Position numbers and translations under genes: made by a program | NCBI GenBank assembly: GCA_965261545.1 | Contig: CBDHDF010000010.1 | Span: forward strand, 96,001 to 160,000 | Source of the DNA: Bdellovibrionales bacterium | GTDB taxonomy: Bacteria > Bdellovibrionota > Bdellovibrionia > Bdellovibrionales > UBA1609 | Length of the DNA: 64,000 nt | Direction of reading: 5' to 3' | The notes under the pieces: generated by a model | Told to the model about the DNA's origin: nothing | The model's database searches: none | The model's input: only the letters and a program-made list of their open reading frames with translations | Shown: positions 1 through 64,000 of the stretch, piece after piece | How the letters are laid out: every line of letters starts with the position of its first letter | How positions within the stretch are numbered: position 1 is the stretch's first letter

Positions 1-1153
1 TTTCTAAAACAAAATATTCATTCTCCTTTTTAATCTTAAAAAATTTCTTTTGAACTCCGAAAGTATCATTTATATAGGTGCGACAAGAAGATTCATCTTG
101 AAACGTCTTCTGATAGAAAATATTTTCAAATTCATATATCTTTGCAAGAAATTTAGACTCTTGTTGAGTTCTTTTTTTCTTGTCCAAATATAGGTGGGCT
201 ACACAATCTACCTTCCCTATTTTTATCTTCTTTTGAGCATACCAAAAAGAATCTCCATGGAAAAGAAAGGCTGAAGCTGGAGACAGAAGATCATAAGATA
301 ATGAATCTACAATTTCTTTGGAAATACTTGGAGTAAAACTCATGGGAATAATATAAGATAAACTCTTCTCATCCAAATTTTTAATATTCTCCTGGCTATA
401 AAATCCTTTGTCTAAAACCAGACATTTTAAACTTATTTTGTATTCTTCAGTTAAAGTAATAATATTATTCAAAGTGGTCACGTCGTTAATACTCCCCGGA
501 TATATTCTATAACTAATGGGAAGGCTTACACTCTTAGATTTCGGATCTGTTCTCATGTCTTGACTGAGAATTCCCAAATTAATCTGATCTAGATTATCGC
601 CATCTCTATTATAACCTCTCTCCAAGAAATCATTTCCAGAACCATAAGAAGAAATAGACGTGATGTCAAACATTACGGCCTGAGAGGAAGACTTGTTTCT
701 TTTGATCCATTCAACAAAAAAATCCTCAATTGCCTCTTCATCTCTACCAATTATAGATAAAAATTTACTTATTGATCGTGAATCTAAGCTATTCTTCTCG
801 GAAACATAGGACCCTTCACACCATAATGGATACAAATAATAAGGCTCTTTTTTAATGACTTTGAAGAAAGACAAATAAAGGATCTTTTCATAATCTTCTG
901 GAAAGGCTTCTTTAAGTACTTGTACTAAATTTAATCTTTTGCTAATCTTTTTTAACAAGTGAAGAGAACCAACATCCTGAGAACTTGTGGGGGTGGAGGA
1001 TCGAACGGCAGGAATAAGTTCACCCGTAGCCTGATCCTTCTTACCAAGGTAAACCCTTTTCTGACGAGGCTGCTTTTTCTCTTTATCCCAATAGCTGGTG
1101 GTCCTATAAAGGTAAGTCTGGCCCTTGATTTTTTGCTCATATATGAAAGACAT
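1..1153 (-). CDS. IS1634-family transposase, 5' part (runs off window edge; not in ORF track)
   Basis: Manual translation from ATG at 1153: MSFIYEQKIKGQTYLY...SYWDKEKKQPRQKRVYLGK...FDITSISSY...GYNRDGDNLDQINLG...YPGSINDVTTL...LDKGFYS. IS-end-like sequence ...gggatttcagg at about 1257-1283. Confidence 0.85.
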   Translation of the reverse strand, partial: MSFIYEQKIKGQTYLYRTTSYWDKEKKQPRQKRVYLGKKDQATGELIPAVRSSTPTSSQDVGSLHLLKKISKRLNLVQVLKEAFPEDYEKILYLSFFKVIKKEPYYLYPLWCEGSYVSEKNSLDSRSISKFLSIIGRDEEAIEDFFVEWIKRNKSSSQAVMFDITSISSYGSGNDFLERGYNRDGDNLDQINLGILSQDMRTDPKSKSVSLPISYRIYPGSINDVTTLNNIITLTEEYKISLKCLVLDKGFYSQENIKNLDEKSLSYIIPMSFTPSISKEIVDSLSYDLLSPASAFLFHGDSFWYAQKKIKIGKVDCVAHLYLDKKKRTQQESKFLAKIYEFENIFYQKTFQDESSCRTYINDTFGVQKKFFKIKKENEYFVLE

Positions 1154-1611
1154 AGTTATAATTATAACTATGTTTGCGCCGCATTAACAATATTTAAAGA
1201 ATATAAAAACACGATACATTCGATCTGAAGAAGAAATCTAGCCTTTAGACTAGGACCTAGTTATAACTTCGGGGGATTTCAGGTTCCTAGACTATGTGGA
1301 TTGTCCGAGAAAAGGTCGAAGGCAGTTCAACCCTGGAGGCCCCACAACCTCAGTTATGGTCACCAATGATGTCAAAAGAGAGCTTCAAGTGGACTTGAAG
1401 GTTACCAGAGAATGAGGTGATAAGTTTGGACGTTATCCATGGTGCCTCTCGCTTCTCTCATAACGAGAGGCACTACATAGTTGTTGGCCTCTTCATCGAA
1501 GAGGGTAGAGATCACGCTCTTTCCATAAATATGAAGTTGTGATACGTTACTTTATTTAGATCAACTTTTCTTACTTTCTGTTAACCATGTTCAAATTTAA
1601 GAGTGCGTTAA

Positions 1612-1701
1612 GGAGCTGTAGGAAAATAACTTGAAATAATTAAGGGCCAGTCCCTTTACTCAAAAACCAAAAAGTATTTCAAGTTATTTTCCTACACCTC
1701 C
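1612..1701. mobile_element. 90-bp MITE-like element
   Basis: 27-bp inverted repeats with 1 mismatch (ggagctgtaggaaaataacttgaaata / tatttcaagttattttcctacacctcc), flanked by TAA direct repeats. Confidence 0.7.
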
Positions 1702-1788
1702 TAAGTGTTGATTTTTAGGTAGTTGATCAAATTATCGTGACAATGATAAGGCTTGGTCAAGAGAAAGTAATAAAGTCACATGAAACCC

Positions 1789-2079
1789 TCATTTATTAAG
1801 TCGCCTTTCTAAATCCTCAATCTTTTCTTTTTCTTCTAGTGACTTTCTTTTAAGAAAAAAATATGTCCAGGAATTCTTACGGTTAAAAAAATAATGTAAA
1901 GAATAGAAACAACTTAAAATACCATGTAAGAATATCCAAACTGCAATCATCAAATCGCCAGATGTTGTTGGAGTTTGAGTTATAAATAGAGATACCACAA
2001 ATATAGTAAAAAACACACTAGATAAGAAAAATATAGTACTGAATACAATTTTTCCTTCATAAAGTATGATAGACTTCAT
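1789..2079 (-). CDS. Small two-TM membrane protein downstream of herA
   Basis: Two hydrophobic segments and a charged C-terminal tail; starts 17 bp after the herA stop with an AGGGAG RBS. Confidence 0.65.
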   Translation of the reverse strand: MKSIILYEGKIVFSTIFFLSSVFFTIFVVSLFITQTPTTSGDLMIAVWIFLHGILSCFYSLHYFFNRKNSWTYFFLKRKSLEEKEKIEDLERRLNK

Positions 2080-2096
2080 TTCTTTGATACTCCCTT

Positions 2097-3986
2097 CTAT
2101 TTATCTTCTTCTAAATTGCCCTTCCAATTTATGATTAGATCTATTGTTTTGTTATCAGGTGCATGTTTCTCTGGCTCCATCTTTGCAATATCAACAACAA
2201 CTGGCACCTGTGCTAATAGGCCAGCTAAAATACAAGTCCCAGTTGGCAATATTGGTAAGTAATCAAAGGAAACCCTATCAAGATATGAAATTGTCTTTCT
2301 TACTGCTTCAATATCTTTATCATTAATCAATCTATGCAAAAAATAATTGTGGAGTTGAGATATTATAGTTGCTGAAATATCCGCAGGGCGCTGACTTGAA
2401 ATTGTTAAGAAGACTCCAAATTTTCTTCCTTCCTTGATAATTTCCTCGAAAGTTTCTAATCTATAATCTTTCCATACTTCACTCTCCCTGTCAGATGAAT
2501 CAGAAAGAATATTATGAGCTTCATCAATAATAAAATTTAATAACTTTTCTTTTTTATTTTCTTTCTTTTGATCATCATATAATTGCTTGCATATCAAAAG
2601 AGGAAGAATTTTCTTCATATCAATATTAGTATTCTTCATAGAAATAACTGTAAAAAATGATTTTAGCCCATTATTATCATGGTCAATTGTAATTACCTTT
2701 TTAAGATCATTAATTCTTTTTTCAAGCCTCTTAATTAAAGGTGAAAGGTGTTCTTGATTGCTGTAGCCTTTTACAATATCACTATAATAATAATAAATTA
2801 TTTTAATATGTATCTTATCAAATTCATCTAAGTTCTTAAGTTTGTAGCCTTCTTCTTTAATTCCAAGTATGCATTTGATTTTATTTAAGAACACCTCCAA
2901 TGAATCTGCATATGTTTTATATTTATCTATCTCTATATAGTAGGAATTATGTTTTTTGTTAAGTTTTAAATGTTCTCTTAATTTATTAAGATGAATATTT
3001 TTATGTAAAAAATACTCCATTTCTTTTAAAAAATTAAAAATAATTCCTTTGTCAATATTTTTGTCTTCATTTGTCGTGATTTCTCTTATTATATCTTCAA
3101 TATCTGAATCATCAACATCTTTCTTTTCTAGAGTTCTCTTTAAAAATGGTGCTTGAGTTTTTTCTGTTGCTGTTAAAAAAACAGACCAGAACACGGAATC
3201 CCTTATGACGCCTATCTTAAGAGGAAATTTGCGATATTCTACTGGTTTATTTTTTGTAGATAAATTAAATCGTTCTGCATATATAATCTCATTATTATCC
3301 ATGCTTTTATTAGAAATGACTGCATTATCATTAATGTATTCTCCATTAAAATCAATAAGAATGAATTGAGAGTTATCTCTAAATTTTTCGTTATTTTTAT
3401 ACCTTTCAAATAATTCTCTATAGATTTTTGCAAGAGTATAAGATTTTCCACTACCAGTATTTCCAAATACTCCAATATGACTAGCAAATAAACTATTTAT
3501 ACCAACACTTATTGATTGACCTTCTTCAAAAGACAAGGATCCAATAGTTATTGGCTCATCCCCATCTTTTATAAACTTATGTATATTACTGAATTCATCT
3601 TTTTCTAAGAGAAAACATTCATTTCCGATTAATGGCAGTTCTTTGATGCCTCTCTCAAAACCTCTTGAACCAAAGAATCCTAAGAGACTAACATTCAAAA
3701 TACGATTTATCTTTTCTTTTTCATTTCTATATTCTTTTTTTGAAAATTTGTCTTCGTCGATATACTCACCCTCAATTTTTCCTATAATCTTTGTAAAACC
3801 CTTTAGAATTTTTACATAACCACCAACAGAGATATTTTTTAATAAACTATTCTTGTAAATAATATGAGATGTATTCTTACTCTTATCGACCTTAATATCT
3901 ATAAATCTTCCTTTGACAGAAATTACTTCTCCTATTTTAAAAATAGAATCCTTTAGGATAAAATTATTATTAATTTTATTTTCCAT
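2097..3986 (-). CDS. herA: HerA/DUF87 ATPase of a SIR2-HerA anti-phage system
   Basis: N-terminal HAS-barrel-like region, Walker A GNTGSGKS, Walker B FIIDEAH, KEGRKFG and SQRP motifs; overlaps the SIR2 gene. Confidence 0.9.
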   Translation of the reverse strand: MENKINNNFILKDSIFKIGEVISVKGRFIDIKVDKSKNTSHIIYKNSLLKNISVGGYVKILKGFTKIIGKIEGEYIDEDKFSKKEYRNEKEKINRILNVSLLGFFGSRGFERGIKELPLIGNECFLLEKDEFSNIHKFIKDGDEPITIGSLSFEEGQSISVGINSLFASHIGVFGNTGSGKSYTLAKIYRELFERYKNNEKFRDNSQFILIDFNGEYINDNAVISNKSMDNNEIIYAERFNLSTKNKPVEYRKFPLKIGVIRDSVFWSVFLTATEKTQAPFLKRTLEKKDVDDSDIEDIIREITTNEDKNIDKGIIFNFLKEMEYFLHKNIHLNKLREHLKLNKKHNSYYIEIDKYKTYADSLEVFLNKIKCILGIKEEGYKLKNLDEFDKIHIKIIYYYYSDIVKGYSNQEHLSPLIKRLEKRINDLKKVITIDHDNNGLKSFFTVISMKNTNIDMKKILPLLICKQLYDDQKKENKKEKLLNFIIDEAHNILSDSSDRESEVWKDYRLETFEEIIKEGRKFGVFLTISSQRPADISATIISQLHNYFLHRLINDKDIEAVRKTISYLDRVSFDYLPILPTGTCILAGLLAQVPVVVDIAKMEPEKHAPDNKTIDLIINWKGNLEEDK

Positions 3987-5123
3987 TTTTTTTATTTATT
4001 TCATCCAATAATTTTCCAAATAGTTTATTTATATTTTTAAAATTATATTCTTTACAAGATTCTTCTTTTGAGTTATCTATTTCATTAGAAATGTATCGAA
4101 TATTTTCATTGTTCGGGTGAGATTTTTCTAATTCTTTACGTATACTTTTTTCAGATTCTTGATTATACGGAAGAATATAAATTCCAAGGGTTGGATTTGA
4201 GTTGGCAGCTCTTACAGTTACTTCCCTAATATGTTCATCAGAAAATGAAAATCCCATTACAAATAGTGCTGTATTCTCTTTCTCTAATTCACTTGAATAA
4301 ATTCTTAAAAGCTCGTAATAATTTTTATTCAAAACTGCTGTCTTAAATTTTTCTTCCGTAGGATTTATAATTAAAAGGTTTTCCTCATATTTGTTAATAA
4401 ATTTGTCGCATATCTTGTGTTTATTTCCATAATCTTTAAGATTATTTATCGATTCGAGATTTCGATCGAATAAAATATTTTCTTCATTCGATCCTTTCGT
4501 CCACGTTAATGATCCATGAAGTTTTATTAGATTAAAAACCGGAAGCTCGTAAGTATTATCATAATGTAAACTTTTTCTAAAAAAAGATCTATTGAAATTA
4601 CTCAATTTAAATAAACGCTCAAAACTTCCACTAAATCCATCGTTGTACTCCAAATTTATATCTTCCAATGATTTTTCAAAAAGATATCAAAATTTGTTGT
4701 AAATATATTTATTTGTTTACTTAAAATAGAATTTTTTCTGTTTAAAATAATAGTATTTATTTTTTTTAGAAACGTCTTGTAATTATCTAATATTTCTGAT
4801 GGATCTGATCTCTCGCTACCATCGTTCATTGCAGTGAATTCTCCAGAAGTCATTCCCTGAGAAGGAGATGTATTCTCTTTTTGACCGAATCGTAAGATCT
4901 CAATATTCTTACTTATTACTTTATCAAAAAAATCTTTGTAAATTTCATATTTTTTATGGCGATCTGGATTTTTTTCTTTTGAAAGTTCTTTTAATTCATT
5001 CTCTGTGTTCCCAAGTAATTGAAGAAAAGGAGTAGATAAGCCGGAACCAACTAGAAAATTGATGTTACAATCTTGAAAGATATATTCTAATTCACTGAAT
5101 AATGGTAGTTTATTATCTTTCAT
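3976..5123 (-). pseudogene. SIR2-family protein (SIR2_2-like), split by a 1-nt frameshift at about 4678-4682
   Basis: NFLVGSGLS and IFTTNFD in ORF 4656-5123; YNDGF, KLHGS, GFSFSDEHI in ORF 3976-4668. One extra T in the T5 run gives a continuous IFFEKSLEDINLEYNDGF. Confidence 0.85.
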
Positions 5124-5702
5124 AATATTTCTTACTCATTTTTATACACTTAGATAAGATATCTAAACATAATAGGTAAATCTGAAATCTTAGATAGGAA
5201 TTACCTAGTTTCTATCGACGTTTATAAAAATAAACAGTAGTTTAAGTTTTTGTCACAAAGAAAACTAGACCAATGGGCAGAGATCAGGAAACGCAAATAT
5301 AATGGACCTATGAAAGTAAATCTTGGATACGAAGAGTACTCGCTACCCAACAAATGGATGGATCAAAACCCGCACGCTATCGAAACCATCGATGAGAAAG
5401 CTGAGAGGCGGCTTCCTAAAACAGGCATTTCCATTTCTGGAGCCGAAACCGGATGTAAGTCGCACCTACCTCACCTTTCTTATCTTCGCCCTTAGCTTGA
5501 TTTGGTTTTGCGAGCCGACAAGAAAGAAGTCTGTGGTAATGATGACAACAAGAAGCACGCTGACTGATTTGTTTGATTCCATAACCCCCAATGGGAGTAT
5601 TACAAAATCTCACTGCAAAGTCCGGAGGGCCTCTACTCTGTAAGCCTTGAGTCACCGATTTCATTTTAATGAGGCTCATACAAAGCAAAGCAGGCAACCC
5701 AG

Positions 5703-5945
5703 ATCTTGTTATAAACTCCATCCATCTTGTTACAAAATCCCGCTGTAACAAGGGGCCTCCACTCCGTGAGTCATGAGCACAGGATGAGTTGCCGGCCTCG
5801 ATTCATACGGCCCGAGAGGCCCATCCATTTCACTTCAATGAGCCCCACCACCGGGGTTGAGTCGAGACAGATAATCCAAATTTTGCCCACCCCTCCGGCA
5901 AATCTTGTTACAAAATTTCTACTGTAACAAGGGGCCGTCACTCCC
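5703..5945. repeat. Duplicated palindromic motif cttgttaca-N9/10-tgtaacaag
   Basis: Copies at about 5725-5763 and 5903-5945, both followed by ggggcc..cactcc. Confidence 0.6.
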
Positions 5946-6123
5946 CCAAACAGCAAAATGGTAACAAAACCTTGGTTATTTTGAGGTTGGTTGCACGTCA
6001 TCTCTGCGTAGGTTTGAGTTGAGGGGAGGAAGAAATTCTGCCATTTTACGGGAGGGTGGCCCTTCAAAGTTAAGTGATTATAGGGCCTTGATTCTCTTAA
6101 CTTGCCTTGTTGGAGGCATCTCG

Positions 6124-6162
6124 GCGCACTAGGTACTCAGGATTTTAAGTCCTGCGTGTCTA
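6124..6162 (-). pseudogene. tRNA-Leu(TAA) internal fragment (att-like remnant)
   Basis: Reverse strand TAGACACG-CAGGA-CTTAAAA-TCCTG-AGTACCTAGTGC: D-arm end, perfect anticodon stem-loop and start of a variable arm. No acceptor stem or T-arm. Confidence 0.7.
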
Positions 6163-6273
6163 AAGACAAATTTCTCCAACAGATGAAAGGTTAATTTTGA
6201 TAACATTTTGTAATCATTAACCTTTGAAAGACGAAGCTCTCCACTAAGTCCATGAAAATTCAGCAAATACGGC

Positions 6274-6401
6274 CCTTTCTTACTTCAAGCCAACGTCAAG
6301 AAAACCTTGAAGATACGTCCAACTGACCTAGGCGTTTGTTGCGTATGTGTTGCGGAATAAGGGCAAAAATCTTGTTGCGGTCGAGAACGCAACAAGATTT
6401 A
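6274..6401 (+). repeat. 128-bp direct repeat, copy 1
   Basis: Close match to 7278-7405; contains repeated tgttgcg motifs and a cttgttgcg...cgcaacaag palindrome. Confidence 0.9.
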
Positions 6402-6511
6402 TATCAATAATGAATTCCATCGCGGCAGGCTTTTAATTAACCGCACGCGTCATTTAAGTGTTTGAAATTATTGAATATTTAGCCTATGAACTTATAATAG
6501 AGTTTTAAGGA

Positions 6512-6612
6512 TTGACTTTTTCCAACAAGTAGCCGATATATATTAAGTAACATCCCTACTTGGTTCGCTGGGTAGGTGCGAGGCGGCTGAAGGGCCGCTT
6601 TCGTTTCTTTTT
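6512..6612 (+). promoter_or_regulatory. Putative promoter and two-hairpin leader/terminator ahead of the NYN gene
   Basis: TTGACT at 6512 and an AT-rich -10-like region; hairpin 6555-6576 with a UUCG loop; GC-rich hairpin 6579-6603 followed by a U-tract. Confidence 0.5.
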
Positions 6613-6625
6613 AAGGCTCAAAAAA

Positions 6626-7258
6626 TTGAAAACAAATGTTTACATAGACGGATTTAACCTCTACTACCGTTGTTTAAGGTGGACACCTTATAAATGGCTT
6701 AATATAAAAGAACTACTAGATATAGTGCTTACAAAGTCCCATAATATTATTAAAATAAAATACTTTACAGCTCCTGTAAAGTCTTCTTCCAATGATAAAT
6801 CCAAGCCAGAGAGGCAAGCGACATACTGGCGAGCCCTTGATTCTATTCCAAATTTAGAAATTGTAAAAGGTAAATTTAAAAAAAGACAGGTTAAGGGACG
6901 TCTTCTTCAATCAACAGTAAAAGAGCTTCAAAAAGGAAGTATTGTAAGTGTTGAGAAATATGAGGAAAAAGAATCCGATGTTAATATAGCTTCTCATATT
7001 CTTTTTGATTGTTGTAAAGCAGATTTAGATTCCATCATTCTTTTGTCAAATGACACAGATCTAAAAACTCCTTTGCATTTTGCGCGGAAGAATTTTAAAA
7101 AGAAGGTAGGTATTATCTCTCCGACAAAAGAAAAAAATGAAATACATCAGGACCTAAAAAAAGTATCACATTTCTCCGTCAATATTACAGATGAATTGTT
7201 AAAACAATGTCAATTTTCTGCAGTTGTTAATAAGATTAGAAAACCAGTATCTTGGTAA
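6626..7258 (+). CDS. NYN-domain (PIN/LabA-like) ribonuclease
   Basis: VYIDGFNLYY, IKYFTA, EEKESDVNIA and LLSNDTDL motifs; TTG start at 6626 preferred over 6560. Confidence 0.9.
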   Translation: MKTNVYIDGFNLYYRCLRWTPYKWLNIKELLDIVLTKSHNIIKIKYFTAPVKSSSNDKSKPERQATYWRALDSIPNLEIVKGKFKKRQVKGRLLQSTVKELQKGSIVSVEKYEEKESDVNIASHILFDCCKADLDSIILLSNDTDLKTPLHFARKNFKKKVGIISPTKEKNEIHQDLKKVSHFSVNITDELLKQCQFSAVVNKIRKPVSW

Positions 7259-7277
7259 TAATGGCGGGGGGAACAGT

Positions 7278-7405
7278 CCTTTCTTACTTCAAACCAACTC
7301 AAGAAAGCCTTGAAGATACATCCAACTGACCTAGGCGTTTGTTGCATATGTGTTGCGGAATCAAGGGCAAAAGTCTTGTCGCGACCGAGAACGCAACAAG
7401 ATTTA
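7278..7405 (+). repeat. 128-bp direct repeat, copy 2
   Basis: Close match to 6274-6401. Confidence 0.9.
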
Positions 7406-7517
7406 CTCGCTATGTTCCAGCTTCCTGTAAGTTACATTTCCTAGATTCGTGAAATCCAGTCAGGGGTTTGGATGAGGTTGGTCACAGGCGGCAGCATGCT
7501 GCCAAAGCCCCTTAGCA

Positions 7518-8126
7518 TTAGGGTTGAGCAAATAAATGAGGGCATTGAGATTTAAGTGATTCGTAACCTGCTACTATTTGGTTGGTTGCAGAATCCTCCG
7601 CCAAGTTTTGGCAGCAAGGATTTGTAGCAATTATTTCCAAGTCTGAAGACCCTTCTTTGGACATAGTTGGATTGAGGAATATAAACCAATAATAACATAT
7701 GTTCATTGCCTTAGTGGTTTTTTCAAACACTAATGTGTAGTTCCTGATTGTAGTTATGATACGGTTTGCACACTCTTCCCTACTAAATTCACAAGTGTCA
7801 TTATGGTCCTTATCAGCATGTTTGAAAAAATTTTGTGTTTTATTTAGATATTTAAAAACTTCTTTTTGGTCTTCTTTTTTGAAACGCATACTCAACTCCT
7901 CATTCCATGAGGAGTGAACATTGCTCGGAGCTTTCGATCGCTCAAGTTGCCGATTTAAAATTTCTGTGCGATTATTCTTGTATATCCCTTCAAGAATACC
8001 ATAAGCGGCACCGGACAGTGTGTGTGCAGAAATCAAACTTTGATTCTCAAAAAATAGCTTGATCGCTGTCTCCAACTGCTGTGTCGCAGCTTCTTGTTTG
8101 GTCACTTTCATACTTTCTTCGATCAT
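7518..8126 (-). CDS. Hypothetical protein
   Basis: 202-aa ORF with an AGGAG RBS upstream; no motif recognised with confidence. Confidence 0.7.
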   Translation of the reverse strand: MIEESMKVTKQEAATQQLETAIKLFFENQSLISAHTLSGAAYGILEGIYKNNRTEILNRQLERSKAPSNVHSSWNEELSMRFKKEDQKEVFKYLNKTQNFFKHADKDHNDTCEFSREECANRIITTIRNYTLVFEKTTKAMNICYYWFIFLNPTMSKEGSSDLEIIATNPCCQNLAEDSATNQIVAGYESLKSQCPHLFAQP

Positions 8127-8200
8127 CGTCTTACTTCTCCTTTAAACCTCTTATAATAGAAAAGAGTATTCTTGGCAAATCCCGAGTTTGACAGCAGCAT

Positions 8201-9691
8201 CGTATTGGGTCATAAGTAAACGACACCAAGGAGCGGTTTGTCATTTTGCTCATCTTATGCCACCTCCTTGATATTTTCCTGTCGTACTAATTTGAAAAAC
8301 TCTTTAAGTTTTAGTTCAAGTCCCCTCTTTAGCTCAAAGGGGTTGAGTTCAGCTTTACGCCTCCTCAGTGCTTCATCCTCCTCATGGTTTAATACCCCAC
8401 TTTCAATAACTCTCTGATAGGGAGTCTTAGGGGTGCCATACTTTTTCTTGATTCTGGCTCCCACTCGTACCTTTTCCTGAAGTTTAAATGTGGGGAGAAA
8501 GAAGTTCTGGAGGGGACTCCAGTGGTTTTTATAAATGTCATTCATTAAAGGAACTAGCCTTGGATCTTCAAACCTCTCATAGCCAAACAATTCTCTGACG
8601 TGGGTGAAGTTTTTTTGCTCAATGTAGCAGTTGTCATTCTTTTTGTAGGGGCGAGAACGAGTGAACTTGATGTTAGATAATTGGGTGAATTGAAGGACAG
8701 GCTTGTTTAAGAACTCACTTCCTGAGTCTGAGTTCATGGCCAGTAGTTTAAAAGGTATAGCTTGGTTAATGTTGTTGATTTGCCTTCTCACCTCCGTCCC
8801 TTTCTTGGTAAACATAGCCCGACACTCTGTCCATGTGGTGTTAATGTCGGTCACTGTAAGAGAGCTGATAAAAGGGCCTTGGGCACTCGTTCCACAGTGA
8901 GCAACCGTATCTGTTTGTATATAACCAGGCCTTGTGACCTTGGAGTCCAGTGTATTGATGGGAACCTTATTTTTCATATATTGGGCAGGACAGGTTGTGG
9001 ACAATCCCTTAGAGACCACTGAAGCCAAGCGAATTTCCTTCAGATAACGCTTCAAGGTGCTGGCACTCATTTTTTCTAACTGAAGCTTTAAGTGGGGAGG
9101 ACACGACTCATAATTGGGGAGCCAATCCGGTAGAGCGGCTTTTATTCGTACAGCCGAGATTTTTTCCATTTGTTCCCACAAATATTTGATGTGGGGTCGT
9201 AACTCCTCTTGAGAATAAGCCAGAGGCCTCCCTGACCGCTTGAGTGGCACAGAGCCATTATTTTGTTGAATCTCGTTTAATCTCCTTATGAGTCGCTTCC
9301 TAGAGAGGTTTGTGACCAGTTCCGCATGATCTAGCAACTCCCCTTTTTTAGCCTTAGAACTTTGTTGATATAAGCCTGAAATTGCAGTTAAGTAAGCATT
9401 AACAGCCGACTCCCTCACTGAAGACCCCCTCGTTGATTGTTTGTTTCCAAAGATCAATCTTACTGAGAGGATCAACAGAGGGGTAGCTCGGCTGATCTGT
9501 TTTAGAAGGCGTAACAACCGGTGTCTTATTGAGTGAGGGAGTCTCCTCAACGCACATTTTTGACTCAAAAAGAGAAAAGTGGGAACTCGGTGTCGGAATA
9601 ATGAGCCAGCCAGGTGGAGGACCATAACCCGGGCACCACGAAGGTGTTTTAATGTGATGCGTCTTGGTGTCGTTATTTTTGACCCAATTCG
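8201..9691 (-). mobile_element. Nested IS with rve-type DDE transposase
   Basis: IRs cgtattgggtca...cgacaccaag and cttggtgtcg...tgacccaattcg; 4-bp GCAT target duplication (8197-8200, 9692-9695). Confidence 0.85.
8255..9418 (-). CDS. rve/integrase-core DDE transposase
   Basis: PGYIQTDTVAHCG, NSDSGSEF, FTRSRPYKKNDNCYIEQKN; probable GTG start at 9418. Confidence 0.85.
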   Translation of the reverse strand: MRESAVNAYLTAISGLYQQSSKAKKGELLDHAELVTNLSRKRLIRRLNEIQQNNGSVPLKRSGRPLAYSQEELRPHIKYLWEQMEKISAVRIKAALPDWLPNYESCPPHLKLQLEKMSASTLKRYLKEIRLASVVSKGLSTTCPAQYMKNKVPINTLDSKVTRPGYIQTDTVAHCGTSAQGPFISSLTVTDINTTWTECRAMFTKKGTEVRRQINNINQAIPFKLLAMNSDSGSEFLNKPVLQFTQLSNIKFTRSRPYKKNDNCYIEQKNFTHVRELFGYERFEDPRLVPLMNDIYKNHWSPLQNFFLPTFKLQEKVRVGARIKKKYGTPKTPYQRVIESGVLNHEEDEALRRRKAELNPFELKRGLELKLKEFFKLVRQENIKEVA

Positions 9692-9855
9692 GCATCTGCG
9701 TTAAAATGCGAAATTTCCAGAAATTGGGGTTGTACTGAAATATAATGGTAGCTGCTGGAAAAATTAAAATTGACGTAAAAAAAGTGTAGAAAACAAAATA
9801 GGATTTTATCGTTTTAAATATTGATATATCATAGAAATATGTAGAAAATATCCTC

Positions 9856-11517
9856 ATGTACATCCAAACGACTAAAAACTCAAAAGGTCAGTGCTACTAC
9901 CACCTTGTGGAGTCCTACAGAGAAAAAGGCAAATCCAAAAAACGCATGCTCATGTCCTTAGGTAAGGCTGGAGAAGGAGGAGAGGATAAGATTAATAGTT
10001 TGGCGCAGGCCGTATCCCGCCACCGAGAGCTTCTCACTGTGAGTCAATTGGCTAAGGAGCTTTACATCGAAGAGACTTTCATTTTGGGTCCCTTGCTGAT
10101 TTTACAAAAGTTGTTTGATCAACTGGGTATCAATAAGACCCTCAAAGACATAAAAGATTCTCATGAGAAAGTTCAATTTGATTTATGTAAGGTGATTTTT
10201 ACCTTAGTTGCCACCCGATTTATTGCTCCTAGTTCCAAGTTAAAGGTTTTTGAGTATTGGCAAAAATCTTTTTACCCAGACATGATTAAGGGTGATTTGA
10301 GTCTCCAGCATATTTATCGGTCTATGGACTTACTTGCCTCCCATAAGGATGAAATAGAGAACTCGCTTTATTGGGTGGGGCGAGATTTATTTAATTTCCA
10401 AGTAGACATTGTGTTGTATGATTTAACAACCTTACGCTTCGAGAGTACAAGAACAGACTTAGGGAAACTTCGTCAATTTGGCTATAGTAAAGAGAGACGA
10501 TCAGACTGCACCCAAGTTGTCTTTGGTTTGTTGGTGAATCGGGATGGCATCCCTTTAGGTTTTGAGGTTTTCCCTGGTAATACTTTTGAAGGCAAGACGC
10601 TTTCAGATATTGTTGATAAAATGAGAAAAAAGTTTAATGTACGCCGTTTCATTTTTGTGCCTGATAGGGGGCTTTTATCAAAGGCTAATACTGACAAACT
10701 CAGTGAGGATCAAAGCGAGTTTATTGTTGGTATGAAGCTTGGATCTTTAAAAAAAGAAAAGAAACAAGAGGTCTATGATTTAAATCGTTTTAGCTGGGTA
10801 TATGAGAATGAGCTTGCTGTTTACGAAACAGACCATGGGGGGCATAGATGTATTGTGACTTGGTCTAGGAAAAGAGCAGAGAGAGATAAAAAATCTAGAG
10901 AATCCCTTCTTGAAAAGATCGAAGGAAAACTATCTTCTAAAGGTGTTCAGTCTAGTACTTTTGTTTCCAATAAAGGTTATAAGAAATATGTAAAGATGGC
11001 TGACGACAAAAATAAAAAACCTGAATTAAATGCAGAACAAATAGAATTAGATGAAAAAATTGATGGTTTTTTTGCCGTCCTTACAAATGTCAAAGACTTG
11101 ACGGCAGATGAGATTATTATCAACTACAAAGAATTGTGGAAAATTGAAGATGCTTTTGGTGAGTTAAAAGGGACTTTGAAAACACGTCCTGTTTTCCATT
11201 GGACAGACCAGAGGATTATTGGACATTTAACTCTATGCTTTTTAACTTATCTTTGTGAGGCCCACCTTACAAAATGTTTAAGAGATAAGAAGATGAACCT
11301 AAAAAGCCCAGCCATAGGCATTGGTCATGTTAAAGAGCGACCTTTAACTGTTGTAGAGGCCATGAGGGAACTCAAGGAAGTTAGGGCTATCCCTGTTAAA
11401 ATTCGTGATCAAGTCATTTGGACCCGCACAAATATCACTGGCAATGCCAACTCCTTATTTAAAGCCGCAGGCGTCCCCATCCCTCCCAGAATCCTTAATG
11501 CCCACAAGTGTGGATAA
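9856..11517 (+). CDS. IS1634-family transposase
   Basis: YYHLVESYRE, LYDLTTLRFE, FGYSKERRSD, FPGNTFE, DRGLLS, WKIEDAFGELK, RPVFHW. Confidence 0.92.
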   Translation: MYIQTTKNSKGQCYYHLVESYREKGKSKKRMLMSLGKAGEGGEDKINSLAQAVSRHRELLTVSQLAKELYIEETFILGPLLILQKLFDQLGINKTLKDIKDSHEKVQFDLCKVIFTLVATRFIAPSSKLKVFEYWQKSFYPDMIKGDLSLQHIYRSMDLLASHKDEIENSLYWVGRDLFNFQVDIVLYDLTTLRFESTRTDLGKLRQFGYSKERRSDCTQVVFGLLVNRDGIPLGFEVFPGNTFEGKTLSDIVDKMRKKFNVRRFIFVPDRGLLSKANTDKLSEDQSEFIVGMKLGSLKKEKKQEVYDLNRFSWVYENELAVYETDHGGHRCIVTWSRKRAERDKKSRESLLEKIEGKLSSKGVQSSTFVSNKGYKKYVKMADDKNKKPELNAEQIELDEKIDGFFAVLTNVKDLTADEIIINYKELWKIEDAFGELKGTLKTRPVFHWTDQRIIGHLTLCFLTYLCEAHLTKCLRDKKMNLKSPAIGIGHVKERPLTVVEAMRELKEVRAIPVKIRDQVIWTRTNITGNANSLFKAAGVPIPPRILNAHKCG

Positions 11518-11588
11518 ACAAAATACAACTATATGCGTTAATCCTTTAATATCATTCGTTTGACGCAGATGCTGCTGTCAAACTCGGG

Positions 11589-11816
11589 ATTTACCTCTGC
11601 CATAGGGCTGAAGGATGCATTTGGGGTCATGCCAAAAGTGGTGGGCAGAAAATCATTCCTCAGAATCTTGTGGCATAGTCCGAGTTAAATGATGAGCAAA
11701 ATAAAGACACTTGACTAAACTCTGAACGAAGAATAACTAAATCAGTACATCATCAACTGGCCGTTTTTCATTGGCGACGGCTTCTAAAAATGGCCAATTT
11801 TAATTGGCGCCTAACA
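11589..11816 (+). mobile_element. Orphan right end of the IS21 element at 45079-48324
   Basis: Reverse complement of about 45079-45306, ending ...ggcgcctaaca. Confidence 0.85.
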
Positions 11817-11927
11817 CCTTTGAAGCCAAGTCCCGAATGGGGGGGGGAAAACAGTTACCTCTATTTCCTCTCTCCAAAGATAGAGGGATGAGTAATTACG
11901 ATCCTTCTCGTTTGAAATGGAGATGTT

Positions 11928-12302
11928 ATGATAAAAGAAAGAATCAAGTCTGAATTTTTTATTTCATGGATGTTGCTGCCCATTTATTTAACAAACGATA
12001 GAAGAGATTTATTGAACAATAGAGGTTGGGACTGGAGTAAAAATTGGGAACCTTGGGCCTTATCTGTATTCTATTTATGTTTCTTGCTCAGTATTGTTCC
12101 ATATATTCATAAGAATATCCATCATAAGATAAAAAAAAAATACATTTTATTTTTTCATTCTTCAGTATTGAGCTTAGCTTTAACATTTTCATATATTTTT
12201 GAGATTTTCGCAAAACATTCAGATTTCTTATTAGTTCCTAAAATCTTTATAATATGGATAACTCCATTGATTCTTTATTTTCGACAAAGTTTTTACAAAT
12301 AG
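11928..12302 (+). CDS. Small membrane protein, hypothetical
   Basis: 124 aa with several hydrophobic segments; GGAG RBS. Confidence 0.55.
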   Translation: MIKERIKSEFFISWMLLPIYLTNDRRDLLNNRGWDWSKNWEPWALSVFYLCFLLSIVPYIHKNIHHKIKKKYILFFHSSVLSLALTFSYIFEIFAKHSDFLLVPKIFIIWITPLILYFRQSFYK

Positions 12303-12380
12303 TTTAAGTAAACCTCTCCAAAAATTATCGTTGAGAGTCACTGAAATAGCCTTAATCATAGCCTGCTCCTTACATGTAGT

Positions 12381-14532
12381 TAGTTTCTGTCCAGAAAGGC
12401 CCATTTTTTGTTCTCTGACACTCCCCATTGAGCCTCCCAATGCCTCAATGGGGGAGTGAGAGTTGGAGATTTGCCACACAAACTCTACAGATTAAGGGGA
12501 AAAAGGTCTTTAAGCGACTTGCGCCCTAGTTTTTTCGATTTGAAGACGCACCCCTACCTTTGGAAGATTTTAGCACCTTCGACCTGGTCCATTGCTGTTA
12601 TTCCTAATGGATAAATTTAGGTGACAGTTGATAATTCATGTCTTGCCAAGACAACAAAATTATAGGCACAAACGGCATTCTTTACATACCTCTTAAAACC
12701 ATCATGCCCTTTCCAGTAAGCAACTCTCATACCAAAACATCTCTTAAGGAATGAAATAACAGCCTCTATTCCGGCTCTCCAATTGAGAAGATTTTTAAAG
12801 ACCCAAGCACTTTTAACCATCTTTAATATTTTCATTCCTTTTTTTTCTGGGAAGCAAACATCTTTAGCCCCCATCTCTTTGGCCTCTTCAAGATTTTCTT
12901 TTGAAGCAAACCCACCATCTGCACTTACTTTTACAGGGCAAGCCCCATAGGTTTGTGTCACTGAATTCATAACTTTTAAAAACATATCAGAGTCTGCGGG
13001 GTTGCCATCAGGGATCTGACAATCTAAAATCATGTTGCTTTGCCCTGAGGTCAAAAAGATTTTATGCCCAAACTCGACTTCTCTTTGCCCCTTTACAATA
13101 ATGTCTGTATGCGGTTCAAAGATGGATAGGACCTTTTTTTCAGAAGATACTTTTTTCCCCTCAATAACTCTTTTTTGAGTTTGAAAGATGATTTTTTCCA
13201 GGTAGAAGGCAACATTTTCTAACTGTTTTAGACTCTTTTTCAAAGCATTCATCTTCACACATTTTTGTTCTTTTTTTATCTTTCTGATGGTATCAGGTAA
13301 TCCTTTGTTCAATTTGGTAGCGATTTTTAAAAGCTCCTTATAGCAAGGTAGTCTTTCCGCATCATTTTTGGAATTATTAATTTTGTAAAGAAAGGTTTTT
13401 GCTCTCTTAAGATCTTCTCTTGAAATAAGTCGCCAAAAATCTTTCATGACATTTTTACGAACTTTTTTAAATTCTCTTTCTGTAACTCTTATGCAGTCAT
13501 ATAAAAGCGATGCATCCGTTGGATGATGAATATTTGATTTCGTCACTGTACTGTCCAATCTCATTTTCTTACACGGCTCAATCTTTTGATCTCTTGCATC
13601 TGAAACTAAAGAGGCGCTAATAATTCCCCAAGTTTCTTCACTTATTTGAACAATCAAGTCCTGTAAGGTGGAGTGAGCGTAATTTTCTTCCAATTCAAGG
13701 CCCAGAAAAGCTCTGGTGGATACTGAATCGACAAGATTAAAGGCTAACGCACGATAGGAAAGACCTCTTATGGATTTAAGAATAGCCACCTTGAGAACTT
13801 GCTCCGATGTCATACCAATATCACCAGAATCTTTCTTTTCTTTAACAAGGTCTTCATGAACCATATGGGCAAACTCTGGATGGCGATCAATGATGTTATT
13901 AATTTGCTGCAATTCTGTACTGAGTTGGTGGTTAGGATATTGGGAAAAGAGTCCCAACTGTGTCTTCTTCAAATGGCGCATAGTCCCCCCTTTGGTGAAA
14001 GTTTCTCTTTAATTTTTATATTAACATACGTTTTTTTGAGGGAAAAAAGTGAGCAAGGATGTCTTTTAAGAAGAAAAAAATCAGAGAGGTTCTCGGAGAA
14101 CATGGATAAGAATTCTACCTCATAGAGAGGTTCCCACGCCTCCTAAAACCTACATAAAAAATAAATGAAGAATAAAATATCAAAAATTATTTCTCTGAAA
14201 AAACACGTCAAGTATTTTTTGAAGTTGATGCGCAACGTAATGTTATTTCCCTGAAGGAGGTTTGAAATCACCACGGTGGAAACACAGGTTGATCCAACTC
14301 TTCCTCTCATATCAAGTAACCAGTTGATAGCCACATAAGTCACTGAAAGGGAGGGGCTGTGAAAGGTTCGTCAAGAGAGGGGGGGGGGGAACTTATTTTA
14401 TTTTTCCGTTTTATGTAAGTAACTGAATTTACACGGATTATGTTTGATGGACTCCATTTTAAAGCATAAAATCTAAAGGGAAGGCATGTAAATACTTAAA
14501 ACTACTTAACTTTCTTCCCTGGACAGGAACTA
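12381..14532 (-). mobile_element. ISNCY/IS5-like insertion sequence
   Basis: IRs tagtttctgtccag (12381) and ctggacaggaacta (ends 14532) around the transposase. Confidence 0.75.
12617..13981 (-). CDS. ISNCY/IS5-like DDE transposase
   Basis: RLDSTVTKSNIHHPTDASLL, SIFEPHTDII, EFGHK, ADGGF, WRAGIEAVISFLKR. Confidence 0.88.
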   Translation of the reverse strand: MRHLKKTQLGLFSQYPNHQLSTELQQINNIIDRHPEFAHMVHEDLVKEKKDSGDIGMTSEQVLKVAILKSIRGLSYRALAFNLVDSVSTRAFLGLELEENYAHSTLQDLIVQISEETWGIISASLVSDARDQKIEPCKKMRLDSTVTKSNIHHPTDASLLYDCIRVTEREFKKVRKNVMKDFWRLISREDLKRAKTFLYKINNSKNDAERLPCYKELLKIATKLNKGLPDTIRKIKKEQKCVKMNALKKSLKQLENVAFYLEKIIFQTQKRVIEGKKVSSEKKVLSIFEPHTDIIVKGQREVEFGHKIFLTSGQSNMILDCQIPDGNPADSDMFLKVMNSVTQTYGACPVKVSADGGFASKENLEEAKEMGAKDVCFPEKKGMKILKMVKSAWVFKNLLNWRAGIEAVISFLKRCFGMRVAYWKGHDGFKRYVKNAVCAYNFVVLARHELSTVT

Positions 14533-14556
14533 GTTACAACTTTTAGGGATTTCAGG

Positions 14557-14996
14557 AAGCTCTTTGAAAATCTCTTTGAAGCCAGGCAGCTGGGGCGCAG
14601 AAAGAGGTTCTACACCCAACTCATCCATGTGGACCTATTGATCATTGATGATCTTTTTCTTAGAAAGCGCATCCCACCAGAGGCTTGTGATGACTTCCAG
14701 GAAATCATTCTGGATCGATACTCAGCGAGAAAAAGCACTCTTATTACCTCCAATCGCATTATTGAGGACTGGGGAAAGTGTTTGGGCGATAATACCGTGG
14801 CCTCTGCCATCCTGGATCGCCTTCTCCACTGCAGCCAACTATTAAAATTTGAGGGAAAAAGCTACCGATTGAAGGAAGCTTCAAACCGACTTGTCAAGAT
14901 AAAAAATTAAAGGTAGGGTGAGCCCATCTTGTCAGATCACCCTAAATGGCCTGGTTTGCCCGCCCACAAATGGATGGTTTTGTCCGCCCCTCCGGG
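14557..14996 (+). pseudogene. istB: Truncated istB 3' end plus right end of the IS21 at 60449-63564
   Basis: Near-identical to 63125-63564; begins directly after an IS1634-like end (gggatttcagg). Confidence 0.9.
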
Positions 14997-15077
14997 GTTA
15001 CATACCTCTTTCTATCCAGTCAGAACTCACCTTTTTCTTTCTTGCTTTTACTATGCCGTCTGAGAGTGACGAAGAGA

Positions 15078-15492
15078 TTGATGGGTATTTTTGCCTTTTC
15101 TGCACAAAAAATATTCAAAACAAAGAAATGATAAAACTATACTTTGATAAAGATATAGTAGAAAAATCTTTTCGTACTTTGAAGGGAGTATCTAATTTGC
15201 GTCCAGTACGTCATTGGCTTTCAAATAGAGTTGTTGCACATGTTTTTATCTGTTATTTATCTTATTTAATACTTTCTATCCTGAGGATGCACTTGAAAGA
15301 TATGGATATTTCTCCTTTAAAGGCTCTTAAAGATTTAGAAAGTATGTATAGGGTTTATTTATATGATAAAAGGAAAAAACATCAATTTATTAGAACAGTC
15401 ATTCTTAGTAAACGCCAAAAACTAATTTTAAAATCTGTAGATAAGAATTTAATTAAGGAGTGTTGTGTATAAAAACGACCACGAAGTCAAGG
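15078..15492 (+). pseudogene. C-terminal fragment and end of an IS1634-like transposase
   Basis: DGYF...YFDKDIVEKSFRTLK...RPVRHW...AHVFICYLSY; end ...cgaagtcaagg. Confidence 0.75.
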
Positions 15493-15589
15493 TTAGAGGG
15501 AGTCAGAAAAATGTGGAAAAATCTTCTGCAAAAACGAATGCCATTGCTCCTCCAGGGGCGTGATCAATCTTTCATTGACTAGTTCCTGC

Positions 15590-15852
15590 CCATGCCGGGC
15601 ACACTGCTTTATTGTGGCTCCCGAGGGCCATAGCCGCAGCGTCGCCATGGATGAGTCTGTGGATAACTGACTCATCCATGGCGATGTTAGTATGGGAGGT
15701 GAATTGGAAAAAGGAATGTTGATCGACAATAAAAATTATAGTGTATAAAAACGCTTGGGGAAACTTCCAACAATATCCAAATCCCCAGCTGTTAGCTGAA
15801 ATTTTGCATAATTAAAATGCTCCACCGTCGCCAATGAAAAGTGGGCATTTCT
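15590..15852. mobile_element. Degenerate IS21-like end remnants
   Basis: tgttagctg...aattaaaatgctccaccgtcgccaatgaaaagtgg resembles the 48270-48324 end; 15630-15670 resembles the reverse complement of 45387-45425. Confidence 0.6.
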
Positions 15853-15879
15853 CTCTGAGAAATAGATTCATCCTTAAAA

Positions 15880-16494
15880 TTACGATTTAAAGTTGAGCAA
15901 TAGGGGATGAACAGCTCTGAGCTTCTTCTCGTTTAATTTTTTTATAATGGATATGCATTCGTCTTGAATGTCTGTGACCAAAACGTCGGATTTCATGTGG
16001 TATTCAAAGTCCTCTGTTGTGAACCCATAGGATTTTACAATATGTATTATTTTGGCTCTATAAAGCTCAATTCGGCCATTCTCAATCTGGCCAATGGTGT
16101 TCTTATGGTAGTTACAAATAAGACTGGCTTTGTATTGAGTCAGATTTTTGAGTCTTCGCAAAACCTGCAAGACCTGGACCTCTTTTGTAATAATCTTTTT
16201 GTCAAACCGGCGGTTCTTTTTGCTGTAACTCACCTTTTCTTTTTTGTGACCAAACCTCTTTTTAATTTGTTCACTTTTGCCTTCACGACATAGCAAAAAG
16301 TCCTCATAGGTGAGCCCATAGGCTTTGGCTGTTTCTTTAATCCGGGGGTTGGTTATGACTGTCCTCCCATTCTCAAATTTTTCCACACTCTTGTGACTGA
16401 CGCATAGCAATATTCCTGCTTCTTTGCGACTTAGCCCTCGAATTTCACGCAATTTCCTTAAAGTGATTGCATCAACTTTTCCTTCGTTTCCCAT
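15880..16494 (-). CDS. XRE-family regulator with two HTH domains
   Basis: LRKLREIRGLSRKEAG...EKFENG and LRRLKNLTQYKAS...IGQIENG. Confidence 0.85.
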   Translation of the reverse strand: MGNEGKVDAITLRKLREIRGLSRKEAGILLCVSHKSVEKFENGRTVITNPRIKETAKAYGLTYEDFLLCREGKSEQIKKRFGHKKEKVSYSKKNRRFDKKIITKEVQVLQVLRRLKNLTQYKASLICNYHKNTIGQIENGRIELYRAKIIHIVKSYGFTTEDFEYHMKSDVLVTDIQDECISIIKKLNEKKLRAVHPLLLNFKS

Positions 16495-16824
16495 CTTTCC
16501 TCCTTAAGGCTGTTATTTCTAGCCTCGACTGTGCTAGCACTTCACTAGCTCCGAAATAGCAATTTCTGCTAGCGAAGTACTGCGAATTTTTGTTAGAAAA
16601 TTCAGTTGGTTAGGCAGAAACTGCTGCTACGATCTCCCGAAAAAATCTTCTTGCTACGGGCTTAGCCAAACACTTAGCCAAAATTAGCAAACGTAGGAAT
16701 TTTTGGGAAATGCTGAGAAATGTCATAGAGAGTGAGTGAGAGCTAACCCATTGAAACCATTTGATAGTTATTTCAAATAGTTAAGTTTGATTTCAAAAAT
16801 CTGCAAAAAACCATTGCCGAAATA

Positions 16825-16838
16825 TGGCGGGGTGGACT
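16825..16838 (-). other. Putative att core (tRNA 3'-end-like, GTCCACCCCGCCA)
   Basis: The reverse complement ends in CCA like a tRNA 3' end (Asp-like); lies about 70 bp beyond the integrase stop. Confidence 0.55.
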
Positions 16839-16905
16839 GTTTTCCACGCAAACCACTGTAATCACTAAGTTTACCTCATTAAAAGTAAACTTTGGTCAAC
16901 AGTTT

Positions 16906-18072
16906 TCAAGACGGCTTTTGGGTGTGTCTCGAAGCAAGAGAGACCACATTTTCACCTACATCTTGTTGAGGTAAGCCGTAACTGATCCTTTCCGTAACCC
17001 CTTGCACATTGATGCCAGCCAACCTCAAATACTCATCCGTTGTAGACATCCTGCGATGACCAACAACAGCCATCACTTGCACCAAAGGAGCGCCCTGACT
17101 CAACATGTTAGTGATAAAGGTTGCCCTCAAGTCATGAAAACGAATGGAAGTGATATCAATGGCCCGGCAAAACTCCCTGAGAACTTGAGCCTGCTCACCA
17201 TGCTCCCATTCCTTCATCCTAGGAAGCAGAAAATCCTTAATCATCACTTGCTTCTTTAAGCGGCTGTCCCATAGCTCTTGAGAATAGCTCTCCTTCCTTG
17301 CCTTGCACTCCTGAAGAAACCCTCTTAAGTCACCATTGATGGGAATGGTTCGATTCTCACGATTCTTAGGTGGAGCAATTCCGTCTTTATTTGTCCACTG
17401 CTTGTTGACTGAAATAAAGCCAGATTCAAGGTCCACATCTTGCCAACGAAGGGCAAACATTTCGCCAGACCTCATACCCGTCATGAGAGCAAAAACCCAC
17501 ACCTTATAAAAGCGGTGATTGCACTTAAAAGCCTCTTCCAAAAGAAAATGAGCTTCTTTAGAATTCAGCACTTCTTGCTGAGTCTGAGGGGCTCTAATTC
17601 GAATGCCTAGGGCTGGATTTCTAACAATGATTCCATCCTCTAAAGCCATCTGCAAGATTCGATTTATCATCTTTAAAATATGCTTTTGAGAATAAGGCGA
17701 AACTCTATCACCAATGTGATTAAATATAAGATTATGGATGTTTTGAGGTTTCACTTTTTCAAGAGGTAGCTCCACAAACTCTCTGGGGAGCCACTTTCTC
17801 AATCCTCCATCGTAACTCTTTATAGTCGATATCTTGAAGGAAAGCTTCATGCGCTGAAGGCATTCCTCATGCCAATCGCCCCATGTCCAGTAGATACGAC
17901 CACCACCAAAGCGTTGATAAAGTTCATTTCTTAATTGAAACTCAAGCTCTTTAGCTTTTCTTTCTGAAGTGACACCACGCTTTTTTCGGAAATGTTGCTT
18001 TTTCCGACAATCCCTTAGATGAACAACCACTTCATAAAGTTTTTTGCCATTTTTACAATAAGATTTAATCAT
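16906..18072 (-). CDS. int: Tyrosine recombinase/integrase
   Basis: TGMRSGE, PKN, FHDLRATF, GH and Y catalytic motifs. Confidence 0.95.
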   Translation of the reverse strand: MIKSYCKNGKKLYEVVVHLRDCRKKQHFRKKRGVTSERKAKELEFQLRNELYQRFGGGRIYWTWGDWHEECLQRMKLSFKISTIKSYDGGLRKWLPREFVELPLEKVKPQNIHNLIFNHIGDRVSPYSQKHILKMINRILQMALEDGIIVRNPALGIRIRAPQTQQEVLNSKEAHFLLEEAFKCNHRFYKVWVFALMTGMRSGEMFALRWQDVDLESGFISVNKQWTNKDGIAPPKNRENRTIPINGDLRGFLQECKARKESYSQELWDSRLKKQVMIKDFLLPRMKEWEHGEQAQVLREFCRAIDITSIRFHDLRATFITNMLSQGAPLVQVMAVVGHRRMSTTDEYLRLAGINVQGVTERISYGLPQQDVGENVVSLASRHTQKPS

Positions 18073-18304
18073 ATAAAACTCCTTTTTGTTGGAGAATATG
18101 ATTTAAATCTGTAAGCCTAAATCTCAAGTGACTTCCAAGCTTATAAGCCCTGAGTTTTCCACGACACACCCAAATGCGAAGAGCATTGGGAGTTATGCGA
18201 AGGTACTCAGCAGCTTCTTTTGTTGATAGCCACTTTTGTTGTCCTACTAAATTGTCAAAGAACGCATCCCTTTTTGGGATCAGCTTACTCATTGATAAGC
18301 TCAC
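18065..18304 (-). CDS. Excisionase-like HTH_17 protein
   Basis: WLSTKEAAEYL...GKLRAYKLG...RF; overlaps the integrase start. Confidence 0.85.
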   Translation of the reverse strand: MSLSMSKLIPKRDAFFDNLVGQQKWLSTKEAAEYLRITPNALRIWVCRGKLRAYKLGSHLRFRLTDLNHILQQKGVLYD

Positions 18305-18396
18305 CTATAGTTATAGGTTGAATACCAATGAAAGGCAACATTTTTTGATATCTATAGTTCAAATAAATACTCAAAAAAATGCAATTCTTTATGATT

Positions 18397-18768
18397 TCAT
18401 TCTTCATAATTCACCTCCTCAGAAGGGGCTTTCACAGGCCCTTGGAGAGCTACAGAAGGCTTCTTTTTTGCTCTATAAGATCGCCCCTTATTTAATTCAT
18501 TCACTTGTTTTATAAAGTCCTCTGGAGAGTTCGTGGTGGATAGCAAGTGCTTAATGTAACGCTTCTTATCAAAAAGTTTTTCACTTAATCCTTTTTTTTC
18601 TTTGGAAAAATATTTTTGAGCGTATCCTATCAAAATCAGACTTGCCACTCGGGACGGTGAGCCCCTCAAGTAAGGGTTCTCTTCCACAAGAACCCTTATC
18701 ATCTCATTTAAATACTCCACGGCTTGCTCATCTATATATAAACGCCCTGTCTTTGTTGCATTGGCCAT
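18397..18768 (-). CDS. Hypothetical ICE protein
   Basis: 123 aa, GGAGG RBS, coupled to the upstream gene. Confidence 0.65.
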   Translation of the reverse strand: MANATKTGRLYIDEQAVEYLNEMIRVLVEENPYLRGSPSRVASLILIGYAQKYFSKEKKGLSEKLFDKKRYIKHLLSTTNSPEDFIKQVNELNKGRSYRAKKKPSVALQGPVKAPSEEVNYEE

Positions 18769-19436
18769 TATTGCACCTCCTTTGGTTTCATTGCAGGCGG
18801 GTTGATGGATCGTAAATTCTTGAGGCCCATGCCATGACCAGAGCCCCTTGAACCTGTTCTCATTTTGTGAGACCTCCGAGGTTGTCTCTTGGAAAAGCCT
18901 GTAGGAAATTTTTTGGAAGAACTCTTAGAAGAGTTCTTAGGAAAACTCTTCGGCGGAGCCAAGTTAAACTGTGGATATCCAATCAGAGTCCAAACCTTGT
19001 GGCCTTCAATAAGTTTCTTTCCATCCTCAGTGGTGTGAGTTTCCACATAATCTTCACGCACCTTGGGACTATTAATGAAGGCCCTCATCTTTTCCAAATC
19101 AGATGAAGAGATTCCATCAATACCATTGGCCCCACTCCATTTATTGACGTCTACACTGGAAGAACTTGGAGAAAGCCCGTAGGACTCAAGGTTAAAAAGA
19201 GTTTCTCGACGAGCACGGCTTTCTCGTTGGTCTATGAACTGGTGGAGAGCATAGCCTGCAACTCCACCTAACAAAGCCCCTGCCATAGCTCCCCTTACAA
19301 GTCTTGGATCATGGGGTCCTTTGGATATGGGAGCCGCTGACACAACCCCCAGACCGACACCCATACCACTTCCTGCAAGAATTGACTTTTTCATACTTGA
19401 ACAACCTAAAGCTCCTATTAAAAACGCACACAACAT
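18768..19436 (-). CDS. Glycine-zipper lipoprotein, putative conjugation component
   Basis: Lipobox-like ALGC followed by Gly-zipper helices. Confidence 0.6.
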   Translation of the reverse strand: MLCAFLIGALGCSSMKKSILAGSGMGVGLGVVSAAPISKGPHDPRLVRGAMAGALLGGVAGYALHQFIDQRESRARRETLFNLESYGLSPSSSSVDVNKWSGANGIDGISSSDLEKMRAFINSPKVREDYVETHTTEDGKKLIEGHKVWTLIGYPQFNLAPPKSFPKNSSKSSSKKFPTGFSKRQPRRSHKMRTGSRGSGHGMGLKNLRSINPPAMKPKEVQ

Positions 19437-19814
19437 GATTTTTATGACACTTTGAATGTGACACCTCCATGGTTTATTTGTGATTTATATTCCATAAATA
19501 TCTTCTTACATGCCTATTTCTATTTCTTTTCTTATGCACTGATTGCATTGACTCTGAATCTTATGACTCTCTAACTACATAACAATAACCACTCTTTGTG
19601 CAGCCTTCTTCCTCACCTTGGAGGTCTTAAGGCTCCTAAATATAAACGCATACATTATAATTCTTAGTACATCCTGACTTCACACCTCCAAATTTATCAA
19701 ACTACTCCAGACTACCCCGGCCCCAATTTTAATCCTGACAAAATTAGAGATGAGTTATTTCATATACTTAGGGCCAAAAACCCCAAAAAATTGATCCTGA
19801 TAATGTAAGTAGAC

Positions 19815-19881
19815 AATCAGGATGCAAATCAGGATGTAATCAAGATATAATCAAGATATAATCAAGATATAATCAGGATCA
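19815..19881. repeat. Six tandem 11-bp repeats AATCA(G/A)GATNN, iteron-like
   Basis: Directly visible; inverted copies (atcctga) at about 19732 and 19794. Confidence 0.8.
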
Positions 19882-19936
19882 CAGTCACGCTCCAAAAAAA
19901 ATATTCATTGTTATTCATAGAAATTTTATTTGTTCC

Positions 19937-20716
19937 TCAAGGAAATTTTTCCTGCTGTAAATGGATCTTCAAAATGTGATGATCTGCATCCTTAAGAACA
20001 AAAAAATCTTTCGCCTGCTTCATCTCTTGGTAAGTGACAGCGAAAATCTTTGAACTTCGATCACTACGAACCTCCTTATCAACCTTAAAGATAGATGAAC
20101 GCAAAGATTCAGAAGACGTAATATAAAAGACAAAAACGACATTTGAAGAACAGTAGTATTTCAAGAATAAATCGTTATATCTTGACCTACTTTTTGCAGA
20201 CTGTTCAAACTCAATGGCTCCTGAAAACTCACCTCCAGTTAGATTTATTCTCAAAAAAGCATCACTGTGACACTCAATAAATGCATCATAATTAAATACC
20301 TTACTCCCAAAAAGCCCTGATTGGAGTTCATTTTCTGTCAAATAATGGACAAGGCCCTTAGCTCTTAAGAACTGCTTTCGGACTTCAACCAATGAAAATT
20401 CATGATCTGAATTTGCAGACCTAAGCTCCAATCTCTTCGGTTCCACTCCAAAAAGATCACACTTTCCAAGAATCTTATGTGTCAGTTGGTAAGCTGTTCT
20501 AGCTCCTTCAAACCAAGAGGGAATACCTTTTATAAAACCATACTTAGATAACTTCCTTAATCTCTCATGAACCACTTGCCTAGAAAGTCCTGCAAATACA
20601 TCCCGGTGGATTTGCCAACGAGTGGCCCCCTTGGTGATAAAAAGATATTTTAACAATTCCCTATCTCTATTCGTTAAACGCATCTTATAATGACGACTAT
20701 TCCCCATGAATCTCAA
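19937..20716 (-). CDS. Replication-relaxation (Replic_Relax/MOBC-like) protein
   Basis: N-terminal wHTH (RLTNRDRELL...RLRKL) and an SDAF...AIEFEQSAKSRSRY D-x-E-x-E nuclease motif. Confidence 0.7.
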   Translation of the reverse strand: MRFMGNSRHYKMRLTNRDRELLKYLFITKGATRWQIHRDVFAGLSRQVVHERLRKLSKYGFIKGIPSWFEGARTAYQLTHKILGKCDLFGVEPKRLELRSANSDHEFSLVEVRKQFLRAKGLVHYLTENELQSGLFGSKVFNYDAFIECHSDAFLRINLTGGEFSGAIEFEQSAKSRSRYNDLFLKYYCSSNVVFVFYITSSESLRSSIFKVDKEVRSDRSSKIFAVTYQEMKQAKDFFVLKDADHHILKIHLQQEKFP

Positions 20717-22220
20717 CCTTCTGACCTTGAGAGGTATCTATAGGTGCCGAAAAAGATCCAACACTATCATTGTGCTTACCTTCCGAAGTGAGTTTTTCAG
20801 GTGGCTTTTCTAATGGTTTTGAGGAAGAAGAAATGAACTTTCTCATCCTTTCTTTAATCTCCTCTGTGGAAATAAAAGGTGTTTGAACCTCATCCATATC
20901 AACACCCACCTTGCTGATGGCACGGCCTGCAACCTTTGGAAGATCGCGAGCGGCCTTCGTGCCAATAACAAGAGCTGAACCTTGAACAGATATAACTTTG
21001 AAACAAAGCCTCCCCTCAATGTTTTCCTGAATGTGGGTGCTCACCGTGTGCTTGCTAATTTTCTGAGTCCCTAGCACCAAATGAATCCGAGCCGCCCGTG
21101 ATAGCTTGGCAATCTCATCTGTGATTTGAGTGGCCTTCAGTGAACTTTTCCTTTGAAGATCGGTTTTCCGAGAAAAGTCATACAACATCGAACACTCATC
21201 TATGAGAATCAAGATGGGGTCTTTTTTGTGCTTCTGGGGGTCAATGACGTCATCATCTCCTTTTTCTAATATCTTAAAGCGTTCTTGCATTTCGCATTGA
21301 ATCTTTTCTAAAATCTCAACAGCCTCAAAAATATCTTTTATCACCGTCACCCTTGGATGTTCCCGAAAGGGCTTCATAGAAATACCCTGTTTAAAATCAA
21401 GGGCATAAACCTGAAGATTCGGAGTGTTTTCCAAGAGATTAAGAAGCATTTGCCTAAGAAAGCATGACTTCCCCATGCCTGTGCTTCCAGCCACCAGCAT
21501 ATGAGGCAGATCAAAAAGATTTTGGGTGATTGTCTCCCCATGACTCTGACCTACAACAAACTCTCCGGATTTGGAGGCTTTTGCGCAAACACTGGCATAG
21601 GCTACCTTTTGAGGTAGTAGCTGATTTGTAAGAAAAAGCTCCACAAACTTGGGCTGAGACTGCTCAACAATGGATTCCACTTGGGAGTTTAAAGACGCTC
21701 TAATGGCATTTTTCTTTTTTTGAAAATCCTCTATAGGAACCCCGTGGGTGTCCACAATCACTTTATGGCGAAAAGAGGTTAAGTTCACCACATCCACAGC
21801 AATGGGTTGAGTTCCCAAGGCATTTTTTAACCCCGCTTTTCTTAAAGCCTTTGTGACCCTCTTCATCTTTTTTATGCTTCCATAGGATAAAATATAGATG
21901 ATAATTGCAAGCAAGGGGGTACTCAAAATGAGGAAGTGAACTTCCCATGATAGACTTCCCATGGTTCTTACAAAAGACAATGGAACAGTTTCGGGATACC
22001 ATTTGTTGAGCCATATAAGATAAGTGTTCTTATAGGCCCAAACAAACATCAACAAAAAAAGGCTTATAATGTTCATTATACCATTTCCTGTGAGAGTTTT
22101 CGACCTCTTCACAGCATGGTAACAACGCACATAAATGATAATAATGATTTTTCTAAGAGCATTAAAAACGTCCATAGGGCTTATGCCCCCTTTTGATTTA
22201 CTCATAATTGTTCCTTTCAT
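20697..22220 (-). CDS. FtsK/SpoIIIE-family membrane ATPase (TcpA-like coupling protein)
   Basis: Two N-terminal TMs, PHMLVAGSTGMGKS, LDFK, LIDEC, RAARIHLVLGTQ. Confidence 0.88.
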   Translation of the reverse strand: MKGTIMSKSKGGISPMDVFNALRKIIIIIYVRCYHAVKRSKTLTGNGIMNIISLFLLMFVWAYKNTYLIWLNKWYPETVPLSFVRTMGSLSWEVHFLILSTPLLAIIIYILSYGSIKKMKRVTKALRKAGLKNALGTQPIAVDVVNLTSFRHKVIVDTHGVPIEDFQKKKNAIRASLNSQVESIVEQSQPKFVELFLTNQLLPQKVAYASVCAKASKSGEFVVGQSHGETITQNLFDLPHMLVAGSTGMGKSCFLRQMLLNLLENTPNLQVYALDFKQGISMKPFREHPRVTVIKDIFEAVEILEKIQCEMQERFKILEKGDDDVIDPQKHKKDPILILIDECSMLYDFSRKTDLQRKSSLKATQITDEIAKLSRAARIHLVLGTQKISKHTVSTHIQENIEGRLCFKVISVQGSALVIGTKAARDLPKVAGRAISKVGVDMDEVQTPFISTEEIKERMRKFISSSSKPLEKPPEKLTSEGKHNDSVGSFSAPIDTSQGQKVEIHGE

Positions 22221-23460
22221 TTTGATGGTTTTTATAATGATGATGGTTTGTTTTTTGCATTTTAAGAGTCTCTGTAAGACTCACAACAAGCTCTTTTCCG
22301 GGCTTCAGGGTGATGTAAGGCCCTTGACCACTAGAAGTCTTTAGCTGCAAGTTACCTTCCTTTTTGACGAACCCTGAAACTCCTCCTAAAAAGGCATTTC
22401 TTAGGGTGGGCTTTGTCGTAATGGTTTTTCCTTCACCGAGGGCTTCTTTTTCTTGGAGAACCTCACTGGCTCCAGAAACAAAACCCAAACCTAGAGTGGA
22501 CCCCATTCGCCTGACCAGCCCACTGTGGTAATGGCCCATAAGTCCTGAAGCAAAATCCTTGGCATCCAAGGCCATGGCTGAGATTTTTATCTCCCGTCCA
22601 TTTGGAAGAACTCCCTTGTGGAACTGAATAAAGACCCTTGGCCCGTGTCCTGGATATGAGGGAGCGCCCCAAAGAACACTCCCCTGGGGGAGGCTCATAT
22701 GCCCTTGAAGTCTGCCCTCCAAGGGAAGCACCACACGAACCAAGATGTCGGATTGACGGGTGTCCACATGGGAAAGAAGCTTTCCGATGAAAAGAGTTCT
22801 TGAAGGCAAGGTTTTGCTGCCATTGATATCTGGGCGCACAAAGACTTGCTGGGCCTTATACTTAATAGGAACTTTTTTTCTCTGTCTTCTCAAGACAGCC
22901 TTTTGGGGAAAGGGAGAAGGGCCATCGCTAGCAAGATTTTTTCTCTGAAGCTCATTAAATTCATTGAGTTTAGCTATAGCGGAGCCTTCCCCTTCTTGGC
23001 TTGAGCCAAGGGGCTGAGGGTTTCCATTGAGGTTGCTCTCACCTATGATCTCTTCCAGAGAAACCGCTTCATAAAGACTACGATCCTCTCTTGACGAAGA
23101 TAGCCAACTCATAGTGAGTGAAACAAAAACAGAGAGCCACATCACCGAAAGAAAAGCTCTTGCCAGATTTATGGTCACTTTCTTTGGATATTGAGTGAAC
23201 AAATAGCCTAGAACAAAAGAGGTACCATTTGAGATACTCTTTGAAAGACTATTTGAGATACTCCTTTGAATCCACCTTTTGCTTTTAAGAAACAAAATTT
23301 TCTTGAATTTCAAAGATTTTAAAGACTTCAAAGATTTCTTGTCCTGCTTAGTTTTCTTAGAGTCTAATCTCTGAAATGACTTCTTCTTGCCTGAAAAAAG
23401 GAATCTAAAAATAGAAAGAAAGAATCTAAAACTAAATATTTGATACTTCATTTGTACCAC
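22198..23460 (-). CDS. VirB10/TrbI-like T4SS core protein
   Basis: TM helix, low-complexity linker and C-terminal beta domain (LPQGSVLWG, RVFIQF, ALD...GL.G); position in the operon. Confidence 0.7.
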   Translation of the reverse strand: MVQMKYQIFSFRFFLSIFRFLFSGKKKSFQRLDSKKTKQDKKSLKSLKSLKFKKILFLKSKRWIQRSISNSLSKSISNGTSFVLGYLFTQYPKKVTINLARAFLSVMWLSVFVSLTMSWLSSSREDRSLYEAVSLEEIIGESNLNGNPQPLGSSQEGEGSAIAKLNEFNELQRKNLASDGPSPFPQKAVLRRQRKKVPIKYKAQQVFVRPDINGSKTLPSRTLFIGKLLSHVDTRQSDILVRVVLPLEGRLQGHMSLPQGSVLWGAPSYPGHGPRVFIQFHKGVLPNGREIKISAMALDAKDFASGLMGHYHSGLVRRMGSTLGLGFVSGASEVLQEKEALGEGKTITTKPTLRNAFLGGVSGFVKKEGNLQLKTSSGQGPYITLKPGKELVVSLTETLKMQKTNHHHYKNHQNERNNYE

Positions 23461-23981
23461 CTCCTAAAGGTTGTGATTGGATCTAATGCTATGATTTGAC
23501 TTGATGTTGTAATCTGCCCTGGTGCAATAATTTTGATTTGACTTGATGTTGTGATCTGCCCTGATTGATCTCCATGGGTCTTCATTGATCTCAAAGAGAG
23601 CTTCTTAGAAAATCTTGTGGGACGTTTCCAATAAACTTTCACTAAGTCATCATAGACTTGGCACCTGCAAACTCTTAAAATAAAACCAAAGCGATGCTGG
23701 CCACTGTAGATGAATAAATTGCTCGAAAGTTGAGACAAAGGCTGAATGGTCACGTCATTACCTGTAAATTTGATGCTAAAATAATTGCTGTTCCCGTTCA
23801 CAGCCTTCTTGGGCCTATCAATGAAATGAAGAATGGTGGAATGCCCCATGGAAAGGGTGATTGTTTCCATCTTATTGTCATTCATTTCAACAACACGCAC
23901 CCTAGAGTAGGATAAAGTTGTGGTAAGAAAAACACTCAAAAAAATAAAAACTAACCAATAAATGCTCCTTTGAATATTCAT
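23448..23981 (-). CDS. VirB9/TrbG-like secreted T4SS protein
   Basis: Signal peptide; ITLSMGHSTILHF...IQP...SNLFI; synteny. Confidence 0.6.
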   Translation of the reverse strand: MNIQRSIYWLVFIFLSVFLTTTLSYSRVRVVEMNDNKMETITLSMGHSTILHFIDRPKKAVNGNSNYFSIKFTGNDVTIQPLSQLSSNLFIYSGQHRFGFILRVCRCQVYDDLVKVYWKRPTRFSKKLSLRSMKTHGDQSGQITTSSQIKIIAPGQITTSSQIIALDPITTFRRWYK

Positions 23982-24574
23982 TATTTATTAAACTCCTTAA
24001 TGGCACTGATATAAATGCCTTTTGGGTTCCACTTGTTGGGTTTATCTCTCATTAATTCAAGATGGATTTTTAAAGGCTGAACCGATTTGACCCTCTTGCC
24101 CAATGAAATAACACGGTCTATTTCCACATGAACATATCCGTCCTTGGCTTCTATGTTTTGAATCACTACATCTTGAGAAATAGAGTTTTTCTTTATAAAT
24201 TCTTTGGAATCCTTTATTTGTTGAAGCACCTTTTTTAGTAAACTATAAGACGCATAGGGGCTTATGTTTCGCATGATGTTTTCCATATTGTAGGACTTCC
24301 ATTGATAACGCTCTAAAACAAATCTCTTGGCTGCCTTTTTAAGGTCGGATTCTTGAAGTTCCACCTCCTTTCTCTCGCCGATAAAATAAAGGCTTTCTGA
24401 CTCTGTGAGAGCAATCACTAGATTTTTCTGATTCATTAAATAAATCATAGTTCCCACAAGAAGCACATTGGACAGAATGAGCCCAAGAGATATTGTTCTT
24501 AAATTCCTAATAATAAGACTGGCCTTGATCCAATGATTGCAAGGGCCTAAACGCTTTGATTTCATGTTCATCAT
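23981..24574 (-). CDS. VirB8-like T4SS protein
   Basis: Single TM, periplasmic domain ending NPKGIYI. Confidence 0.65.
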   Translation of the reverse strand: MMNMKSKRLGPCNHWIKASLIIRNLRTISLGLILSNVLLVGTMIYLMNQKNLVIALTESESLYFIGERKEVELQESDLKKAAKRFVLERYQWKSYNMENIMRNISPYASYSLLKKVLQQIKDSKEFIKKNSISQDVVIQNIEAKDGYVHVEIDRVISLGKRVKSVQPLKIHLELMRDKPNKWNPKGIYISAIKEFNK

Positions 24575-25683
24575 TTTTTATCACCTCCTTGAGGGCTTTC
24601 TCCCCCTGGTTTGTTAAAATCTTCTTTTTGTCTCTTCATGCTTTGGCTCCCATAGCGACTCTGAAAATAACTTTTGGAATGGCCCTCGGAGTGGTCTCGG
24701 AAGTGGCCTTGAGAATGACTCTGGGAATGACTCTGGAAATGACTCTGAGAACGACTCCGAGGATAGTTTTTGGGTTGAGATTGAGTCCATTCACTGAGCT
24801 TCTTAAAACCTCTTGATTGAGCAAAATTCCCAAAATTTTTGAGGTTTCTTGCTGTGATCTTGACTCCATGACTTGCCACTTGTTTCCCTTTTTGGGATGA
24901 GAGGGTCGCAGCCTTTTTTATATGCCCTGTAATGATTTTTTGAGAAGCAATGGCTGGAATAGCCGCCAAACCTCCAGCAAAAGTTGCAAAATCAGAGGAT
25001 AAAAAAGCCTTGGTTGTGATCGGAACGACAAGCATACTTGTACCAATGAAAAGATTAATGACAATGAGGAGTATGGCATTGTAGTCATCTCCTTGGGCAA
25101 TGGGAGCATGGGCTGTAAGCTTTAAAAGAATGACTCCAAGAGCCGTCCAAGTGATTTTCCAGACCATAACAATGCATAGACTCCGATAAAGTCCCTTTGT
25201 GATCTGCGAGGTGGCCTCGGAGATATAGGCAAGTATCATCAAAGGGGACATGACAAATAAAATTCCCCAACAAAAATGCACCAAGGCATCGGCAATAAAA
25301 GCCCCCAAGTAGGCAAAAATAAAAGAAAGGAGGCTTAAAATCCAAATAAGGGTTTCTTTAAATTGATGCCAACTAAGCTCCATATCTTTGACAAACTTCC
25401 ACATCTCGCTAAGCACCTCATTGATATGAGGCGTGGGGCTGATATGAGTGACAATGCCGTCACCGATCAGCGATATCATGCGAAAGACCTCATCAAAACT
25501 CATAAGCAATATGATGGACAAAGCCGCTCTTTTGATAATGCCAAGGGCATTGGGTTCACGCTCTGGCAACTTAAAAAATTCTAAAATAATCAGTAAGAGA
25601 GTGAGGGGCACAATAGATATCCAATAGATTTCTATCATGTTAGACCGGATCTCTTTGCAAACCTCTGGTAGCCATTCGTACAT
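24571..25683 (-). CDS. VirB6-like polytopic membrane protein
   Basis: Multiple TMs, SPLMIL motif, repetitive C-terminal tail. Confidence 0.7.
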   Translation of the reverse strand: MYEWLPEVCKEIRSNMIEIYWISIVPLTLLLIILEFFKLPEREPNALGIIKRAALSIILLMSFDEVFRMISLIGDGIVTHISPTPHINEVLSEMWKFVKDMELSWHQFKETLIWILSLLSFIFAYLGAFIADALVHFCWGILFVMSPLMILAYISEATSQITKGLYRSLCIVMVWKITWTALGVILLKLTAHAPIAQGDDYNAILLIVINLFIGTSMLVVPITTKAFLSSDFATFAGGLAAIPAIASQKIITGHIKKAATLSSQKGKQVASHGVKITARNLKNFGNFAQSRGFKKLSEWTQSQPKNYPRSRSQSHFQSHSQSHSQGHFRDHSEGHSKSYFQSRYGSQSMKRQKEDFNKPGGESPQGGDKK

Positions 25684-26552
25684 TAAAACACCGGAGGAGT
25701 TGCAAAAGTTGCTTCAAAGGTGTTCAAACTATGGCCCAAGTCACGGGTCACTTTCTTAAAATGATGGTTAGACTCCTTGGCCGCCTTGTTGGACAATGCC
25801 AAGGATTCACTTTGAAGCTTTAGCATTTGACCATTGATCTTTAAAATCTGACTGAGAATATGAAGAATGGCTGCCTGCCCCTCAAGGTTTGTGCGAGCCG
25901 CACCTTTAAGGCCCACATGAGGGGCACTTGCTGCCATACGCCTTGAGTTCTGCTCCTGCGAATGGGCGTATGAATTTATGGAGCTTACCATTTTAATACT
26001 CTCTGCCACTGTCTCATCGTGAAGCCTTAACAATAGTTCTTCTTTCCCACGGGGGATTTGACCATAAAGGCGTTCAACCTCATCCATGGCCCCTTTAAAT
26101 GATTTCAAGTCTCCAAGGATTTTCCCACCTTCAATGGGAAAGCTTTCTAAAAGGCCCATGGCCTCATTAAGACCCATATTGATAGACTCGATCATATCCT
26201 TATGTTCCTTGGCATTTTCATAAATCACTTTCATTTGTTCGTATTGTTTGACGGATTGAGAAAGAATCTTAATGAGGTAAGGGGTTGTCATGGCTCCATC
26301 AATACCTAAAAGCGCATGGCTTTTGTGGGGAGTGAAAGTGACAACAGTCCCTACAAACAGTAAGAATCCTAGGGCGAACAACAGGCGAGAAAATAATGGG
26401 TTCAAGGTGAACAACAGGCGAGGGAATAGCAGGCTTAGGGGGAACAATAGGCGATGAAATAACAGCCTTAGAGCGAGCAACAAGTTTGGGATGACAGACT
26501 TACATATAAATTCACATAGAAACGCATAGAAAGGAATTTTAATTTTTTTCAA
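25683..26552 (-). CDS. VirB5/TrbJ-like helical exported protein
   Basis: Signal-like segment (SHA cleavage site) followed by coiled-coil; lies between the virB4-like and virB6-like genes. Confidence 0.5.
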   Translation of the reverse strand: MKKIKIPFYAFLCEFICKSVIPNLLLALRLLFHRLLFPLSLLFPRLLFTLNPLFSRLLFALGFLLFVGTVVTFTPHKSHALLGIDGAMTTPYLIKILSQSVKQYEQMKVIYENAKEHKDMIESINMGLNEAMGLLESFPIEGGKILGDLKSFKGAMDEVERLYGQIPRGKEELLLRLHDETVAESIKMVSSINSYAHSQEQNSRRMAASAPHVGLKGAARTNLEGQAAILHILSQILKINGQMLKLQSESLALSNKAAKESNHHFKKVTRDLGHSLNTFEATFATPPVF

Positions 26553-27757
26553 CTTTGCCCTCCTTGGGTTATCTTATGGTTTACAATTTCTTCCAAGATC
26601 TCCAAATAACTGTGGTCTGGGAATTTCTCTTTAAATTGATGAATGATGGCCTTGTCCTTGGGGTCCGTGGTGCAAATCCAATAGGACAAGGGATCAGGTT
26701 CAATCTTGAGGATGGACTCTTTGTCATCTTGAATATAAAGGCATTCTGAAAAGCCTCCCTTCTGTGAACGCAGAGATTTGACAACCTCAATCTCTGTTTC
26801 ATTGAGTGAGAGAATTTCTTGAAATTCCTTCCAGTCCACTCCACGCTGCTTTAAAATGATTCGACTGGGTGTGTTTTGCATAATGGCGGCGGCCACCTCT
26901 GGGTCGAACATAAAATCTTTAATGGATTGAGTGATTCCCCAAATTCCACCATAGAATTTCCTCATGGTGCGATAGCACTCAATGACAAACTGGGCGGCAC
27001 TCTCGTTTTGTAAGAGCTTCCAAATCTCATCCACAATGAGAAGGTATCTCTGGGAGGGATTTTTAGACGCCTCATTCATAATATACTCAGTTAAAATGAG
27101 TAAAAGGACTCGCTGAAGATCGGGGTAAACATCAAGCCCCTTCACTTCAATGGCCACAAGGGGTTTTGTGAGTTCAATATTGGTGGGACCATCAAGAAGC
27201 TTTCCGTAGGCACTGGCCCCTGTCCAAGAATACAAAATATCAGCGTACCTTCTCATTTCAACAAGGGGGTGGTTCTTCAATATCTTGAGAAGATCGGTCA
27301 TTGTGGGAGACCCACAAGGTGACGCACAAGAAGATCCACGGGAGGGAACGCAGGAGGAAGTACTGAAAAAGGGAATGTTGAAAAATTGAGTGTAGGTTTC
27401 AGAAATGGCTTGTTCCAAAAGAGCTTTTTCTCTTTTGGGTAACCCCTTTGAATCATCTTCTTTGCAGATGGATTCAATAACTCCTAAAAGGAGTTTTTTC
27501 TTAGTGGGGGAAGCTTCCATCTCTCCCCGGCCCAATTGAAAGGCGTTCAGGACAATGCCACTTTCAAGATTCAAGTCAATGAATTGCCCCCCCAGTGAGT
27601 CCACAAGTCCACGGGAAGAAGCCCCATTGTCTATCCAAACCACCTTGGAAAGTCCAAGGTGGTTTTTTGTCTTCGCCTTCTTCATATTCTTCATATTCTT
27701 CATATTTGATTTCCTATTCATGTCTGGTTTCCTGCTTATGTTTGATTCCCTATTCAT
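26549..27757 (-). CDS. VirB4/TraC ATPase, C-terminal part
   Basis: VVWIDNGAS, Walker B LIVDEIW, RKFYGGIWGITQ. Confidence 0.85.
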   Translation of the reverse strand: MNRESNISRKPDMNRKSNMKNMKNMKKAKTKNHLGLSKVVWIDNGASSRGLVDSLGGQFIDLNLESGIVLNAFQLGRGEMEASPTKKKLLLGVIESICKEDDSKGLPKREKALLEQAISETYTQFFNIPFFSTSSCVPSRGSSCASPCGSPTMTDLLKILKNHPLVEMRRYADILYSWTGASAYGKLLDGPTNIELTKPLVAIEVKGLDVYPDLQRVLLLILTEYIMNEASKNPSQRYLLIVDEIWKLLQNESAAQFVIECYRTMRKFYGGIWGITQSIKDFMFDPEVAAAIMQNTPSRIILKQRGVDWKEFQEILSLNETEIEVVKSLRSQKGGFSECLYIQDDKESILKIEPDPLSYWICTTDPKDKAIIHQFKEKFPDHSYLEILEEIVNHKITQGGQS

Positions 27758-29157
27758 GTTTGATCTCCTATAAACATTAAAATAAGTTGGCTTATGGTGA
27801 AGGATTTCCCACTTCCACTGGAACCAATGACAAACCCATTCCAGTTGGGCAGTTCTGGCGCAAAAGGGTCGATGGACACCAAAACATGATCCCGGTTAGT
27901 GACAAGGCATGTGGGCTTGTTGTTTCCCCTCCAGAATGAAAAAACAGGCAGCAAGTGAGAGAGGTTGGAAGATTTCATTTTCTTAGGACGGTTGGTTTGG
28001 CAAAGGCCCGGAGTCGTCTTTAAGAAAGTATCCAGTGTTGCGAAGGTTTCCACCAAACCCTCGGAGTGATTAAGGCTTTTAAAGGTTCTTAAGACTTCAT
28101 CGCATTTCTCATCAAGTTCTCTTGTGGTTTTTCCCCAAATAATGACATTCAGGTCAGCCTCAACCACTTTTTCAGAGCTATCAATAATATCAGACAAAAG
28201 ACCCTCAATTTGGCCAAGCTTTGATTCGCTCTCAAGGTCTTGAACGTGATTGCGCTCACTGCTTGCCATGGAGTGGGCAATTCTCCTTTTAAGTTGAAGG
28301 ACGTTGTACTCCCTCGTCTGGTCACAAACTTTGACCACCTGGCTGATCCAGCAATGAAAGGGTAAGGCCAAGAGTTCACGAATGAGACCCGAATAGGTTT
28401 CATCGGGAAGAGTTCTTAAACTCACGGCTCTAAACTTGTAGCTTCCCACCATCACGTCATGAGAGCTTAGGTGGATATCACTAAGCAAAAACTGTGAGAG
28501 CAGGGAGCTTGGTGAAAAAGCCCTAGGACCTTTGAGTTCTGGAACCCTATGGACTTCGGACCTTGATAGGTTGAAATGTTCATACAGAAGCTCAAACCAT
28601 TCCTTAGATGACAAACGACTCTTGAAGAGTTGCCCATCCTTAAGAGAAGATTCCAAGTGGCTCACCGTTCTTTCAAATCGTTCCACATGGGTTTCAAAGT
28701 CCTTGGCTTGAGCCTTTGTGAAGGGTTTTGTTTTTTGAAAAATCCCCTGCTTCCTAAAGGCAAAGGGAAGACCCTTGAGAAAGCAATAGATTTCAGGTTC
28801 AAAGAAATAACCCATTTCACGATGACTCTTAAGATGAGAAGTTCGCCCCTCCATGATCTTGCGATAGCCCTCAAGAGGACAATTTCTTGATAAAGAAAGA
28901 TGCTCCTCAACAAGGGAGTCCACCTTGGGGGTGAGCTTATAAAGAATCTGCAAAGAGGTTCCCGTTCCAAGACCTGTGATAAGGTTTTCAAGTTTTCTTG
29001 TAAACTGGTTGATCTCATCTGCGGTGGCACAGGAAACATCTTTTCCCTTAATCTTAAAGCCGCAACCCAAGGAACCATCTCCAAAAACCATATAATTTCC
29101 AAAGAAATGCCATAGATTTAAAAAATCACCGATGTTCTGAGGAACTAACAATTTCAT
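27754..29157 (-). CDS. VirB4/TraC ATPase, N-terminal part (ends just after Walker A)
   Basis: ATG at 29157 with GGAGG RBS; Walker A GSSGSGKSF near the end. Confidence 0.85.
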   Translation of the reverse strand: MKLLVPQNIGDFLNLWHFFGNYMVFGDGSLGCGFKIKGKDVSCATADEINQFTRKLENLITGLGTGTSLQILYKLTPKVDSLVEEHLSLSRNCPLEGYRKIMEGRTSHLKSHREMGYFFEPEIYCFLKGLPFAFRKQGIFQKTKPFTKAQAKDFETHVERFERTVSHLESSLKDGQLFKSRLSSKEWFELLYEHFNLSRSEVHRVPELKGPRAFSPSSLLSQFLLSDIHLSSHDVMVGSYKFRAVSLRTLPDETYSGLIRELLALPFHCWISQVVKVCDQTREYNVLQLKRRIAHSMASSERNHVQDLESESKLGQIEGLLSDIIDSSEKVVEADLNVIIWGKTTRELDEKCDEVLRTFKSLNHSEGLVETFATLDTFLKTTPGLCQTNRPKKMKSSNLSHLLPVFSFWRGNNKPTCLVTNRDHVLVSIDPFAPELPNWNGFVIGSSGSGKSFTISQLILMFIGDQT

Positions 29158-29545
29158 GCCTCCTTTCTTCTTCAAAGCTAAGCTCATCTCCCACACAAAA
29201 AATGCCTGGGAGTACGGAGAATTTGATAAAGTCTTGAATATAACGCTCAGGCTTTCCCCTCTTGCCAAAATAAATTCCAAGTGCTAAAAGGGCCGGGAGC
29301 CCAAAAACAAGGGCTCCCGTAAACAGGTTTAAGTTTTGGCTATAAAGGCTTTGACTATAAGCTTGGTCGTAAACATGGCTATATGCCTGACCATAAGTTT
29401 GACCATGAACCTGACCATAAATCTGGCCAAAAATAAGATTCATCACAGATGCAAAAGCTCCCACAGCAATCACATCAAAAAGCTCCATGCCCAAAATCTT
29501 GATCTTTGAGTCAAGGTTTCTATGAACAACAGACCGATCTATCAA
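29126..29545 (-). CDS. VirB3/TraL-like membrane protein
   Basis: Two TMs, KRGKPERY motif; TTG start overlaps the pilin stop. Confidence 0.55.
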   Translation of the reverse strand: MIDRSVVHRNLDSKIKILGMELFDVIAVGAFASVMNLIFGQIYGQVHGQTYGQAYSHVYDQAYSQSLYSQNLNLFTGALVFGLPALLALGIYFGKRGKPERYIQDFIKFSVLPGIFCVGDELSFEEERRHEIVSSSEHR

Positions 29546-29865
29546 TTGAGGACCCCTTGGAGCCACCCAATAATGTAGGGAGCTAAAAAACCCACCCCAC
29601 TGCCGATCAGACAAAACCAAATCTTTGACTTGGCTCCTTCATTGCCAATGGCGGCAAGAATCCCAGCCATGACTAAACCCAGAACACTCATCACGGGGAG
29701 AATGAAGGATGACAATTTGTGTTGTAGATGAGTCATTTTATTTTCAAAACCTGACTTCAAGACCACAGCAAGGGCTTCACTTTGATAGAAGAAAGAAAAA
29801 AGCACCAAAAGGCTTAAAAGAAATATAATGACGGTTATTTGCTTCATCTCAGTTGTTTTCTTCAT
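29542..29865 (-). CDS. VirB2/TrbC-like pilin
   Basis: Signal peptide (ALA) plus two hydrophobic helices; 107 aa. Confidence 0.65.
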   Translation of the reverse strand: MKKTTEMKQITVIIFLLSLLVLFSFFYQSEALAVVLKSGFENKMTHLQHKLSSFILPVMSVLGLVMAGILAAIGNEGAKSKIWFCLIGSGVGFLAPYIIGWLQGVLN

Positions 29866-29866
29866 T

Positions 29867-30304
29867 TTAGTTGGCCTCCTTCATAGGTTGATTAAATTGA
29901 TTTGAATGATTTAAAGAGTTTTTGGATTCGTCCCTTAAGCTCACCACAAGCTGTTTGAAGAATGGGGCGGGTTGCATGATAATCTCATGGGTGGAGGGGT
30001 CTAAAAACCCCTCCCCTTGAGTAAAAATTTTTGTTCTTCCTCCTCTTTCTTTCATGGGTTTCATGGAGATGAGTCGGTAGCGACATGGCCTGCCAGCCTC
30101 ACCTCCCATGGGTTTTACAAAGTAATGGTTGTCTGGAAAGAAATTGAGAATGAGGCGGTAGTCACCATTTTTCTCATTGTAGTAGGCAACACCTGCCATT
30201 TCTCTGGAATTTGTGTGGGGGCAATGCCACCACACATAAAACCTTTCATTGGCCTTGTTCTTATCATTGGAGTCGTTGGCATCGTTCTTAGGAAGTCTAT
30301 TCAT
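29867..30304 (-). CDS. Hypothetical ICE protein
   Basis: Probable ATG at 30304 overlapping the upstream stop. Confidence 0.6.
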   Translation of the reverse strand: MNRLPKNDANDSNDKNKANERFYVWWHCPHTNSREMAGVAYYNEKNGDYRLILNFFPDNHYFVKPMGGEAGRPCRYRLISMKPMKERGGRTKIFTQGEGFLDPSTHEIIMQPAPFFKQLVVSLRDESKNSLNHSNQFNQPMKEAN

Positions 30305-31475
30305 GGTGAACCGCCTTTTCATTCTGATTTGCCACTTTACCCTTAGGGTCTGTGGCCTTTTTCTTACCGCTTTCCATCTTCTCACTATGGTCTGCCGCCT
30401 CCTCCCTATGGCCTGCACCCTTCTTATTCTGATCTTCCTCCTTCTCCTCGATGAGTTGCCAATTAAGAATCTCTAGGCTTACATTAAATTCTCTTGTGAC
30501 TTCATGGAGCATGGTCGTTGATGAATCGGATTTTCCAATGCTAAAATCTTTTTCTGCCTTTCTAGGGCAATAGCTATAATCCTGAAAACCCACCTTCACC
30601 TCACCCTTGGATTCAACTATGGGCTTGATGTAAAGTTCATTGATTCCATCAGAGAGCATATCTTCATTGATTTGAAGGGAGGCATAGAGGTATGGGTCAT
30701 TGAAACCTTTGAAGTATTTTATTTCCTCAAAGTTATACTCCTTATCTCCAATTCTTAGAACCAAGTCGATGGATTTTGAATCCTTATCAAAAGGAATGGG
30801 TGATTCATTCTTTCCAAGATAGTCTCGGTGAGAAACCACACACTTTCCCTTTTCCTCTATGTATCCACACCTTTTTGAGATGTTAGACTTTGAAGGGTCT
30901 TCACAAAAATGATTCTTCCAAGATGCTTCAACAGAGACATCATAGATGCTTGAGAACCGACTCTCTTTTCGCACACCACTTCTCACTTTGACTTCGACCA
31001 TATCACCAGCTTTCACACGGCTGATCCAAAGCTCCTTATCAACTCTTTGGTCTCTAAGGATCACATCAATCGTTCGTCTAAAGCGAGGAGGAGATATCTT
31101 TTTCTTATTTTCAGGTACTGGCTCTTTAACATTGTCGGATTCCTGAGTAGGTCCTTCCTCTTTATTTTTGGTGTCATGCAGGTTGTTGATGTCTTTTATG
31201 GCATCTATGGCATATCGACACCCATGACGTCCTTTTTTGCCTTCTGTAATCTCTATGGACTCCATTAAAAGATCGTTCCTAAAATATTTCATCTTCTCGT
31301 CTTCTAGTCCTCTGAAAATGATGCAAGGAGTGCCTTCTGACTCTTCATCCAAACCACCACACGCAGACAAAACCATTGGCAAGGTAATAAGACCTAAAAA
31401 AGCTATTCTTTTAAAAATTCTTACTTCATTCTTCTTACAAAAAAATTGGCAGATATTATTTTTTCTTTTATTCAT
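30297..31475 (-). CDS. Hypothetical lipoprotein
   Basis: Lipobox LSAC after a hydrophobic stretch; several Cys. Confidence 0.7.
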   Translation of the reverse strand: MNKRKNNICQFFCKKNEVRIFKRIAFLGLITLPMVLSACGGLDEESEGTPCIIFRGLEDEKMKYFRNDLLMESIEITEGKKGRHGCRYAIDAIKDINNLHDTKNKEEGPTQESDNVKEPVPENKKKISPPRFRRTIDVILRDQRVDKELWISRVKAGDMVEVKVRSGVRKESRFSSIYDVSVEASWKNHFCEDPSKSNISKRCGYIEEKGKCVVSHRDYLGKNESPIPFDKDSKSIDLVLRIGDKEYNFEEIKYFKGFNDPYLYASLQINEDMLSDGINELYIKPIVESKGEVKVGFQDYSYCPRKAEKDFSIGKSDSSTTMLHEVTREFNVSLEILNWQLIEEKEEDQNKKGAGHREEAADHSEKMESGKKKATDPKGKVANQNEKAVHHE

Positions 31476-31681
31476 GACTGTAATTCTCCTAAAGGTTGGA
31501 TTTTTATTTTTTTTAGTTTTTTTAATTTTATTAATCTTCTTAATTTTTCTTTAACTTGTTTGCGATATTTCTTATCGTAGAATTTATTATTCTTCTGCAT
31601 ATCACATCTTCTACTAATGACTTCCAAATCATTTATTTCTTTACCTTTCTTAAACGCACCTAAATTTCGTAGTTTCGACAT
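31472..31681 (-). CDS. Small basic hypothetical protein
   Basis: 69 aa, overlaps the next start. Confidence 0.45.
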   Translation of the reverse strand: MSKLRNLGAFKKGKEINDLEVISRRCDMQKNNKFYDKKYRKQVKEKLRRLIKLKKLKKIKIQPLGELQS

Positions 31682-31685
31682 TACA

Positions 31686-31898
31686 TTAACTCTCCACCAC
31701 TATGATTGATTTGATCAGATTGAAGGTATCTACAAGATCAAGTGTTTTTTCGTTTCTCTCTTGTATTTCATCAATCGCATCAAAAATCTCCATTGTTTCC
31801 AAACTATAAAGACCACATGATGGGCACTTGTACGGAAAGTTAAATTCAACATAAAAAGCCTCATCACAACGCAAACAACTTTTCATTCTATATCTCAA
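31686..31898 (-). CDS. Small zinc-ribbon protein
   Basis: CLRC...CPSC; GGAGG upstream. Confidence 0.55.
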   Translation of the reverse strand: MRYRMKSCLRCDEAFYVEFNFPYKCPSCGLYSLETMEIFDAIDEIQERNEKTLDLVDTFNLIKSIIVVES

Positions 31899-31935
31899 AA
31901 ATTTATCACCTCCATTTCAAATAAATTCTTTTTTA

Positions 31936-32511
31936 TTAAATTCTTTTTTTTATCACTTTTTTATTCATTTTCTTTTTCCCATGACATCGATTTCTTCTTA
32001 TGACTTCTTTCAACAAAAGATCAGAAATTCTCTTAAGGGCACGATCTTTTGTGTATTTAACAGCCACACGACTGACACCAAGCTTTTTTGAAGCTCCGCC
32101 CAAGCTAAGGTTTTCCCAGAAAATGTGATGTAAAACCTGTCTTTGATTCTCTGAAAGATGATTGATGATCTCTCCCAGAATTTCTTCCAGATGAAGGAAA
32201 TTCTTTGGATCGGTGGCCGGAGAGAAGACTTTTTCATGATCTTCTTGAGAAAGATTCTCAGAAAGACGCCCCATCAGGCTTGAGTTCTCCATGAGAAGCT
32301 CTTTTTGTTTAACGTCTACAGTGGAATCAAGATAGGTCTCCCAATCACTCGCTGACCAACTATGACAGACCTTTTTGATCTCTTCATCAGACATTGGTAA
32401 GCCGTCTTTTTGGGTCCAAATTTTACTTGTACTCTTTTTTTTCATATCAACTCCTTGTAATGCTCCCTGCAATGTTCTCTTGTTTTCAAGGAAGCTAAGA
32501 ATTAAACTCAT
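31936..32511 (-). CDS. Sigma70 region-4-like HTH protein
   Basis: LSENQRQVLHHIFWENLSLGGASKKLGVSRVAVKYTKDRALKRI. Confidence 0.75.
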   Translation of the reverse strand: MSLILSFLENKRTLQGALQGVDMKKKSTSKIWTQKDGLPMSDEEIKKVCHSWSASDWETYLDSTVDVKQKELLMENSSLMGRLSENLSQEDHEKVFSPATDPKNFLHLEEILGEIINHLSENQRQVLHHIFWENLSLGGASKKLGVSRVAVKYTKDRALKRISDLLLKEVIRRNRCHGKKKMNKKVIKKRI

Positions 32512-32562
32512 TTTCTCACTTCTTTAATTATTTAATAATTTACTCTTCTTTCTATTCACCTC

Positions 32563-32905
32563 CTCTCATATATGTGAAAATGTTAATGTAGAGGATTAAC
32601 AGCTCCTTCTTTTATGGCGAGAACATCTCACTCAATCAGAAACCATCAAAACCCATTCCTTGCTATTCTGAGTCTCTTTCAAATGCTTCAAAAAAAGCCT
32701 TTCCCCCCTACCTATGTGAAAACGTTAATGTGGGGGGTTAACAGTCCCGTATTTATTGAAGAAAATGGAATTCATTAAAAAATCTATTTCCTCCTATTTT
32801 TGAGATCCTTTCAAATACTTGCCCAAGGTCTCTCCCAAAAAAGCCATTCCCCCTACCTATGTGAAAATGTTAATGTAGGGGGTTAACAACTCCTTATTTA
32901 TTGAA
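32563..32905. repeat. Three about 143-bp-spaced copies of tatgtgaaaaYgttaatgtRgRggRttaaca
   Basis: Copies at about 32571, 32713 and 32858; copies 2 and 3 share extended flanks. Confidence 0.85.
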
Positions 32906-33809
32906 AGAAGCACCTGAACTCATCACGACCCTTCCATCATTGCCTTTCAATTTATTCAATGCACAAGACGGACCAAATGTTCCAAAGACATAAATGACTG
33001 ATTTTATTGGATATTTAATTTTGAGATATGGACCATAAATAGGTCATGGCCCAAAATATTGAGTTAATTTCATCGAAGCGAAGTAAAAGTAAAGAACAGT
33101 GGACCACTTTCGGTCTATTTAAAATATGTGATGAATGATTTAAGGGATTTAGACAAACCCACAAGTGGGACAGAATAATAAAGTGATGGATTATTTGGGA
33201 CTGTAAAAATAATTGTGTAACTGCAATTTTTTTCTTAAATCTTAAAGCCACTTATGTGGCTCCACTCCTGGTAAAAAGCACAGTCCCATATTATTCGTCA
33301 ATGTATAATTGACATTTTTTCCTTCAAGCGATTTTGTCAGTCACAATGCATTATAAGTTAATGGGGAGGTGGACATCTTCGCTGGTCTATATAATTGGCC
33401 TCTTTAGTTACTCTGGACTTTTGATTGTATTATGGAGCCGTAATGGGATCATATCAGAACTGGAAAGAACTCAAATAAATAATTATCATCTTGGTTGAAA
33501 AAAAATCAGCAATGGCTCTCTCAAAAAAATGGAAATTCCAATCTCATCAAAGGGTTCATGTGTTTAGGTTCCCATACTATATTACCCCCTTTTTTTTATT
33601 TTTTTTAACTTAGGATATTCGAGAAATACCAGAATTGGGATGAAATATGAAAAAAAATGGAAACCCAAATCTGCACCAAGAGGGCATGTATTTAGGTTCC
33701 CATACTATATTACCCTAACCATAGTCTCGGTATTCCAGTACTTCTGTCAACGCCTTAGAGGGGCTTTTAAGCCCCCTTATAAGGCAGGTGGTGGACCTTA
33801 TTAAAAAAC

Positions 33810-35638
33810 TTAGTTGTCAAAACGGTCACCGTATTCAATGGCAAACCTGTTCATGGCTGGCTTCCAGTTGTGTAATGGTCGTGTCCATCGCTTAGAGGCC
33901 ATTTTTATCGCTAAATATACAACTTTTAAAGCCGACCGATCACTGGGAAATATCTTACGATTTCTGATCGCCTTGCGGATCACGCTATTTAACGACTCTA
34001 TGGCGTTTGTGGTATAAAAAATCTTTCTGATTTCATCCGGATAATCGAAAATAGTGATGAGATTGTCCCAATTCCTACGCCAAGACTTTTCAATATTCGG
34101 ATACTTTGAAGACCACTTGGTACAAAATTCCTCAAGGGCCTTTTCAGCTTCTGTCAGAGTCGTAGAGCCATAAATGGACTTGAGGTCTTGGGCGACAGCT
34201 TTCATATCCTTGGAAGGAACATAGCGAAGGGAATTGCGGACCATATGGACAATGCACAGTTGCACTTTAGACTTGGGAAAAGCCGCTGAAATGGCTTGAG
34301 GAAAACCTGTAAGACCATCTACAGAAAATATAAATACATCTTTCAACCCTCGATTTTGCAGCTCAGTCAAAACACTCAACCAAAACTTTGAACCCTCATT
34401 TTCAGAAATCCATAGGCCCAACAAGTCTTTCTGACCCTCCTCTGTAATACCAAGAGCTAGGTAAATCGCCTTATTAATAACTCTCTTGTCTTGATGGACC
34501 TTCACCACGATACAGTCCAAAAATACGATAGGGTAAGTGCTATCCAAGGGGCGGTTCTGCCAAGCCGTAACTTCATCAATAACAGCATCCGTCACGTTGG
34601 CTATCACTGAGTGGGATATCTCTGCACCATGGTAGAGGTCTTTGATAGCTCCTTGAATATCCCTGGTCGTCATTCCCCTCGCATAGAGGGTCAGGATACT
34701 GTCTTCAAAGCCCTCAAGACGAGTCTTACCCTTGGGAATGACTTGAGGTTCAAAGGAGGCACTTCGGTCACGGGGGACCTGAAGCTCCACCTCGCCTTTC
34801 TCTCCCTTTATGGTCTTTCTACTGTAACCATTGCGAGTGTTGGATTTGCGGGTCTCAGACTTCTCATGCCTCTCATAACCTAGGTGATCGTCCATTTCCG
34901 CATTAAGGGCCGTCTCTAAAACAACCTTCATCAGTTGACCCGTTATGTCGGATAAATCCTTTTGGGTCTTGACGTTCTTCGCTAGTTCCTTGCCTATCGA
35001 GTAGGCAGTGGGAACTTCCCCCACTGCCCCTCACAGAACCGTGCTTGAAAGTCTCCCCTCACACGGCTCCTATGATTTTCCGTTTCATTAGGCTCCTCCT
35101 CAGCATAACCAAGTTGGCCTGACTACTTCCATAAATCATGTGACCCCTTCGCTCCATTCTCATTACAAGAACTTCATCACTACTACGAATCACTCTGCCC
35201 CTGGTTGGTGGCATCGGTATTTAGCACTTCGGGGGTCTCCCTTATAGCGTTTCCCTTATCATCCACCAGCAGGTTCCCACGTTCCGATACGAAGCCTGTA
35301 CTAGGTTCATGCCCCCTATACACCGCACGCCGTCTAGATCGGTCATCAGGCTTCCTCTAGACTTATCCCGACGGAGACAACCTTCCTTCGGTTTTGACGC
35401 GACTGTTAATCTTTCGATGCGTCGTCGGTGGGTTTGCTTTCGCTCATCTCCCTAGTACTTACATGACCGTTTACTACGGCCTTTTCCTTGCTCGCTCACT
35501 ACAAGGGCCTTGCCTCCCATGCAGCAGCAAGGTTGTTTGCACTCAAATCCTGAAATCCGAGTGCGGAGGACCTACCTCCATCTTCACATCAGCATGTCAC
35601 CTCCGTGACTTCGTGGCACACATTGTCTTGATATCCAT
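33810..35638 (-). CDS. IS256 transposase, two exons (35638-35622 and 34995-33810)
   Basis: RNGY, VPRDR, YARGMTTRDI, VFLD, DGLTG, QLCIVH, YTTNAIES. The spliced start reads MDIKTIGKELAKN. Confidence 0.9.
34996..35621 (-). ncRNA. ORF-less group II intron (IIB/class D-like), 626 nt
   Basis: 5' GTGTG; domain V GAGCCGTGTGAGGGGAGACTTTCAAGCACGGTTC; domain VI hairpin; 3' end CCTACTCGAT; EBS1-like GTTGTC complementary to the exon end GACAAT. Confidence 0.92.
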
Positions 35639-36108
35639 TCTGCCTTCTCCTTTCAAGATGATAGTTCATCCTAATATGATTCGGCAGTTACACAAAATAG
35701 TTTACAGGCTCGATTATTTTGTCATTTATTACAATAAAATATTAAACGATAACCCAAAATCTAGAAATTTTTCTTATTTTTTTATGATTTTTTATTAATG
35801 AACTCGACGGAAAACCATGAGAGTCGGAAATTCAAAATGAGTTATATTAAAAGTTTAGAAAAATCCTCTCTTGTATCTCACAATCATAATTGCAATAGCA
35901 CCTTGAGTTTGGCTTTCATTGGTAATCATAGCTCTCTGGATTCCTGTTTCAAGGGGTGATCTATTCAGTCGACATAGAGATTGGAGCCCTCATTGCCTAC
36001 TGTTTAAGAAATAGGAAGCCTAGCATCCAAGCTAGTGAGCATGAGGAAGCCTTCTAAAGGCTTTCTAAAAAAAACAAAACTGGGTTTAAGCTATCATCGG
36101 AAAATACT

Positions 36109-38163
36109 TTAACCACCATCATCGAGTCCATCGTCACTAATACTCCAACTACGATCTATGAGGGCGCTCCGTGCATCAATAGCACTATTATTGTATTTTG
36201 AATTTCCACCATGGAATGAGATATTATTCTGTTGTGAGGTGGTGTGGATTTGGTTGAGCAGGCTGCTGTATATTCCCGTGGGAAGGGTGAGTCCTTCAAG
36301 CATGCTACTCATGTCTGTGACACTAAGGAAATTCCATTGAGTCATATCGGGTTGAGCCATTGGGGCTTGCCTAAACATAGAACTCATGTTTGTGACATTG
36401 GAGACATCCCAACCGCTGACGTCGGGATTGGCAACATCTGCCCCATCAAACATATAACTCATGTTTGTGACATTGGAGACATCCCAACCGCTGACATCGG
36501 GATTGACAACATCTGCCTCATCAAACATATGACCCATGTTTGTGACATTGGAGACATCCCAATCGCTGACATCGGGATTGGCAACATCTGCCAAATAAAA
36601 CATATAACTCATATTTGTGACCTTGGATGTATCCCAGCGACTCACATCGAGATCGGCCATATTTGCATCGGAAAACATAAAGTTCATATTTGTGACCTTG
36701 GATGTATCCCAGCGACTCACATCGAGATCGGCCATATTTGCATCGTAAAACATATAACTCATATTTGTGACCTTGGATGTATCCCAACCGCTGACGTCGG
36801 GACTAGCAACATCTGCCCCACCAAACATATAACTCATATTTGTGACCTTGGATGTATCCCAACCGCTGACGTCGGGATTGGCAACATCTGCCTCATAAAA
36901 CATATAACTCATATTTGTGACCTTGGATGTATCCCAACCGCTTACGTCGGGATTGGCAACAGATGCCTCAGAAAACATAGAGTTCATGTTTGTGACATTG
37001 GAGACATCCCAATCGCTGACATCGGGATTGGCAGCTTCTGCATCATAAAACATGCTACTCATATCTGTAACCCCAGAAACATTTCCTCCACTTAGATACT
37101 CAAGGGCTTCGCATTGCCTAAAGGCTCCTTTTAAACTCCGCCACCCCACATCACCAAGATCTTTCACAAAGATGAGTTTTAATCTATGTGCTGTAGCCTC
37201 GCTATCGAAATTCCAAGCCTCAAGGGTCCCCGAAATGGTGACAGTGTAATCTCCAGCTTCGGCGTAAATATGAGTGATATCGCTGTCATCATGGGACGTG
37301 ATCTCACTGGAGGAATCATCCCCCCAATCCACAGTAAAATTAGACTTGTATCCTGAGGGCAAGGGGAGAGCGATGGCTTCACTTGTTTGAGAAGTTCTCC
37401 AAACAGAGACAAAGAAAGAGAACCCTCCATCACTGATACTCCACCCTCGTTCTTTTAAGAGTTGTCGGATATTTTCGGAACGGCTGTCGTACTTAGAGCT
37501 CCCCATATCCAATGTGAAATTTTCCTGGCTGGAGGTTTCATAAAGTCGCTGAAGGAGTGTGTTATAGACCCCTGTGGGAAGGGTGACTTCACTGAAAGTC
37601 TCATCCATCTTTGCCAAAAGAGCAAAATTCCATCCACTGAAGTCTATTTTCTTTATAGAAGTCACTCCTTTAAACATGCGATCCATGTTTGTGACATTGG
37701 AGATGTCTCCTCCTCCTACTTGGCGAAGGTTGCTGCAACCCTCAAAGGCTCCCTCTAAGTTGATCCACCCCATATTCCCTAAGTCGGTCACAGAAATGAG
37801 TTTGTCTTTGCTCCCACTGTTGTTGAAATACCAAGCCTCAAGCTCCCCCGAAATAGTGACGGTGTAGTCTCCAGACTCGGCATAGGTATGAGTGATATCG
37901 CTGTCATCATGGGATGTGATTTCACTAGAGGCACCATCACCCCAGTCCACAGTGAAATTATAATTATACCCTGATCGCAACGGAAGAGTGATGGACTCAT
38001 TTTCACTGGACAAACGCCACACAGAGATAAAGGAAGAAGCTGTCACAGAAGGAGCTTGCTTTGTATCACCACAGCCTAAAAGACTCGCCATGGTCAGGCC
38101 AACAGAGAGACCCATGGTGAGTAAAGGTAGGGTGCATCTTGTAAAAGTTTGTAATGGAGTCAA
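36109..38163 (-). CDS. BspA/DUF285 repeat surface lipoprotein with two PKD-like domains
   Basis: Lipobox LLGC; two TVDWGD...THxYAExGDYTVTISG domains; about ten 25-aa repeats (NPDVSGWDTSKVTNMSYMF). Confidence 0.88.
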   Translation of the reverse strand: MTPLQTFTRCTLPLLTMGLSVGLTMASLLGCGDTKQAPSVTASSFISVWRLSSENESITLPLRSGYNYNFTVDWGDGASSEITSHDDSDITHTYAESGDYTVTISGELEAWYFNNSGSKDKLISVTDLGNMGWINLEGAFEGCSNLRQVGGGDISNVTNMDRMFKGVTSIKKIDFSGWNFALLAKMDETFSEVTLPTGVYNTLLQRLYETSSQENFTLDMGSSKYDSRSENIRQLLKERGWSISDGGFSFFVSVWRTSQTSEAIALPLPSGYKSNFTVDWGDDSSSEITSHDDSDITHIYAEAGDYTVTISGTLEAWNFDSEATAHRLKLIFVKDLGDVGWRSLKGAFRQCEALEYLSGGNVSGVTDMSSMFYDAEAANPDVSDWDVSNVTNMNSMFSEASVANPDVSGWDTSKVTNMSYMFYEADVANPDVSGWDTSKVTNMSYMFGGADVASPDVSGWDTSKVTNMSYMFYDANMADLDVSRWDTSKVTNMNFMFSDANMADLDVSRWDTSKVTNMSYMFYLADVANPDVSDWDVSNVTNMGHMFDEADVVNPDVSGWDVSNVTNMSYMFDGADVANPDVSGWDVSNVTNMSSMFRQAPMAQPDMTQWNFLSVTDMSSMLEGLTLPTGIYSSLLNQIHTTSQQNNISFHGGNSKYNNSAIDARSALIDRSWSISDDGLDDGG
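36330..37085. repeat. 75-bp tandem repeat array within the DUF285 gene
   Basis: Directly visible in-frame repeats. Confidence 0.9.
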
Positions 38164-38734
38164 AGCTTACCTCCTTCGCTCATATTTTCTTCTTTTCACC
38201 TTTTTTCTTCTCAACTTGATATAAAAAGATGTAATATATATTATATGCGCACTCTGGTTAAGGTGAAAACGCTGACTTGGATTTATGGACTTTATAAATA
38301 AGAAGATCGAAGGAAATCCTGCTCAAGGTCGTGGTCTCTAACCCACATTTCTCACAAAGATATACTGGAGTTCTATTGGGTATAGCCATAAAATTTACTG
38401 GAAAGATACTGCCGAGGCTCATGCCCTTTGCCTATTATTTTTATATCCAGTCAGAACTCACCACTCATTTTATCCTCCCCTTCATTGTGTGCCTCAGTGA
38501 AAATCTTTTACATAGTGATGGTGCAGTAAAAGACTCATTTTCCAGATGATTTTGGAACCCTATAGATAGAGGAATGGTTGAAACCCAACCTTGATTATTA
38601 GATTTTGTAAAGCTATGTGGCACAATGTGGAGCAAGAAGGCCAAACTGTTGGAGTAAATTGCACCCTCTGGTGAGATAAGAGTTCTTTCTGCTTTTACTT
38701 CCTTTACTTCCCCGTATCAACTTTAATTTTTATG

Positions 38735-39054
38735 ATCGTACAAAAATTGATGGAATGAGGGTGTACCAGTGAAATGATGTAGACAAACAGCTTGTTTCCT
38801 GTAATACTTTATTTTTGCAACGAAATTATCAACCAAAAAGTGGGGACCTCATGTCAAAATCTAAGGTAAAGTTAAAATCAAATCGTTCCAATTCAATTAC
38901 CACTGAAGTCACAACTTCCTTATCAAAATCAATGTTAGGAATGGAAGAAAGCATAAGAGATGCCTTAAATGAAGCTGGTAGCATAGCGACCAAATCGACT
39001 TTAAATCACCTTGATAAGGTTATTACATCGTCTGAGACAAAATTAAAAAAATGA
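38735..39054 (+). pseudogene. ISKra4-like transposase N-terminal remnant
   Basis: SMLGMEESIRDALNEAGSIAT resembles ISKra4-type N-termini, then truncates. Confidence 0.5.
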
Positions 39055-39185
39055 ATTGAATGCGGTTATTACATATGTTGTTGAGAATCATAAATTGATT
39101 GTTACCATCCATCTTTGACAAGAAAATAATCTAACAAAACTATCATAGATTTTTTCCGAAAAGGAATAAAAATAAGAAATTGTAT

Positions 39186-39595
39186 ATGGCAGCACAGCAA
39201 AGAACATGGGTACGTGATCCCCACAAGGTATCAAAGAAGATTCCAAAAGCATTAAAAGATGAAGTAATGAAGAATGGGGAGAAACTCGTTGAGTTATATT
39301 TGAAACCTCAATATATACAAGAACCACCAAAAAATCGAGAAGAAAATTATTTGCTGATTTGAGTTGCAAGTGGATTCGGAACTTCTTTTATTTCACATCG
39401 AAGTACCACTGCCGGTCTAAACGAGCCATAGAGCCATTTTTTACTTGGCACTTTGCTCGGCTTGGCTATCAGGTAAACAATAAATTTAAAATATCATACA
39501 TGAGACACAACGAAGAATGGCATGATCTTTACTTCGATAAATCATTAAAAGAATCCCTCAAGCTAGTCAAAAATGGAGGACATTTGGAGCCATAA
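39186..39595 (+). pseudogene. Hypothetical protein split by a frameshift near 39355
   Basis: Two abutting ORFs that read as one protein (...NY/..CKW.RNFFYF...FARL...SYMRH). Confidence 0.5.
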
Positions 39596-39654
39596 GTATA
39601 ACTTGCCGTGACTCTCAACCCACCATCTGGGAGTCAGACAGAACAGTACGAAAA

Positions 39655-40059
39655 TCATTGGAGTTGATGAGCTGTCTCTGTGGAGTGATACCCCTTCAAT
39701 GGGGTGTGCCCACTGAGAAGATCAAATATTTCTTTTGGATGAAATGGCTTGCTGATTCGCCGGATCTGATGTTTTGCGTATGAGTCTTTTATAGTAGAAA
39801 GTTGTCCTGATAGTAAAAGAAAGGGCGTGTCTTCAAATTGATGAATCTTTCGCATCATTTCTAGGCCATTGATTTTTGGCATGGAATAATCCGTTATGAG
39901 GAGGTCAATTTTCTCCGATCTCATCTGAAAAAACTTGATAGCCCACAGAGGTTTCTCGAAAGATATAGCTTGGATATTCATAAGATTCAATATTTCCAAA
40001 AGCATGATAATCATCTCTGGATCATCATCAACAACTAAGACCTTTTGATAAGTACTCAT
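39655..40059 (-). CDS. Single-domain response regulator
   Basis: VLVVDDD, LLITDYSMPKING, LSG, SKPF; GGAGG RBS before ATG 40059. Confidence 0.9.
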   Translation of the reverse strand: MSTYQKVLVVDDDPEMIIMLLEILNLMNIQAISFEKPLWAIKFFQMRSEKIDLLITDYSMPKINGLEMMRKIHQFEDTPFLLLSGQLSTIKDSYAKHQIRRISKPFHPKEIFDLLSGHTPLKGYHSTETAHQLQ

Positions 40060-40082
40060 TTTATCCTCCCCTTCGTGTGACC

Positions 40083-40328
40083 TCAACGAAGACCTCTTGG
40101 CATAGCAATGGTGCAATAACTGGTTTTAAAATTGTCTTCTTCAAAATTCCGAGCAATACAATAGGCATCGTATTTCCTCAATAAATCTTTTTCCACTCCT
40201 GATATTGTACGACTCTCTGAAAAGACAATCTTAATCTTATTTTTTTCAAAAAGGTCATGGATTTTTTCTTTTAAATCTAGGTCCATGCATAAAACTAACA
40301 TTTCTATTTCTTCTTTTTTATTTTCCAT
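40083..40328 (-). CDS. Hypothetical protein
   Basis: 81-aa ORF with AGGA RBS. Confidence 0.5.
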   Translation of the reverse strand: MENKKEEIEMLVLCMDLDLKEKIHDLFEKNKIKIVFSESRTISGVEKDLLRKYDAYCIARNFEEDNFKTSYCTIAMPRGLR

Positions 40329-40557
40329 AAATTTCCTATGAAATCTAGACTTTTCATTTTTTTTAATGAAATGCTTCTTGGCATAGGTGTTCGTGGTTTT
40401 TTTCTAATTTTAATTCCGAATTAATGGAAATACTTTTCAAGCCTCCTTTTTTACATAGAGGGAAGTGGGCGATTTATAAATATTTATAGATGGTATTTTG
40501 AGAAATGGACGCAGATTGACATTTGATATCCACGACAAGCCATGTGTTTTAAGAGAC

Positions 40558-41022
40558 TTAATTGTGTAACGAAAGAACTGTGGACTTTTGGGAACAACAG
40601 AATTTAAATTTCTTTCCACTTCCGCATGGACAGGATTGATTTCTTCCAATTTTTTCGCTTTGGTCATTTTTCTGCTGTGATGCAGACATATCTTCAGTTA
40701 CAATTTTTTTTTGCTTTTCATCTTCCAAATCCTCATCCAAATTATCAAAAAGAATATCTCCTAGATTCTGGTGAAAGTAACGATTTTTAAATTGAGATAT
40801 GAGCATCATAAAAATACATGTAAGAACCAAAAGTGTGAGTGAAGCAAAAAACAAAGAAGATGCTTGCATCTGAGTTAATGGGAGGATGAGTGCCAGTAAA
40901 TAACCAAATCCAAATACCAATAAGGAAATAAGAAGAGATATAAAGGATCCCAAAGAAAGTAATATTAAAAGTCCAAAAATCATTGCTATTTTTTGCTCCT
41001 GTCGAATACAATGAATCCGCAT
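40558..41022 (-). CDS. Membrane protein with a C-terminal SEC-C motif
   Basis: Two to three TMs, acidic linker, KIGRNQSCPCGSGKKFKFCC. Confidence 0.85.
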   Translation of the reverse strand: MRIHCIRQEQKIAMIFGLLILLSLGSFISLLISLLVFGFGYLLALILPLTQMQASSLFFASLTLLVLTCIFMMLISQFKNRYFHQNLGDILFDNLDEDLEDEKQKKIVTEDMSASQQKNDQSEKIGRNQSCPCGSGKKFKFCCSQKSTVLSLHN

Positions 41023-41127
41023 AGATACAAGTGAGTTATCTACAGACTTAATGATTCTCGCGTTAGTATCTTAATAGGTCAAGATTAATTGGAGGAAATT
41101 TTTATTTTTTAAACGCAGGGGGCAAAT

Positions 41128-42372
41128 ATGAGCACGGAAGCTCAAACACTTAAAACGATCAAAAAATGTTTCAAGAAAGTTATTCCTGAAAAGGACTCTC
41201 GGGCAACCATTCCACCTCTTGAGTTTATTGTGGCTCTTGTCTTGTCATTCCAGGGAGACTCTAAGACATATTCAATAGAGGGAATTAGGAGGTTTATGAT
41301 AAGTCATTTAGGATTAAGAATTGAAAGACACAGCTTCTGGGAAAGACTCTCTAGAAAAAGATTAAAAGAGCTTCTGAGTAAACTGGTTGAAATGCTCATG
41401 ATAAAGCTATCTCATGGAGCTTTTCATGGGAGCAAAGCCATATTATTACAACTGGGAGTCTCAGACGTTCTTCTTGTTGACTCAAGCACAATAAGCCTTT
41501 GGGATGGAGCATCTGAGAATTTTCCAGGGACAAGAACAAACGCAGGAATTAAATGGCACGCTTGTTTCAGTTTATTCAGTGGTATAATGACTTGGTTCGA
41601 ATTAACTCCGTCTTCCACTAACGATAGGAAGTGCTTTCCTGATATAAAGGAACTCGTTGGAAAATTAGTCATCTTTGATTTGGGATATTGGGACTATGGC
41701 TTATTGTCATCTATTCATGAAGCTAAAGGATTTTTCTTGTCTAGAGTAAAGTCAAATGCCTCTATTCTTATTGATGCTGTTGTTGAAGGTTTGCCAGATT
41801 ACTATGTTGGAAAAGAGTTCTCTGATATTAAACTCAAGAAAAAAAACGATGTTGTTGAATTTATAGGCAGTGTCTTGTCCAATGGTAAATGGGTAAGTTT
41901 GAGAATTGTAGGCTTCTGGAATTCCTCCGAAAAACGCTATCATTGGTATTGCACGAATTTAGATGTGGCAGCGGAGTCCATATATCCAATTTATCGTTTA
42001 CGTTGGCAATGTGAACTTATTTTCAAATCTTGTAAGAATTCTTTGAATGCAAATCAGATCACCTCAAACGATCAAAATATCATAGAGAGTCTTCTTCTTG
42101 CTTCATTAGCGGCTCACCTCACATCAAGTGTTGTTTTGAGGATAGGAAGAACTAAACTCAATAAGGAACAAAATGACTCCACATCGTTTCAAAGAGTTGC
42201 TAAGGTTACCGTCTTATTAGCCTCTGATTTTATCAAATATCTCCTAAGCTCATCTCAAAAGTATTTAAATATTTTGATAGAGAAGATCAAGATATTCTCC
42301 CATGAAATTTATGACACAAACTACCGACGGCGAAAAACATCAATGAATATGGCTAAAAAGGTCTTGCTATGA
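41128..42372 (+). CDS. IS4-family transposase
   Basis: LVDSSTI, IFDLGY, FLSRVK, YRLRWQCELIFK. Confidence 0.92.
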   Translation: MSTEAQTLKTIKKCFKKVIPEKDSRATIPPLEFIVALVLSFQGDSKTYSIEGIRRFMISHLGLRIERHSFWERLSRKRLKELLSKLVEMLMIKLSHGAFHGSKAILLQLGVSDVLLVDSSTISLWDGASENFPGTRTNAGIKWHACFSLFSGIMTWFELTPSSTNDRKCFPDIKELVGKLVIFDLGYWDYGLLSSIHEAKGFFLSRVKSNASILIDAVVEGLPDYYVGKEFSDIKLKKKNDVVEFIGSVLSNGKWVSLRIVGFWNSSEKRYHWYCTNLDVAAESIYPIYRLRWQCELIFKSCKNSLNANQITSNDQNIIESLLLASLAAHLTSSVVLRIGRTKLNKEQNDSTSFQRVAKVTVLLASDFIKYLLSSSQKYLNILIEKIKIFSHEIYDTNYRRRKTSMNMAKKVLL

Positions 42373-42424
42373 AAGAATAAAAAACCACGAACACCTATGT
42401 GCTTCTTGGTTGATTAAAAATTAT

Positions 42425-42877
42425 TTATTTTTCTTTCTTTCTCTCTTTCTTTTCTTTGTCTTCTCTTTCTTTTTCTTGTTTAATGACTTCTTTCTTTGCT
42501 TCTTTCTTAAGGGAGTGAAACACAGTCATACCTAGACGAGCATTAAAATCACTAAAGCTTTTTCCGTACTCCATTCTTATCTGATTTCTTATCTCTAACA
42601 TCTGCTCATGACTATTATTCCCTGATGGTGTTTGAAACCAAAAAATGACGATTCTTTTCTTGTAATCAAATTCAAGGTCCAGTTCGGGGTTATCTTTAAA
42701 CATTGTCTTCACGCCACGCAGAGCAAGGGGGTCATCATCATTTAAATGATCTCCAAAAATTCTTCTCAGTGTTCCTCGAATGGCAAGGGTTGCCAAATCT
42801 AAATCATGAAAGCACTCTTTATGAACTGTGAATGGGTTAGGAATTTCACCCAAATTGGACATAACAGGATCATCCAT
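42425..42877 (-). CDS. Hypothetical protein
   Basis: 150 aa, GGAGG RBS, charged tail. Confidence 0.6.
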   Translation of the reverse strand: MDDPVMSNLGEIPNPFTVHKECFHDLDLATLAIRGTLRRIFGDHLNDDDPLALRGVKTMFKDNPELDLEFDYKKRIVIFWFQTPSGNNSHEQMLEIRNQIRMEYGKSFSDFNARLGMTVFHSLKKEAKKEVIKQEKEREDKEKKERKKEK

Positions 42878-42999
42878 AAGACCTCCTTACATATTTAAAG
42901 TATGTTAACTTACTTATAGTAAGTCAAGTTGTATGGAGAGAAAAAATCCCAATACTCAATTACTTAGACTCACTCACCTTTTTATGGTAATTTTTCTAA

Positions 43000-43491
43000 G
43001 TGGTGGTGAAGGAAGAAAAGACAGCGGAAGGAACGAGTCACTTCAAAGTGACGAAGAAAAAAGTTGCGGGGCGTCCAAGCACAAGAGATGAAGAAATTCG
43101 TTGTTTTGTGAAAGACCTTCATCACTCGTATTTGCCTAATAACGAAGCTATGAAGCAGTGTTCCAAGGAAGCTGGAATATCACTGTCCACTATTCAGCAA
43201 GCCAAAACGGATGGAAAAGGAAGCATTGAAACCCATTTGAGTATTTTTTTAAATCAAACGGGGCTGACCACCTCTAACCTTAGAAAAATGCTCCCAGAGA
43301 TTCGGAATATCTCAAAGTATGCTGGGCATTATTCTCTTTTAGAAGAAAAGCTTGAGGCTGTCCTTACAAAGTATTCTGTGGATCAGGTGATTGTGATTCT
43401 TGAATTGATGCTGGCCAAGGAGAAGGTGGAAAGCAGTTTGGGGCTGAGTAAGAACACAAGCAAGCCCAGAGATTCCCTCGATGAAAAATAG
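43000..43491 (+). CDS. Hypothetical protein, possible HTH regulator
   Basis: SKEAGISLSTIQQ is HTH-like; divergent from 42425-42877. Confidence 0.5.
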   Translation: MVVKEEKTAEGTSHFKVTKKKVAGRPSTRDEEIRCFVKDLHHSYLPNNEAMKQCSKEAGISLSTIQQAKTDGKGSIETHLSIFLNQTGLTTSNLRKMLPEIRNISKYAGHYSLLEEKLEAVLTKYSVDQVIVILELMLAKEKVESSLGLSKNTSKPRDSLDEK

Positions 43492-44166
43492 CTTCCATTT
43501 AATCAATGACGCATATCGCAGATCTGTGATGCGTTACGTTATTCTCGTGGTATTATAGAGAATACCAACCAAGGTGAGTAAGAGCGTCTGCCCTCGGCTT
43601 CTCAACCCAAATTTTTATTGAACCCACTGACCCATCTCACAACACGGCCTCCCTTCCATGGTGTTTCCCAAGCCCTTACTAAACCCAATCATCCACCTGA
43701 AACTGTGGCGGCACAAAGTTCTTTTCCTCAGCATCTAGGAATGGCAAGCTAATTGAATTGAGGCATTGTTGTGGCTGCCTCTCCGGGCCAAATGAGATTG
43801 TGGAAAAGCACCTTCATGGTGCGCCCTTTTACGTCACTTGTGTTGAAAAAATTGATAGTTTTTGCCCCCACCCCCTTTCATGCAACCTCATTCACTTTAG
43901 AGCCTCTCAGGTCGAATCTCAAGCAATCAAATAGCATAAATAGCGTTGTCCCAAAAATGGCCTTGTTTAAATAGGAGGTCGCCTTAAATGGACCATGGGT
44001 GGTCCATTGAAGATATTTAAATATTTCAGAAAAAAAGTGTGTCATTCCATAATGATAAATACTTTTCCTTTGCACATACTTCATATTTTGACCCAAATTT
44101 TGGTCAATGGAATGACAGTGAGATGGTGTGAGTGCCTTGAAACCCACTTAGGTTTGAATACAGATT

Positions 44167-44182
44167 TGGCATGATTTATGCT
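44167..44182 (+). promoter_or_regulatory. Sigma54 (-24/-12) promoter
   Basis: TGGCATGATTTATGCT = GG-N10-GC, upstream of a sigma54 activator operon; dyads at 44040-44117. Confidence 0.7.
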
Positions 44183-45508
44183 TATAAAAATCTATGAAAG
44201 CATTTTTTAATTTACATCATTTGAACTTACATCATAAAGGCTCATATATTTTTAGGTCTATATTAGAAACCACATCTTTTGATTTACTCCCCATCATAGC
44301 CTCTAAATATTACAGGAAAGAAAAGAACTAAGAAGAATTAAGAAGAATTAAGAAGAATTAAGAATAAGGTGTCACGCCCACCTATATATGAAAGTCTATA
44401 AAAGACATGTTCATAACATGAAAGACATGCTCATATAGTTCATATAGATATATAGGTCGTATAAAGGGCTGTAGGCAATAGATTCGATTCTACAATAGTG
44501 GGAGGTATCAATCAATGAACTATAAAATTCTTATCGCCGATGACCAAGAATCTGTTCTTGATAATTTTCGAGAAATGTTCAAGAACCATTTGGACATTGA
44601 GCCCACCCTGACCCAACAATCCTTGGATGCCTTAAAGCTTATCCAAGAAAACCCCTATGATTATGCCGTTGTTGTTCTGGACTATCATTTTGAAGGTCAA
44701 AAACTCAATGGAGCGCAGGTGGCTCAAGAGATTCTTAAGATCAACCCCAAGCTGATTGTTCTTATTTGCACAGGGGACATGGGTCGAGAAGCTCCTATTT
44801 CTTGTCTCAAGGCCGGAGTGAGTGACTTCATTCAAAAAGACGAACCCCTTGATAAGATTATTGCTAGAATTAGATCCAATTTTAGGAAGTTTGATGAACT
44901 CTCACGAGTGGTGACAAGCAAATCCACCCAATATCAGTCCCACCAAAAAGAATTTGAAGAGGCATCTCTGATTTCAAAATTGGGTATGGTCGGTTGCTCT
45001 GCATCTATGGCTTCAGTGGCACAAAAGGTCTTGACCTTGAGTAAAAATGGAGGGGATAAATCGACAATACTTATTCGTTGTTAGGCGCCAATTAAAATTG
45101 GCCATTTTTAGAAGCCGTCGCCAATGAAAAACGGCCAGTTGATGATGTACTGATTTAGTTATTCTTCGTTCAGAGTTTAGTCAAGTGTCTTTATTTTGCT
45201 CATCATTTAACTCGGACTATGCCACAAGATTCTGAGGAATGATTTTCTGCCCACCACTTTTGGCATGACCCCAAATGCATCCTTCAGCCCTATGGCAGAG
45301 GTAAATGGAGTATTTTTCAGGATTCCTTGGCGCAGCTAATGTCTAAAGCTCCGCGAGAGTGACGAGCAAATAGTACGGTAAAAGCCAGTTATCCATAAAT
45401 TTATCCATGGCGACACTGCGGCTGTGACCCCGATGTCTAGCAACGCAGTGCTGCTGTGGATAAATTTTGTGGATAACTGGCGAGTTCCTTCCCCAAAAGT
45501 GGGGATCT

Positions 45509-46291
45509 CTAATGAACTTCTTTGGTTGAACTTTCCTCTTTGCTCTGTTTAGACTTGGCTTTTGCCGATTCGGTTCTCCAACTTTCTTTTCCTTCAATGT
45601 TGAGGGTTTCACAGTTGTGAATAATTCGATCAACAGCAGCAGCGGTGGTAATAGGGTTAAGAAACACCTTATCCCATTCAGAGTAAGTTAAGTTTGTAGT
45701 GATCATGAGACTTTTCCTTTCATATCGCTGAGATATGAATTGAAAGAAAAGATCAGCACCCTCTGTGCAGGAAGCTGTATAGCCAAGTTCATCACAAGCA
45801 ATAAGATCAAAACGGTCTAATTTCTTAAAAAGAGCATTCAATGAGAGTTCTTTCTTGCTTTCACGCATTGTTTCAATAAGTTCATGAGTGGTGACCCATA
45901 AACATCGATAGCCTTGTTCACAGAGTGAACGAACTAGGGACATGGCCAAATGACTTTTCCCCATTCCAAAGCTTCCGTAAAACACAACATTACAGGCTTT
46001 TCTGACCCACTCTCCCTCTGCCATCCAATTAATTTGCTGAGCTGTCACTCCCGTTCTTTTCTGGAAGTTATAAGTTTGGAGTGATTTAAGTTGAGGAAGC
46101 TTGGCCCCCTTAAGCAATCTTTTCACTCTCTGGGAATGCTTGTCAGCAAGCTCATTTTGAACGAGTATACCTAAATACTGTTCATACGTCTTTTTTGTTT
46201 TTTCGGCAACTCTAGCCGTTGCAACATATTCATCCGCCATCGCTGGAAGTCGGAGTTTTTTAAGAGAACCTATAAGTTCTTCGTGATTCAT
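45509..46291 (-). CDS. istB: IS21 helper ATPase
   Basis: GSFGMGKSH, CDELGY, RYERKS, TTN, DRIIH. Confidence 0.93.
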   Translation of the reverse strand: MNHEELIGSLKKLRLPAMADEYVATARVAEKTKKTYEQYLGILVQNELADKHSQRVKRLLKGAKLPQLKSLQTYNFQKRTGVTAQQINWMAEGEWVRKACNVVFYGSFGMGKSHLAMSLVRSLCEQGYRCLWVTTHELIETMRESKKELSLNALFKKLDRFDLIACDELGYTASCTEGADLFFQFISQRYERKSLMITTNLTYSEWDKVFLNPITTAAAVDRIIHNCETLNIEGKESWRTESAKAKSKQSKEESSTKEVH

Positions 46292-47757
46292 TAAGAACCT
46301 CCTATGTTTGGAACAAGACTGTCATATTGAGACAATCTAGGTTGAAGTGGTTTTTGTTGGTCATTCAAATTAATTTTGGTGGGATTGCCTAAGAGCAAAT
46401 CTTTTATGGATTTAAAGTCGAAAATCTCACGACTTTCTAATTGAAGCTCCATGGCTGTAGATAAGTCCTGCCAACTCACATGCTGAATCAAGTTGATAAC
46501 TCTTAAATATTCATGCTCGGCACGGCTTGAATCTTGTTGCTTGAGGTATTGATAAAAATTTTCAAACACATTTGTTGGAAAAAGAATGGATCGGTGAGCC
46601 CATCTTACCATGGCTTGCGGCTTACGAACTAAAGAGGGAAGGATATGTTCAAGAAGAAGACTATGCTCCCCATCAGGTTTTCTTTGATGGCGAGCGACAA
46701 TTTCTTGCTTCCCTCCTGCACGATAGATCGTGACATGATAGGGACCCTGTACGGTTTTACAGGGAGATTGGATCACCTCATCAGGTATGGAATATGTGGT
46801 TTTACCTATTCTCAAAGTCCCATAACCATTACTTTGACAAATATTCACCTTACAGAGAATATCTTCATCTCGTGGAGGCAAAGGCTTAAGAACTTTGGCC
46901 TCCTCCTCAAAGCGAGATTTGGTGGAGTCACTCTGATGCTGATCCATATAAGACTCTAAAAACTGATTCAAATGATCCCAGTCTTTAAAAACAATTCCTT
47001 TGTTTCTAACAATATTTTTTATCCGAGAACTGAAGGTTCGAATATCACGCTCCACATCTCCCTTGTCAGAGCCCTTCCCTGCGCGGCAGGGAAGAACCTT
47101 AAATCCATAGTATTGGATGGCTCGATCAAAAGATTGGGTGTAAATTCGCTGATTTCCTTTAAGAACTTTCTTCACACAGGGAGATAAATTATCAATACGG
47201 ATGTTCGCACTCATCCCACCTATCTTTTCAAAAAAAGCATGCACCCCATCGATGAAACACTCATAGACAAGAAAGGGGTAGGCACGAACCCAACAGGTGC
47301 CACTACAAGGCAATGTTCCAAAATGGAGATGAACGATCTGAACACCATCGGCAAATGGTAAAGCAACCTTCTCCTTAAAATCAAACTGAGCCTGTTCTCC
47401 AGGATCATATCTTTGGCTGAAAAAACGCTCCTTGGGGCGAGAACCAAGAATCTCACAAACTCTTCTCTGAACCGTTCTCTCACTCCCACGATAACCCTCC
47501 TCAACTAATAGCTCATATATTTCACGGGCGGTGTTACTTGGGTTCAACTTCAAAAAGTACTTCACCCGATCCATATATCCATTAAGGGGATCTGGGCGAG
47601 TTCTTTTGGACCTCGCCTTGTACTTCGGTGGGGTGTTGGACTCACAGTACTTGCGCACCGTCTTACGATTGATCCCTAATTCACGAGATATTTCTGTCTT
47701 ATTTTTACCACTGTGACTCAGGTCACGAATGCGGCCGAAAGTGTATTGACTAATCAT
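46291..47757 (-). CDS. istA: IS21 transposase
   Basis: HTH ISRELGINRKTVRKY, PGEQAQFDF, DNL, KGDVE; probable ATG at 47757. Confidence 0.92.
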   Translation of the reverse strand: MISQYTFGRIRDLSHSGKNKTEISRELGINRKTVRKYCESNTPPKYKARSKRTRPDPLNGYMDRVKYFLKLNPSNTAREIYELLVEEGYRGSERTVQRRVCEILGSRPKERFFSQRYDPGEQAQFDFKEKVALPFADGVQIVHLHFGTLPCSGTCWVRAYPFLVYECFIDGVHAFFEKIGGMSANIRIDNLSPCVKKVLKGNQRIYTQSFDRAIQYYGFKVLPCRAGKGSDKGDVERDIRTFSSRIKNIVRNKGIVFKDWDHLNQFLESYMDQHQSDSTKSRFEEEAKVLKPLPPRDEDILCKVNICQSNGYGTLRIGKTTYSIPDEVIQSPCKTVQGPYHVTIYRAGGKQEIVARHQRKPDGEHSLLLEHILPSLVRKPQAMVRWAHRSILFPTNVFENFYQYLKQQDSSRAEHEYLRVINLIQHVSWQDLSTAMELQLESREIFDFKSIKDLLLGNPTKINLNDQQKPLQPRLSQYDSLVPNIGGS

Positions 47758-49192
47758 AAGATCCTCCTCATTGCTAACCTTTTGAGTTGCAAAAGGGAGG
47801 GACTCTGTGAGCTTAGTATCTATATCAGAAGAAGAGACTTCATTGTCTAGTATTTGAACACTCCCTGAAGATTGGTCACTTTTCATTGGCGACAACCTCC
47901 ATATTGAAAGTGGGACATTTTAATTGGCGACGGCTTTAAGGGAAGCCTGTCTTCAAAAAGAAATTCCATGAAAATTGAGGCAAATGTTGGAATCTTGTGG
48001 AATTTAAATACTTTAGAAAATGGGCACAGCCTAAACAGGCTTTTCTTGACTATATATTTAACCTCATTGAAATCCAGAAACAGTCTACAAATGAGAAATA
48101 TGGAACCTGAATAGGCTGTCATGGAAGGACTCTCCAACACGGAGCCCCTTTCCAGGTCGACAAGAACCCAAAAGGAGTTCTTATCAGCTCGGAGCCTTTT
48201 TATGAGTAATATCAATTGATTATATGCGTCTCGGTTGACAATGCCAAAAATCACCATAGGTCCTCCTCTGAAAAGTGGCCACTTTTCATTGGCGACGGTG
48301 GGGCATTTTAATTGTCAGCTAACATTCGTGGTGAGTCGGGAACAGGAAAAGAGCTTGTTGCAAGAGCCATTCATGAAAACTCATCTCGAAAGGCAAAGCT
48401 TCGCATTGATATCAATTGTGCTTCTATTCCAGAGGGTCTTTTAGAATCAGAGTTTTTTGGCCATGAAAAGGGAGCCTTTACGGGAGCGGATAAAAAGCGA
48501 CTTGGTAAGTTTCAGGTGGCCACAGGTGGTACAATTTTTCTTGATGAAATTGGTGAAATGCCCAAAGAACTTCAGGCTAAACTTCTTCGAGTCTTACAAG
48601 AAAAAACCATTGAACCCATTGGCTCCAACTCTCCCATACCTGTGGACGTTCGAGTGATTGCCGCAACACATGTGAACCTTGAGGAAAAGGTTGAATCTGG
48701 GGAATTTAGGGAAGACCTCTTTTATCGACTGAACCAAATACCCCTCTTTATTCCCTCCCTAAGAGAGCGTCCCGAAGACGTTGCCCCCTTGGTCACCCAC
48801 TTTATGGACAAGCACTCTGGGAGAGAAAAGAAAAAACTCATGTATAAGACCTTGCAATACTTAAAATCTTACCAGTGGAATGGCAATATTCGTGAACTCG
48901 AAAACACCATCAAGCAATTGGTTGTTTTAACCCCCAGTGATGAGATTCGTCCAGAGCATCTTGATGCTAAGATATTTGAAGCCAACAGCAGGGCGGCCAC
49001 AATGTCGTATCCAGAGTTTAAAAATATTGTGAATAAAAAAGTCGAAGAGGAAGAAAAAGAATTTCTTGTCTCAAGAATAAGAGCTTATCCCTCCTTAAGA
49101 GCTGCGGCAAAGGCTCTGTCTATACCAAAAACCTCACTCCAGAGAAAACTCTCTGAATGGGGATATTCTTCAAAGGGCGAGGGGGTGTTGGT

Positions 49193-50275
49193 ATGAGTTT
49201 CTTAAAAACAATGGAAGACTATCTACTCAAAAAGGTTATAAAGCATATTGGAGGCCAAAAAAGCATGGCCATTCAACTGGATATTACAAATGCTTGCAAC
49301 CTTAAATGTTCCCACTGTTACCATTCCCATCATAAAAATACGGGAGCTTTAAACCTTGAAGGCTGGCTTGAGATTCTTGACCAGTACGACAAGATGCTTC
49401 AAACTCTCAAGCTACAGCCCTATATTGTGATTTGCGGCGGGGAGCCCACATTAAGTCCCTATCTTTTTTCTATTCTAAAAAGAGCCAATGAGCTTTGGGA
49501 AAGTCCCACCATTACAATTCTTACCAATGGTACAAAGCTTACAGACAAACTACTGTCTTCCCTCAGTGAGTACAATATGCGGTTTCAGGTCTCTCTAGAC
49601 GGTCCTGATGCTAAGAGGCATGATGCTCTTCGTGGTAAAGGGAATTTCCAAAAGGCACTGGAGGGAGCCAAACGGGCCAAGCAGTACGGCATTGAGACAA
49701 ATATTCTAAGTATTTTATCAAAGAAGACCTCCCATTGGATTCCAGAGTTCTTTCAAATGGTCAAAGAAAACGACCTTAACTCTATGGGCTTTACACGATT
49801 TATTCCACAGGGTTTTGGCGCAGAGCTTGTCGAAACTGGGGGAGATGATTCCTTGTATGGTTTTGAACTCAGGGATGCCATGAAGTCCATCATTTATTTT
49901 TCAAAGAAATCTGGGGTGCGAACTTCAACAGACCACCCCTTATATCACCTTATTGACCCCAAGCTTGGTCATAATGGCCGCTTTGGATTCCAAGGACTTG
50001 TAGTGGACTACAAAGGTAACTTGAAGGTTTCTAGCAGAGCCAATTACATACTTGGAAATGTACTCGGCGAAGGTCTGCAAAATTTGTTCTTACACCATCC
50101 TTTAATGAAGGATTTGAGAAACTCCCAAAAGATCAATGGATGTGGTGATTGTATGTATTATGCACGATGTGGTGGAGATAGAAATATAAGCTATGCCACA
50201 ACGGGAAGTTTTTTAGAAAAAGACAAAGGATGTTGGATTCATCCAAGAACTATCAAGAAAGGAGTTGTCGCATGA
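49193..50275 (+). CDS. Radical SAM protein with a SPASM-like C-terminal domain (putative peptide maturase)
   Basis: [21 protein letters not shown]...HDALRG, C-terminal [13 protein letters not shown]...C; ATGA overlap with the regulator stop. Confidence 0.9.
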
Positions 50276-50643
50276 AAAAAATAACAAGGAAAATAAAAAG
50301 AAGAAGCTTATTATTTCTTCTGTCTTTAGTGCCCATACAGTCTCTTGCTTTTGCTGTGGATTTTTCTTCAAAATTAGGAAAGAACAGAGAATCTCTAGGC
50401 AATCATAATTATGAAGAAGAGATGGTAAATCGTTTGTTGGAAGGAAGTATGCCTGAAAAATATTATGATCTTATGGATAAGCATCATGTGAAGCATCCCG
50501 AAGATTTATATCTTAATGAATTTCAGTCACAGAGAATCCTCTTAAAAAGAGAATTTATCAATGATCTCTATGCTTCCAATGAAACAGAAGATGGAATTGA
50601 TAAAGAAACAAGTGGAGCTATGAGTGACTTTCTGTGGCCATAA
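50272..50643 (+). CDS. Small exported protein, candidate RiPP/signal precursor (123 aa)
   Basis: AAAGGAG RBS, ATGA overlap with the rSAM stop, Sec-type signal peptide (AFA), C-terminus ...DKETSGAMSDFLWP. Confidence 0.7.
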   Translation: MKKITRKIKRRSLLFLLSLVPIQSLAFAVDFSSKLGKNRESLGNHNYEEEMVNRLLEGSMPEKYYDLMDKHHVKHPEDLYLNEFQSQRILLKREFINDLYASNETEDGIDKETSGAMSDFLWP

Positions 50644-50676
50644 TTCATGGACGAAACAGTTTGAGAGTCTTGTAAA

Positions 50677-52197
50677 ATGAATAAATTTATAATTTTTTTT
50701 ATTATATCAATGAGTATCTTCAGCTACCATTGGATATGGAAAGGAGAGGGTAACGAGATGATCTTAAAAGTAGGATATCCAGATGGGTGGAATGATCTCA
50801 CGCCCACACTTCAACATACAGGACATGCGGACTCTATTTTGCATAACGCTTTTGAGCCATTGGTCATCCTCGGGAAAAATGAAATTATTCAACCTATGGC
50901 CGCAAAATCATGGTCTATCGATCCTCAAAAAAGAGTATTTACATTTGAAATTGATACCAAAAGAAAGTTTTCTAATGGAACTCCACTTTCTGCACAACAT
51001 TTCAAAGATTCATGGGAGTATAGCCTCAAAGTGACACCTAAGTCTTCTAATAACAGCTTGCTTGATGTCCTTTACAAGATGGATGGTTTTGAAAATCATG
51101 AGAAAACAGGAAATATCTCTGGAATTGAGGTTCTTAACGAGAGTACTTTAAGAGTTACTTTTAAGAAATCTTTTCGTATGGCCCTTAGTCATTTGTCTGG
51201 ATCAAGAATGTCTTCTTTCCTCCGAGAGGGCGAAAATTTTCTAGGAACCGGTCCTTATGTTATCAATGAAATAAGTGAGAAGGAAATCATGTTGATAAAA
51301 AATGAATACTTTTTGGACTCTGTTCCTTTTGACAAAGTAAGCATTAAGATTGTCCCTCCTGATGTGGCTCAAGAATCTCTAGATCGTGGCGATATTGATT
51401 TTTATGCCTTCGCCAAGGGCTCTCTTGATCTTTGCCGTGAGGAGTTTTTAGAGTGCAGTGCGGGATCTGAAAATCGCCATGCTGTGATTATCGTCAATGG
51501 TCAAGAGGGACGTATTTTTAGCAATCCACAGCATCGGAAAGCCCTTCAATACCTTTTCTTAGATGGCTTTACATTGGAAGATATGCCCAAGGAAAGTCGT
51601 TCTGGAATCCAGTTAGACCCTCAAATATTCTTACCATTCCAATCGGGGCGCATAACAGAGTCAAAAGCCAAGGAGATTATTCAGCAAGGCCAAACATATG
51701 TTGAGAACTTTATCAAGGCCACCCAAGAACAACCACTTTATTTTGCCCTCCATAAGAGAGGGAGATGGCTCCAAGAATACCTCGGAAAGAAGGGAGTTCA
51801 ATTTTCTAAGAAATCAGAAAGTGACCATGAGGAACAATTTAGAAAAATGTACCATAAAACCTACGAACCAGATATCATCCCTAGGGCCTTAAGCGTTTTT
51901 AATGGTGACCCCGATGGAATATATCATGCTCTTGGTGAAAAAGGGGCTATCAGTTCTCCCATGATTCATCGTAAAACTATTTCATCACTCCTTGAAGAGG
52001 GCCGCAAAATACTTGATTTTGATAAATTGGCTCCACACTACGAAAAGGTGGCTGAAGCAGCCTTGCAAGAAGTTCCTTTTATCCATATAGGATTCTTGCA
52101 CGACATTATGATTTTAAAAAAAGACCGAGTGAAGCTTAATGGAAAATACGTCAATCGTGAAGATGGACGCTTTACAAACTACCAGCCAGTGGAATAA
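50677..52197 (+). CDS. Orphan family-5 (oligopeptide-type) solute-binding protein
   Basis: N-terminal anchor, FEPLV, AKSWSI, FSNGTPLSA, GTGPY; no ABC permease or ATPase genes adjacent. Confidence 0.88.
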   Translation: MNKFIIFFIISMSIFSYHWIWKGEGNEMILKVGYPDGWNDLTPTLQHTGHADSILHNAFEPLVILGKNEIIQPMAAKSWSIDPQKRVFTFEIDTKRKFSNGTPLSAQHFKDSWEYSLKVTPKSSNNSLLDVLYKMDGFENHEKTGNISGIEVLNESTLRVTFKKSFRMALSHLSGSRMSSFLREGENFLGTGPYVINEISEKEIMLIKNEYFLDSVPFDKVSIKIVPPDVAQESLDRGDIDFYAFAKGSLDLCREEFLECSAGSENRHAVIIVNGQEGRIFSNPQHRKALQYLFLDGFTLEDMPKESRSGIQLDPQIFLPFQSGRITESKAKEIIQQGQTYVENFIKATQEQPLYFALHKRGRWLQEYLGKKGVQFSKKSESDHEEQFRKMYHKTYEPDIIPRALSVFNGDPDGIYHALGEKGAISSPMIHRKTISSLLEEGRKILDFDKLAPHYEKVAEAALQEVPFIHIGFLHDIMILKKDRVKLNGKYVNREDGRFTNYQPVE

Positions 52198-52199
52198 TC

Positions 52200-53894
52200 A
52201 TGAAGAAAATGATCTTAAAGAAAATAACCTTGAACAAGTGGCTTCTTAGAAACACAAAAATGCCATTGCTCATCCTAGGGGTGATGGTCGCCCTTGCTCA
52301 AGTATGTTTTGTGGCTTATACCCACAATAGATCAAAAGAAACACAAACAAAATCCATCAAAAAGCTTGTCGCCACGGTCATCCAAATTGGAATACATCAA
52401 AAAAACCGCCCTCTCTTAGAATCATCCTTTCAACTGGCCATGGAAGAACTTGGCGTAAGGTCCATGATTTTTTGCGAGGGCACAAGAAAAATATTCCACC
52501 AACCCTTTGGGTTTGGAAATTGCCCCCATAATCTCAAGGAAGGATTTTTTGAATCTGTGATTGAAGTCAATCCCTCTGGATTTAAAGATCATCATTTCTA
52601 TTTTTATGTGGATCGTTTTCACATTGGCCCCTCTCTCATCGCACTGAATGTCATTATCTTAGTATTTTTGTCTATTGTTTTTATTATCATCTATAGGATA
52701 CAAAAACATCTTTCAAAAGATATATTTTTGCCTCTAGAAAGTCACTTGTCTGGAGGAGATGAGATTTATATTGAAGAGCTTGATGCCATTAGAAATAAAT
52801 TTGAAGAATATCGAAAATCCAAAGAGAAGCAAGCTGTGGCGGGGGCCATTATTGAGTACAATATGAGCATTAATCACAACATCAAGTCAATGAAACAGAC
52901 TCTTGATGTGATTATGTCAGGTGAGTTTTCTTCGGAAAGGCAAAAGCAGAGATTTAACCAAGTTTCCAATGATTTTAAGAGGCTTATGGCCAAAATTGCC
53001 GACCAGATACCAGATAGAAATAAAGTAAGCCTTATCACCTCAGACAAAACATTCTTTGAGTACCTTGAAAAGGAGAATGAGAAGACAACAAAGGTATGTG
53101 CCGTTGATGCCTTTGAAATTGCTTGCGAACATAAAAAAATCGAAAAGAAATCTTCTAAAAATGATCTTCGTATTGAAATATCTTACGATGATGAGGTAAA
53201 AAAACTGTATATTGAAGCCGTCGATCCTGAGTTGAGGGGTATTTTTTCAAACTTGATGAACAACTCTATTGAATCTGGAGCCACTCATATTGAGATCAAT
53301 CTACGAAAAGAAGAGACCGACCTTGTAGCAACAATTTTTGATAACGGGAAAGGAATCCCTCAAGACATCAAGGAAAATATATTTCAGCGAGGTTTTAGTT
53401 GGGAAAAAGAAGGTGGAACAGGCTATGGACTCTACCACGCTCAAAGATTTATAAGGTCATGGCATGGAGAGTTTCATCTTCTAGAGAGCAAGAAGGGACG
53501 AACAGAGTTTGAAATCAAACTTCCCATATGGAGCCCCTCCTCCATGGATATTGATTCAGCAGGCCATATCGTGATTTTAGATGACGAAGATTCCGTTCAT
53601 GACCAATGGTTGGAAAAGATGAACTCGATCAATCCAGAAGCCAAGGTTCTTTCTTTTAAAAAGCCCCATGAGTTTCAAGATTGGTTTAACGAAAATGAAA
53701 TCTTCTCCCATTATATCTTCTTTTTTGACAGTGACCTGGGGGAGCATGAAGAAAATGGAGAGCATTTAATAAATGAAATGGGTCTTAACCACATCTCCTA
53801 CCTTGTCACCAACAACTATAATAATCCAAATCTGACAAAATGGTGTGATGAAAGGGCCATTCAAGTCATTCCCAAGGGCTACTTGCTGGGTTAA
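52200..53894 (+). CDS. Membrane sensor histidine kinase with a C-terminal receiver-like domain
   Basis: Two TMs; H-box NHNIKS, NLMNNS, DNGKGI, FQRGFS, GTGYGL; C-terminal VILDD...FFDSDL. Confidence 0.9.
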   Translation: MKKMILKKITLNKWLLRNTKMPLLILGVMVALAQVCFVAYTHNRSKETQTKSIKKLVATVIQIGIHQKNRPLLESSFQLAMEELGVRSMIFCEGTRKIFHQPFGFGNCPHNLKEGFFESVIEVNPSGFKDHHFYFYVDRFHIGPSLIALNVIILVFLSIVFIIIYRIQKHLSKDIFLPLESHLSGGDEIYIEELDAIRNKFEEYRKSKEKQAVAGAIIEYNMSINHNIKSMKQTLDVIMSGEFSSERQKQRFNQVSNDFKRLMAKIADQIPDRNKVSLITSDKTFFEYLEKENEKTTKVCAVDAFEIACEHKKIEKKSSKNDLRIEISYDDEVKKLYIEAVDPELRGIFSNLMNNSIESGATHIEINLRKEETDLVATIFDNGKGIPQDIKENIFQRGFSWEKEGGTGYGLYHAQRFIRSWHGEFHLLESKKGRTEFEIKLPIWSPSSMDIDSAGHIVILDDEDSVHDQWLEKMNSINPEAKVLSFKKPHEFQDWFNENEIFSHYIFFFDSDLGEHEENGEHLINEMGLNHISYLVTNNYNNPNLTKWCDERAIQVIPKGYLLG

Positions 53895-54096
53895 TGGCCT
53901 TATCGTGAGTTGTGGGTATGAGTGGAGAGTGGTGAGTGAGAGTGAGAGCGAATAACCACAATGAGTCAAACAGAAGGAATCAGAATATAGTGAGTCAACA
54001 AAAGCACTTCGTGGGGCCAATAGTAAGGGCGGCAAGGATGGCAAGTGACAAGGGTGGCAAGAGTGATAGTGGTGTGGTCAGCAAGGTGGTAAAATA

Positions 54097-57069
54097 GTGA
54101 TGAAAATAAAGAACCTAAATCCGAGAAACAAGGGATATTTTGCAGTATGCCAGATCATGTCCCCATGGACTGTATTTTCCTGCTTGTTATTTCTTTTGTT
54201 TTCTACGGCATTGGTTGTACAGGCACAAGGTAGAGTGGCCAGTGACAAGGGCATGAATAAAGACGTGGACATGGGAGCGAACAGGGGAATTGGCAAGGGT
54301 GGCAACAAGAATTCTCTGGCTTTGAAAGCCGAAGCATTAGAGCGACAAAGCAAGCCACCTTCAGACAACAAGTCGCCCTTAGACACTGCAAAAAAGTCCG
54401 TGGTTTTACCTAAGCCTTCCCTTCCCCCCAACAAGGTTCTTCAAAATAAAAAAAATAAAGATATGGAGAAGATTAAAATCACTGGCTCACGCATTCAGCG
54501 CATAAACATGGAGGGTTCTTCACCCACCATTGTTTTAAGTCGAGAGGATATGGAGAAAACAGGCTATAATTCCATTGCTGATATTCTGCGTGATATGACG
54601 GTGAGTTCCTTTGGGTCGCTACGTGAGTCTCCTGGCAGCACTTCATCGGGTGTAGCTCTCATCAATCTAAGAGGTCTTGGGGCTGATAGAACTCTTGTTT
54701 TGATGGATGGGAAGAGGGTGCAAAGAGACCCTCTTAAAAATGCCGTGGACCTAAACCTCATTTCTTTGGCTGCGGTGGAGAGAATCGAAATTTTAAAAGA
54801 CAGTGCCTCAGCCATTTATGGGTCTGAAGCCCTTGGAGGTGTTGTTAATATTATCACCCGGAAAAACTTTAGTGGCCATGAAGCCTCAGTGAAACAACTT
54901 ATCAGTGAAGGCTCTGGCGGAAATCAGACCGAGGTGGGCCTAACCTCTGGAGCTTCTTCTGGGCGATGGAGTGCCACGGGAATCTTGCACCATAGAAGCA
55001 ATGAAGCCATTTATGATATTGACCGCAAGTACTCTCGGTTAAGATTGAGTCCCTTAAGCTCTCCTGCAACATTTCGAGTTTTAAAATCAGACAAAAAAAC
55101 CTCCTACACAGAAGCGGACGGAAAAACACTTGCGTTTCGCTCTCGCCCACAGGCGTCCCCAAGTTGCCCCACGGATAGAGTTGCCAGAGGATATGGGGGA
55201 ACTGTTTGCCAAGCCAATTATGCAAGCCATCTCACAAACCGCCCTAGCTTGGAGCAAACCAGTGCTATGCTCAACACAAACTTTCAAGTTAGAGATGACG
55301 TGAACACCTTCTTTCGCCTCCATGGTGCCTTCCGAAATGTTCAATGGGCCTATTCCCCCACTCCCATTGGTTCTTTTTCAGGACATGGCATTTCGGGGAG
55401 ACAAGCCAAAATATACGCCATGGAAGACCCCCAGCTAAAGAAAATTTTTGAAGGTTTGAGAGATGATGATTTTGTAGAGGTGAACAGCCGCCTCATGGAG
55501 CTAGGAGACCGTCAATCGGATATTACCACCCACCAATATGGTACATTGGCAGGGGTGACATTGGAAAAGGGAGATACTTGGGAGATCGAAATTTCTGCTG
55601 GCTACAACCAGAGTTTTACCAAGAATGTGGGAGCCAATGGATATGCTCGCTCTCATGAAGTTCAACAACGACTTGATACAACAGGCTTCAATCCATTTGC
55701 CTCTCCAGGAACAAGGGGAGACCTTTCAGAGTTAAATTATCAGACTTGGACCACGTCCATGACAAGCTTGATTTTGGCTGAAGTTTCGGCCACGGGAGAT
55801 ATTTTTCAAATGCCATCGGGTCCCGTGGGGTTGGCCATTGGAACTCAAGCCCACAGGGAAGCTTTTCGTATAGACTCCGATGAAGCCACTAAAAATGATG
55901 AAATCATAGGAGCTGCTGGAGGAAAACTTGACGGGTCTCGTAATGTTGTGTCTGGCTATATGGAGCTATCACTTCCCTTGCTGCCAAGTGTGGAGTGGAG
56001 CCTCTCAAGCCGCTATGATGCTTATTCTGATTTTGGTCAAGCCTTTAGTCCTAAGACAAATATTCGTTGGCAGGTATCTCCCAAAGTCATGGTTCGCTCA
56101 TCCATAGGAAGAGGTTTTAAAGCACCCAACATGGATGATCTCTATAAAGAAGGTTCCCATGGCTTTCAAACTTTTATAGATCATGTGCTTTGCCAAAAAA
56201 GTGGTGGCAGTAGTGGAGGTGGTGGAAGCAATAGAAGTGGGGGAGGTGGCAGCAGTAGCGGAAGTGCTTGCCGCCCTCACCAGTGGAAGGTCATAAGCCA
56301 TGGCAATACCAACCTTAAGGAGGAAAGGTCTTTATCTGCAAGCCTTGGGGCCTTTGTGGAGCTTACCCATGGCATCGAGTTTGGCATTGATGGTTGGTAC
56401 TTGAAGTTAGAAAACGAGGTGGGGCTTCAGTTTGACGATATGACAATGGCTGAACATCGTTTTGGGTCCCAATATCTTCAAGGTTTTGGCATTCATGTGG
56501 AGCGTGACCCATCCACAGGCCAAATCAAAAAAGTCATAGCTCCCCACCAAAATCTTTCAAAAAGAGAGTTGAGTGGGGTCGATCTTGTTACAGAAGTTTT
56601 TAAAAGCACGAAGTGGGGTGATATTGCTCTTGCAGTCCAACACTCCCATTTGCTTTACAACAAAACTGTTGGCTTTTCTGGCTTAGAGAAACAAGATACA
56701 TTGGGTCACTATGGCTTGCCTCCATGGAGAAATGTTGTTTCCCTGACATATTCTCCAAGCCACTCAACGGGAATTCGTATGAGAGGGTCAAGCGACCATC
56801 AAACGGGAACATTGGTAGCAAGAACCGTGGCCCCTCATCAAAAGCGTAGCTCCAAGGCTGGCAATCACAAGCAATATACAGAGCTAGACCTTCAATACAC
56901 ATATAACGGCTTATGGGGAGGCTCTGGCAGCATCTCCATGGGAATTCGCAACATATTGGCAACCACGCCCCCCGTGGATGACAGCAACCCAAGCCTCCCC
57001 CAAATGCACTCGTCTTTGTACGACGGAAATGGCCGCATGGGATGGCTGCAATATAAGTATTTGTTTTAG
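54097..57069 (+). CDS. TonB-dependent outer-membrane receptor
   Basis: EKIKITGSRI, INLRGLG, RTLVLMDGKR, ERIEILKDSASAIYGS, GGVVNIITR; C-terminal F. Confidence 0.93.
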   Translation: MMKIKNLNPRNKGYFAVCQIMSPWTVFSCLLFLLFSTALVVQAQGRVASDKGMNKDVDMGANRGIGKGGNKNSLALKAEALERQSKPPSDNKSPLDTAKKSVVLPKPSLPPNKVLQNKKNKDMEKIKITGSRIQRINMEGSSPTIVLSREDMEKTGYNSIADILRDMTVSSFGSLRESPGSTSSGVALINLRGLGADRTLVLMDGKRVQRDPLKNAVDLNLISLAAVERIEILKDSASAIYGSEALGGVVNIITRKNFSGHEASVKQLISEGSGGNQTEVGLTSGASSGRWSATGILHHRSNEAIYDIDRKYSRLRLSPLSSPATFRVLKSDKKTSYTEADGKTLAFRSRPQASPSCPTDRVARGYGGTVCQANYASHLTNRPSLEQTSAMLNTNFQVRDDVNTFFRLHGAFRNVQWAYSPTPIGSFSGHGISGRQAKIYAMEDPQLKKIFEGLRDDDFVEVNSRLMELGDRQSDITTHQYGTLAGVTLEKGDTWEIEISAGYNQSFTKNVGANGYARSHEVQQRLDTTGFNPFASPGTRGDLSELNYQTWTTSMTSLILAEVSATGDIFQMPSGPVGLAIGTQAHREAFRIDSDEATKNDEIIGAAGGKLDGSRNVVSGYMELSLPLLPSVEWSLSSRYDAYSDFGQAFSPKTNIRWQVSPKVMVRSSIGRGFKAPNMDDLYKEGSHGFQTFIDHVLCQKSGGSSGGGGSNRSGGGGSSSGSACRPHQWKVISHGNTNLKEERSLSASLGAFVELTHGIEFGIDGWYLKLENEVGLQFDDMTMAEHRFGSQYLQGFGIHVERDPSTGQIKKVIAPHQNLSKRELSGVDLVTEVFKSTKWGDIALAVQHSHLLYNKTVGFSGLEKQDTLGHYGLPPWRNVVSLTYSPSHSTGIRMRGSSDHQTGTLVARTVAPHQKRSSKAGNHKQYTELDLQYTYNGLWGGSGSISMGIRNILATTPPVDDSNPSLPQMHSSLYDGNGRMGWLQYKYLF

Positions 57070-57299
57070 TTTTGCGATTTGTCTGGAGAGGACATCCTCA
57101 TAAGGATTGGGCCTAGCTTACAAATTTTTTGACTTCCCAACAGCCCATTGGACTCGTAGGTGGAGAGAAATTTCAAGGCTACTTTTAGGGGTTGAATATA
57201 AAGATGGAGTCATGGTAACCAATGAAAATCAAGGATAAGAGGTTCGTAGCTATATAGATCAGCCACAACTTTTCAAAATAACACGTATTAAGGAAAATT

Positions 57300-59807
57300 A
57301 TGGCCAAAAAAAGAATACTTAATTTTCAATTAAAATTATTTTACAGCTATTCTCATGAAGATAAACAGCATAAAAATGATATGGAGAAAGCACTTGCTAT
57401 TCTTAAAAGAGATAAGCTACTCAATGAGTGGTCTGACAAAGAAATTTTACCGGGTCAATTAATTTCTAAGGAAATAAAAAAGAATATGAGAGAAGCAGAT
57501 ATTATTGTATTTCTCTTTAGTCAAAATTTTATCGCTTCTCAAGAATGTATGAACGAGTGGGAAGAGGCAAAAAAAATTTCTCTAGATAAAAAAAAATTTT
57601 TCCGAGTTCCAGTTATTCTATGTGATTGTCCATGGAAAGATATATTAAAAGATGATAACATCAAATCATTACCGAATGATGGGAATCCAGTTGCCAATTT
57701 TTCCAACAAAGAAACTGCATGGAATCAGATTTATGAAGGCATCAAGAATATCATTAACGAACTAAGAAGTGATTTTACTCCTAATGAAAATTTTTTAAAA
57801 GAAATAGAGAAAACTGATTTTTTATCTGAGAGTCAAATTAAATTAAAAAATATTTTTATATTCTTGCCATTGTTGAATTATAGACAAGATCAAGAATATA
57901 GTCAATTAAGAGAAGAAAGAACTACAAGCCAAGGCCGTTTAAGAGAAGAAAGAATTACAAGCCAAGACCAGCTGTTTAATAAAAAGTATACCATCATCCA
58001 TGGCGAAGAGATGAGTGGGAAAACTGCTCTTAGTAGGTATTTATTTCTCTGTTTAGTTGAACAGTTAGTTCCTGTTCTGCATATAAATATGGATGATATA
58101 CCCAAGCAAGTTTTGCAAGTGGATTTTCTAAAAAAAGTATATCAAGATCAATTTAATGGAGACTATGACCTATGGGTGAAAAAAGATAAGAAAGTTCTCA
58201 TATTAGATGATTTACATTGCAAATCAAATATGATTGATTTCGTTATTCAATCAAAAGATATTTTTGATAAAATAATTATAATGGTATCATCAGATATTTT
58301 TAATTCGTTTTTTAAAGATGAATCTCGACTGGCTGATTTCCATCAATTAGAAATCCAACCAATGGGACATCAACAACAAGAAAATTTAATTAAAAAAAGA
58401 TTAAAGTTATCCGATATGAAAGCAGAAGATGGACTTATAGATCAAATAGAAGAACGTGTAAATTCCATAATTATATTTAATAAATTTGTTCCAAGATATC
58501 CATTCTTTGTATTATCTATCCTCCAAACCTATGAAGCGTTTATGCCTAATAACATGTCTATAACTTCTTATGGACATTGCTATAACGCTTTAATTATTTC
58601 GTTCCTTATTAAGTCTGGGGTCCAAGAAAGCGATAAGGATATTAATACGTGTTTTAATTTTCTTGAAAACTTAGCATTTAAAACATACAAAAATAATAAC
58701 AAAATACATTTTGATAATTTTATTCGTGAATATGATAACCAATTTATTATTGCAGATTCAATAATTAATAGGTTAAAAAGCAATGAATATGGAGTTCTTA
58801 ATGAAGAAGGTTCTTTCAAGAAAAAATATATTTATTATTTTTTTCTTGGAAGATTTCTTTCTAAAAATAAAGAATACGAAAAAATAATTGAAAATATGTG
58901 CGAAAAAAGTTATTTAACATCAAACTATTTGACTCTTCTTTTTATTATTCATCATACAGATGATGATAAAATAATAGATGATATTCTTCTTAGAACTATG
59001 TGTACAATAGATTCTGTCGAGCCAGCAACTCTGGATTGCAAAGAAACAAAGAGATTTGACAAAATTCTTAAAACATGTCAAAAAAACATACTTTCCAAAG
59101 GTAGTGTTTCAAGTGAAAGAAGAAGAGAGAGAGAGAATCGAGACATAAGTGACCGATCAGAAATTAAGAACGAAAAAATAGAAGATGACGATCCTTGTAA
59201 TTATATTTATAGGATTTTTAAAAACAATGAAATTATAGGGCAAGTTTTAAGAAACAAATATGGGAGTATGAAAAGAAAGCAAATTGAAGATATAATTGAG
59301 ATAATTGGAGATAGTGGTTTGCGTCTCATTAATATAATTCTCAAAGATAAAGAAGAGATAGACGAAGTTGCATTATGCATTAAAAAGAGGGGGACTGATA
59401 TTAGTGTTAACAAGATAAAGAAAGAACTCCAATTTTTTTCTTTCATATGGGCAATGTTAAATATTGAAAAAATTGTTAGATCTATAAATATTCCTGAGAT
59501 TAAAGAGGCTATAGATCATGTTGTATCCAAAAAATCAACTTCAGCATATGATCTTATTGGATACTTCAACCAACTAGATAGGTCAGAGTCATTTGGGGAG
59601 AGAGAAAAGAAGGCTTTAAGTAGTTTACTCAAAAAACATGATAATAATAATTTTATTAAAAAAGTAATTTCTCTAAGAACACAACACTATATGAATACAC
59701 ATAGAACCAAAGAGCCTATACAACAAGGAGTTTGTTCTTTACTGAATATCAAGTATACCCAAAGGGCCCTCCATCAAATTGAAGAAAAGGTTAGGGAGTG
59801 TCGTTAG
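57300..59807 (+). CDS. TIR-domain P-loop (STAND-like) NTPase, putative anti-phage protein
   Basis: FYSYSHED...W.DKEI.PG...SQECMNE (TIR); GEEMSGKT and LILDD; AT-rich. Confidence 0.82.
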   Translation: MAKKRILNFQLKLFYSYSHEDKQHKNDMEKALAILKRDKLLNEWSDKEILPGQLISKEIKKNMREADIIVFLFSQNFIASQECMNEWEEAKKISLDKKKFFRVPVILCDCPWKDILKDDNIKSLPNDGNPVANFSNKETAWNQIYEGIKNIINELRSDFTPNENFLKEIEKTDFLSESQIKLKNIFIFLPLLNYRQDQEYSQLREERTTSQGRLREERITSQDQLFNKKYTIIHGEEMSGKTALSRYLFLCLVEQLVPVLHINMDDIPKQVLQVDFLKKVYQDQFNGDYDLWVKKDKKVLILDDLHCKSNMIDFVIQSKDIFDKIIIMVSSDIFNSFFKDESRLADFHQLEIQPMGHQQQENLIKKRLKLSDMKAEDGLIDQIEERVNSIIIFNKFVPRYPFFVLSILQTYEAFMPNNMSITSYGHCYNALIISFLIKSGVQESDKDINTCFNFLENLAFKTYKNNNKIHFDNFIREYDNQFIIADSIINRLKSNEYGVLNEEGSFKKKYIYYFFLGRFLSKNKEYEKIIENMCEKSYLTSNYLTLLFIIHHTDDDKIIDDILLRTMCTIDSVEPATLDCKETKRFDKILKTCQKNILSKGSVSSERRRERENRDISDRSEIKNEKIEDDDPCNYIYRIFKNNEIIGQVLRNKYGSMKRKQIEDIIEIIGDSGLRLINIILKDKEEIDEVALCIKKRGTDISVNKIKKELQFFSFIWAMLNIEKIVRSINIPEIKEAIDHVVSKKSTSAYDLIGYFNQLDRSESFGEREKKALSSLLKKHDNNNFIKKVISLRTQHYMNTHRTKEPIQQGVCSLLNIKYTQRALHQIEEKVRECR

Positions 59808-59825
59808 TCGAGGTGAAGGGAGAAC

Positions 59826-60100
59826 TATTGTCAGCTAGGCTGTGAAGCGGAAAAGGCTGCTCCCATCAGGCTAGTCGTAAACACCGAGGGGGATTGGATC
59901 ACAGGTGCTACAACAATGGTCAGCCTCACGGAGTAAATTTAGGTTCACTGCCGCACAGACGCAGCTTAGAAATCACAGCACCACCGAATTCCCACAAATG
60001 GCCTGGTTTAACCCGCCCATCGAGGATTATTCGGGTCTTGAGGGTTCATCGCAATACTGTGAAGAAATATCTTCTACACTTTTTTCCAACCAAGCCCGGA
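59826..60100 (+). mobile_element. Degenerate IS21 remnant
   Basis: IS21-end-like cccacaaatggcctggttt and an LRVHRNTVKKYL HTH fragment. Confidence 0.45.
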
Positions 60101-60204
60101 TGGGTTGGCACACCTTAGAGTCTTTAAAAAACCTGAAGGGGTAAACATTCACAAAAGTTGAAGTTGGGGTTACCCCCTCCGTAACTGGCTCGGACTTACA
60201 CCAA

Positions 60205-60402
60205 CTAAAAAGACTCTGTTCTGCTCCCATTCTTCTCTTCCGAGTCACTAAGCAAAGCATCTGTGAACTTAGTGGTTGGAGTTAAGCCACGAAGGATTTG
60301 CTTTGTGGCTGCCTCTTGGAAGAATTGAAAAACTTCTATAGCAGAAAAGCACATAAAAACCCAAAATAAAGTGCCTACAATTAAATCAGTTAATGCTTTC
60401 AT
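60205..60402 (-). CDS. Small membrane hypothetical protein
   Basis: GGAGG RBS, one TM. Confidence 0.5.
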   Translation of the reverse strand: MKALTDLIVGTLFWVFMCFSAIEVFQFFQEAATKQILRGLTPTTKFTDALLSDSEEKNGSRTESF

Positions 60403-60567
60403 AATAATACCTCCATTTATGGCTTAAGTTGAATCCTCACTCTCTGGCCCCCGATGGGCGGATCAAAACCATCCATTTGTGGGCTAACAAAACCATCCAT
60501 TTAAAAACTTAATATCTGACAAGGCGTATTATAGAATACTTCCTAGAAAACAACCTGGGAGGGAAGG

Positions 60568-62664
60568 ATGAACGTCTTGAATAAACAAAAACAAGAAGAG
60601 ATATTAACATTAATTATAGCAGGTCGCTCCTTTCGTGAAATAGCGAAAAGGCTACATGTCAGTCGATTTACAGTTTCAGAATATGCTAAAGCCCATAGTG
60701 TCATTGCGAAAAAAGGGCGCACAGGAGGTGTGGAGCCAAAGTCTCTACCTTTTTCAGGTCCCCCTGAAGCAGAACCATCATCTTCAGGGTCCCTTGAGGT
60801 TTGCTCTGTAGAGTCTTCAAGTGCTTCTGTAATCCAGATCCAAGAGCCCGATGAAGTTTCGGTTTCCTCTACAGAGGCCAATCAGCGGACACTCCTTGGG
60901 GAATCAGGCCTAACACCAGTAGAATCTCATTCAGCACCCCCTGTGGAGCCATGCTCAACTTCTTTGGCCGTGTCTGATTTGGTTAGCATGGGCCCCAGTG
61001 TTTGCCAAAAGCCCCCATCTCCAACCACCACCATGGTGGAAACGAATTTAGCTGCTCCTACAGAAACTGGATCCACCGACTGTGTAGCTCATTTAATCGA
61101 ACGAGACAAGCCAGTTCCACCCTCACCTATGGATACAAAGCAGGCTTTTGCCAATGAAAAGCCACCTACTCTTTCTTCTTCGGAATTAGGTTTTGTTGTC
61201 CCCATGGAAGTAACAAAACCCTTTGAGACAGCACCACCTGAATTGAAAAAGTCTCTTACTGACCAGGCTTCCCCAAAGCACCCTCAACAATCTTCCTACC
61301 ATCAGTCGGCTTGTGAGCCCCACAGGGTTTGGATTGAAAATCAGGCTTTGAACTTAGAGCGCAATCGAATGGCCATCTACCAAGATTTGGTGGAGAAATT
61401 TGGTTTTTCTCACTCCTACGACAGCGTGAAAAAATTTGTAAGGAAGCTGAAGAAGAGTACCCCCAAACGCTATGATCGCTTGGATTTTCCCCCCGGAGAG
61501 GAAGCCCAAGTGGATTATGGCCAAGGGGCTCTGACTATTCACCCCCGGACAGGCAAATATAGGCGGCCTCGCCTTTTTGTGATGACCCTCAAGTACTCTC
61601 GTGCCTCTTTTCGCAAGGTTGTTTGGAAGTCCAGCCAAGAGACGTGGAGCAGACTCCATGAGGAGGCTTTTCATTATTTTTTGGGCTGCCCTCAATATGT
61701 CGTCTTAGACAATCTCAAGGAAGGTGTTATTAAGCCAGATATCTATGAGCCAACGCTGAACGCCGTTTATAGCGCTGTACTGACTCACTACGGGGTCGTT
61801 GCTGACCCGGCAAGAGTTCGTGATCCTGATAGGAAAGGAACCGTTGAGCACGCCATTCACCACACCCAAGACACAGCACTGAAGGGTCGTTCATTTAAAA
61901 CCATTGAGGAGCAAAATGAGTGGCTCATGCACTGGGAGCACACTTGGGCTCGCCCTCGAGTCCATGGTCGCACCAAGCGGGTCGTTTCTGAGATGTTTGA
62001 AGAAGAGAGCCCCTTTCTCAAAAAGCTCCCCCAAAAGAAATTTGATTTTTTTAAACAAGAGATACGAACAGTTGCAGACGATGGGCTCATTCAAGTGGGA
62101 AACAGTTACTATTGCGCCTACCCTTCTGATCTAAAGAGCCAAGTCATTGTGCGTATTTATGATAAAGACATAGAGATTATGGACCCTGCCACGATGAGTG
62201 TGATCCGCCGCCACCAAAAAGCCACTCTCCCGGGGAGTCTCTCTTTGCTAGACAAAGATCGTGTTTATAATCCATCTCGCCATGTAGAAAATATTTTAGC
62301 TGATGCGGGTCAGATTGGCCCTCAAACAAAAGCTTTTTGTCAGTCATTACTCAGGGTGGATGAGAGAGTTGGAAACAGGCAGATGCGTGGGGTGGTGTCC
62401 TTGGCTAAAAAATATCACTCTGATCTTATTGAAAAAGCAGCCATTCAGGCTGTGAGCAGAGGGGTCTTATCTCTTAGGGTCTTTAAAAGGCTTGTTGAGG
62501 AACTACAGCCCCCTGTGGATGAGAAAAAGATGGAATCCCACCTCACCCAAGACCACGACATCATTCGACCACCATCCGAGTATGCCATCTACTGGGATTT
62601 ACATGCCAACAACGAAATCCACCACTCACCCTTACACCCTCAGCCTAGCACCAACCTTACTTAA
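60568..62664 (+). CDS. istA: IS21 transposase with a long Pro/Ser/Thr-rich insertion
   Basis: N-terminal HTH, PGEEAQVDYG, LKYSR, LDNLKEGV, KGTVE. Confidence 0.92.
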   Translation: MNVLNKQKQEEILTLIIAGRSFREIAKRLHVSRFTVSEYAKAHSVIAKKGRTGGVEPKSLPFSGPPEAEPSSSGSLEVCSVESSSASVIQIQEPDEVSVSSTEANQRTLLGESGLTPVESHSAPPVEPCSTSLAVSDLVSMGPSVCQKPPSPTTTMVETNLAAPTETGSTDCVAHLIERDKPVPPSPMDTKQAFANEKPPTLSSSELGFVVPMEVTKPFETAPPELKKSLTDQASPKHPQQSSYHQSACEPHRVWIENQALNLERNRMAIYQDLVEKFGFSHSYDSVKKFVRKLKKSTPKRYDRLDFPPGEEAQVDYGQGALTIHPRTGKYRRPRLFVMTLKYSRASFRKVVWKSSQETWSRLHEEAFHYFLGCPQYVVLDNLKEGVIKPDIYEPTLNAVYSAVLTHYGVVADPARVRDPDRKGTVEHAIHHTQDTALKGRSFKTIEEQNEWLMHWEHTWARPRVHGRTKRVVSEMFEEESPFLKKLPQKKFDFFKQEIRTVADDGLIQVGNSYYCAYPSDLKSQVIVRIYDKDIEIMDPATMSVIRRHQKATLPGSLSLLDKDRVYNPSRHVENILADAGQIGPQTKAFCQSLLRVDERVGNRQMRGVVSLAKKYHSDLIEKAAIQAVSRGVLSLRVFKRLVEELQPPVDEKKMESHLTQDHDIIRPPSEYAIYWDLHANNEIHHSPLHPQPSTNLT

Positions 62665-62707
62665 TCCACCCCCCCAACCCCTCTTCTAGAGGAAAGGAGC
62701 AATCACA

Positions 62708-63478
62708 ATGCCAATGTCACCTACAGAAATACAAGAGACTCTCAAAAGCCTTAAGCTTATAGGCATGTTTGAAACATTTGAGGCTCGAAGTTACCAACAC
62801 ACACAGAACCAACAAAACTTCCAAGAGACCTTCTCATTGCTCTTACAGGATGAAAAGGATTTCAAGAAAAGCAAAAAATGTGAGAGACTCCTCAAAGCAT
62901 CCAAACTCACGGAAGAGTCCACCCTCACTGGCTTTGACTGGAATTTTAACCCAAAAATACCGAAACCAATGATCTTGGAATTAATGAACTTGAAGTTCAT
63001 CAAGCAGGGGGAGGGAGCCTTGCTTATTGGCTCCCCTGGAACTGGAAAAAGCCACATTGCAAAAGCTATAGCCACCAAGGTCTGTTCCATATCAAATTAC
63101 AAGGTTTTGTATCAAGAAGCTCACAAGCTCTTTGAAAATCTCTTTGAGGCCAGGCAGCTGGGGCGCAGAAAGAGGTTCTACACCCAACTCATCCATGTGG
63201 ACCTATTGATCATTGATGATCTTTTTCTTAGAAAGCGCATCCCACCAGAGGCTTGTGATGACTTCCAGGAAATCATTCTGGATCGATACTCAGCGAGAAA
63301 AAGCACTCTTATTACCTCCAATCGTATTATTGAAGATTGGGGAAAGTGTTTGGGCGATAATACCGTGGCCTCTGCCATCCTGGATCGCCTTCTCCACTGT
63401 AGCCAACTATTAAAATTTGAGGGAAAAAGCTACCGATTGAAGGAAGCTTCAAACCGACTTGTCAAGATAAAAAATTAA
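62708..63478 (+). CDS. istB: IS21 helper ATPase
   Basis: GSPGTGKSH, LIIDDL, TSNR, AILDRLLH. Confidence 0.93.
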   Translation: MPMSPTEIQETLKSLKLIGMFETFEARSYQHTQNQQNFQETFSLLLQDEKDFKKSKKCERLLKASKLTEESTLTGFDWNFNPKIPKPMILELMNLKFIKQGEGALLIGSPGTGKSHIAKAIATKVCSISNYKVLYQEAHKLFENLFEARQLGRRKRFYTQLIHVDLLIIDDLFLRKRIPPEACDDFQEIILDRYSARKSTLITSNRIIEDWGKCLGDNTVASAILDRLLHCSQLLKFEGKSYRLKEASNRLVKIKN

Positions 63479-64000
63479 ATGTAGGGTGAGCCCATCTTGT
63501 CAGATCACCCTAAATGGATGGTTTTGTTAGCCCACAAATGGATGGTTTTGTCCGCCCCTCCGGGTCTGGCCCATCGGGGCTGGTAAGGGTGTTCATTTTA
63601 TTTTCTCAAGTCCCAATCCTAGATGCTCAGTAAGCCCGCAGGGCAGGCAATCACCAAATTTGATTATTGTCAGCTAACAGCACAGCACCTAACATCTCTA
63701 ACAAATGACCTAGACATGGACCAAACCTTCTTTTGAAGCTCCTCAATTATGGCCCGGCGCAGACCCCGATGGGCAGAAGGGCCATAAAAGTGGAGTAAGA
63801 AAAGAAACAACGCAAAGCGCAAAAACTTATCTTGCCTGACAAGTCCAACTTCTTCCGTTGCCCCAGCCCCGGGGGGCCAGTTCATGGAAAATTCCAAAAA
63901 TTTAGGTCAACAACAGGTCAACAAAAAGTCAACTGACTTTGAAATAACCCGAAAGATTCAGAAATATAGACTTAAAATCATAGTCTCAAGTTGTGTGTTT

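Follow-up and report, generated by a model that had tools for sequence, protein, structure and literature searches.

An ORF-less class D-type group II intron family inserted in IS256-family elements of a Bdellovibrionales bacterium

Related introns and the window locus

Three described systems come closest to the intron reported here. In Thermosynechococcus elongatus, 17 ORF-less TeI3 introns are moved by driver intron-encoded proteins (IEPs), and three of them lie in an IS (PMC2882425). RmInt1, a class D IIB intron that encodes its IEP, interrupts the transposase of ISRm2011-2, an IS630 element (PMC3035460, PMC5894124, PMC4238363). Its splicing in vivo amounts to 0.07% and its IS is blocked, and an ORF-deleted form functions with the IEP supplied in trans (PMC3035460); it has been argued to limit its IS (PMC4238363, PMC5894124). 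RmInt2 moves autonomously and inserts into the inverted repeats of IS elements. Its head-to-tail products have been seen experimentally and are ascribed to the U at EBS3, and among RmInt1 relatives whose IEPs are 72–87% identical, mobility was lost in most heterologous pairs (PMC4615759). ORF-less introns of bacteria are described as uncommon, and almost all of them occur together with related introns that encode an IEP (PMC4424553). In 28 of 447 intron-bearing species only ORF-less introns were recorded (bioRxiv 10.1101/2021.09.28.462093), thus an orphan status is not unique.

The intron family described here, family A, is represented in the window, i.e. the whole 64,000-nucleotide stretch of contig CBDHDF010000010.1 that was analysed (Table 1). 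Like TeI3, it is ORF-less and multi-copy, pairs well between EBS and IBS, has EBS-diverged families and is found in part in IS elements, so that a trait of TeI3-type trans-mobilised ORF-less introns is present. By this likeness family A would also be mobilised by an IEP in trans. It differs in being of class D type, in its IS256 target and in that TeI3 is described with closely related intact ORF-bearing introns alongside, whereas the assembly has no close RT intron for family A. As with RmInt1, a transposase is interrupted, but family A lost its ORF naturally and targets IS256. With RmInt2 it shares a U at EBS3 together with its context, an EBS2 that pairs imperfectly and head-to-tail copies. 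A literature search limited largely to open-access papers and their main texts turned up neither a natural class D family devoid of ORFs nor an intron of this sort within IS256. Each element of the account already has a precedent in TeI3, RmInt1 or RmInt2, and the interest lies in the helper, which is missing.

Table 1. Features of the intron and its host element, in window coordinates
Feature	Position	Strand	Remarks
ORF-less group IIB (class D type) intron, family A, 626 nt	34996..35621	(-)	Rfam, fold, comparison
Domain I	35278..35616	(-)	limits approximate, taken from the fold
EBS2 (GATTA)	35407..35411	(-)	3/5 pairs at the IS256 target and 4/5 at a single further site; co-variation seen in A2
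EBS1 (6 nt, probably 7)	35375..35381	(-)	pairs fully with the IS256 target
EBS3 = U	35318	(-)	U-A pair with position +1 of IS256; in tandems, wobble pair with the G that opens the intron itself
Domain IV, 68 nt	35072..35139	(-)	small hairpin, Shine-Dalgarno, ATG at 35088; without RT
Domain V, 34 nt, AGC triad	35036..35069	(-)	Rfam match
Domain VI	34999..35032	(-)	bulged branch A at 35002; in-frame GTG at 35024 within the stem
IS256-family element	33197..35711	(-)	2515 bp with intron (1889 bp empty), imperfect terminal inverted repeats, 8-bp target duplication AAATAATC
Transposase exon 1, 17 nt	35622..35638	(-)	IBS1 35628-35622, IBS2 about 35634-35630
Transposase exon 2	33810..34995	(-)	open to the stop, 394 codons after the split codon

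Structure, class and target recognition

The initial annotation placed a 626-nt intron after nucleotide 17 of the transposase, and both the boundaries and the comparison with empty IS copies bear this out. The intron starts with GTGTG and ends with AT, and the joined junction equals the sequence of 59 empty IS copies with a 400 aa frame, so that the frame is restored exactly, as had been proposed. The Rfam domain I model RF01999 matches positions 35462–35579 (88.5 bits, E-value = 1.5e-16) and the D5-D6 model RF00029 matches positions 34996–35071 (66 bits, E-value = 9.6e-11). The RNA fold gives a six-domain pattern that includes domain I, with −222.8 kcal/mol and z = −4.2 against 20 shuffles. 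Group II intron marks are all found: GUGYG/AY ends, six domains, the D5 catalytic triad and the D6 bulged A. Domains V and VI, which had been called intact, indeed show the RF00029 match, the AGC triad and the branch A, and the reported match of GTTGTC (35381–35376) with GACAAT comes to 6/6 pairs including one G.U, a pairing that would be equalled by chance at about 0.6% of genome positions. The intron has, in sequence and predicted fold, the structure of a complete ribozyme, and splicing itself is predicted.

Domain IV had been said to retain only AGGAGG and a mini-ORF, MKRKIIGAV. Both exist, but the mini-ORF lies partly outside domain IV, as its last codons cross the D4 stem on its 3′ side and then enter D5. 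The Shine-Dalgarno sequence and ATG are positioned as the ORF start of an RT-bearing Azotobacter relative. On this fold, an RT remnant can be limited to the Shine-Dalgarno, the ATG and about three codons at most. The clean internal deletion of the RT gene that had been suggested may have occurred, but to show it would take an RT-coding parent.

Subgroup IIC introns have a short EBS1, lack EBS2 and insert behind hairpins. The present intron shows a co-varying EBS1 of 6–7 bp as well as an EBS2, and its closest RNAs carry class D-type RTs. EBS1 pairs 7/7 with the IS256 exon when 7 nt are counted. Two variants, A2 (C2:291100) and A3 (C2:494623), have an altered EBS1 and each pairs 7/7 with its own exon, and in A2 the EBS2 co-varies with the target as well. 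EBS1 pairing is poor (4/7) at one 5′ fragment (C11:395083), and the family A copy at C2:245651 carries a base change inside EBS1. In a second family, family B, EBS3 is A and a T follows all six B-type 3′ ends. The +1 position is unpaired in a chimera of the two families and at one family A site. Subgroup IIB is marked by pairing of EBS1, EBS2 and EBS3 with the exons, and this is seen here: EBS1 pairs fully, EBS2 at 3–4 of 5 positions and EBS3 as U-A, with co-varying changes in A2, A3 and the B family.

Bacterial class D is defined on the ORF, by an IEP with a C-terminal motif. As there is no ORF to classify, the term class D type is used here on the kinship of the RNA. The intron RNA shows 65–75% local identity to RT-bearing introns, and 67% over 322 nt to an unannotated RmInt2-like locus of S. 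meliloti GR4 (L165). L165 has the RmInt2 EBS2 given in PMC4615759 and an EBS3 context as in family A. The pairing of EBS1, EBS2 and EBS3, together with the kinship to L165, thus points to a IIB intron of class D type rather than to IIC. The lagging-strand bias expected for class D was not seen among the IS copies (5/8 occupied versus 36–37/59 empty, p = 1.0), where the GC skew is patchy and locally unreliable.

Compact class D-type introns occur elsewhere. A scan of genome contigs gave at least 112 5′ ends; 34 have D5-D6 within 2.7 kb, 31 of these with an RT and three without, and the other 78 have no D5-D6 in the stretch examined. A fourth compact intron is in a Methylomonas plasmid (L052, 2942–3600). 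It and the other compact introns (L063, 763–1430; L082; L094) are about 660 nt long with a domain IV stub. Like family A they are compact, but they lie in other branches of the tree and beside RT-bearing kin, which indicates that ORF loss recurs in the group. The L063 intron is situated inside an RT gene, at the YADD motif codons.

Occupied and empty copies of the IS256 element

The host transposase matches NF033543 with 430 bits, and a Mutator-type DDE transposase, terminal inverted repeats and an 8-bp target duplication place the element in the IS256 family. The unspliced transposase frame stops after 13 codons, whereas the empty element encodes 400 aa; translation of the native transposase from the window copy therefore needs splicing, as first proposed. 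A joint that skips the intron, found in all four sequencing runs examined, is accounted for by empty IS copies and gives no indication of splicing. A promoter scan was at chance level (6 versus 5.9). The window IS insertion is polymorphic, since sample S2 has this locus without the IS; the joint there has 70 letters on the short side (X2) or 22 (X4, X5), all in one sample. In X2 the contig across the intron has just 28 and 30 letters of flank, below the threshold of 31, and X1, perhaps the source of the window, does not count as independent.

The non-coding 3′ part of the IS is unusually long, about 610 bp (window 33197–33810), and contains an internal repeat of some 65 bp. Neighbors of the IS in the window are a PKD plus DUF285 repeat protein (36109–38163) and, further left, a weak TraC-like conjugation gene (27754–29280). 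A DDE transposase is found at 41128–42372 and a single CRISPR-DR4 repeat match at 59943–59972.

Family A has 17 5′ ends in the genome: eight behind IS256 exon 1, two in tandem and seven elsewhere (one in a 37-copy repeat, one in a 3-copy repeat and five single). At C4:185506 the 5′ exon is present just once in the genome. Eight copies are identical over 626/626 nt. There are 68 IS left ends and the target is present in 67, eight occupied by family A and 59 empty, in agreement with the initial proposal of a class D-type intron homing into an IS. Both head-to-tail tandems are within IS256 targets; in one the diverged copy is downstream, as would follow from insertion of newer copies at the junction between exon 1 and intron. 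Genome comparison shows many near-identical copies at sites matching the exon-binding sequences, and family A appears to be a real, recently mobile, non-autonomous element of class D type.

Family B is a second ORF-less class D-type family, 647 nt long and 71% identical to A, with seven 5′ ends (e.g. C2:47262–47908). The two are sisters in the tree (support 96/96, IQ-TREE), and by its copies family B also appears to have spread in the genome. One family B target occurs 60 times beside an ORF, which we take to be IstB-like. An intron at C2:463512–464144 has a 5′ half from family B and a 3′ half from family A, which shows that the two ribozymes have recombined. The mobile-element load is extreme, with 45.7% of the assembly in repeated 25-mers.

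The eight occupied and 59 empty copies provide a rare within-genome test of IS disabling. Occupied copies fall into at least four haplotypes, and no private SNP is common to any two of them; the window copy has a private SNP at position 35656. One is identical to an empty copy over 1090 bp and has a different target duplication. Two amplified haplotypes make up 27 of the 43 comparable empty copies and none of the four occupied copies with long continuous sequence; a fifth, interrupted occupied copy fits one of the two. Apart from the intron, 1/8 occupied versus 44/59 empty copies are uninterrupted (Fisher p = 0.0012, post hoc, the occupied copies being larger targets). An intact transposase frame is found in 3/8 versus 43/59, a weak contrast (p = 0.097, also post hoc). 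The different haplotypes, the lack of a common private SNP and the damage in most occupied copies fit separate homing followed by decay, not composite amplification.

We consider it probable that family A is a non-autonomous class D-type IIB intron which retrohomes repeatedly into IS256 with a borrowed RT and leaves dead-end copies. The RT/maturase of another intron would bind family A RNA, which would retrohome separately into pre-existing IS256 copies, insert into its own 5′ junction to give tandem copies and occasionally enter other sites. An invaded IS would make native transposase only after splicing, probably rarely, and the copy would be a dead end that then decays. The intron would act as a local brake and parasite rather than as a switch or passenger. 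This reading has in its favor the co-variation of EBS1 with IBS1 in A2 and A3 and of EBS2 in A2, the distribution and identity of the copies, the contrast in uninterrupted copies across several IS haplotypes, and tandems that are placed in IS256 targets as in the head-to-tail products described for RmInt2 (PMC4615759), where EBS3 U pairs with the first G. Against it, EBS2 forms only 3/5 pairs at IS256, no replication-strand bias is seen where the skew is patchy, and the damage comparison is post hoc, with larger targets among the occupied copies and a weak contrast in intact frames.

The initial annotation had instead seen a gate on the transposase and an intron that may ride the IS, and an intron-bearing IS that moves as a unit, with its transposase dependent on splicing, is improbable here. 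The exact frame on exon joining, three intact exon-2 frames among nine behind an intron and target duplications that differ among occupied copies all agree with such a unit, and the window copy, being absent in sample S2, could have ridden with transposase supplied in trans. The differing duplications, which had been anticipated, are thus present; however, the haplotypes on which they occur point to separate homing, and riding is contradicted by the lack of a private SNP common to two occupied copies, their mostly damaged state and the scarcity of the amplified haplotypes among them. Gating as a function loses its force because 43 intact, intron-free transposases make the gate irrelevant for the cell, and in RmInt1, the class D model, splicing is rare and the IS is blocked (PMC3035460). 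The emphasis shifts from a regulatory gate to what is apparently a non-autonomous retroelement disabling the IS copies it enters. It is doubtful, too, that gene conversion carried dead or orphaned insertions from one IS copy to another, so that an RT was unnecessary after the first events. The IS haplotypes look mosaic, the assembly has no intact class D RT and conversion would keep intron copies identical, but conversion cannot produce seven non-IS256 insertions, EBS1-matched variants or two tandems, and occupied copies differ at two markers close to the site, at distances of 18 and 22 bp (IS positions 72 and 112). Conversion may be the source of some IS copies. A neutral intron, bypassed by a transposase start at the in-frame GTG in domain VI, is very unlikely. 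The resulting 404 aa ORF (33810–35024) is present and is scored as a complete IS256 transposase, but the GTG is paired with a probability near 1 in the D5-D6 fold, while the native start is mostly open.

Search for a helper reverse transcriptase

Homing of family A would require a borrowed RT, which agrees with the maturase in trans proposed at the outset. The RT-encoding parent that had been predicted was not found in the collections searched. In the genome itself (96.8% complete, 11 contigs) blastn and RF01999 gave no RT-coding parent; all 23 RF01999 matches are ORF-less copies of family A or B. The TeI3 type is marked by a close IEP-coding relative within one genome, and no such intron turned up in this assembly. 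Sixty relatives gave one 41-nt D5 match only, and 400 genomes of the phylum gave ten with matches, the long ones at 68–69%. Among the plasmid matches listed the long ones are at 66–71%, a pattern scan of genome contigs gave at least 110 stretches with none close among the matches listed, and a pattern scan of metagenomes gave one match, judged to be chance.

From 30 RT matches in the genome 23 frames were extracted. The only class D-type RT among them, R1, has the class D C-terminal motif, with the first residue relaxed; the motif was taken from PMC4615759. R1 is 50–65% identical to the RmInt2-like IEP, and the intact RTs (463, 435 and 495 aa) are 29–32% identical to it. The N-termini of these intact RTs are presumably class E-like. 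All three R1 copies are broken, being cut by insertion sequences, frameshifted or stop-bearing, and no intact near-identical R1 was found among 8000 candidates scored, the best other protein being 75% identical. Across 335 columns the R1 RNA is 59% identical to A, less than the median of 61% for 46 other introns. A clade of A, B and R1 had a FastTree value of 0.867 but failed in IQ-TREE, where it appeared in only 40% of 200 bootstrap trees.

A class D RT is the likeliest candidate for the helper. That it came from the R1 lineage, now broken in the assembly, has a chance not far from even: R1 is the only frame with the class D motif, but its three copies are defective, its RNA stands no nearer to A than that of other introns, and the loss of mobility in most heterologous pairs of RmInt1 relatives speaks against so distant a partner. 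A closer parent, lost or unassembled, is a tentative but substantial possibility. It is improbable that one of the intact non-class-D RTs serves as helper, and hardly to be expected that no RT acted after the first insertions.

A wider version, in which families A and B are long-lived, SINE-like ORF-less class D ribozymes that borrow distantly related RTs (R1, whose RNA is about 59% identical, or even intact RTs from other classes) and form a genome-wide brake on IS bursts without a cognate parent, is unlikely, though it deserves to be kept in view. If the helper is a distant RT, the known limits of maturase promiscuity would be widened, with a bearing on the origin of common splicing factors, and family A would provide a short targeting RNA of 626 nt for which retargeted variants already occur in nature.

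Other RT sequences in this genome show unusual arrangements. A variant of an intron with a 463 aa RT lacks its 5′ end, and its 3′ end directly abuts IS256 exon 2 at the family A nucleotide (C2:262595–263415); the two may share a target. An intact 2161-nt RT intron is found antisense inside a family B copy, and also directly behind the 3′ end of a broken class D intron (C10:509088–511248; C11:346168–348328). The RT at C4:59374–60432 is unlike intron RTs, with 25% identity to the class D IEP, and from its motif it is presumably the RT of a diversity-generating retroelement.

Follow-up and report, generated by a model that had tools for sequence, protein, structure and literature searches.

A radical SAM, small exported protein, binding protein and histidine kinase cassette conserved in Bdellovibrionota, a candidate circuit for sensing a modified secreted peptide

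Peptide autoinducers with dedicated modifying enzymes belong to the textbook biology of Gram-positive bacteria. In ComQXPA of Bacillus subtilis and agrBDCA of staphylococci, which are compared here by description, one locus encodes a peptide precursor, a modifying enzyme, a kinase and a regulator and is autoinduced, and a polymorphic block of peptide and sensor stands beside a conserved regulator. To our knowledge, such modified peptide autoinducers are nearly unknown in diderms and none has been described for predatory Bdellovibrionota, in which the way that cells sense each other or their prey is, as far as we know, an open question.

Several other described systems resemble the locus studied here in part. 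In the LuxP-LuxQ-LuxU-LuxO pathway of Vibrio, a hybrid kinase acts together with a periplasmic binding protein that has no transporter, and the last component is a sigma-54 activator; LuxP belongs to a binding-protein family other than family 5. The chitin-binding protein CBP of Vibrio cholerae, a binding protein of the oligopeptide (family-5) type, controls the hybrid kinase ChiS from the periplasm. The Phr, PapR/NprX and enterococcal pheromones are Sec-exported pro-peptides with the signal at the C-terminus, and they are bound by OppA-family proteins. The anaerobic sulfatase-maturating enzyme anSME, which belongs to the SPASM group of radical SAM enzymes, modifies Ser or Cys in a protein with a Sec signal before export, and in streptide and other quorum-sensing-controlled streptococcal systems a radical SAM enzyme modifies an adjacent short peptide encoded in an operon under peptide signalling.

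The locus described here lies in a 64,000-nucleotide stretch of DNA from a Bdellovibrionales bacterium, the whole of which is called the window. Its gene order is sigma-54 response regulator, radical SAM enzyme, 123-aa signal-peptide protein, family-5 binding protein and histidine kinase, and its features are as follows.

43823..53894, + strand: whole cassette unit, common to the paralogous copies C11 and C2 of the same genome
43989..44006, no strand assigned: palindrome TGGACCATGGGTGGTCCA, candidate enhancer-binding (UAS) site 1
44089..44106, no strand assigned: palindrome TGACCCAAATTTTGGTCA, candidate UAS site 2
44167..44182, + strand: sigma-54 type -24/-12 promoter TGGCATGATTTATGCT, a consensus match only, at 10/12 positions
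44323..44362, no strand assigned: 10-bp tandem repeat (AAGAATTAAG-like) in the long 5' leader
44515..45078, + strand: 5' part of the response regulator gene, receiver, 188 codons (Pfam Response_reg, 2.5e-15)
45079..48324, - strand: IS21-family element of 3,246 bp, with istA at 46291-47895 and istB at 45509-46291 (Pfam IstB_IS21, 3.1e-57)
48330..49196, + strand: 3' part of the response regulator gene (Pfam Sigma54_activat, 3.7e-65; AAA_lid_14; HTH_50)
49193..50275, + strand: radical SAM enzyme of 360 aa, with CX3CX2C and one C-terminal auxiliary-cluster motif, CX2CX5CX20C
50272..50643, + strand: small exported protein of 123 aa, in which a signal peptide (AFA site) is followed by a helical domain (about 45-108) and a C-terminal tail of low confidence (109-123)
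50677..52197, + strand: family-5 (OppA/DppA/NikA-type) solute-binding protein with a hydrophobic N-terminus, without transporter genes
52200..53894, + strand: membrane histidine kinase comprising a periplasmic domain (about 100 aa), H-box, HATPase_c and, at the C-terminus, a receiver-like domain

The unit from 43823 to 53894 is one operon behind enhancer-type palindromes and a consensus-matched sigma-54 promoter. A preliminary description of this DNA had placed the start at 44040, which is wrong, since the unit common to the paralogues begins at 43823 and takes in two palindromes upstream of the promoter; homology to L013/L014 starts at 43823 and ends at 53892-53894 (blastn/MAFFT against the window). 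All parts named in that description were recovered by ORF, Pfam and NCBIfam analyses, including the ATGA overlaps of regulator with radical SAM gene (49193-49196) and of radical SAM gene with small ORF (50272-50275), suggesting translational coupling, as well as the 2-nt gap between the binding-protein and kinase genes. As had also been stated, the binding protein is not accompanied by a transporter, with ABC permease and ATPase genes absent from the window cassette (Pfam) and from the neighbours of related loci examined. The cassette likewise has no genes for a protease, an exporter or an outer-membrane route (Pfam on the window; neighbours of related loci), and none for an Hpt protein (Pfam; neighbours scanned). 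A TonB-dependent receptor gene (Pfam) comes after the window copy, outside the unit common to the paralogues. No published description of the cassette was found; it is conserved in Bdellovibrionota, bacteria of predatory type, and undescribed.

The conservation of the gene set was assessed in 20 loci from 16 Bdellovibrionota genomes, 23 metagenome loci and 57 outgroup radical SAM loci. The small ORF lies directly downstream of the radical SAM gene in all 20 genome loci, and the binding-protein and kinase genes are each present in 17 of 17 assessable ones; the corresponding counts for assessable metagenome loci are 20/21, 15/16 and 11/11, L053 and L055 being breaks in synteny. Cassette neighbours were found in none of the 57 outgroup loci. 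A four-gene core of radical SAM enzyme, small Sec-type exported protein, orphan OppA-family binding protein and membrane histidine kinase is therefore strictly conserved. The sigma-54 regulator adjoins this core in 11 of the 20 genome loci and not in the other nine, so that of the five-gene synteny proposed earlier the four-gene part stands and the regulator is not universal. This synteny, together with the separate radical SAM clade described below, supports the earlier reading in part.

The sigma-54 promoter proposed previously, TGGCATGATTTATGCT, is kept in all three copies of the cassette in the source genome, against a background of 206 sites of equal score in 8.63 Mb (both genome strands), or 0.015 expected per 630 nt. 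In the window lineage and in L015, L034/L035, L025 and L037, sites scoring at least 10 precede the regulator, and in L018 such a site precedes the radical SAM gene; no site was found in 14 of the 16 metagenome members scanned, and a sigma-54 promoter was looked for and not found in the short-peptide subclade. The layout of a sigma-54 dependent operon, a -24 GG/-12 GC promoter with upstream activator sites, is thus seen by consensus match only. Enhancer-like palindromes and a sigma-54 promoter precede the regulator in several lineages, with two or three palindromes upstream of the promoter whose sequence depends on the lineage (GACC..GGTC, GTCCCA..TGGGAC or TGGCC..GGCCA), and in orthologues the equivalent place is taken by three GACC(C)-N6-8-(G)GGTC sites. 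In the window, candidate UAS site 2 sits between the arms of an 11-nt inverted repeat (44040-44050 / 44107-44117). The copy number of the tandem repeat in the leader varies between paralogues, with a 20-nt length difference against L013 and in the run contigs.

Palindromes of this pattern occur 13 times in the 4.3-Mb genome; nine of them lie inside the three cassette copies, six of these upstream of the promoter, and with the exact pattern no target besides the cassette operons was found. The operon's own products are therefore the only visible output, as would be expected if the modified small protein served mainly as an effector, be it in antimicrobial action, predation or kin recognition, and switched on its own production by way of the binding protein and kinase, as nisin does through NisRK. 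The retention of two or three diverged copies in several genomes also agrees with such an effector. However, an exact search would miss weaker sites, and no conserved immunity, export or processing genes stand beside the core, and we consider this explanation distinctly improbable.

The regulator had been described as NtrC-type, and a receiver, a sigma-54 AAA+ domain and an HTH were all found (Pfam). Its gene is intact in C11 and split in the window by the IS21 element, which is flanked by a 5-bp target duplication, TTCGT (45074-45078 and 48325-48329), and has dozens of copies in the genome with more than 99.6% identity; joined in frame, the two regulator parts give 476 aa, the length of the intact C11 paralogue. 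Because the regulator gene is split, the proposed signalling loop is broken in the window, and the element probably also separates the downstream genes from the promoter. The regulator reaches no NCBIfam equivalog cut-off. Identification of the regulator as LuxO and of the kinase as LuxN was considered and rejected, both proteins missing the respective NCBIfam equivalog cut-offs (233 bits against 800 for LuxO; 43 bits against 1550 for LuxN).

The enzyme matches Pfam PF04055 (Radical_SAM) at 1.9e-24 (87 bits, cut-off 29.5), and C35, C39 and C42 are invariant in 116 homologues. Like the genes of SPASM maturases, its gene is adjoined by a co-conserved candidate precursor gene; the radical SAM subclades correspond to small-protein types, and one natural fusion of the two proteins exists (P0149). 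No RRE/PqqD-like domain is recognisable (Pfam), with only about 30 residues before the cluster motif; some known peptide maturases also have no RRE domain. The earlier assignment as radical SAM/SPASM-like holds for its first half, the domain not being a full SPASM domain: the C-terminal Cys kept in the 116 homologues are four, the AuxII set, with an invariant Arg at the position of the fourth SPASM Cys, whereas, according to the available part of PMC10452713, the two auxiliary clusters of SPASM maturases (AuxI and AuxII) require seven to eight conserved Cys.

In the phylogenetic tree, the members form their own clade on one long branch (SH-aLRT 99). This agrees with the expectation that the enzyme would not belong with PqqE, NirJ or Ahb, neither these nor any other NCBIfam cut-off being reached; a resemblance to heme enzymes is seen in the best, weak profile matches and in the cysteine layout. 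These top NCBIfam matches, all far below cut-off, include AhbD, NirJ, NirJ1 and NirJ2, and the window enzyme scores 93-102 bits with the AhbD/NirJ profiles (TIGR04545, TIGR04051, TIGR04054 and TIGR04055; cut-offs 500-650), 89 bits with mycofactocin MftC (cut-off 265) and 65 bits with anSME (TIGR03942; cut-off 349). PqqE is not among its best 25 NCBIfam matches, and a PDB search retrieved PqqE (6c8v, E 5e-7) and, among the closest solved relatives, anSME (4k37, E 1.8e-10).

These matches would suit a non-peptide product, with the enzyme acting on a tetrapyrrole-like or other small molecule, a NikA/HbpA-like binding protein sensing that molecule and the small ORF not being the substrate. Some homologues are auto-named 'AdoMet-dependent heme synthase', heme and nickel binders exist within the binding-protein family, and the AuxII-only CX2CX5CX20C layout equals that of the AhbDs of non-methanogenic archaea, which the portion of PMC10452713 available to us describes as CX3CX2C plus CX2CX5CX20-38C without AuxI. 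However, every member tested scores far under the cut-offs (90-127 bits against 395-650; with the AhbD/NirJ profiles, 65-114 bits in four further members), the members stand on a separate long branch, and no heme or cofactor genes are adjacent, siroheme and heme d1 pathway genes being absent from the neighbours scanned in 14 loci and from the window. A small-molecule product would also give no reason why a small ORF for an exported protein is strictly conserved and coupled through ATGA to the enzyme gene, and we consider this explanation very improbable.

The 123-aa protein encoded directly after the enzyme carries a Sec-type signal peptide, as had been reported, and belongs to no Pfam or NCBIfam family. 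Its profile matches 111 cluster representatives, and the small proteins of all loci have a Sec-type signal peptide with a conserved Pro. The tail is rich in Gly, Ser, Pro and Trp, with PSx[W/H/Y/F] and related motifs; 'PS' is found in the last 12 residues of 51/109 small proteins and Ser in the last eight of 93%. Only 5/109 have a Cys after residue 30, and the lack of Cys therefore excludes the common thioether chemistry and leaves no nameable modification site.

In long forms, the helical domain is modelled confidently (pLDDT >95) and the tail at low confidence; as modelled, the domain is no less compatible with a folded periplasmic partner than with a pro-peptide. It would suit an environmental sensor, in which the binding protein would detect an outside ligand such as heme, a metal complex or peptides from prey or medium. 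The small helical protein would then be a periplasmic modulator or adaptor of the binding protein and kinase, as CpxP is of CpxA, and the enzyme would mature this accessory protein or another exported part. The cassette encodes no export route beyond the periplasm, which agrees with such a sensor, as does the TonB-dependent receptor gene after the window copy, although the latter lies outside the common unit. Against it, short forms of 49-71 aa have no space for a folded domain, yet keep the same neighbours.

The binding protein matches Pfam PF00496 (SBP_bac_5) at 4.3e-30 (105 bits, cut-off 32.4) and reaches no NCBIfam equivalog cut-off (Opp4A, 63 against 650; NikA, 61 against 393). A PDB profile search retrieved peptide-, nickel- and heme-binding proteins, together with PrgZ, an OppA-type pheromone receptor (E 1.2e-13); that the nearest solved relatives bind peptides, nickel complexes or heme is again compatible with an environmental ligand. 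The kinase gene directly follows in 17 of 17 genome loci, and no transporter domains were found among the neighbours scanned. In the kinase, HATPase_c is detected by Pfam (5.7e-18), the H-box His and the N and G boxes are conserved in alignments, and two membrane helices bracket a periplasmic domain with two invariant Cys (alignments and AlphaFold2). The kinase had been called hybrid; a receiver is not detected by Pfam or PDB profile search, whereas the AlphaFold2 model has a (beta-alpha)5 domain at 456-563 (block pLDDT 76-91) with DD, D, T and K at receiver positions, DD and D being invariant. This C-terminal domain is missing from many members in the alignment.

The three cassette copies of the source genome (window, C11 and C2) fall into two types. 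Between the window and C11, the regulator is 98% and the radical SAM enzyme 92% identical, in contrast to 45% for the small protein, 57% for the binding protein and 64% for the kinase, and nucleotide identity falls sharply at the start of the small ORF. Within the kinase, identity between types is 55% in the sensor and 78% in the DHp domain, and the small protein, binding protein and sensor domain are as diverged between the two types as between genera. The pattern looks like a mosaic of the pherotype kind. Since the three diverge jointly under one regulator type, a matched self-signal and receptor would be expected rather than a common outside ligand; we therefore regard an environmental sensor as unlikely, though a serious contender.

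Taken together, the data are consistent with the cassette being an autoregulated circuit that senses a modified secreted peptide, a reading in which we place even confidence. In this circuit, the cytoplasmic radical SAM enzyme would act on the small pre-protein ahead of its export by Sec, the probable place of modification being the Gly/Ser/Pro-rich tail at the C-terminus. The exported protein, or a C-terminal peptide cut from it, would be bound by the binding protein in the periplasm, and the loaded binding protein would dock onto the periplasmic domain of the kinase. The kinase would then set the phosphorylation state of the sigma-54 regulator, which may bind the palindromes and drive its own operon, closing a positive feedback loop. 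The signal may leave the cell, as in true quorum sensing, or act in an autocrine way within the periplasm of its producer. Counting against the circuit are the missing RRE domain, the weak matches to AhbD and NirJ, the scarcity of Cys in the small proteins, the well-modelled helical domain of the long forms, the lack of processing and export genes in the cassette, the nine genome loci in which the regulator is not adjacent, the metagenome members in which no sigma-54 site was found, the lack of a target beyond the operon in the exact palindrome search, and the synteny breaks L053 and L055. A broader proposal is more tentative: a true peptide-pheromone family may extend across the phylum Bdellovibrionota, with an AuxII-only radical SAM enzyme modifying a Sec-exported pro-peptide that is released outside and read by an OppA-like co-receptor on the kinase, matched signal and receptor alleles (pherotypes) swapping between strains and several channels operating per genome. 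If so, diderms would have a quorum-sensing class based on radical-SAM peptides, in which the enzyme performs a new chemistry on a Gly/Ser/Pro-rich tail free of Cys.

With four genes, a defined promoter and, within a single genome, two naturally occurring specificity types, the cassette is a compact circuit that lends itself to direct testing. Its radical SAM clade would, if it acts on the small protein, be working on a substrate free of Cys, and its orphan binding protein is a candidate kinase co-receptor, a second example besides sugar and AI-2 sensing.

Compared with described systems, the circuit proposed here would differ from streptide, in which the modified peptide is made in response to a separate SHP/Rgg signal and the operon has no pair of binding protein and kinase, and from the Phr, PapR/NprX and enterococcal pheromones, which are unmodified, imported and sensed inside Gram-positive cells by RRNPP regulators, PrgZ being a solved relative of the cassette binding protein. 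CBP senses an outside sugar and sits in a transporter operon without an enzyme or small ORF partner, and the LuxP-LuxQ-LuxU-LuxO pathway responds to AI-2, whereas the cassette has no gene for an Hpt protein. The sulfatase motif, (C/S)xPxR, is absent from the tails of the cassette small proteins. anSME further has two auxiliary clusters, according to the available part of PMC10452713, in contrast to the AuxII-only set of the cassette enzyme. The latter reaches about one fifth of the AhbD and NirJ cut-off scores and stands in a separate clade without heme-pathway context. Compared with ComQXPA and agrBDCA, the radical SAM protein takes the place of an isoprenyl transferase or membrane protease, the precursor has a signal peptide for Sec export, the signal would reach the kinase by way of a separate OppA-family binding protein, and the regulator is a sigma-54 activator in a diderm host.

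The window genome (4.3 Mb in 11 contigs, with relatives named Bdellovibrionales or Bdellovibrionia MAGs) carries the cassette as a single tightly packed plus-strand operon at 43823-53894, as defined by ORF calls and by domain assignments with Pfam and NCBIfam:

44515-45078, plus strand: response regulator, receiver domain
45079-48324: IS21-family element of 3,246 bp interrupting the regulator, bounded by terminal inverted repeats and flanked by a duplicated 5-bp target (TTCGT)
48330-49196, plus strand: response regulator, sigma-54 AAA+ domain, lid and HTH
49193-50275, plus strand: radical SAM (rSAM) enzyme
50272-50643, plus strand: 123-aa protein of no known family
50677-52197, plus strand: family-5 solute-binding protein (SBP)
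52200-53894, plus strand: histidine kinase

Re-reading of the junctions agreed with the preliminary description, which had noted ATGA overlaps at regulator/rSAM and rSAM/small ORF and a 2-nt gap between the SBP and kinase genes. Without the IS21 element, the regulator halves form an in-frame protein of 476 aa, the same length as its intact paralogue. Dozens of full-length copies of this element, more than 99.6% identical, are spread over at least 9 contigs, and many are themselves interrupted; these near-identical, often interrupted copies point to a recent IS burst in the window genome. Contigs with a joint from 45072 to 48324 were considered as a version of the window copy lacking the IS and rejected, because their 20-nt leader deletion and base differences are those of the intact paralogues and identify them as the copies on contigs C11 and C2. 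Four matching sequencing runs were found, all from one sample and study, with no RNA run among those listed. A DDE_Tnp_1 transposase gene lies near the cassette at 41128-42372.

A second cassette type is intact on C11 (locus L013), and the third copy, on C2 (locus L014), is near-identical to that on C11, with its rSAM gene split by a 506-aa transposase gene (L014:7396-8916). One of the three cassettes is intact and the other two are disrupted by mobile elements. The copies form a mosaic, as seen from protein identities to C11 and, for the variable genes, to L015, a locus from another genus:

Regulator: 98% (window vs C11)
rSAM: 92% (window vs C11)
Small protein: 45% (window vs C11), 43% (window vs L015)
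SBP: 57% (window vs C11), 55% (window vs L015)
Kinase: 64% (window vs C11), 52% (window vs L015)

At the nucleotide level, the window and its paralogues are 93-100% identical from 43888 to ~49690, 85-89% from there to 50290, and 46-75% between the small ORF start and the kinase stop. Kinase identity between window and C11 is uneven, at 55% in the sensor part and 78% in the DHp domain. The window-C11 divergence of this variable block matches that between window and L015. Two other genomes with two copies each have copies diverged over their whole length. ComQXPA and agr are pherotype loci with a matched signal-receptor block beside a shared output, and the mosaic resembles them in this arrangement. 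Downstream of the kinase, at 54097-57069, lies a gene for a 990-aa TonB-dependent receptor (Plug and barrel, plus an insert rich in Gly and Ser), and just its last 37 codons are found at the same place in the C11 paralogue (L013:11754-11855); the receptor was therefore deleted there or acquired in the window, and lies outside the shared cassette. Further downstream, at 57300-59807 in a low-GC stretch (26-32% GC), an 835-aa protein with an N-terminal TIR domain is encoded, matching NF053861 'DS8 anti-phage protein' with 320 bits (cut-off 790); it is a probable island-borne defence gene.

The relatives search placed high-scoring rSAM matches at three sites in the window genome, at two in genome G004 and at one site in each of G030 and G023, and 16 of 401 genomes in an even phylum sample had a match at E <= 1e-30. 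The resulting genome set comprises 20 loci in 16 genomes, without the two partial matches in G337. A small ORF with a signal peptide lies immediately 3' of the rSAM gene in 20/20 loci, counting one partly masked (L018), two cut by a transposase or contig end (L017, L035) and two running off their contigs (L027, L032). The SBP comes next in 17/17 assessable loci (truncated by a transposase in L017, in two frames in L028 and L031), followed by the kinase, again in 17/17. Thus, of the proposed five-gene synteny, the core rSAM-small ORF-SBP-kinase is strictly kept, and the sigma-54 regulator adjoins it in 11/20 loci only. Among the best 80 of 517 confirmed metagenome stretches, 23 loci are members, their rSAM sharing 39% identity or more with the query. 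These carry the small ORF in 20/21 assessable loci (two recognized by eye, one weak; L055 without), the SBP in 15/16 (L053 has a different ORF in that position) and the kinase in 11/11 (that of L045 assigned by likeness to the L026 kinase, not by Pfam). SBP, kinase and small-ORF matches were found in none of the other 57 of the best 80, the outgroup loci, whose rSAM is 22-34% identical. A quick maximum-likelihood tree was built from 82 rows, excluding those with a best match below 280 residues; in it, the 29 members form one long branch (SH-aLRT 99) with all outgroup rows outside. Among the neighbours scanned, genes for a protease, exporter, Hpt protein or ABC transporter are not conserved next to the core, consistent with the earlier account of an SBP without transporter genes.

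Two different MAGs, G030 (L017) and G397 (L035), share near-identical cassettes; a transposase gene lies between the small ORF and SBP of L017, truncating both, and the L035 contig stops at the same point. An AbiEii-type toxin gene (L033:7738-8589) is found immediately upstream of a regulator-less cassette, and a conjugative coupling-protein-like gene downstream of the L016 cassette; these two neighbours hint that some cassettes lie in mobile regions.

The CX3CX2C motif and the motif C317-X2-C320-X5-C326-X20-C347 of the rSAM enzyme are kept in 99-100% of 116 homologues, in which no remaining C-terminal Cys is conserved and an invariant Arg occupies the SPASM fourth-Cys position. Judged from this alignment, the conserved C-terminal Cys residues are the AuxII set only, a layout also described for AhbDs of non-methanogenic archaea (PMC10452713). 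In NCBIfam, the top-scoring families are TIGR04053 (127 bits; cut-off 395) and the ACGX-system enzyme (120; 400), followed by AhbD (102; 500) and NirJ (98; 515). Four further members score similarly, and outgroup enzymes reach 250-320 bits against AhbD, NirJ2 or TIGR04053, likewise under cut-off. The nearest solved proteins in a PDB search are SkfB, anSME, BlsE and PqqE (E 1e-10 to 5e-7), and an RRE domain was not detected by Pfam. Because of the Cys layout, the sub-cut-off scores and the distant solved relatives, the enzyme is placed in the SPASM/Twitch neighbourhood but outside all its named families. The initial label of rSAM/SPASM-like enzyme stands for the neighbourhood, but with the AuxII-only Cys set and the Arg this is not a full SPASM enzyme. 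Grouping with heme or cofactor enzymes, also considered, disagrees with the sub-cut-off AhbD and NirJ scores and the separate branch of the members. A protein search returned 286 relatives at E <= 1e-20, mostly with generic source names and a few labelled as Bdellovibrionales or Elusimicrobia MAGs.

Searched against 1.84 billion cluster representatives, a profile built from 14 locus-derived small proteins had 111 matches at E <= 0.001, mostly of 100-125 aa and some of 49-70 aa. Each begins with a basic N-terminus, followed by a hydrophobic stretch in which one Pro is nearly invariant (LPIxSISFAA) and by an AxA-type site, features of a predicted Sec-type signal peptide whose conservation exceeds export needs. 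AlphaFold2 (83-row alignment, mean pLDDT 81.6) modelled a helical domain at residues ~45-108 (block pLDDT mostly 95-98), lacking in the short forms, and a tail at 109-123 of the window protein (pLDDT ~55-60). Compared with mid-protein, the last 15 residues are richer in Gly (11% vs 4%), Ser (16% vs 6%) and Pro (6% vs 2%), and Trp is also enriched. 'PS' occurs within the last 12 residues of 51/109 proteins, frequently as PSx[W/H/Y/F], other tail classes being SS[IV]xP[DE], GxxS[IV]F and TRSxW endings; 93% have a Ser within the last 8 residues, and only 5/109 have a Cys beyond residue 30. The rSAM subclades match the small-protein types 'YY' (including the window), 'AESKL...PSxW' and short 'AQSALSVAQIR', a match that either co-inheritance or co-adaptation would explain. 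The metagenome protein P0149 (476 aa), a single representative, joins an rSAM and a small signal-peptide protein in one reading frame, and could be a natural fusion, or a lost stop or a sequencing or gene-calling artefact at the ATGA overlap. A Foldseek search of the PDB with the small-protein model gave no match with E <= 0.001, and a protein atlas search gave no usable match. An uncontrolled model of the SBP (residues 28-506) in complex with the mature small protein (29-123) scored 0.02 and counts neither way.

Solved relatives of the SBP include OppA, DppE, MppA, NikA, HbpA and the pheromone receptor PrgZ. The SBP may be tethered to the membrane, because its hydrophobic N-terminus shows no clear cleavage site. 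In the kinase, two long helices flank a ~100-aa alpha/beta domain that contains two invariant Cys; the protein also has N and G boxes and, in xHxIxS, an invariant His. On its designation as a hybrid kinase the lines of evidence differ: the C-terminal 110 residues were modelled as a (beta-alpha)5 fold (block pLDDT 76-91) with DD, D, T and K at receiver positions, but neither Pfam nor a PDB-sequence profile search (nothing below E 0.09) recognized a receiver there. This receiver-like domain is missing from several family members, and no link was seen between its presence and an adjacent regulator gene.

The upstream region holds the following elements, the promoter and palindromes being matched by consensus:

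43989-44006: palindrome TGGACCATGGGTGGTCCA, upstream of the promoter
44089-44106: palindrome TGACCCAAATTTTGGTCA, upstream of the promoter
44167-44182, plus strand: sigma-54 promoter TGGCATGATTTATGCT, with correctly spaced -24 GG and -12 GC elements and 10/12 consensus positions
44323-44362: 10-bp tandem repeat in the leader, differing by two units (20 nt) between paralogues

Across both strands of the window genome (8.63 Mb), 206 sigma-54 sites are equally good, a density at which a 630-nt upstream region would hold 0.015, supporting the sigma-54 promoter claimed earlier. Such palindromes, candidate enhancer sites, number 13 genome-wide; 9 are in the three cassette copies, 6 of them upstream of the promoter. 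Orthologues have three palindromes of like design and position, with half-sites varying by lineage: GACC(C)-N6-8-(G)GGTC in L015, L034 and L035, GTCCCA-N4-TGGGAC in L016, TGGCC..GGCCA in L025 and TGTCC-N8-GGACA in L018. A further palindrome inside the rSAM gene (window 49954; all three copies) was taken as a coding coincidence rather than a regulatory site, since it is missing in orthologues and overlaps the conserved IDPKLGH codons. Sigma-54 sites with a score of at least 10 lie upstream of the regulator in L015, L034/L035, L025 and L037 and upstream of the rSAM gene in L018, and sites scoring 9 in L016, L030 and L056; none was found in the upstream scan of L026, L045, L023, L028, L031, L033 and L027 or of the short-peptide subclade (L038-L043 and L048). 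Because such sites are present in some loci and absent in others, predicted sigma-54 autoregulation of the operon is well supported in the window's branch and is not universal across the family. The promoter lies 330 nt from the regulator start in the window and only 48-92 nt from the start codon in orthologues, and the long leader is therefore specific to the window genome. Scanning the genome for additional regulon members by exact palindrome and promoter patterns returned the three cassettes only; the modified product itself may be the output of the circuit.

In the mechanism we propose, the rSAM enzyme would act on the small pre-protein before export, similar to anSME, which modifies sulfatases ahead of export. 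The small-protein tail, or a peptide cut from it, would be the ligand of the SBP, which would gate the kinase; the kinase would in turn feed the adjacent regulator, closing a positive loop. A full-text literature search found no description of this gene combination, in line with the preliminary view that it is not a named system. The proposed circuit resembles ComQXPA and agr in its modified peptide, sensor, regulator and pherotypes, and LuxPQ-LuxO and CBP-ChiS in its orphan binding protein as kinase co-receptor and its sigma-54 activator, but the cassette belongs to none of these families. With its undescribed enzyme clade and receptor wiring, it is rated as a variant of known peptide autoinduction circuits.
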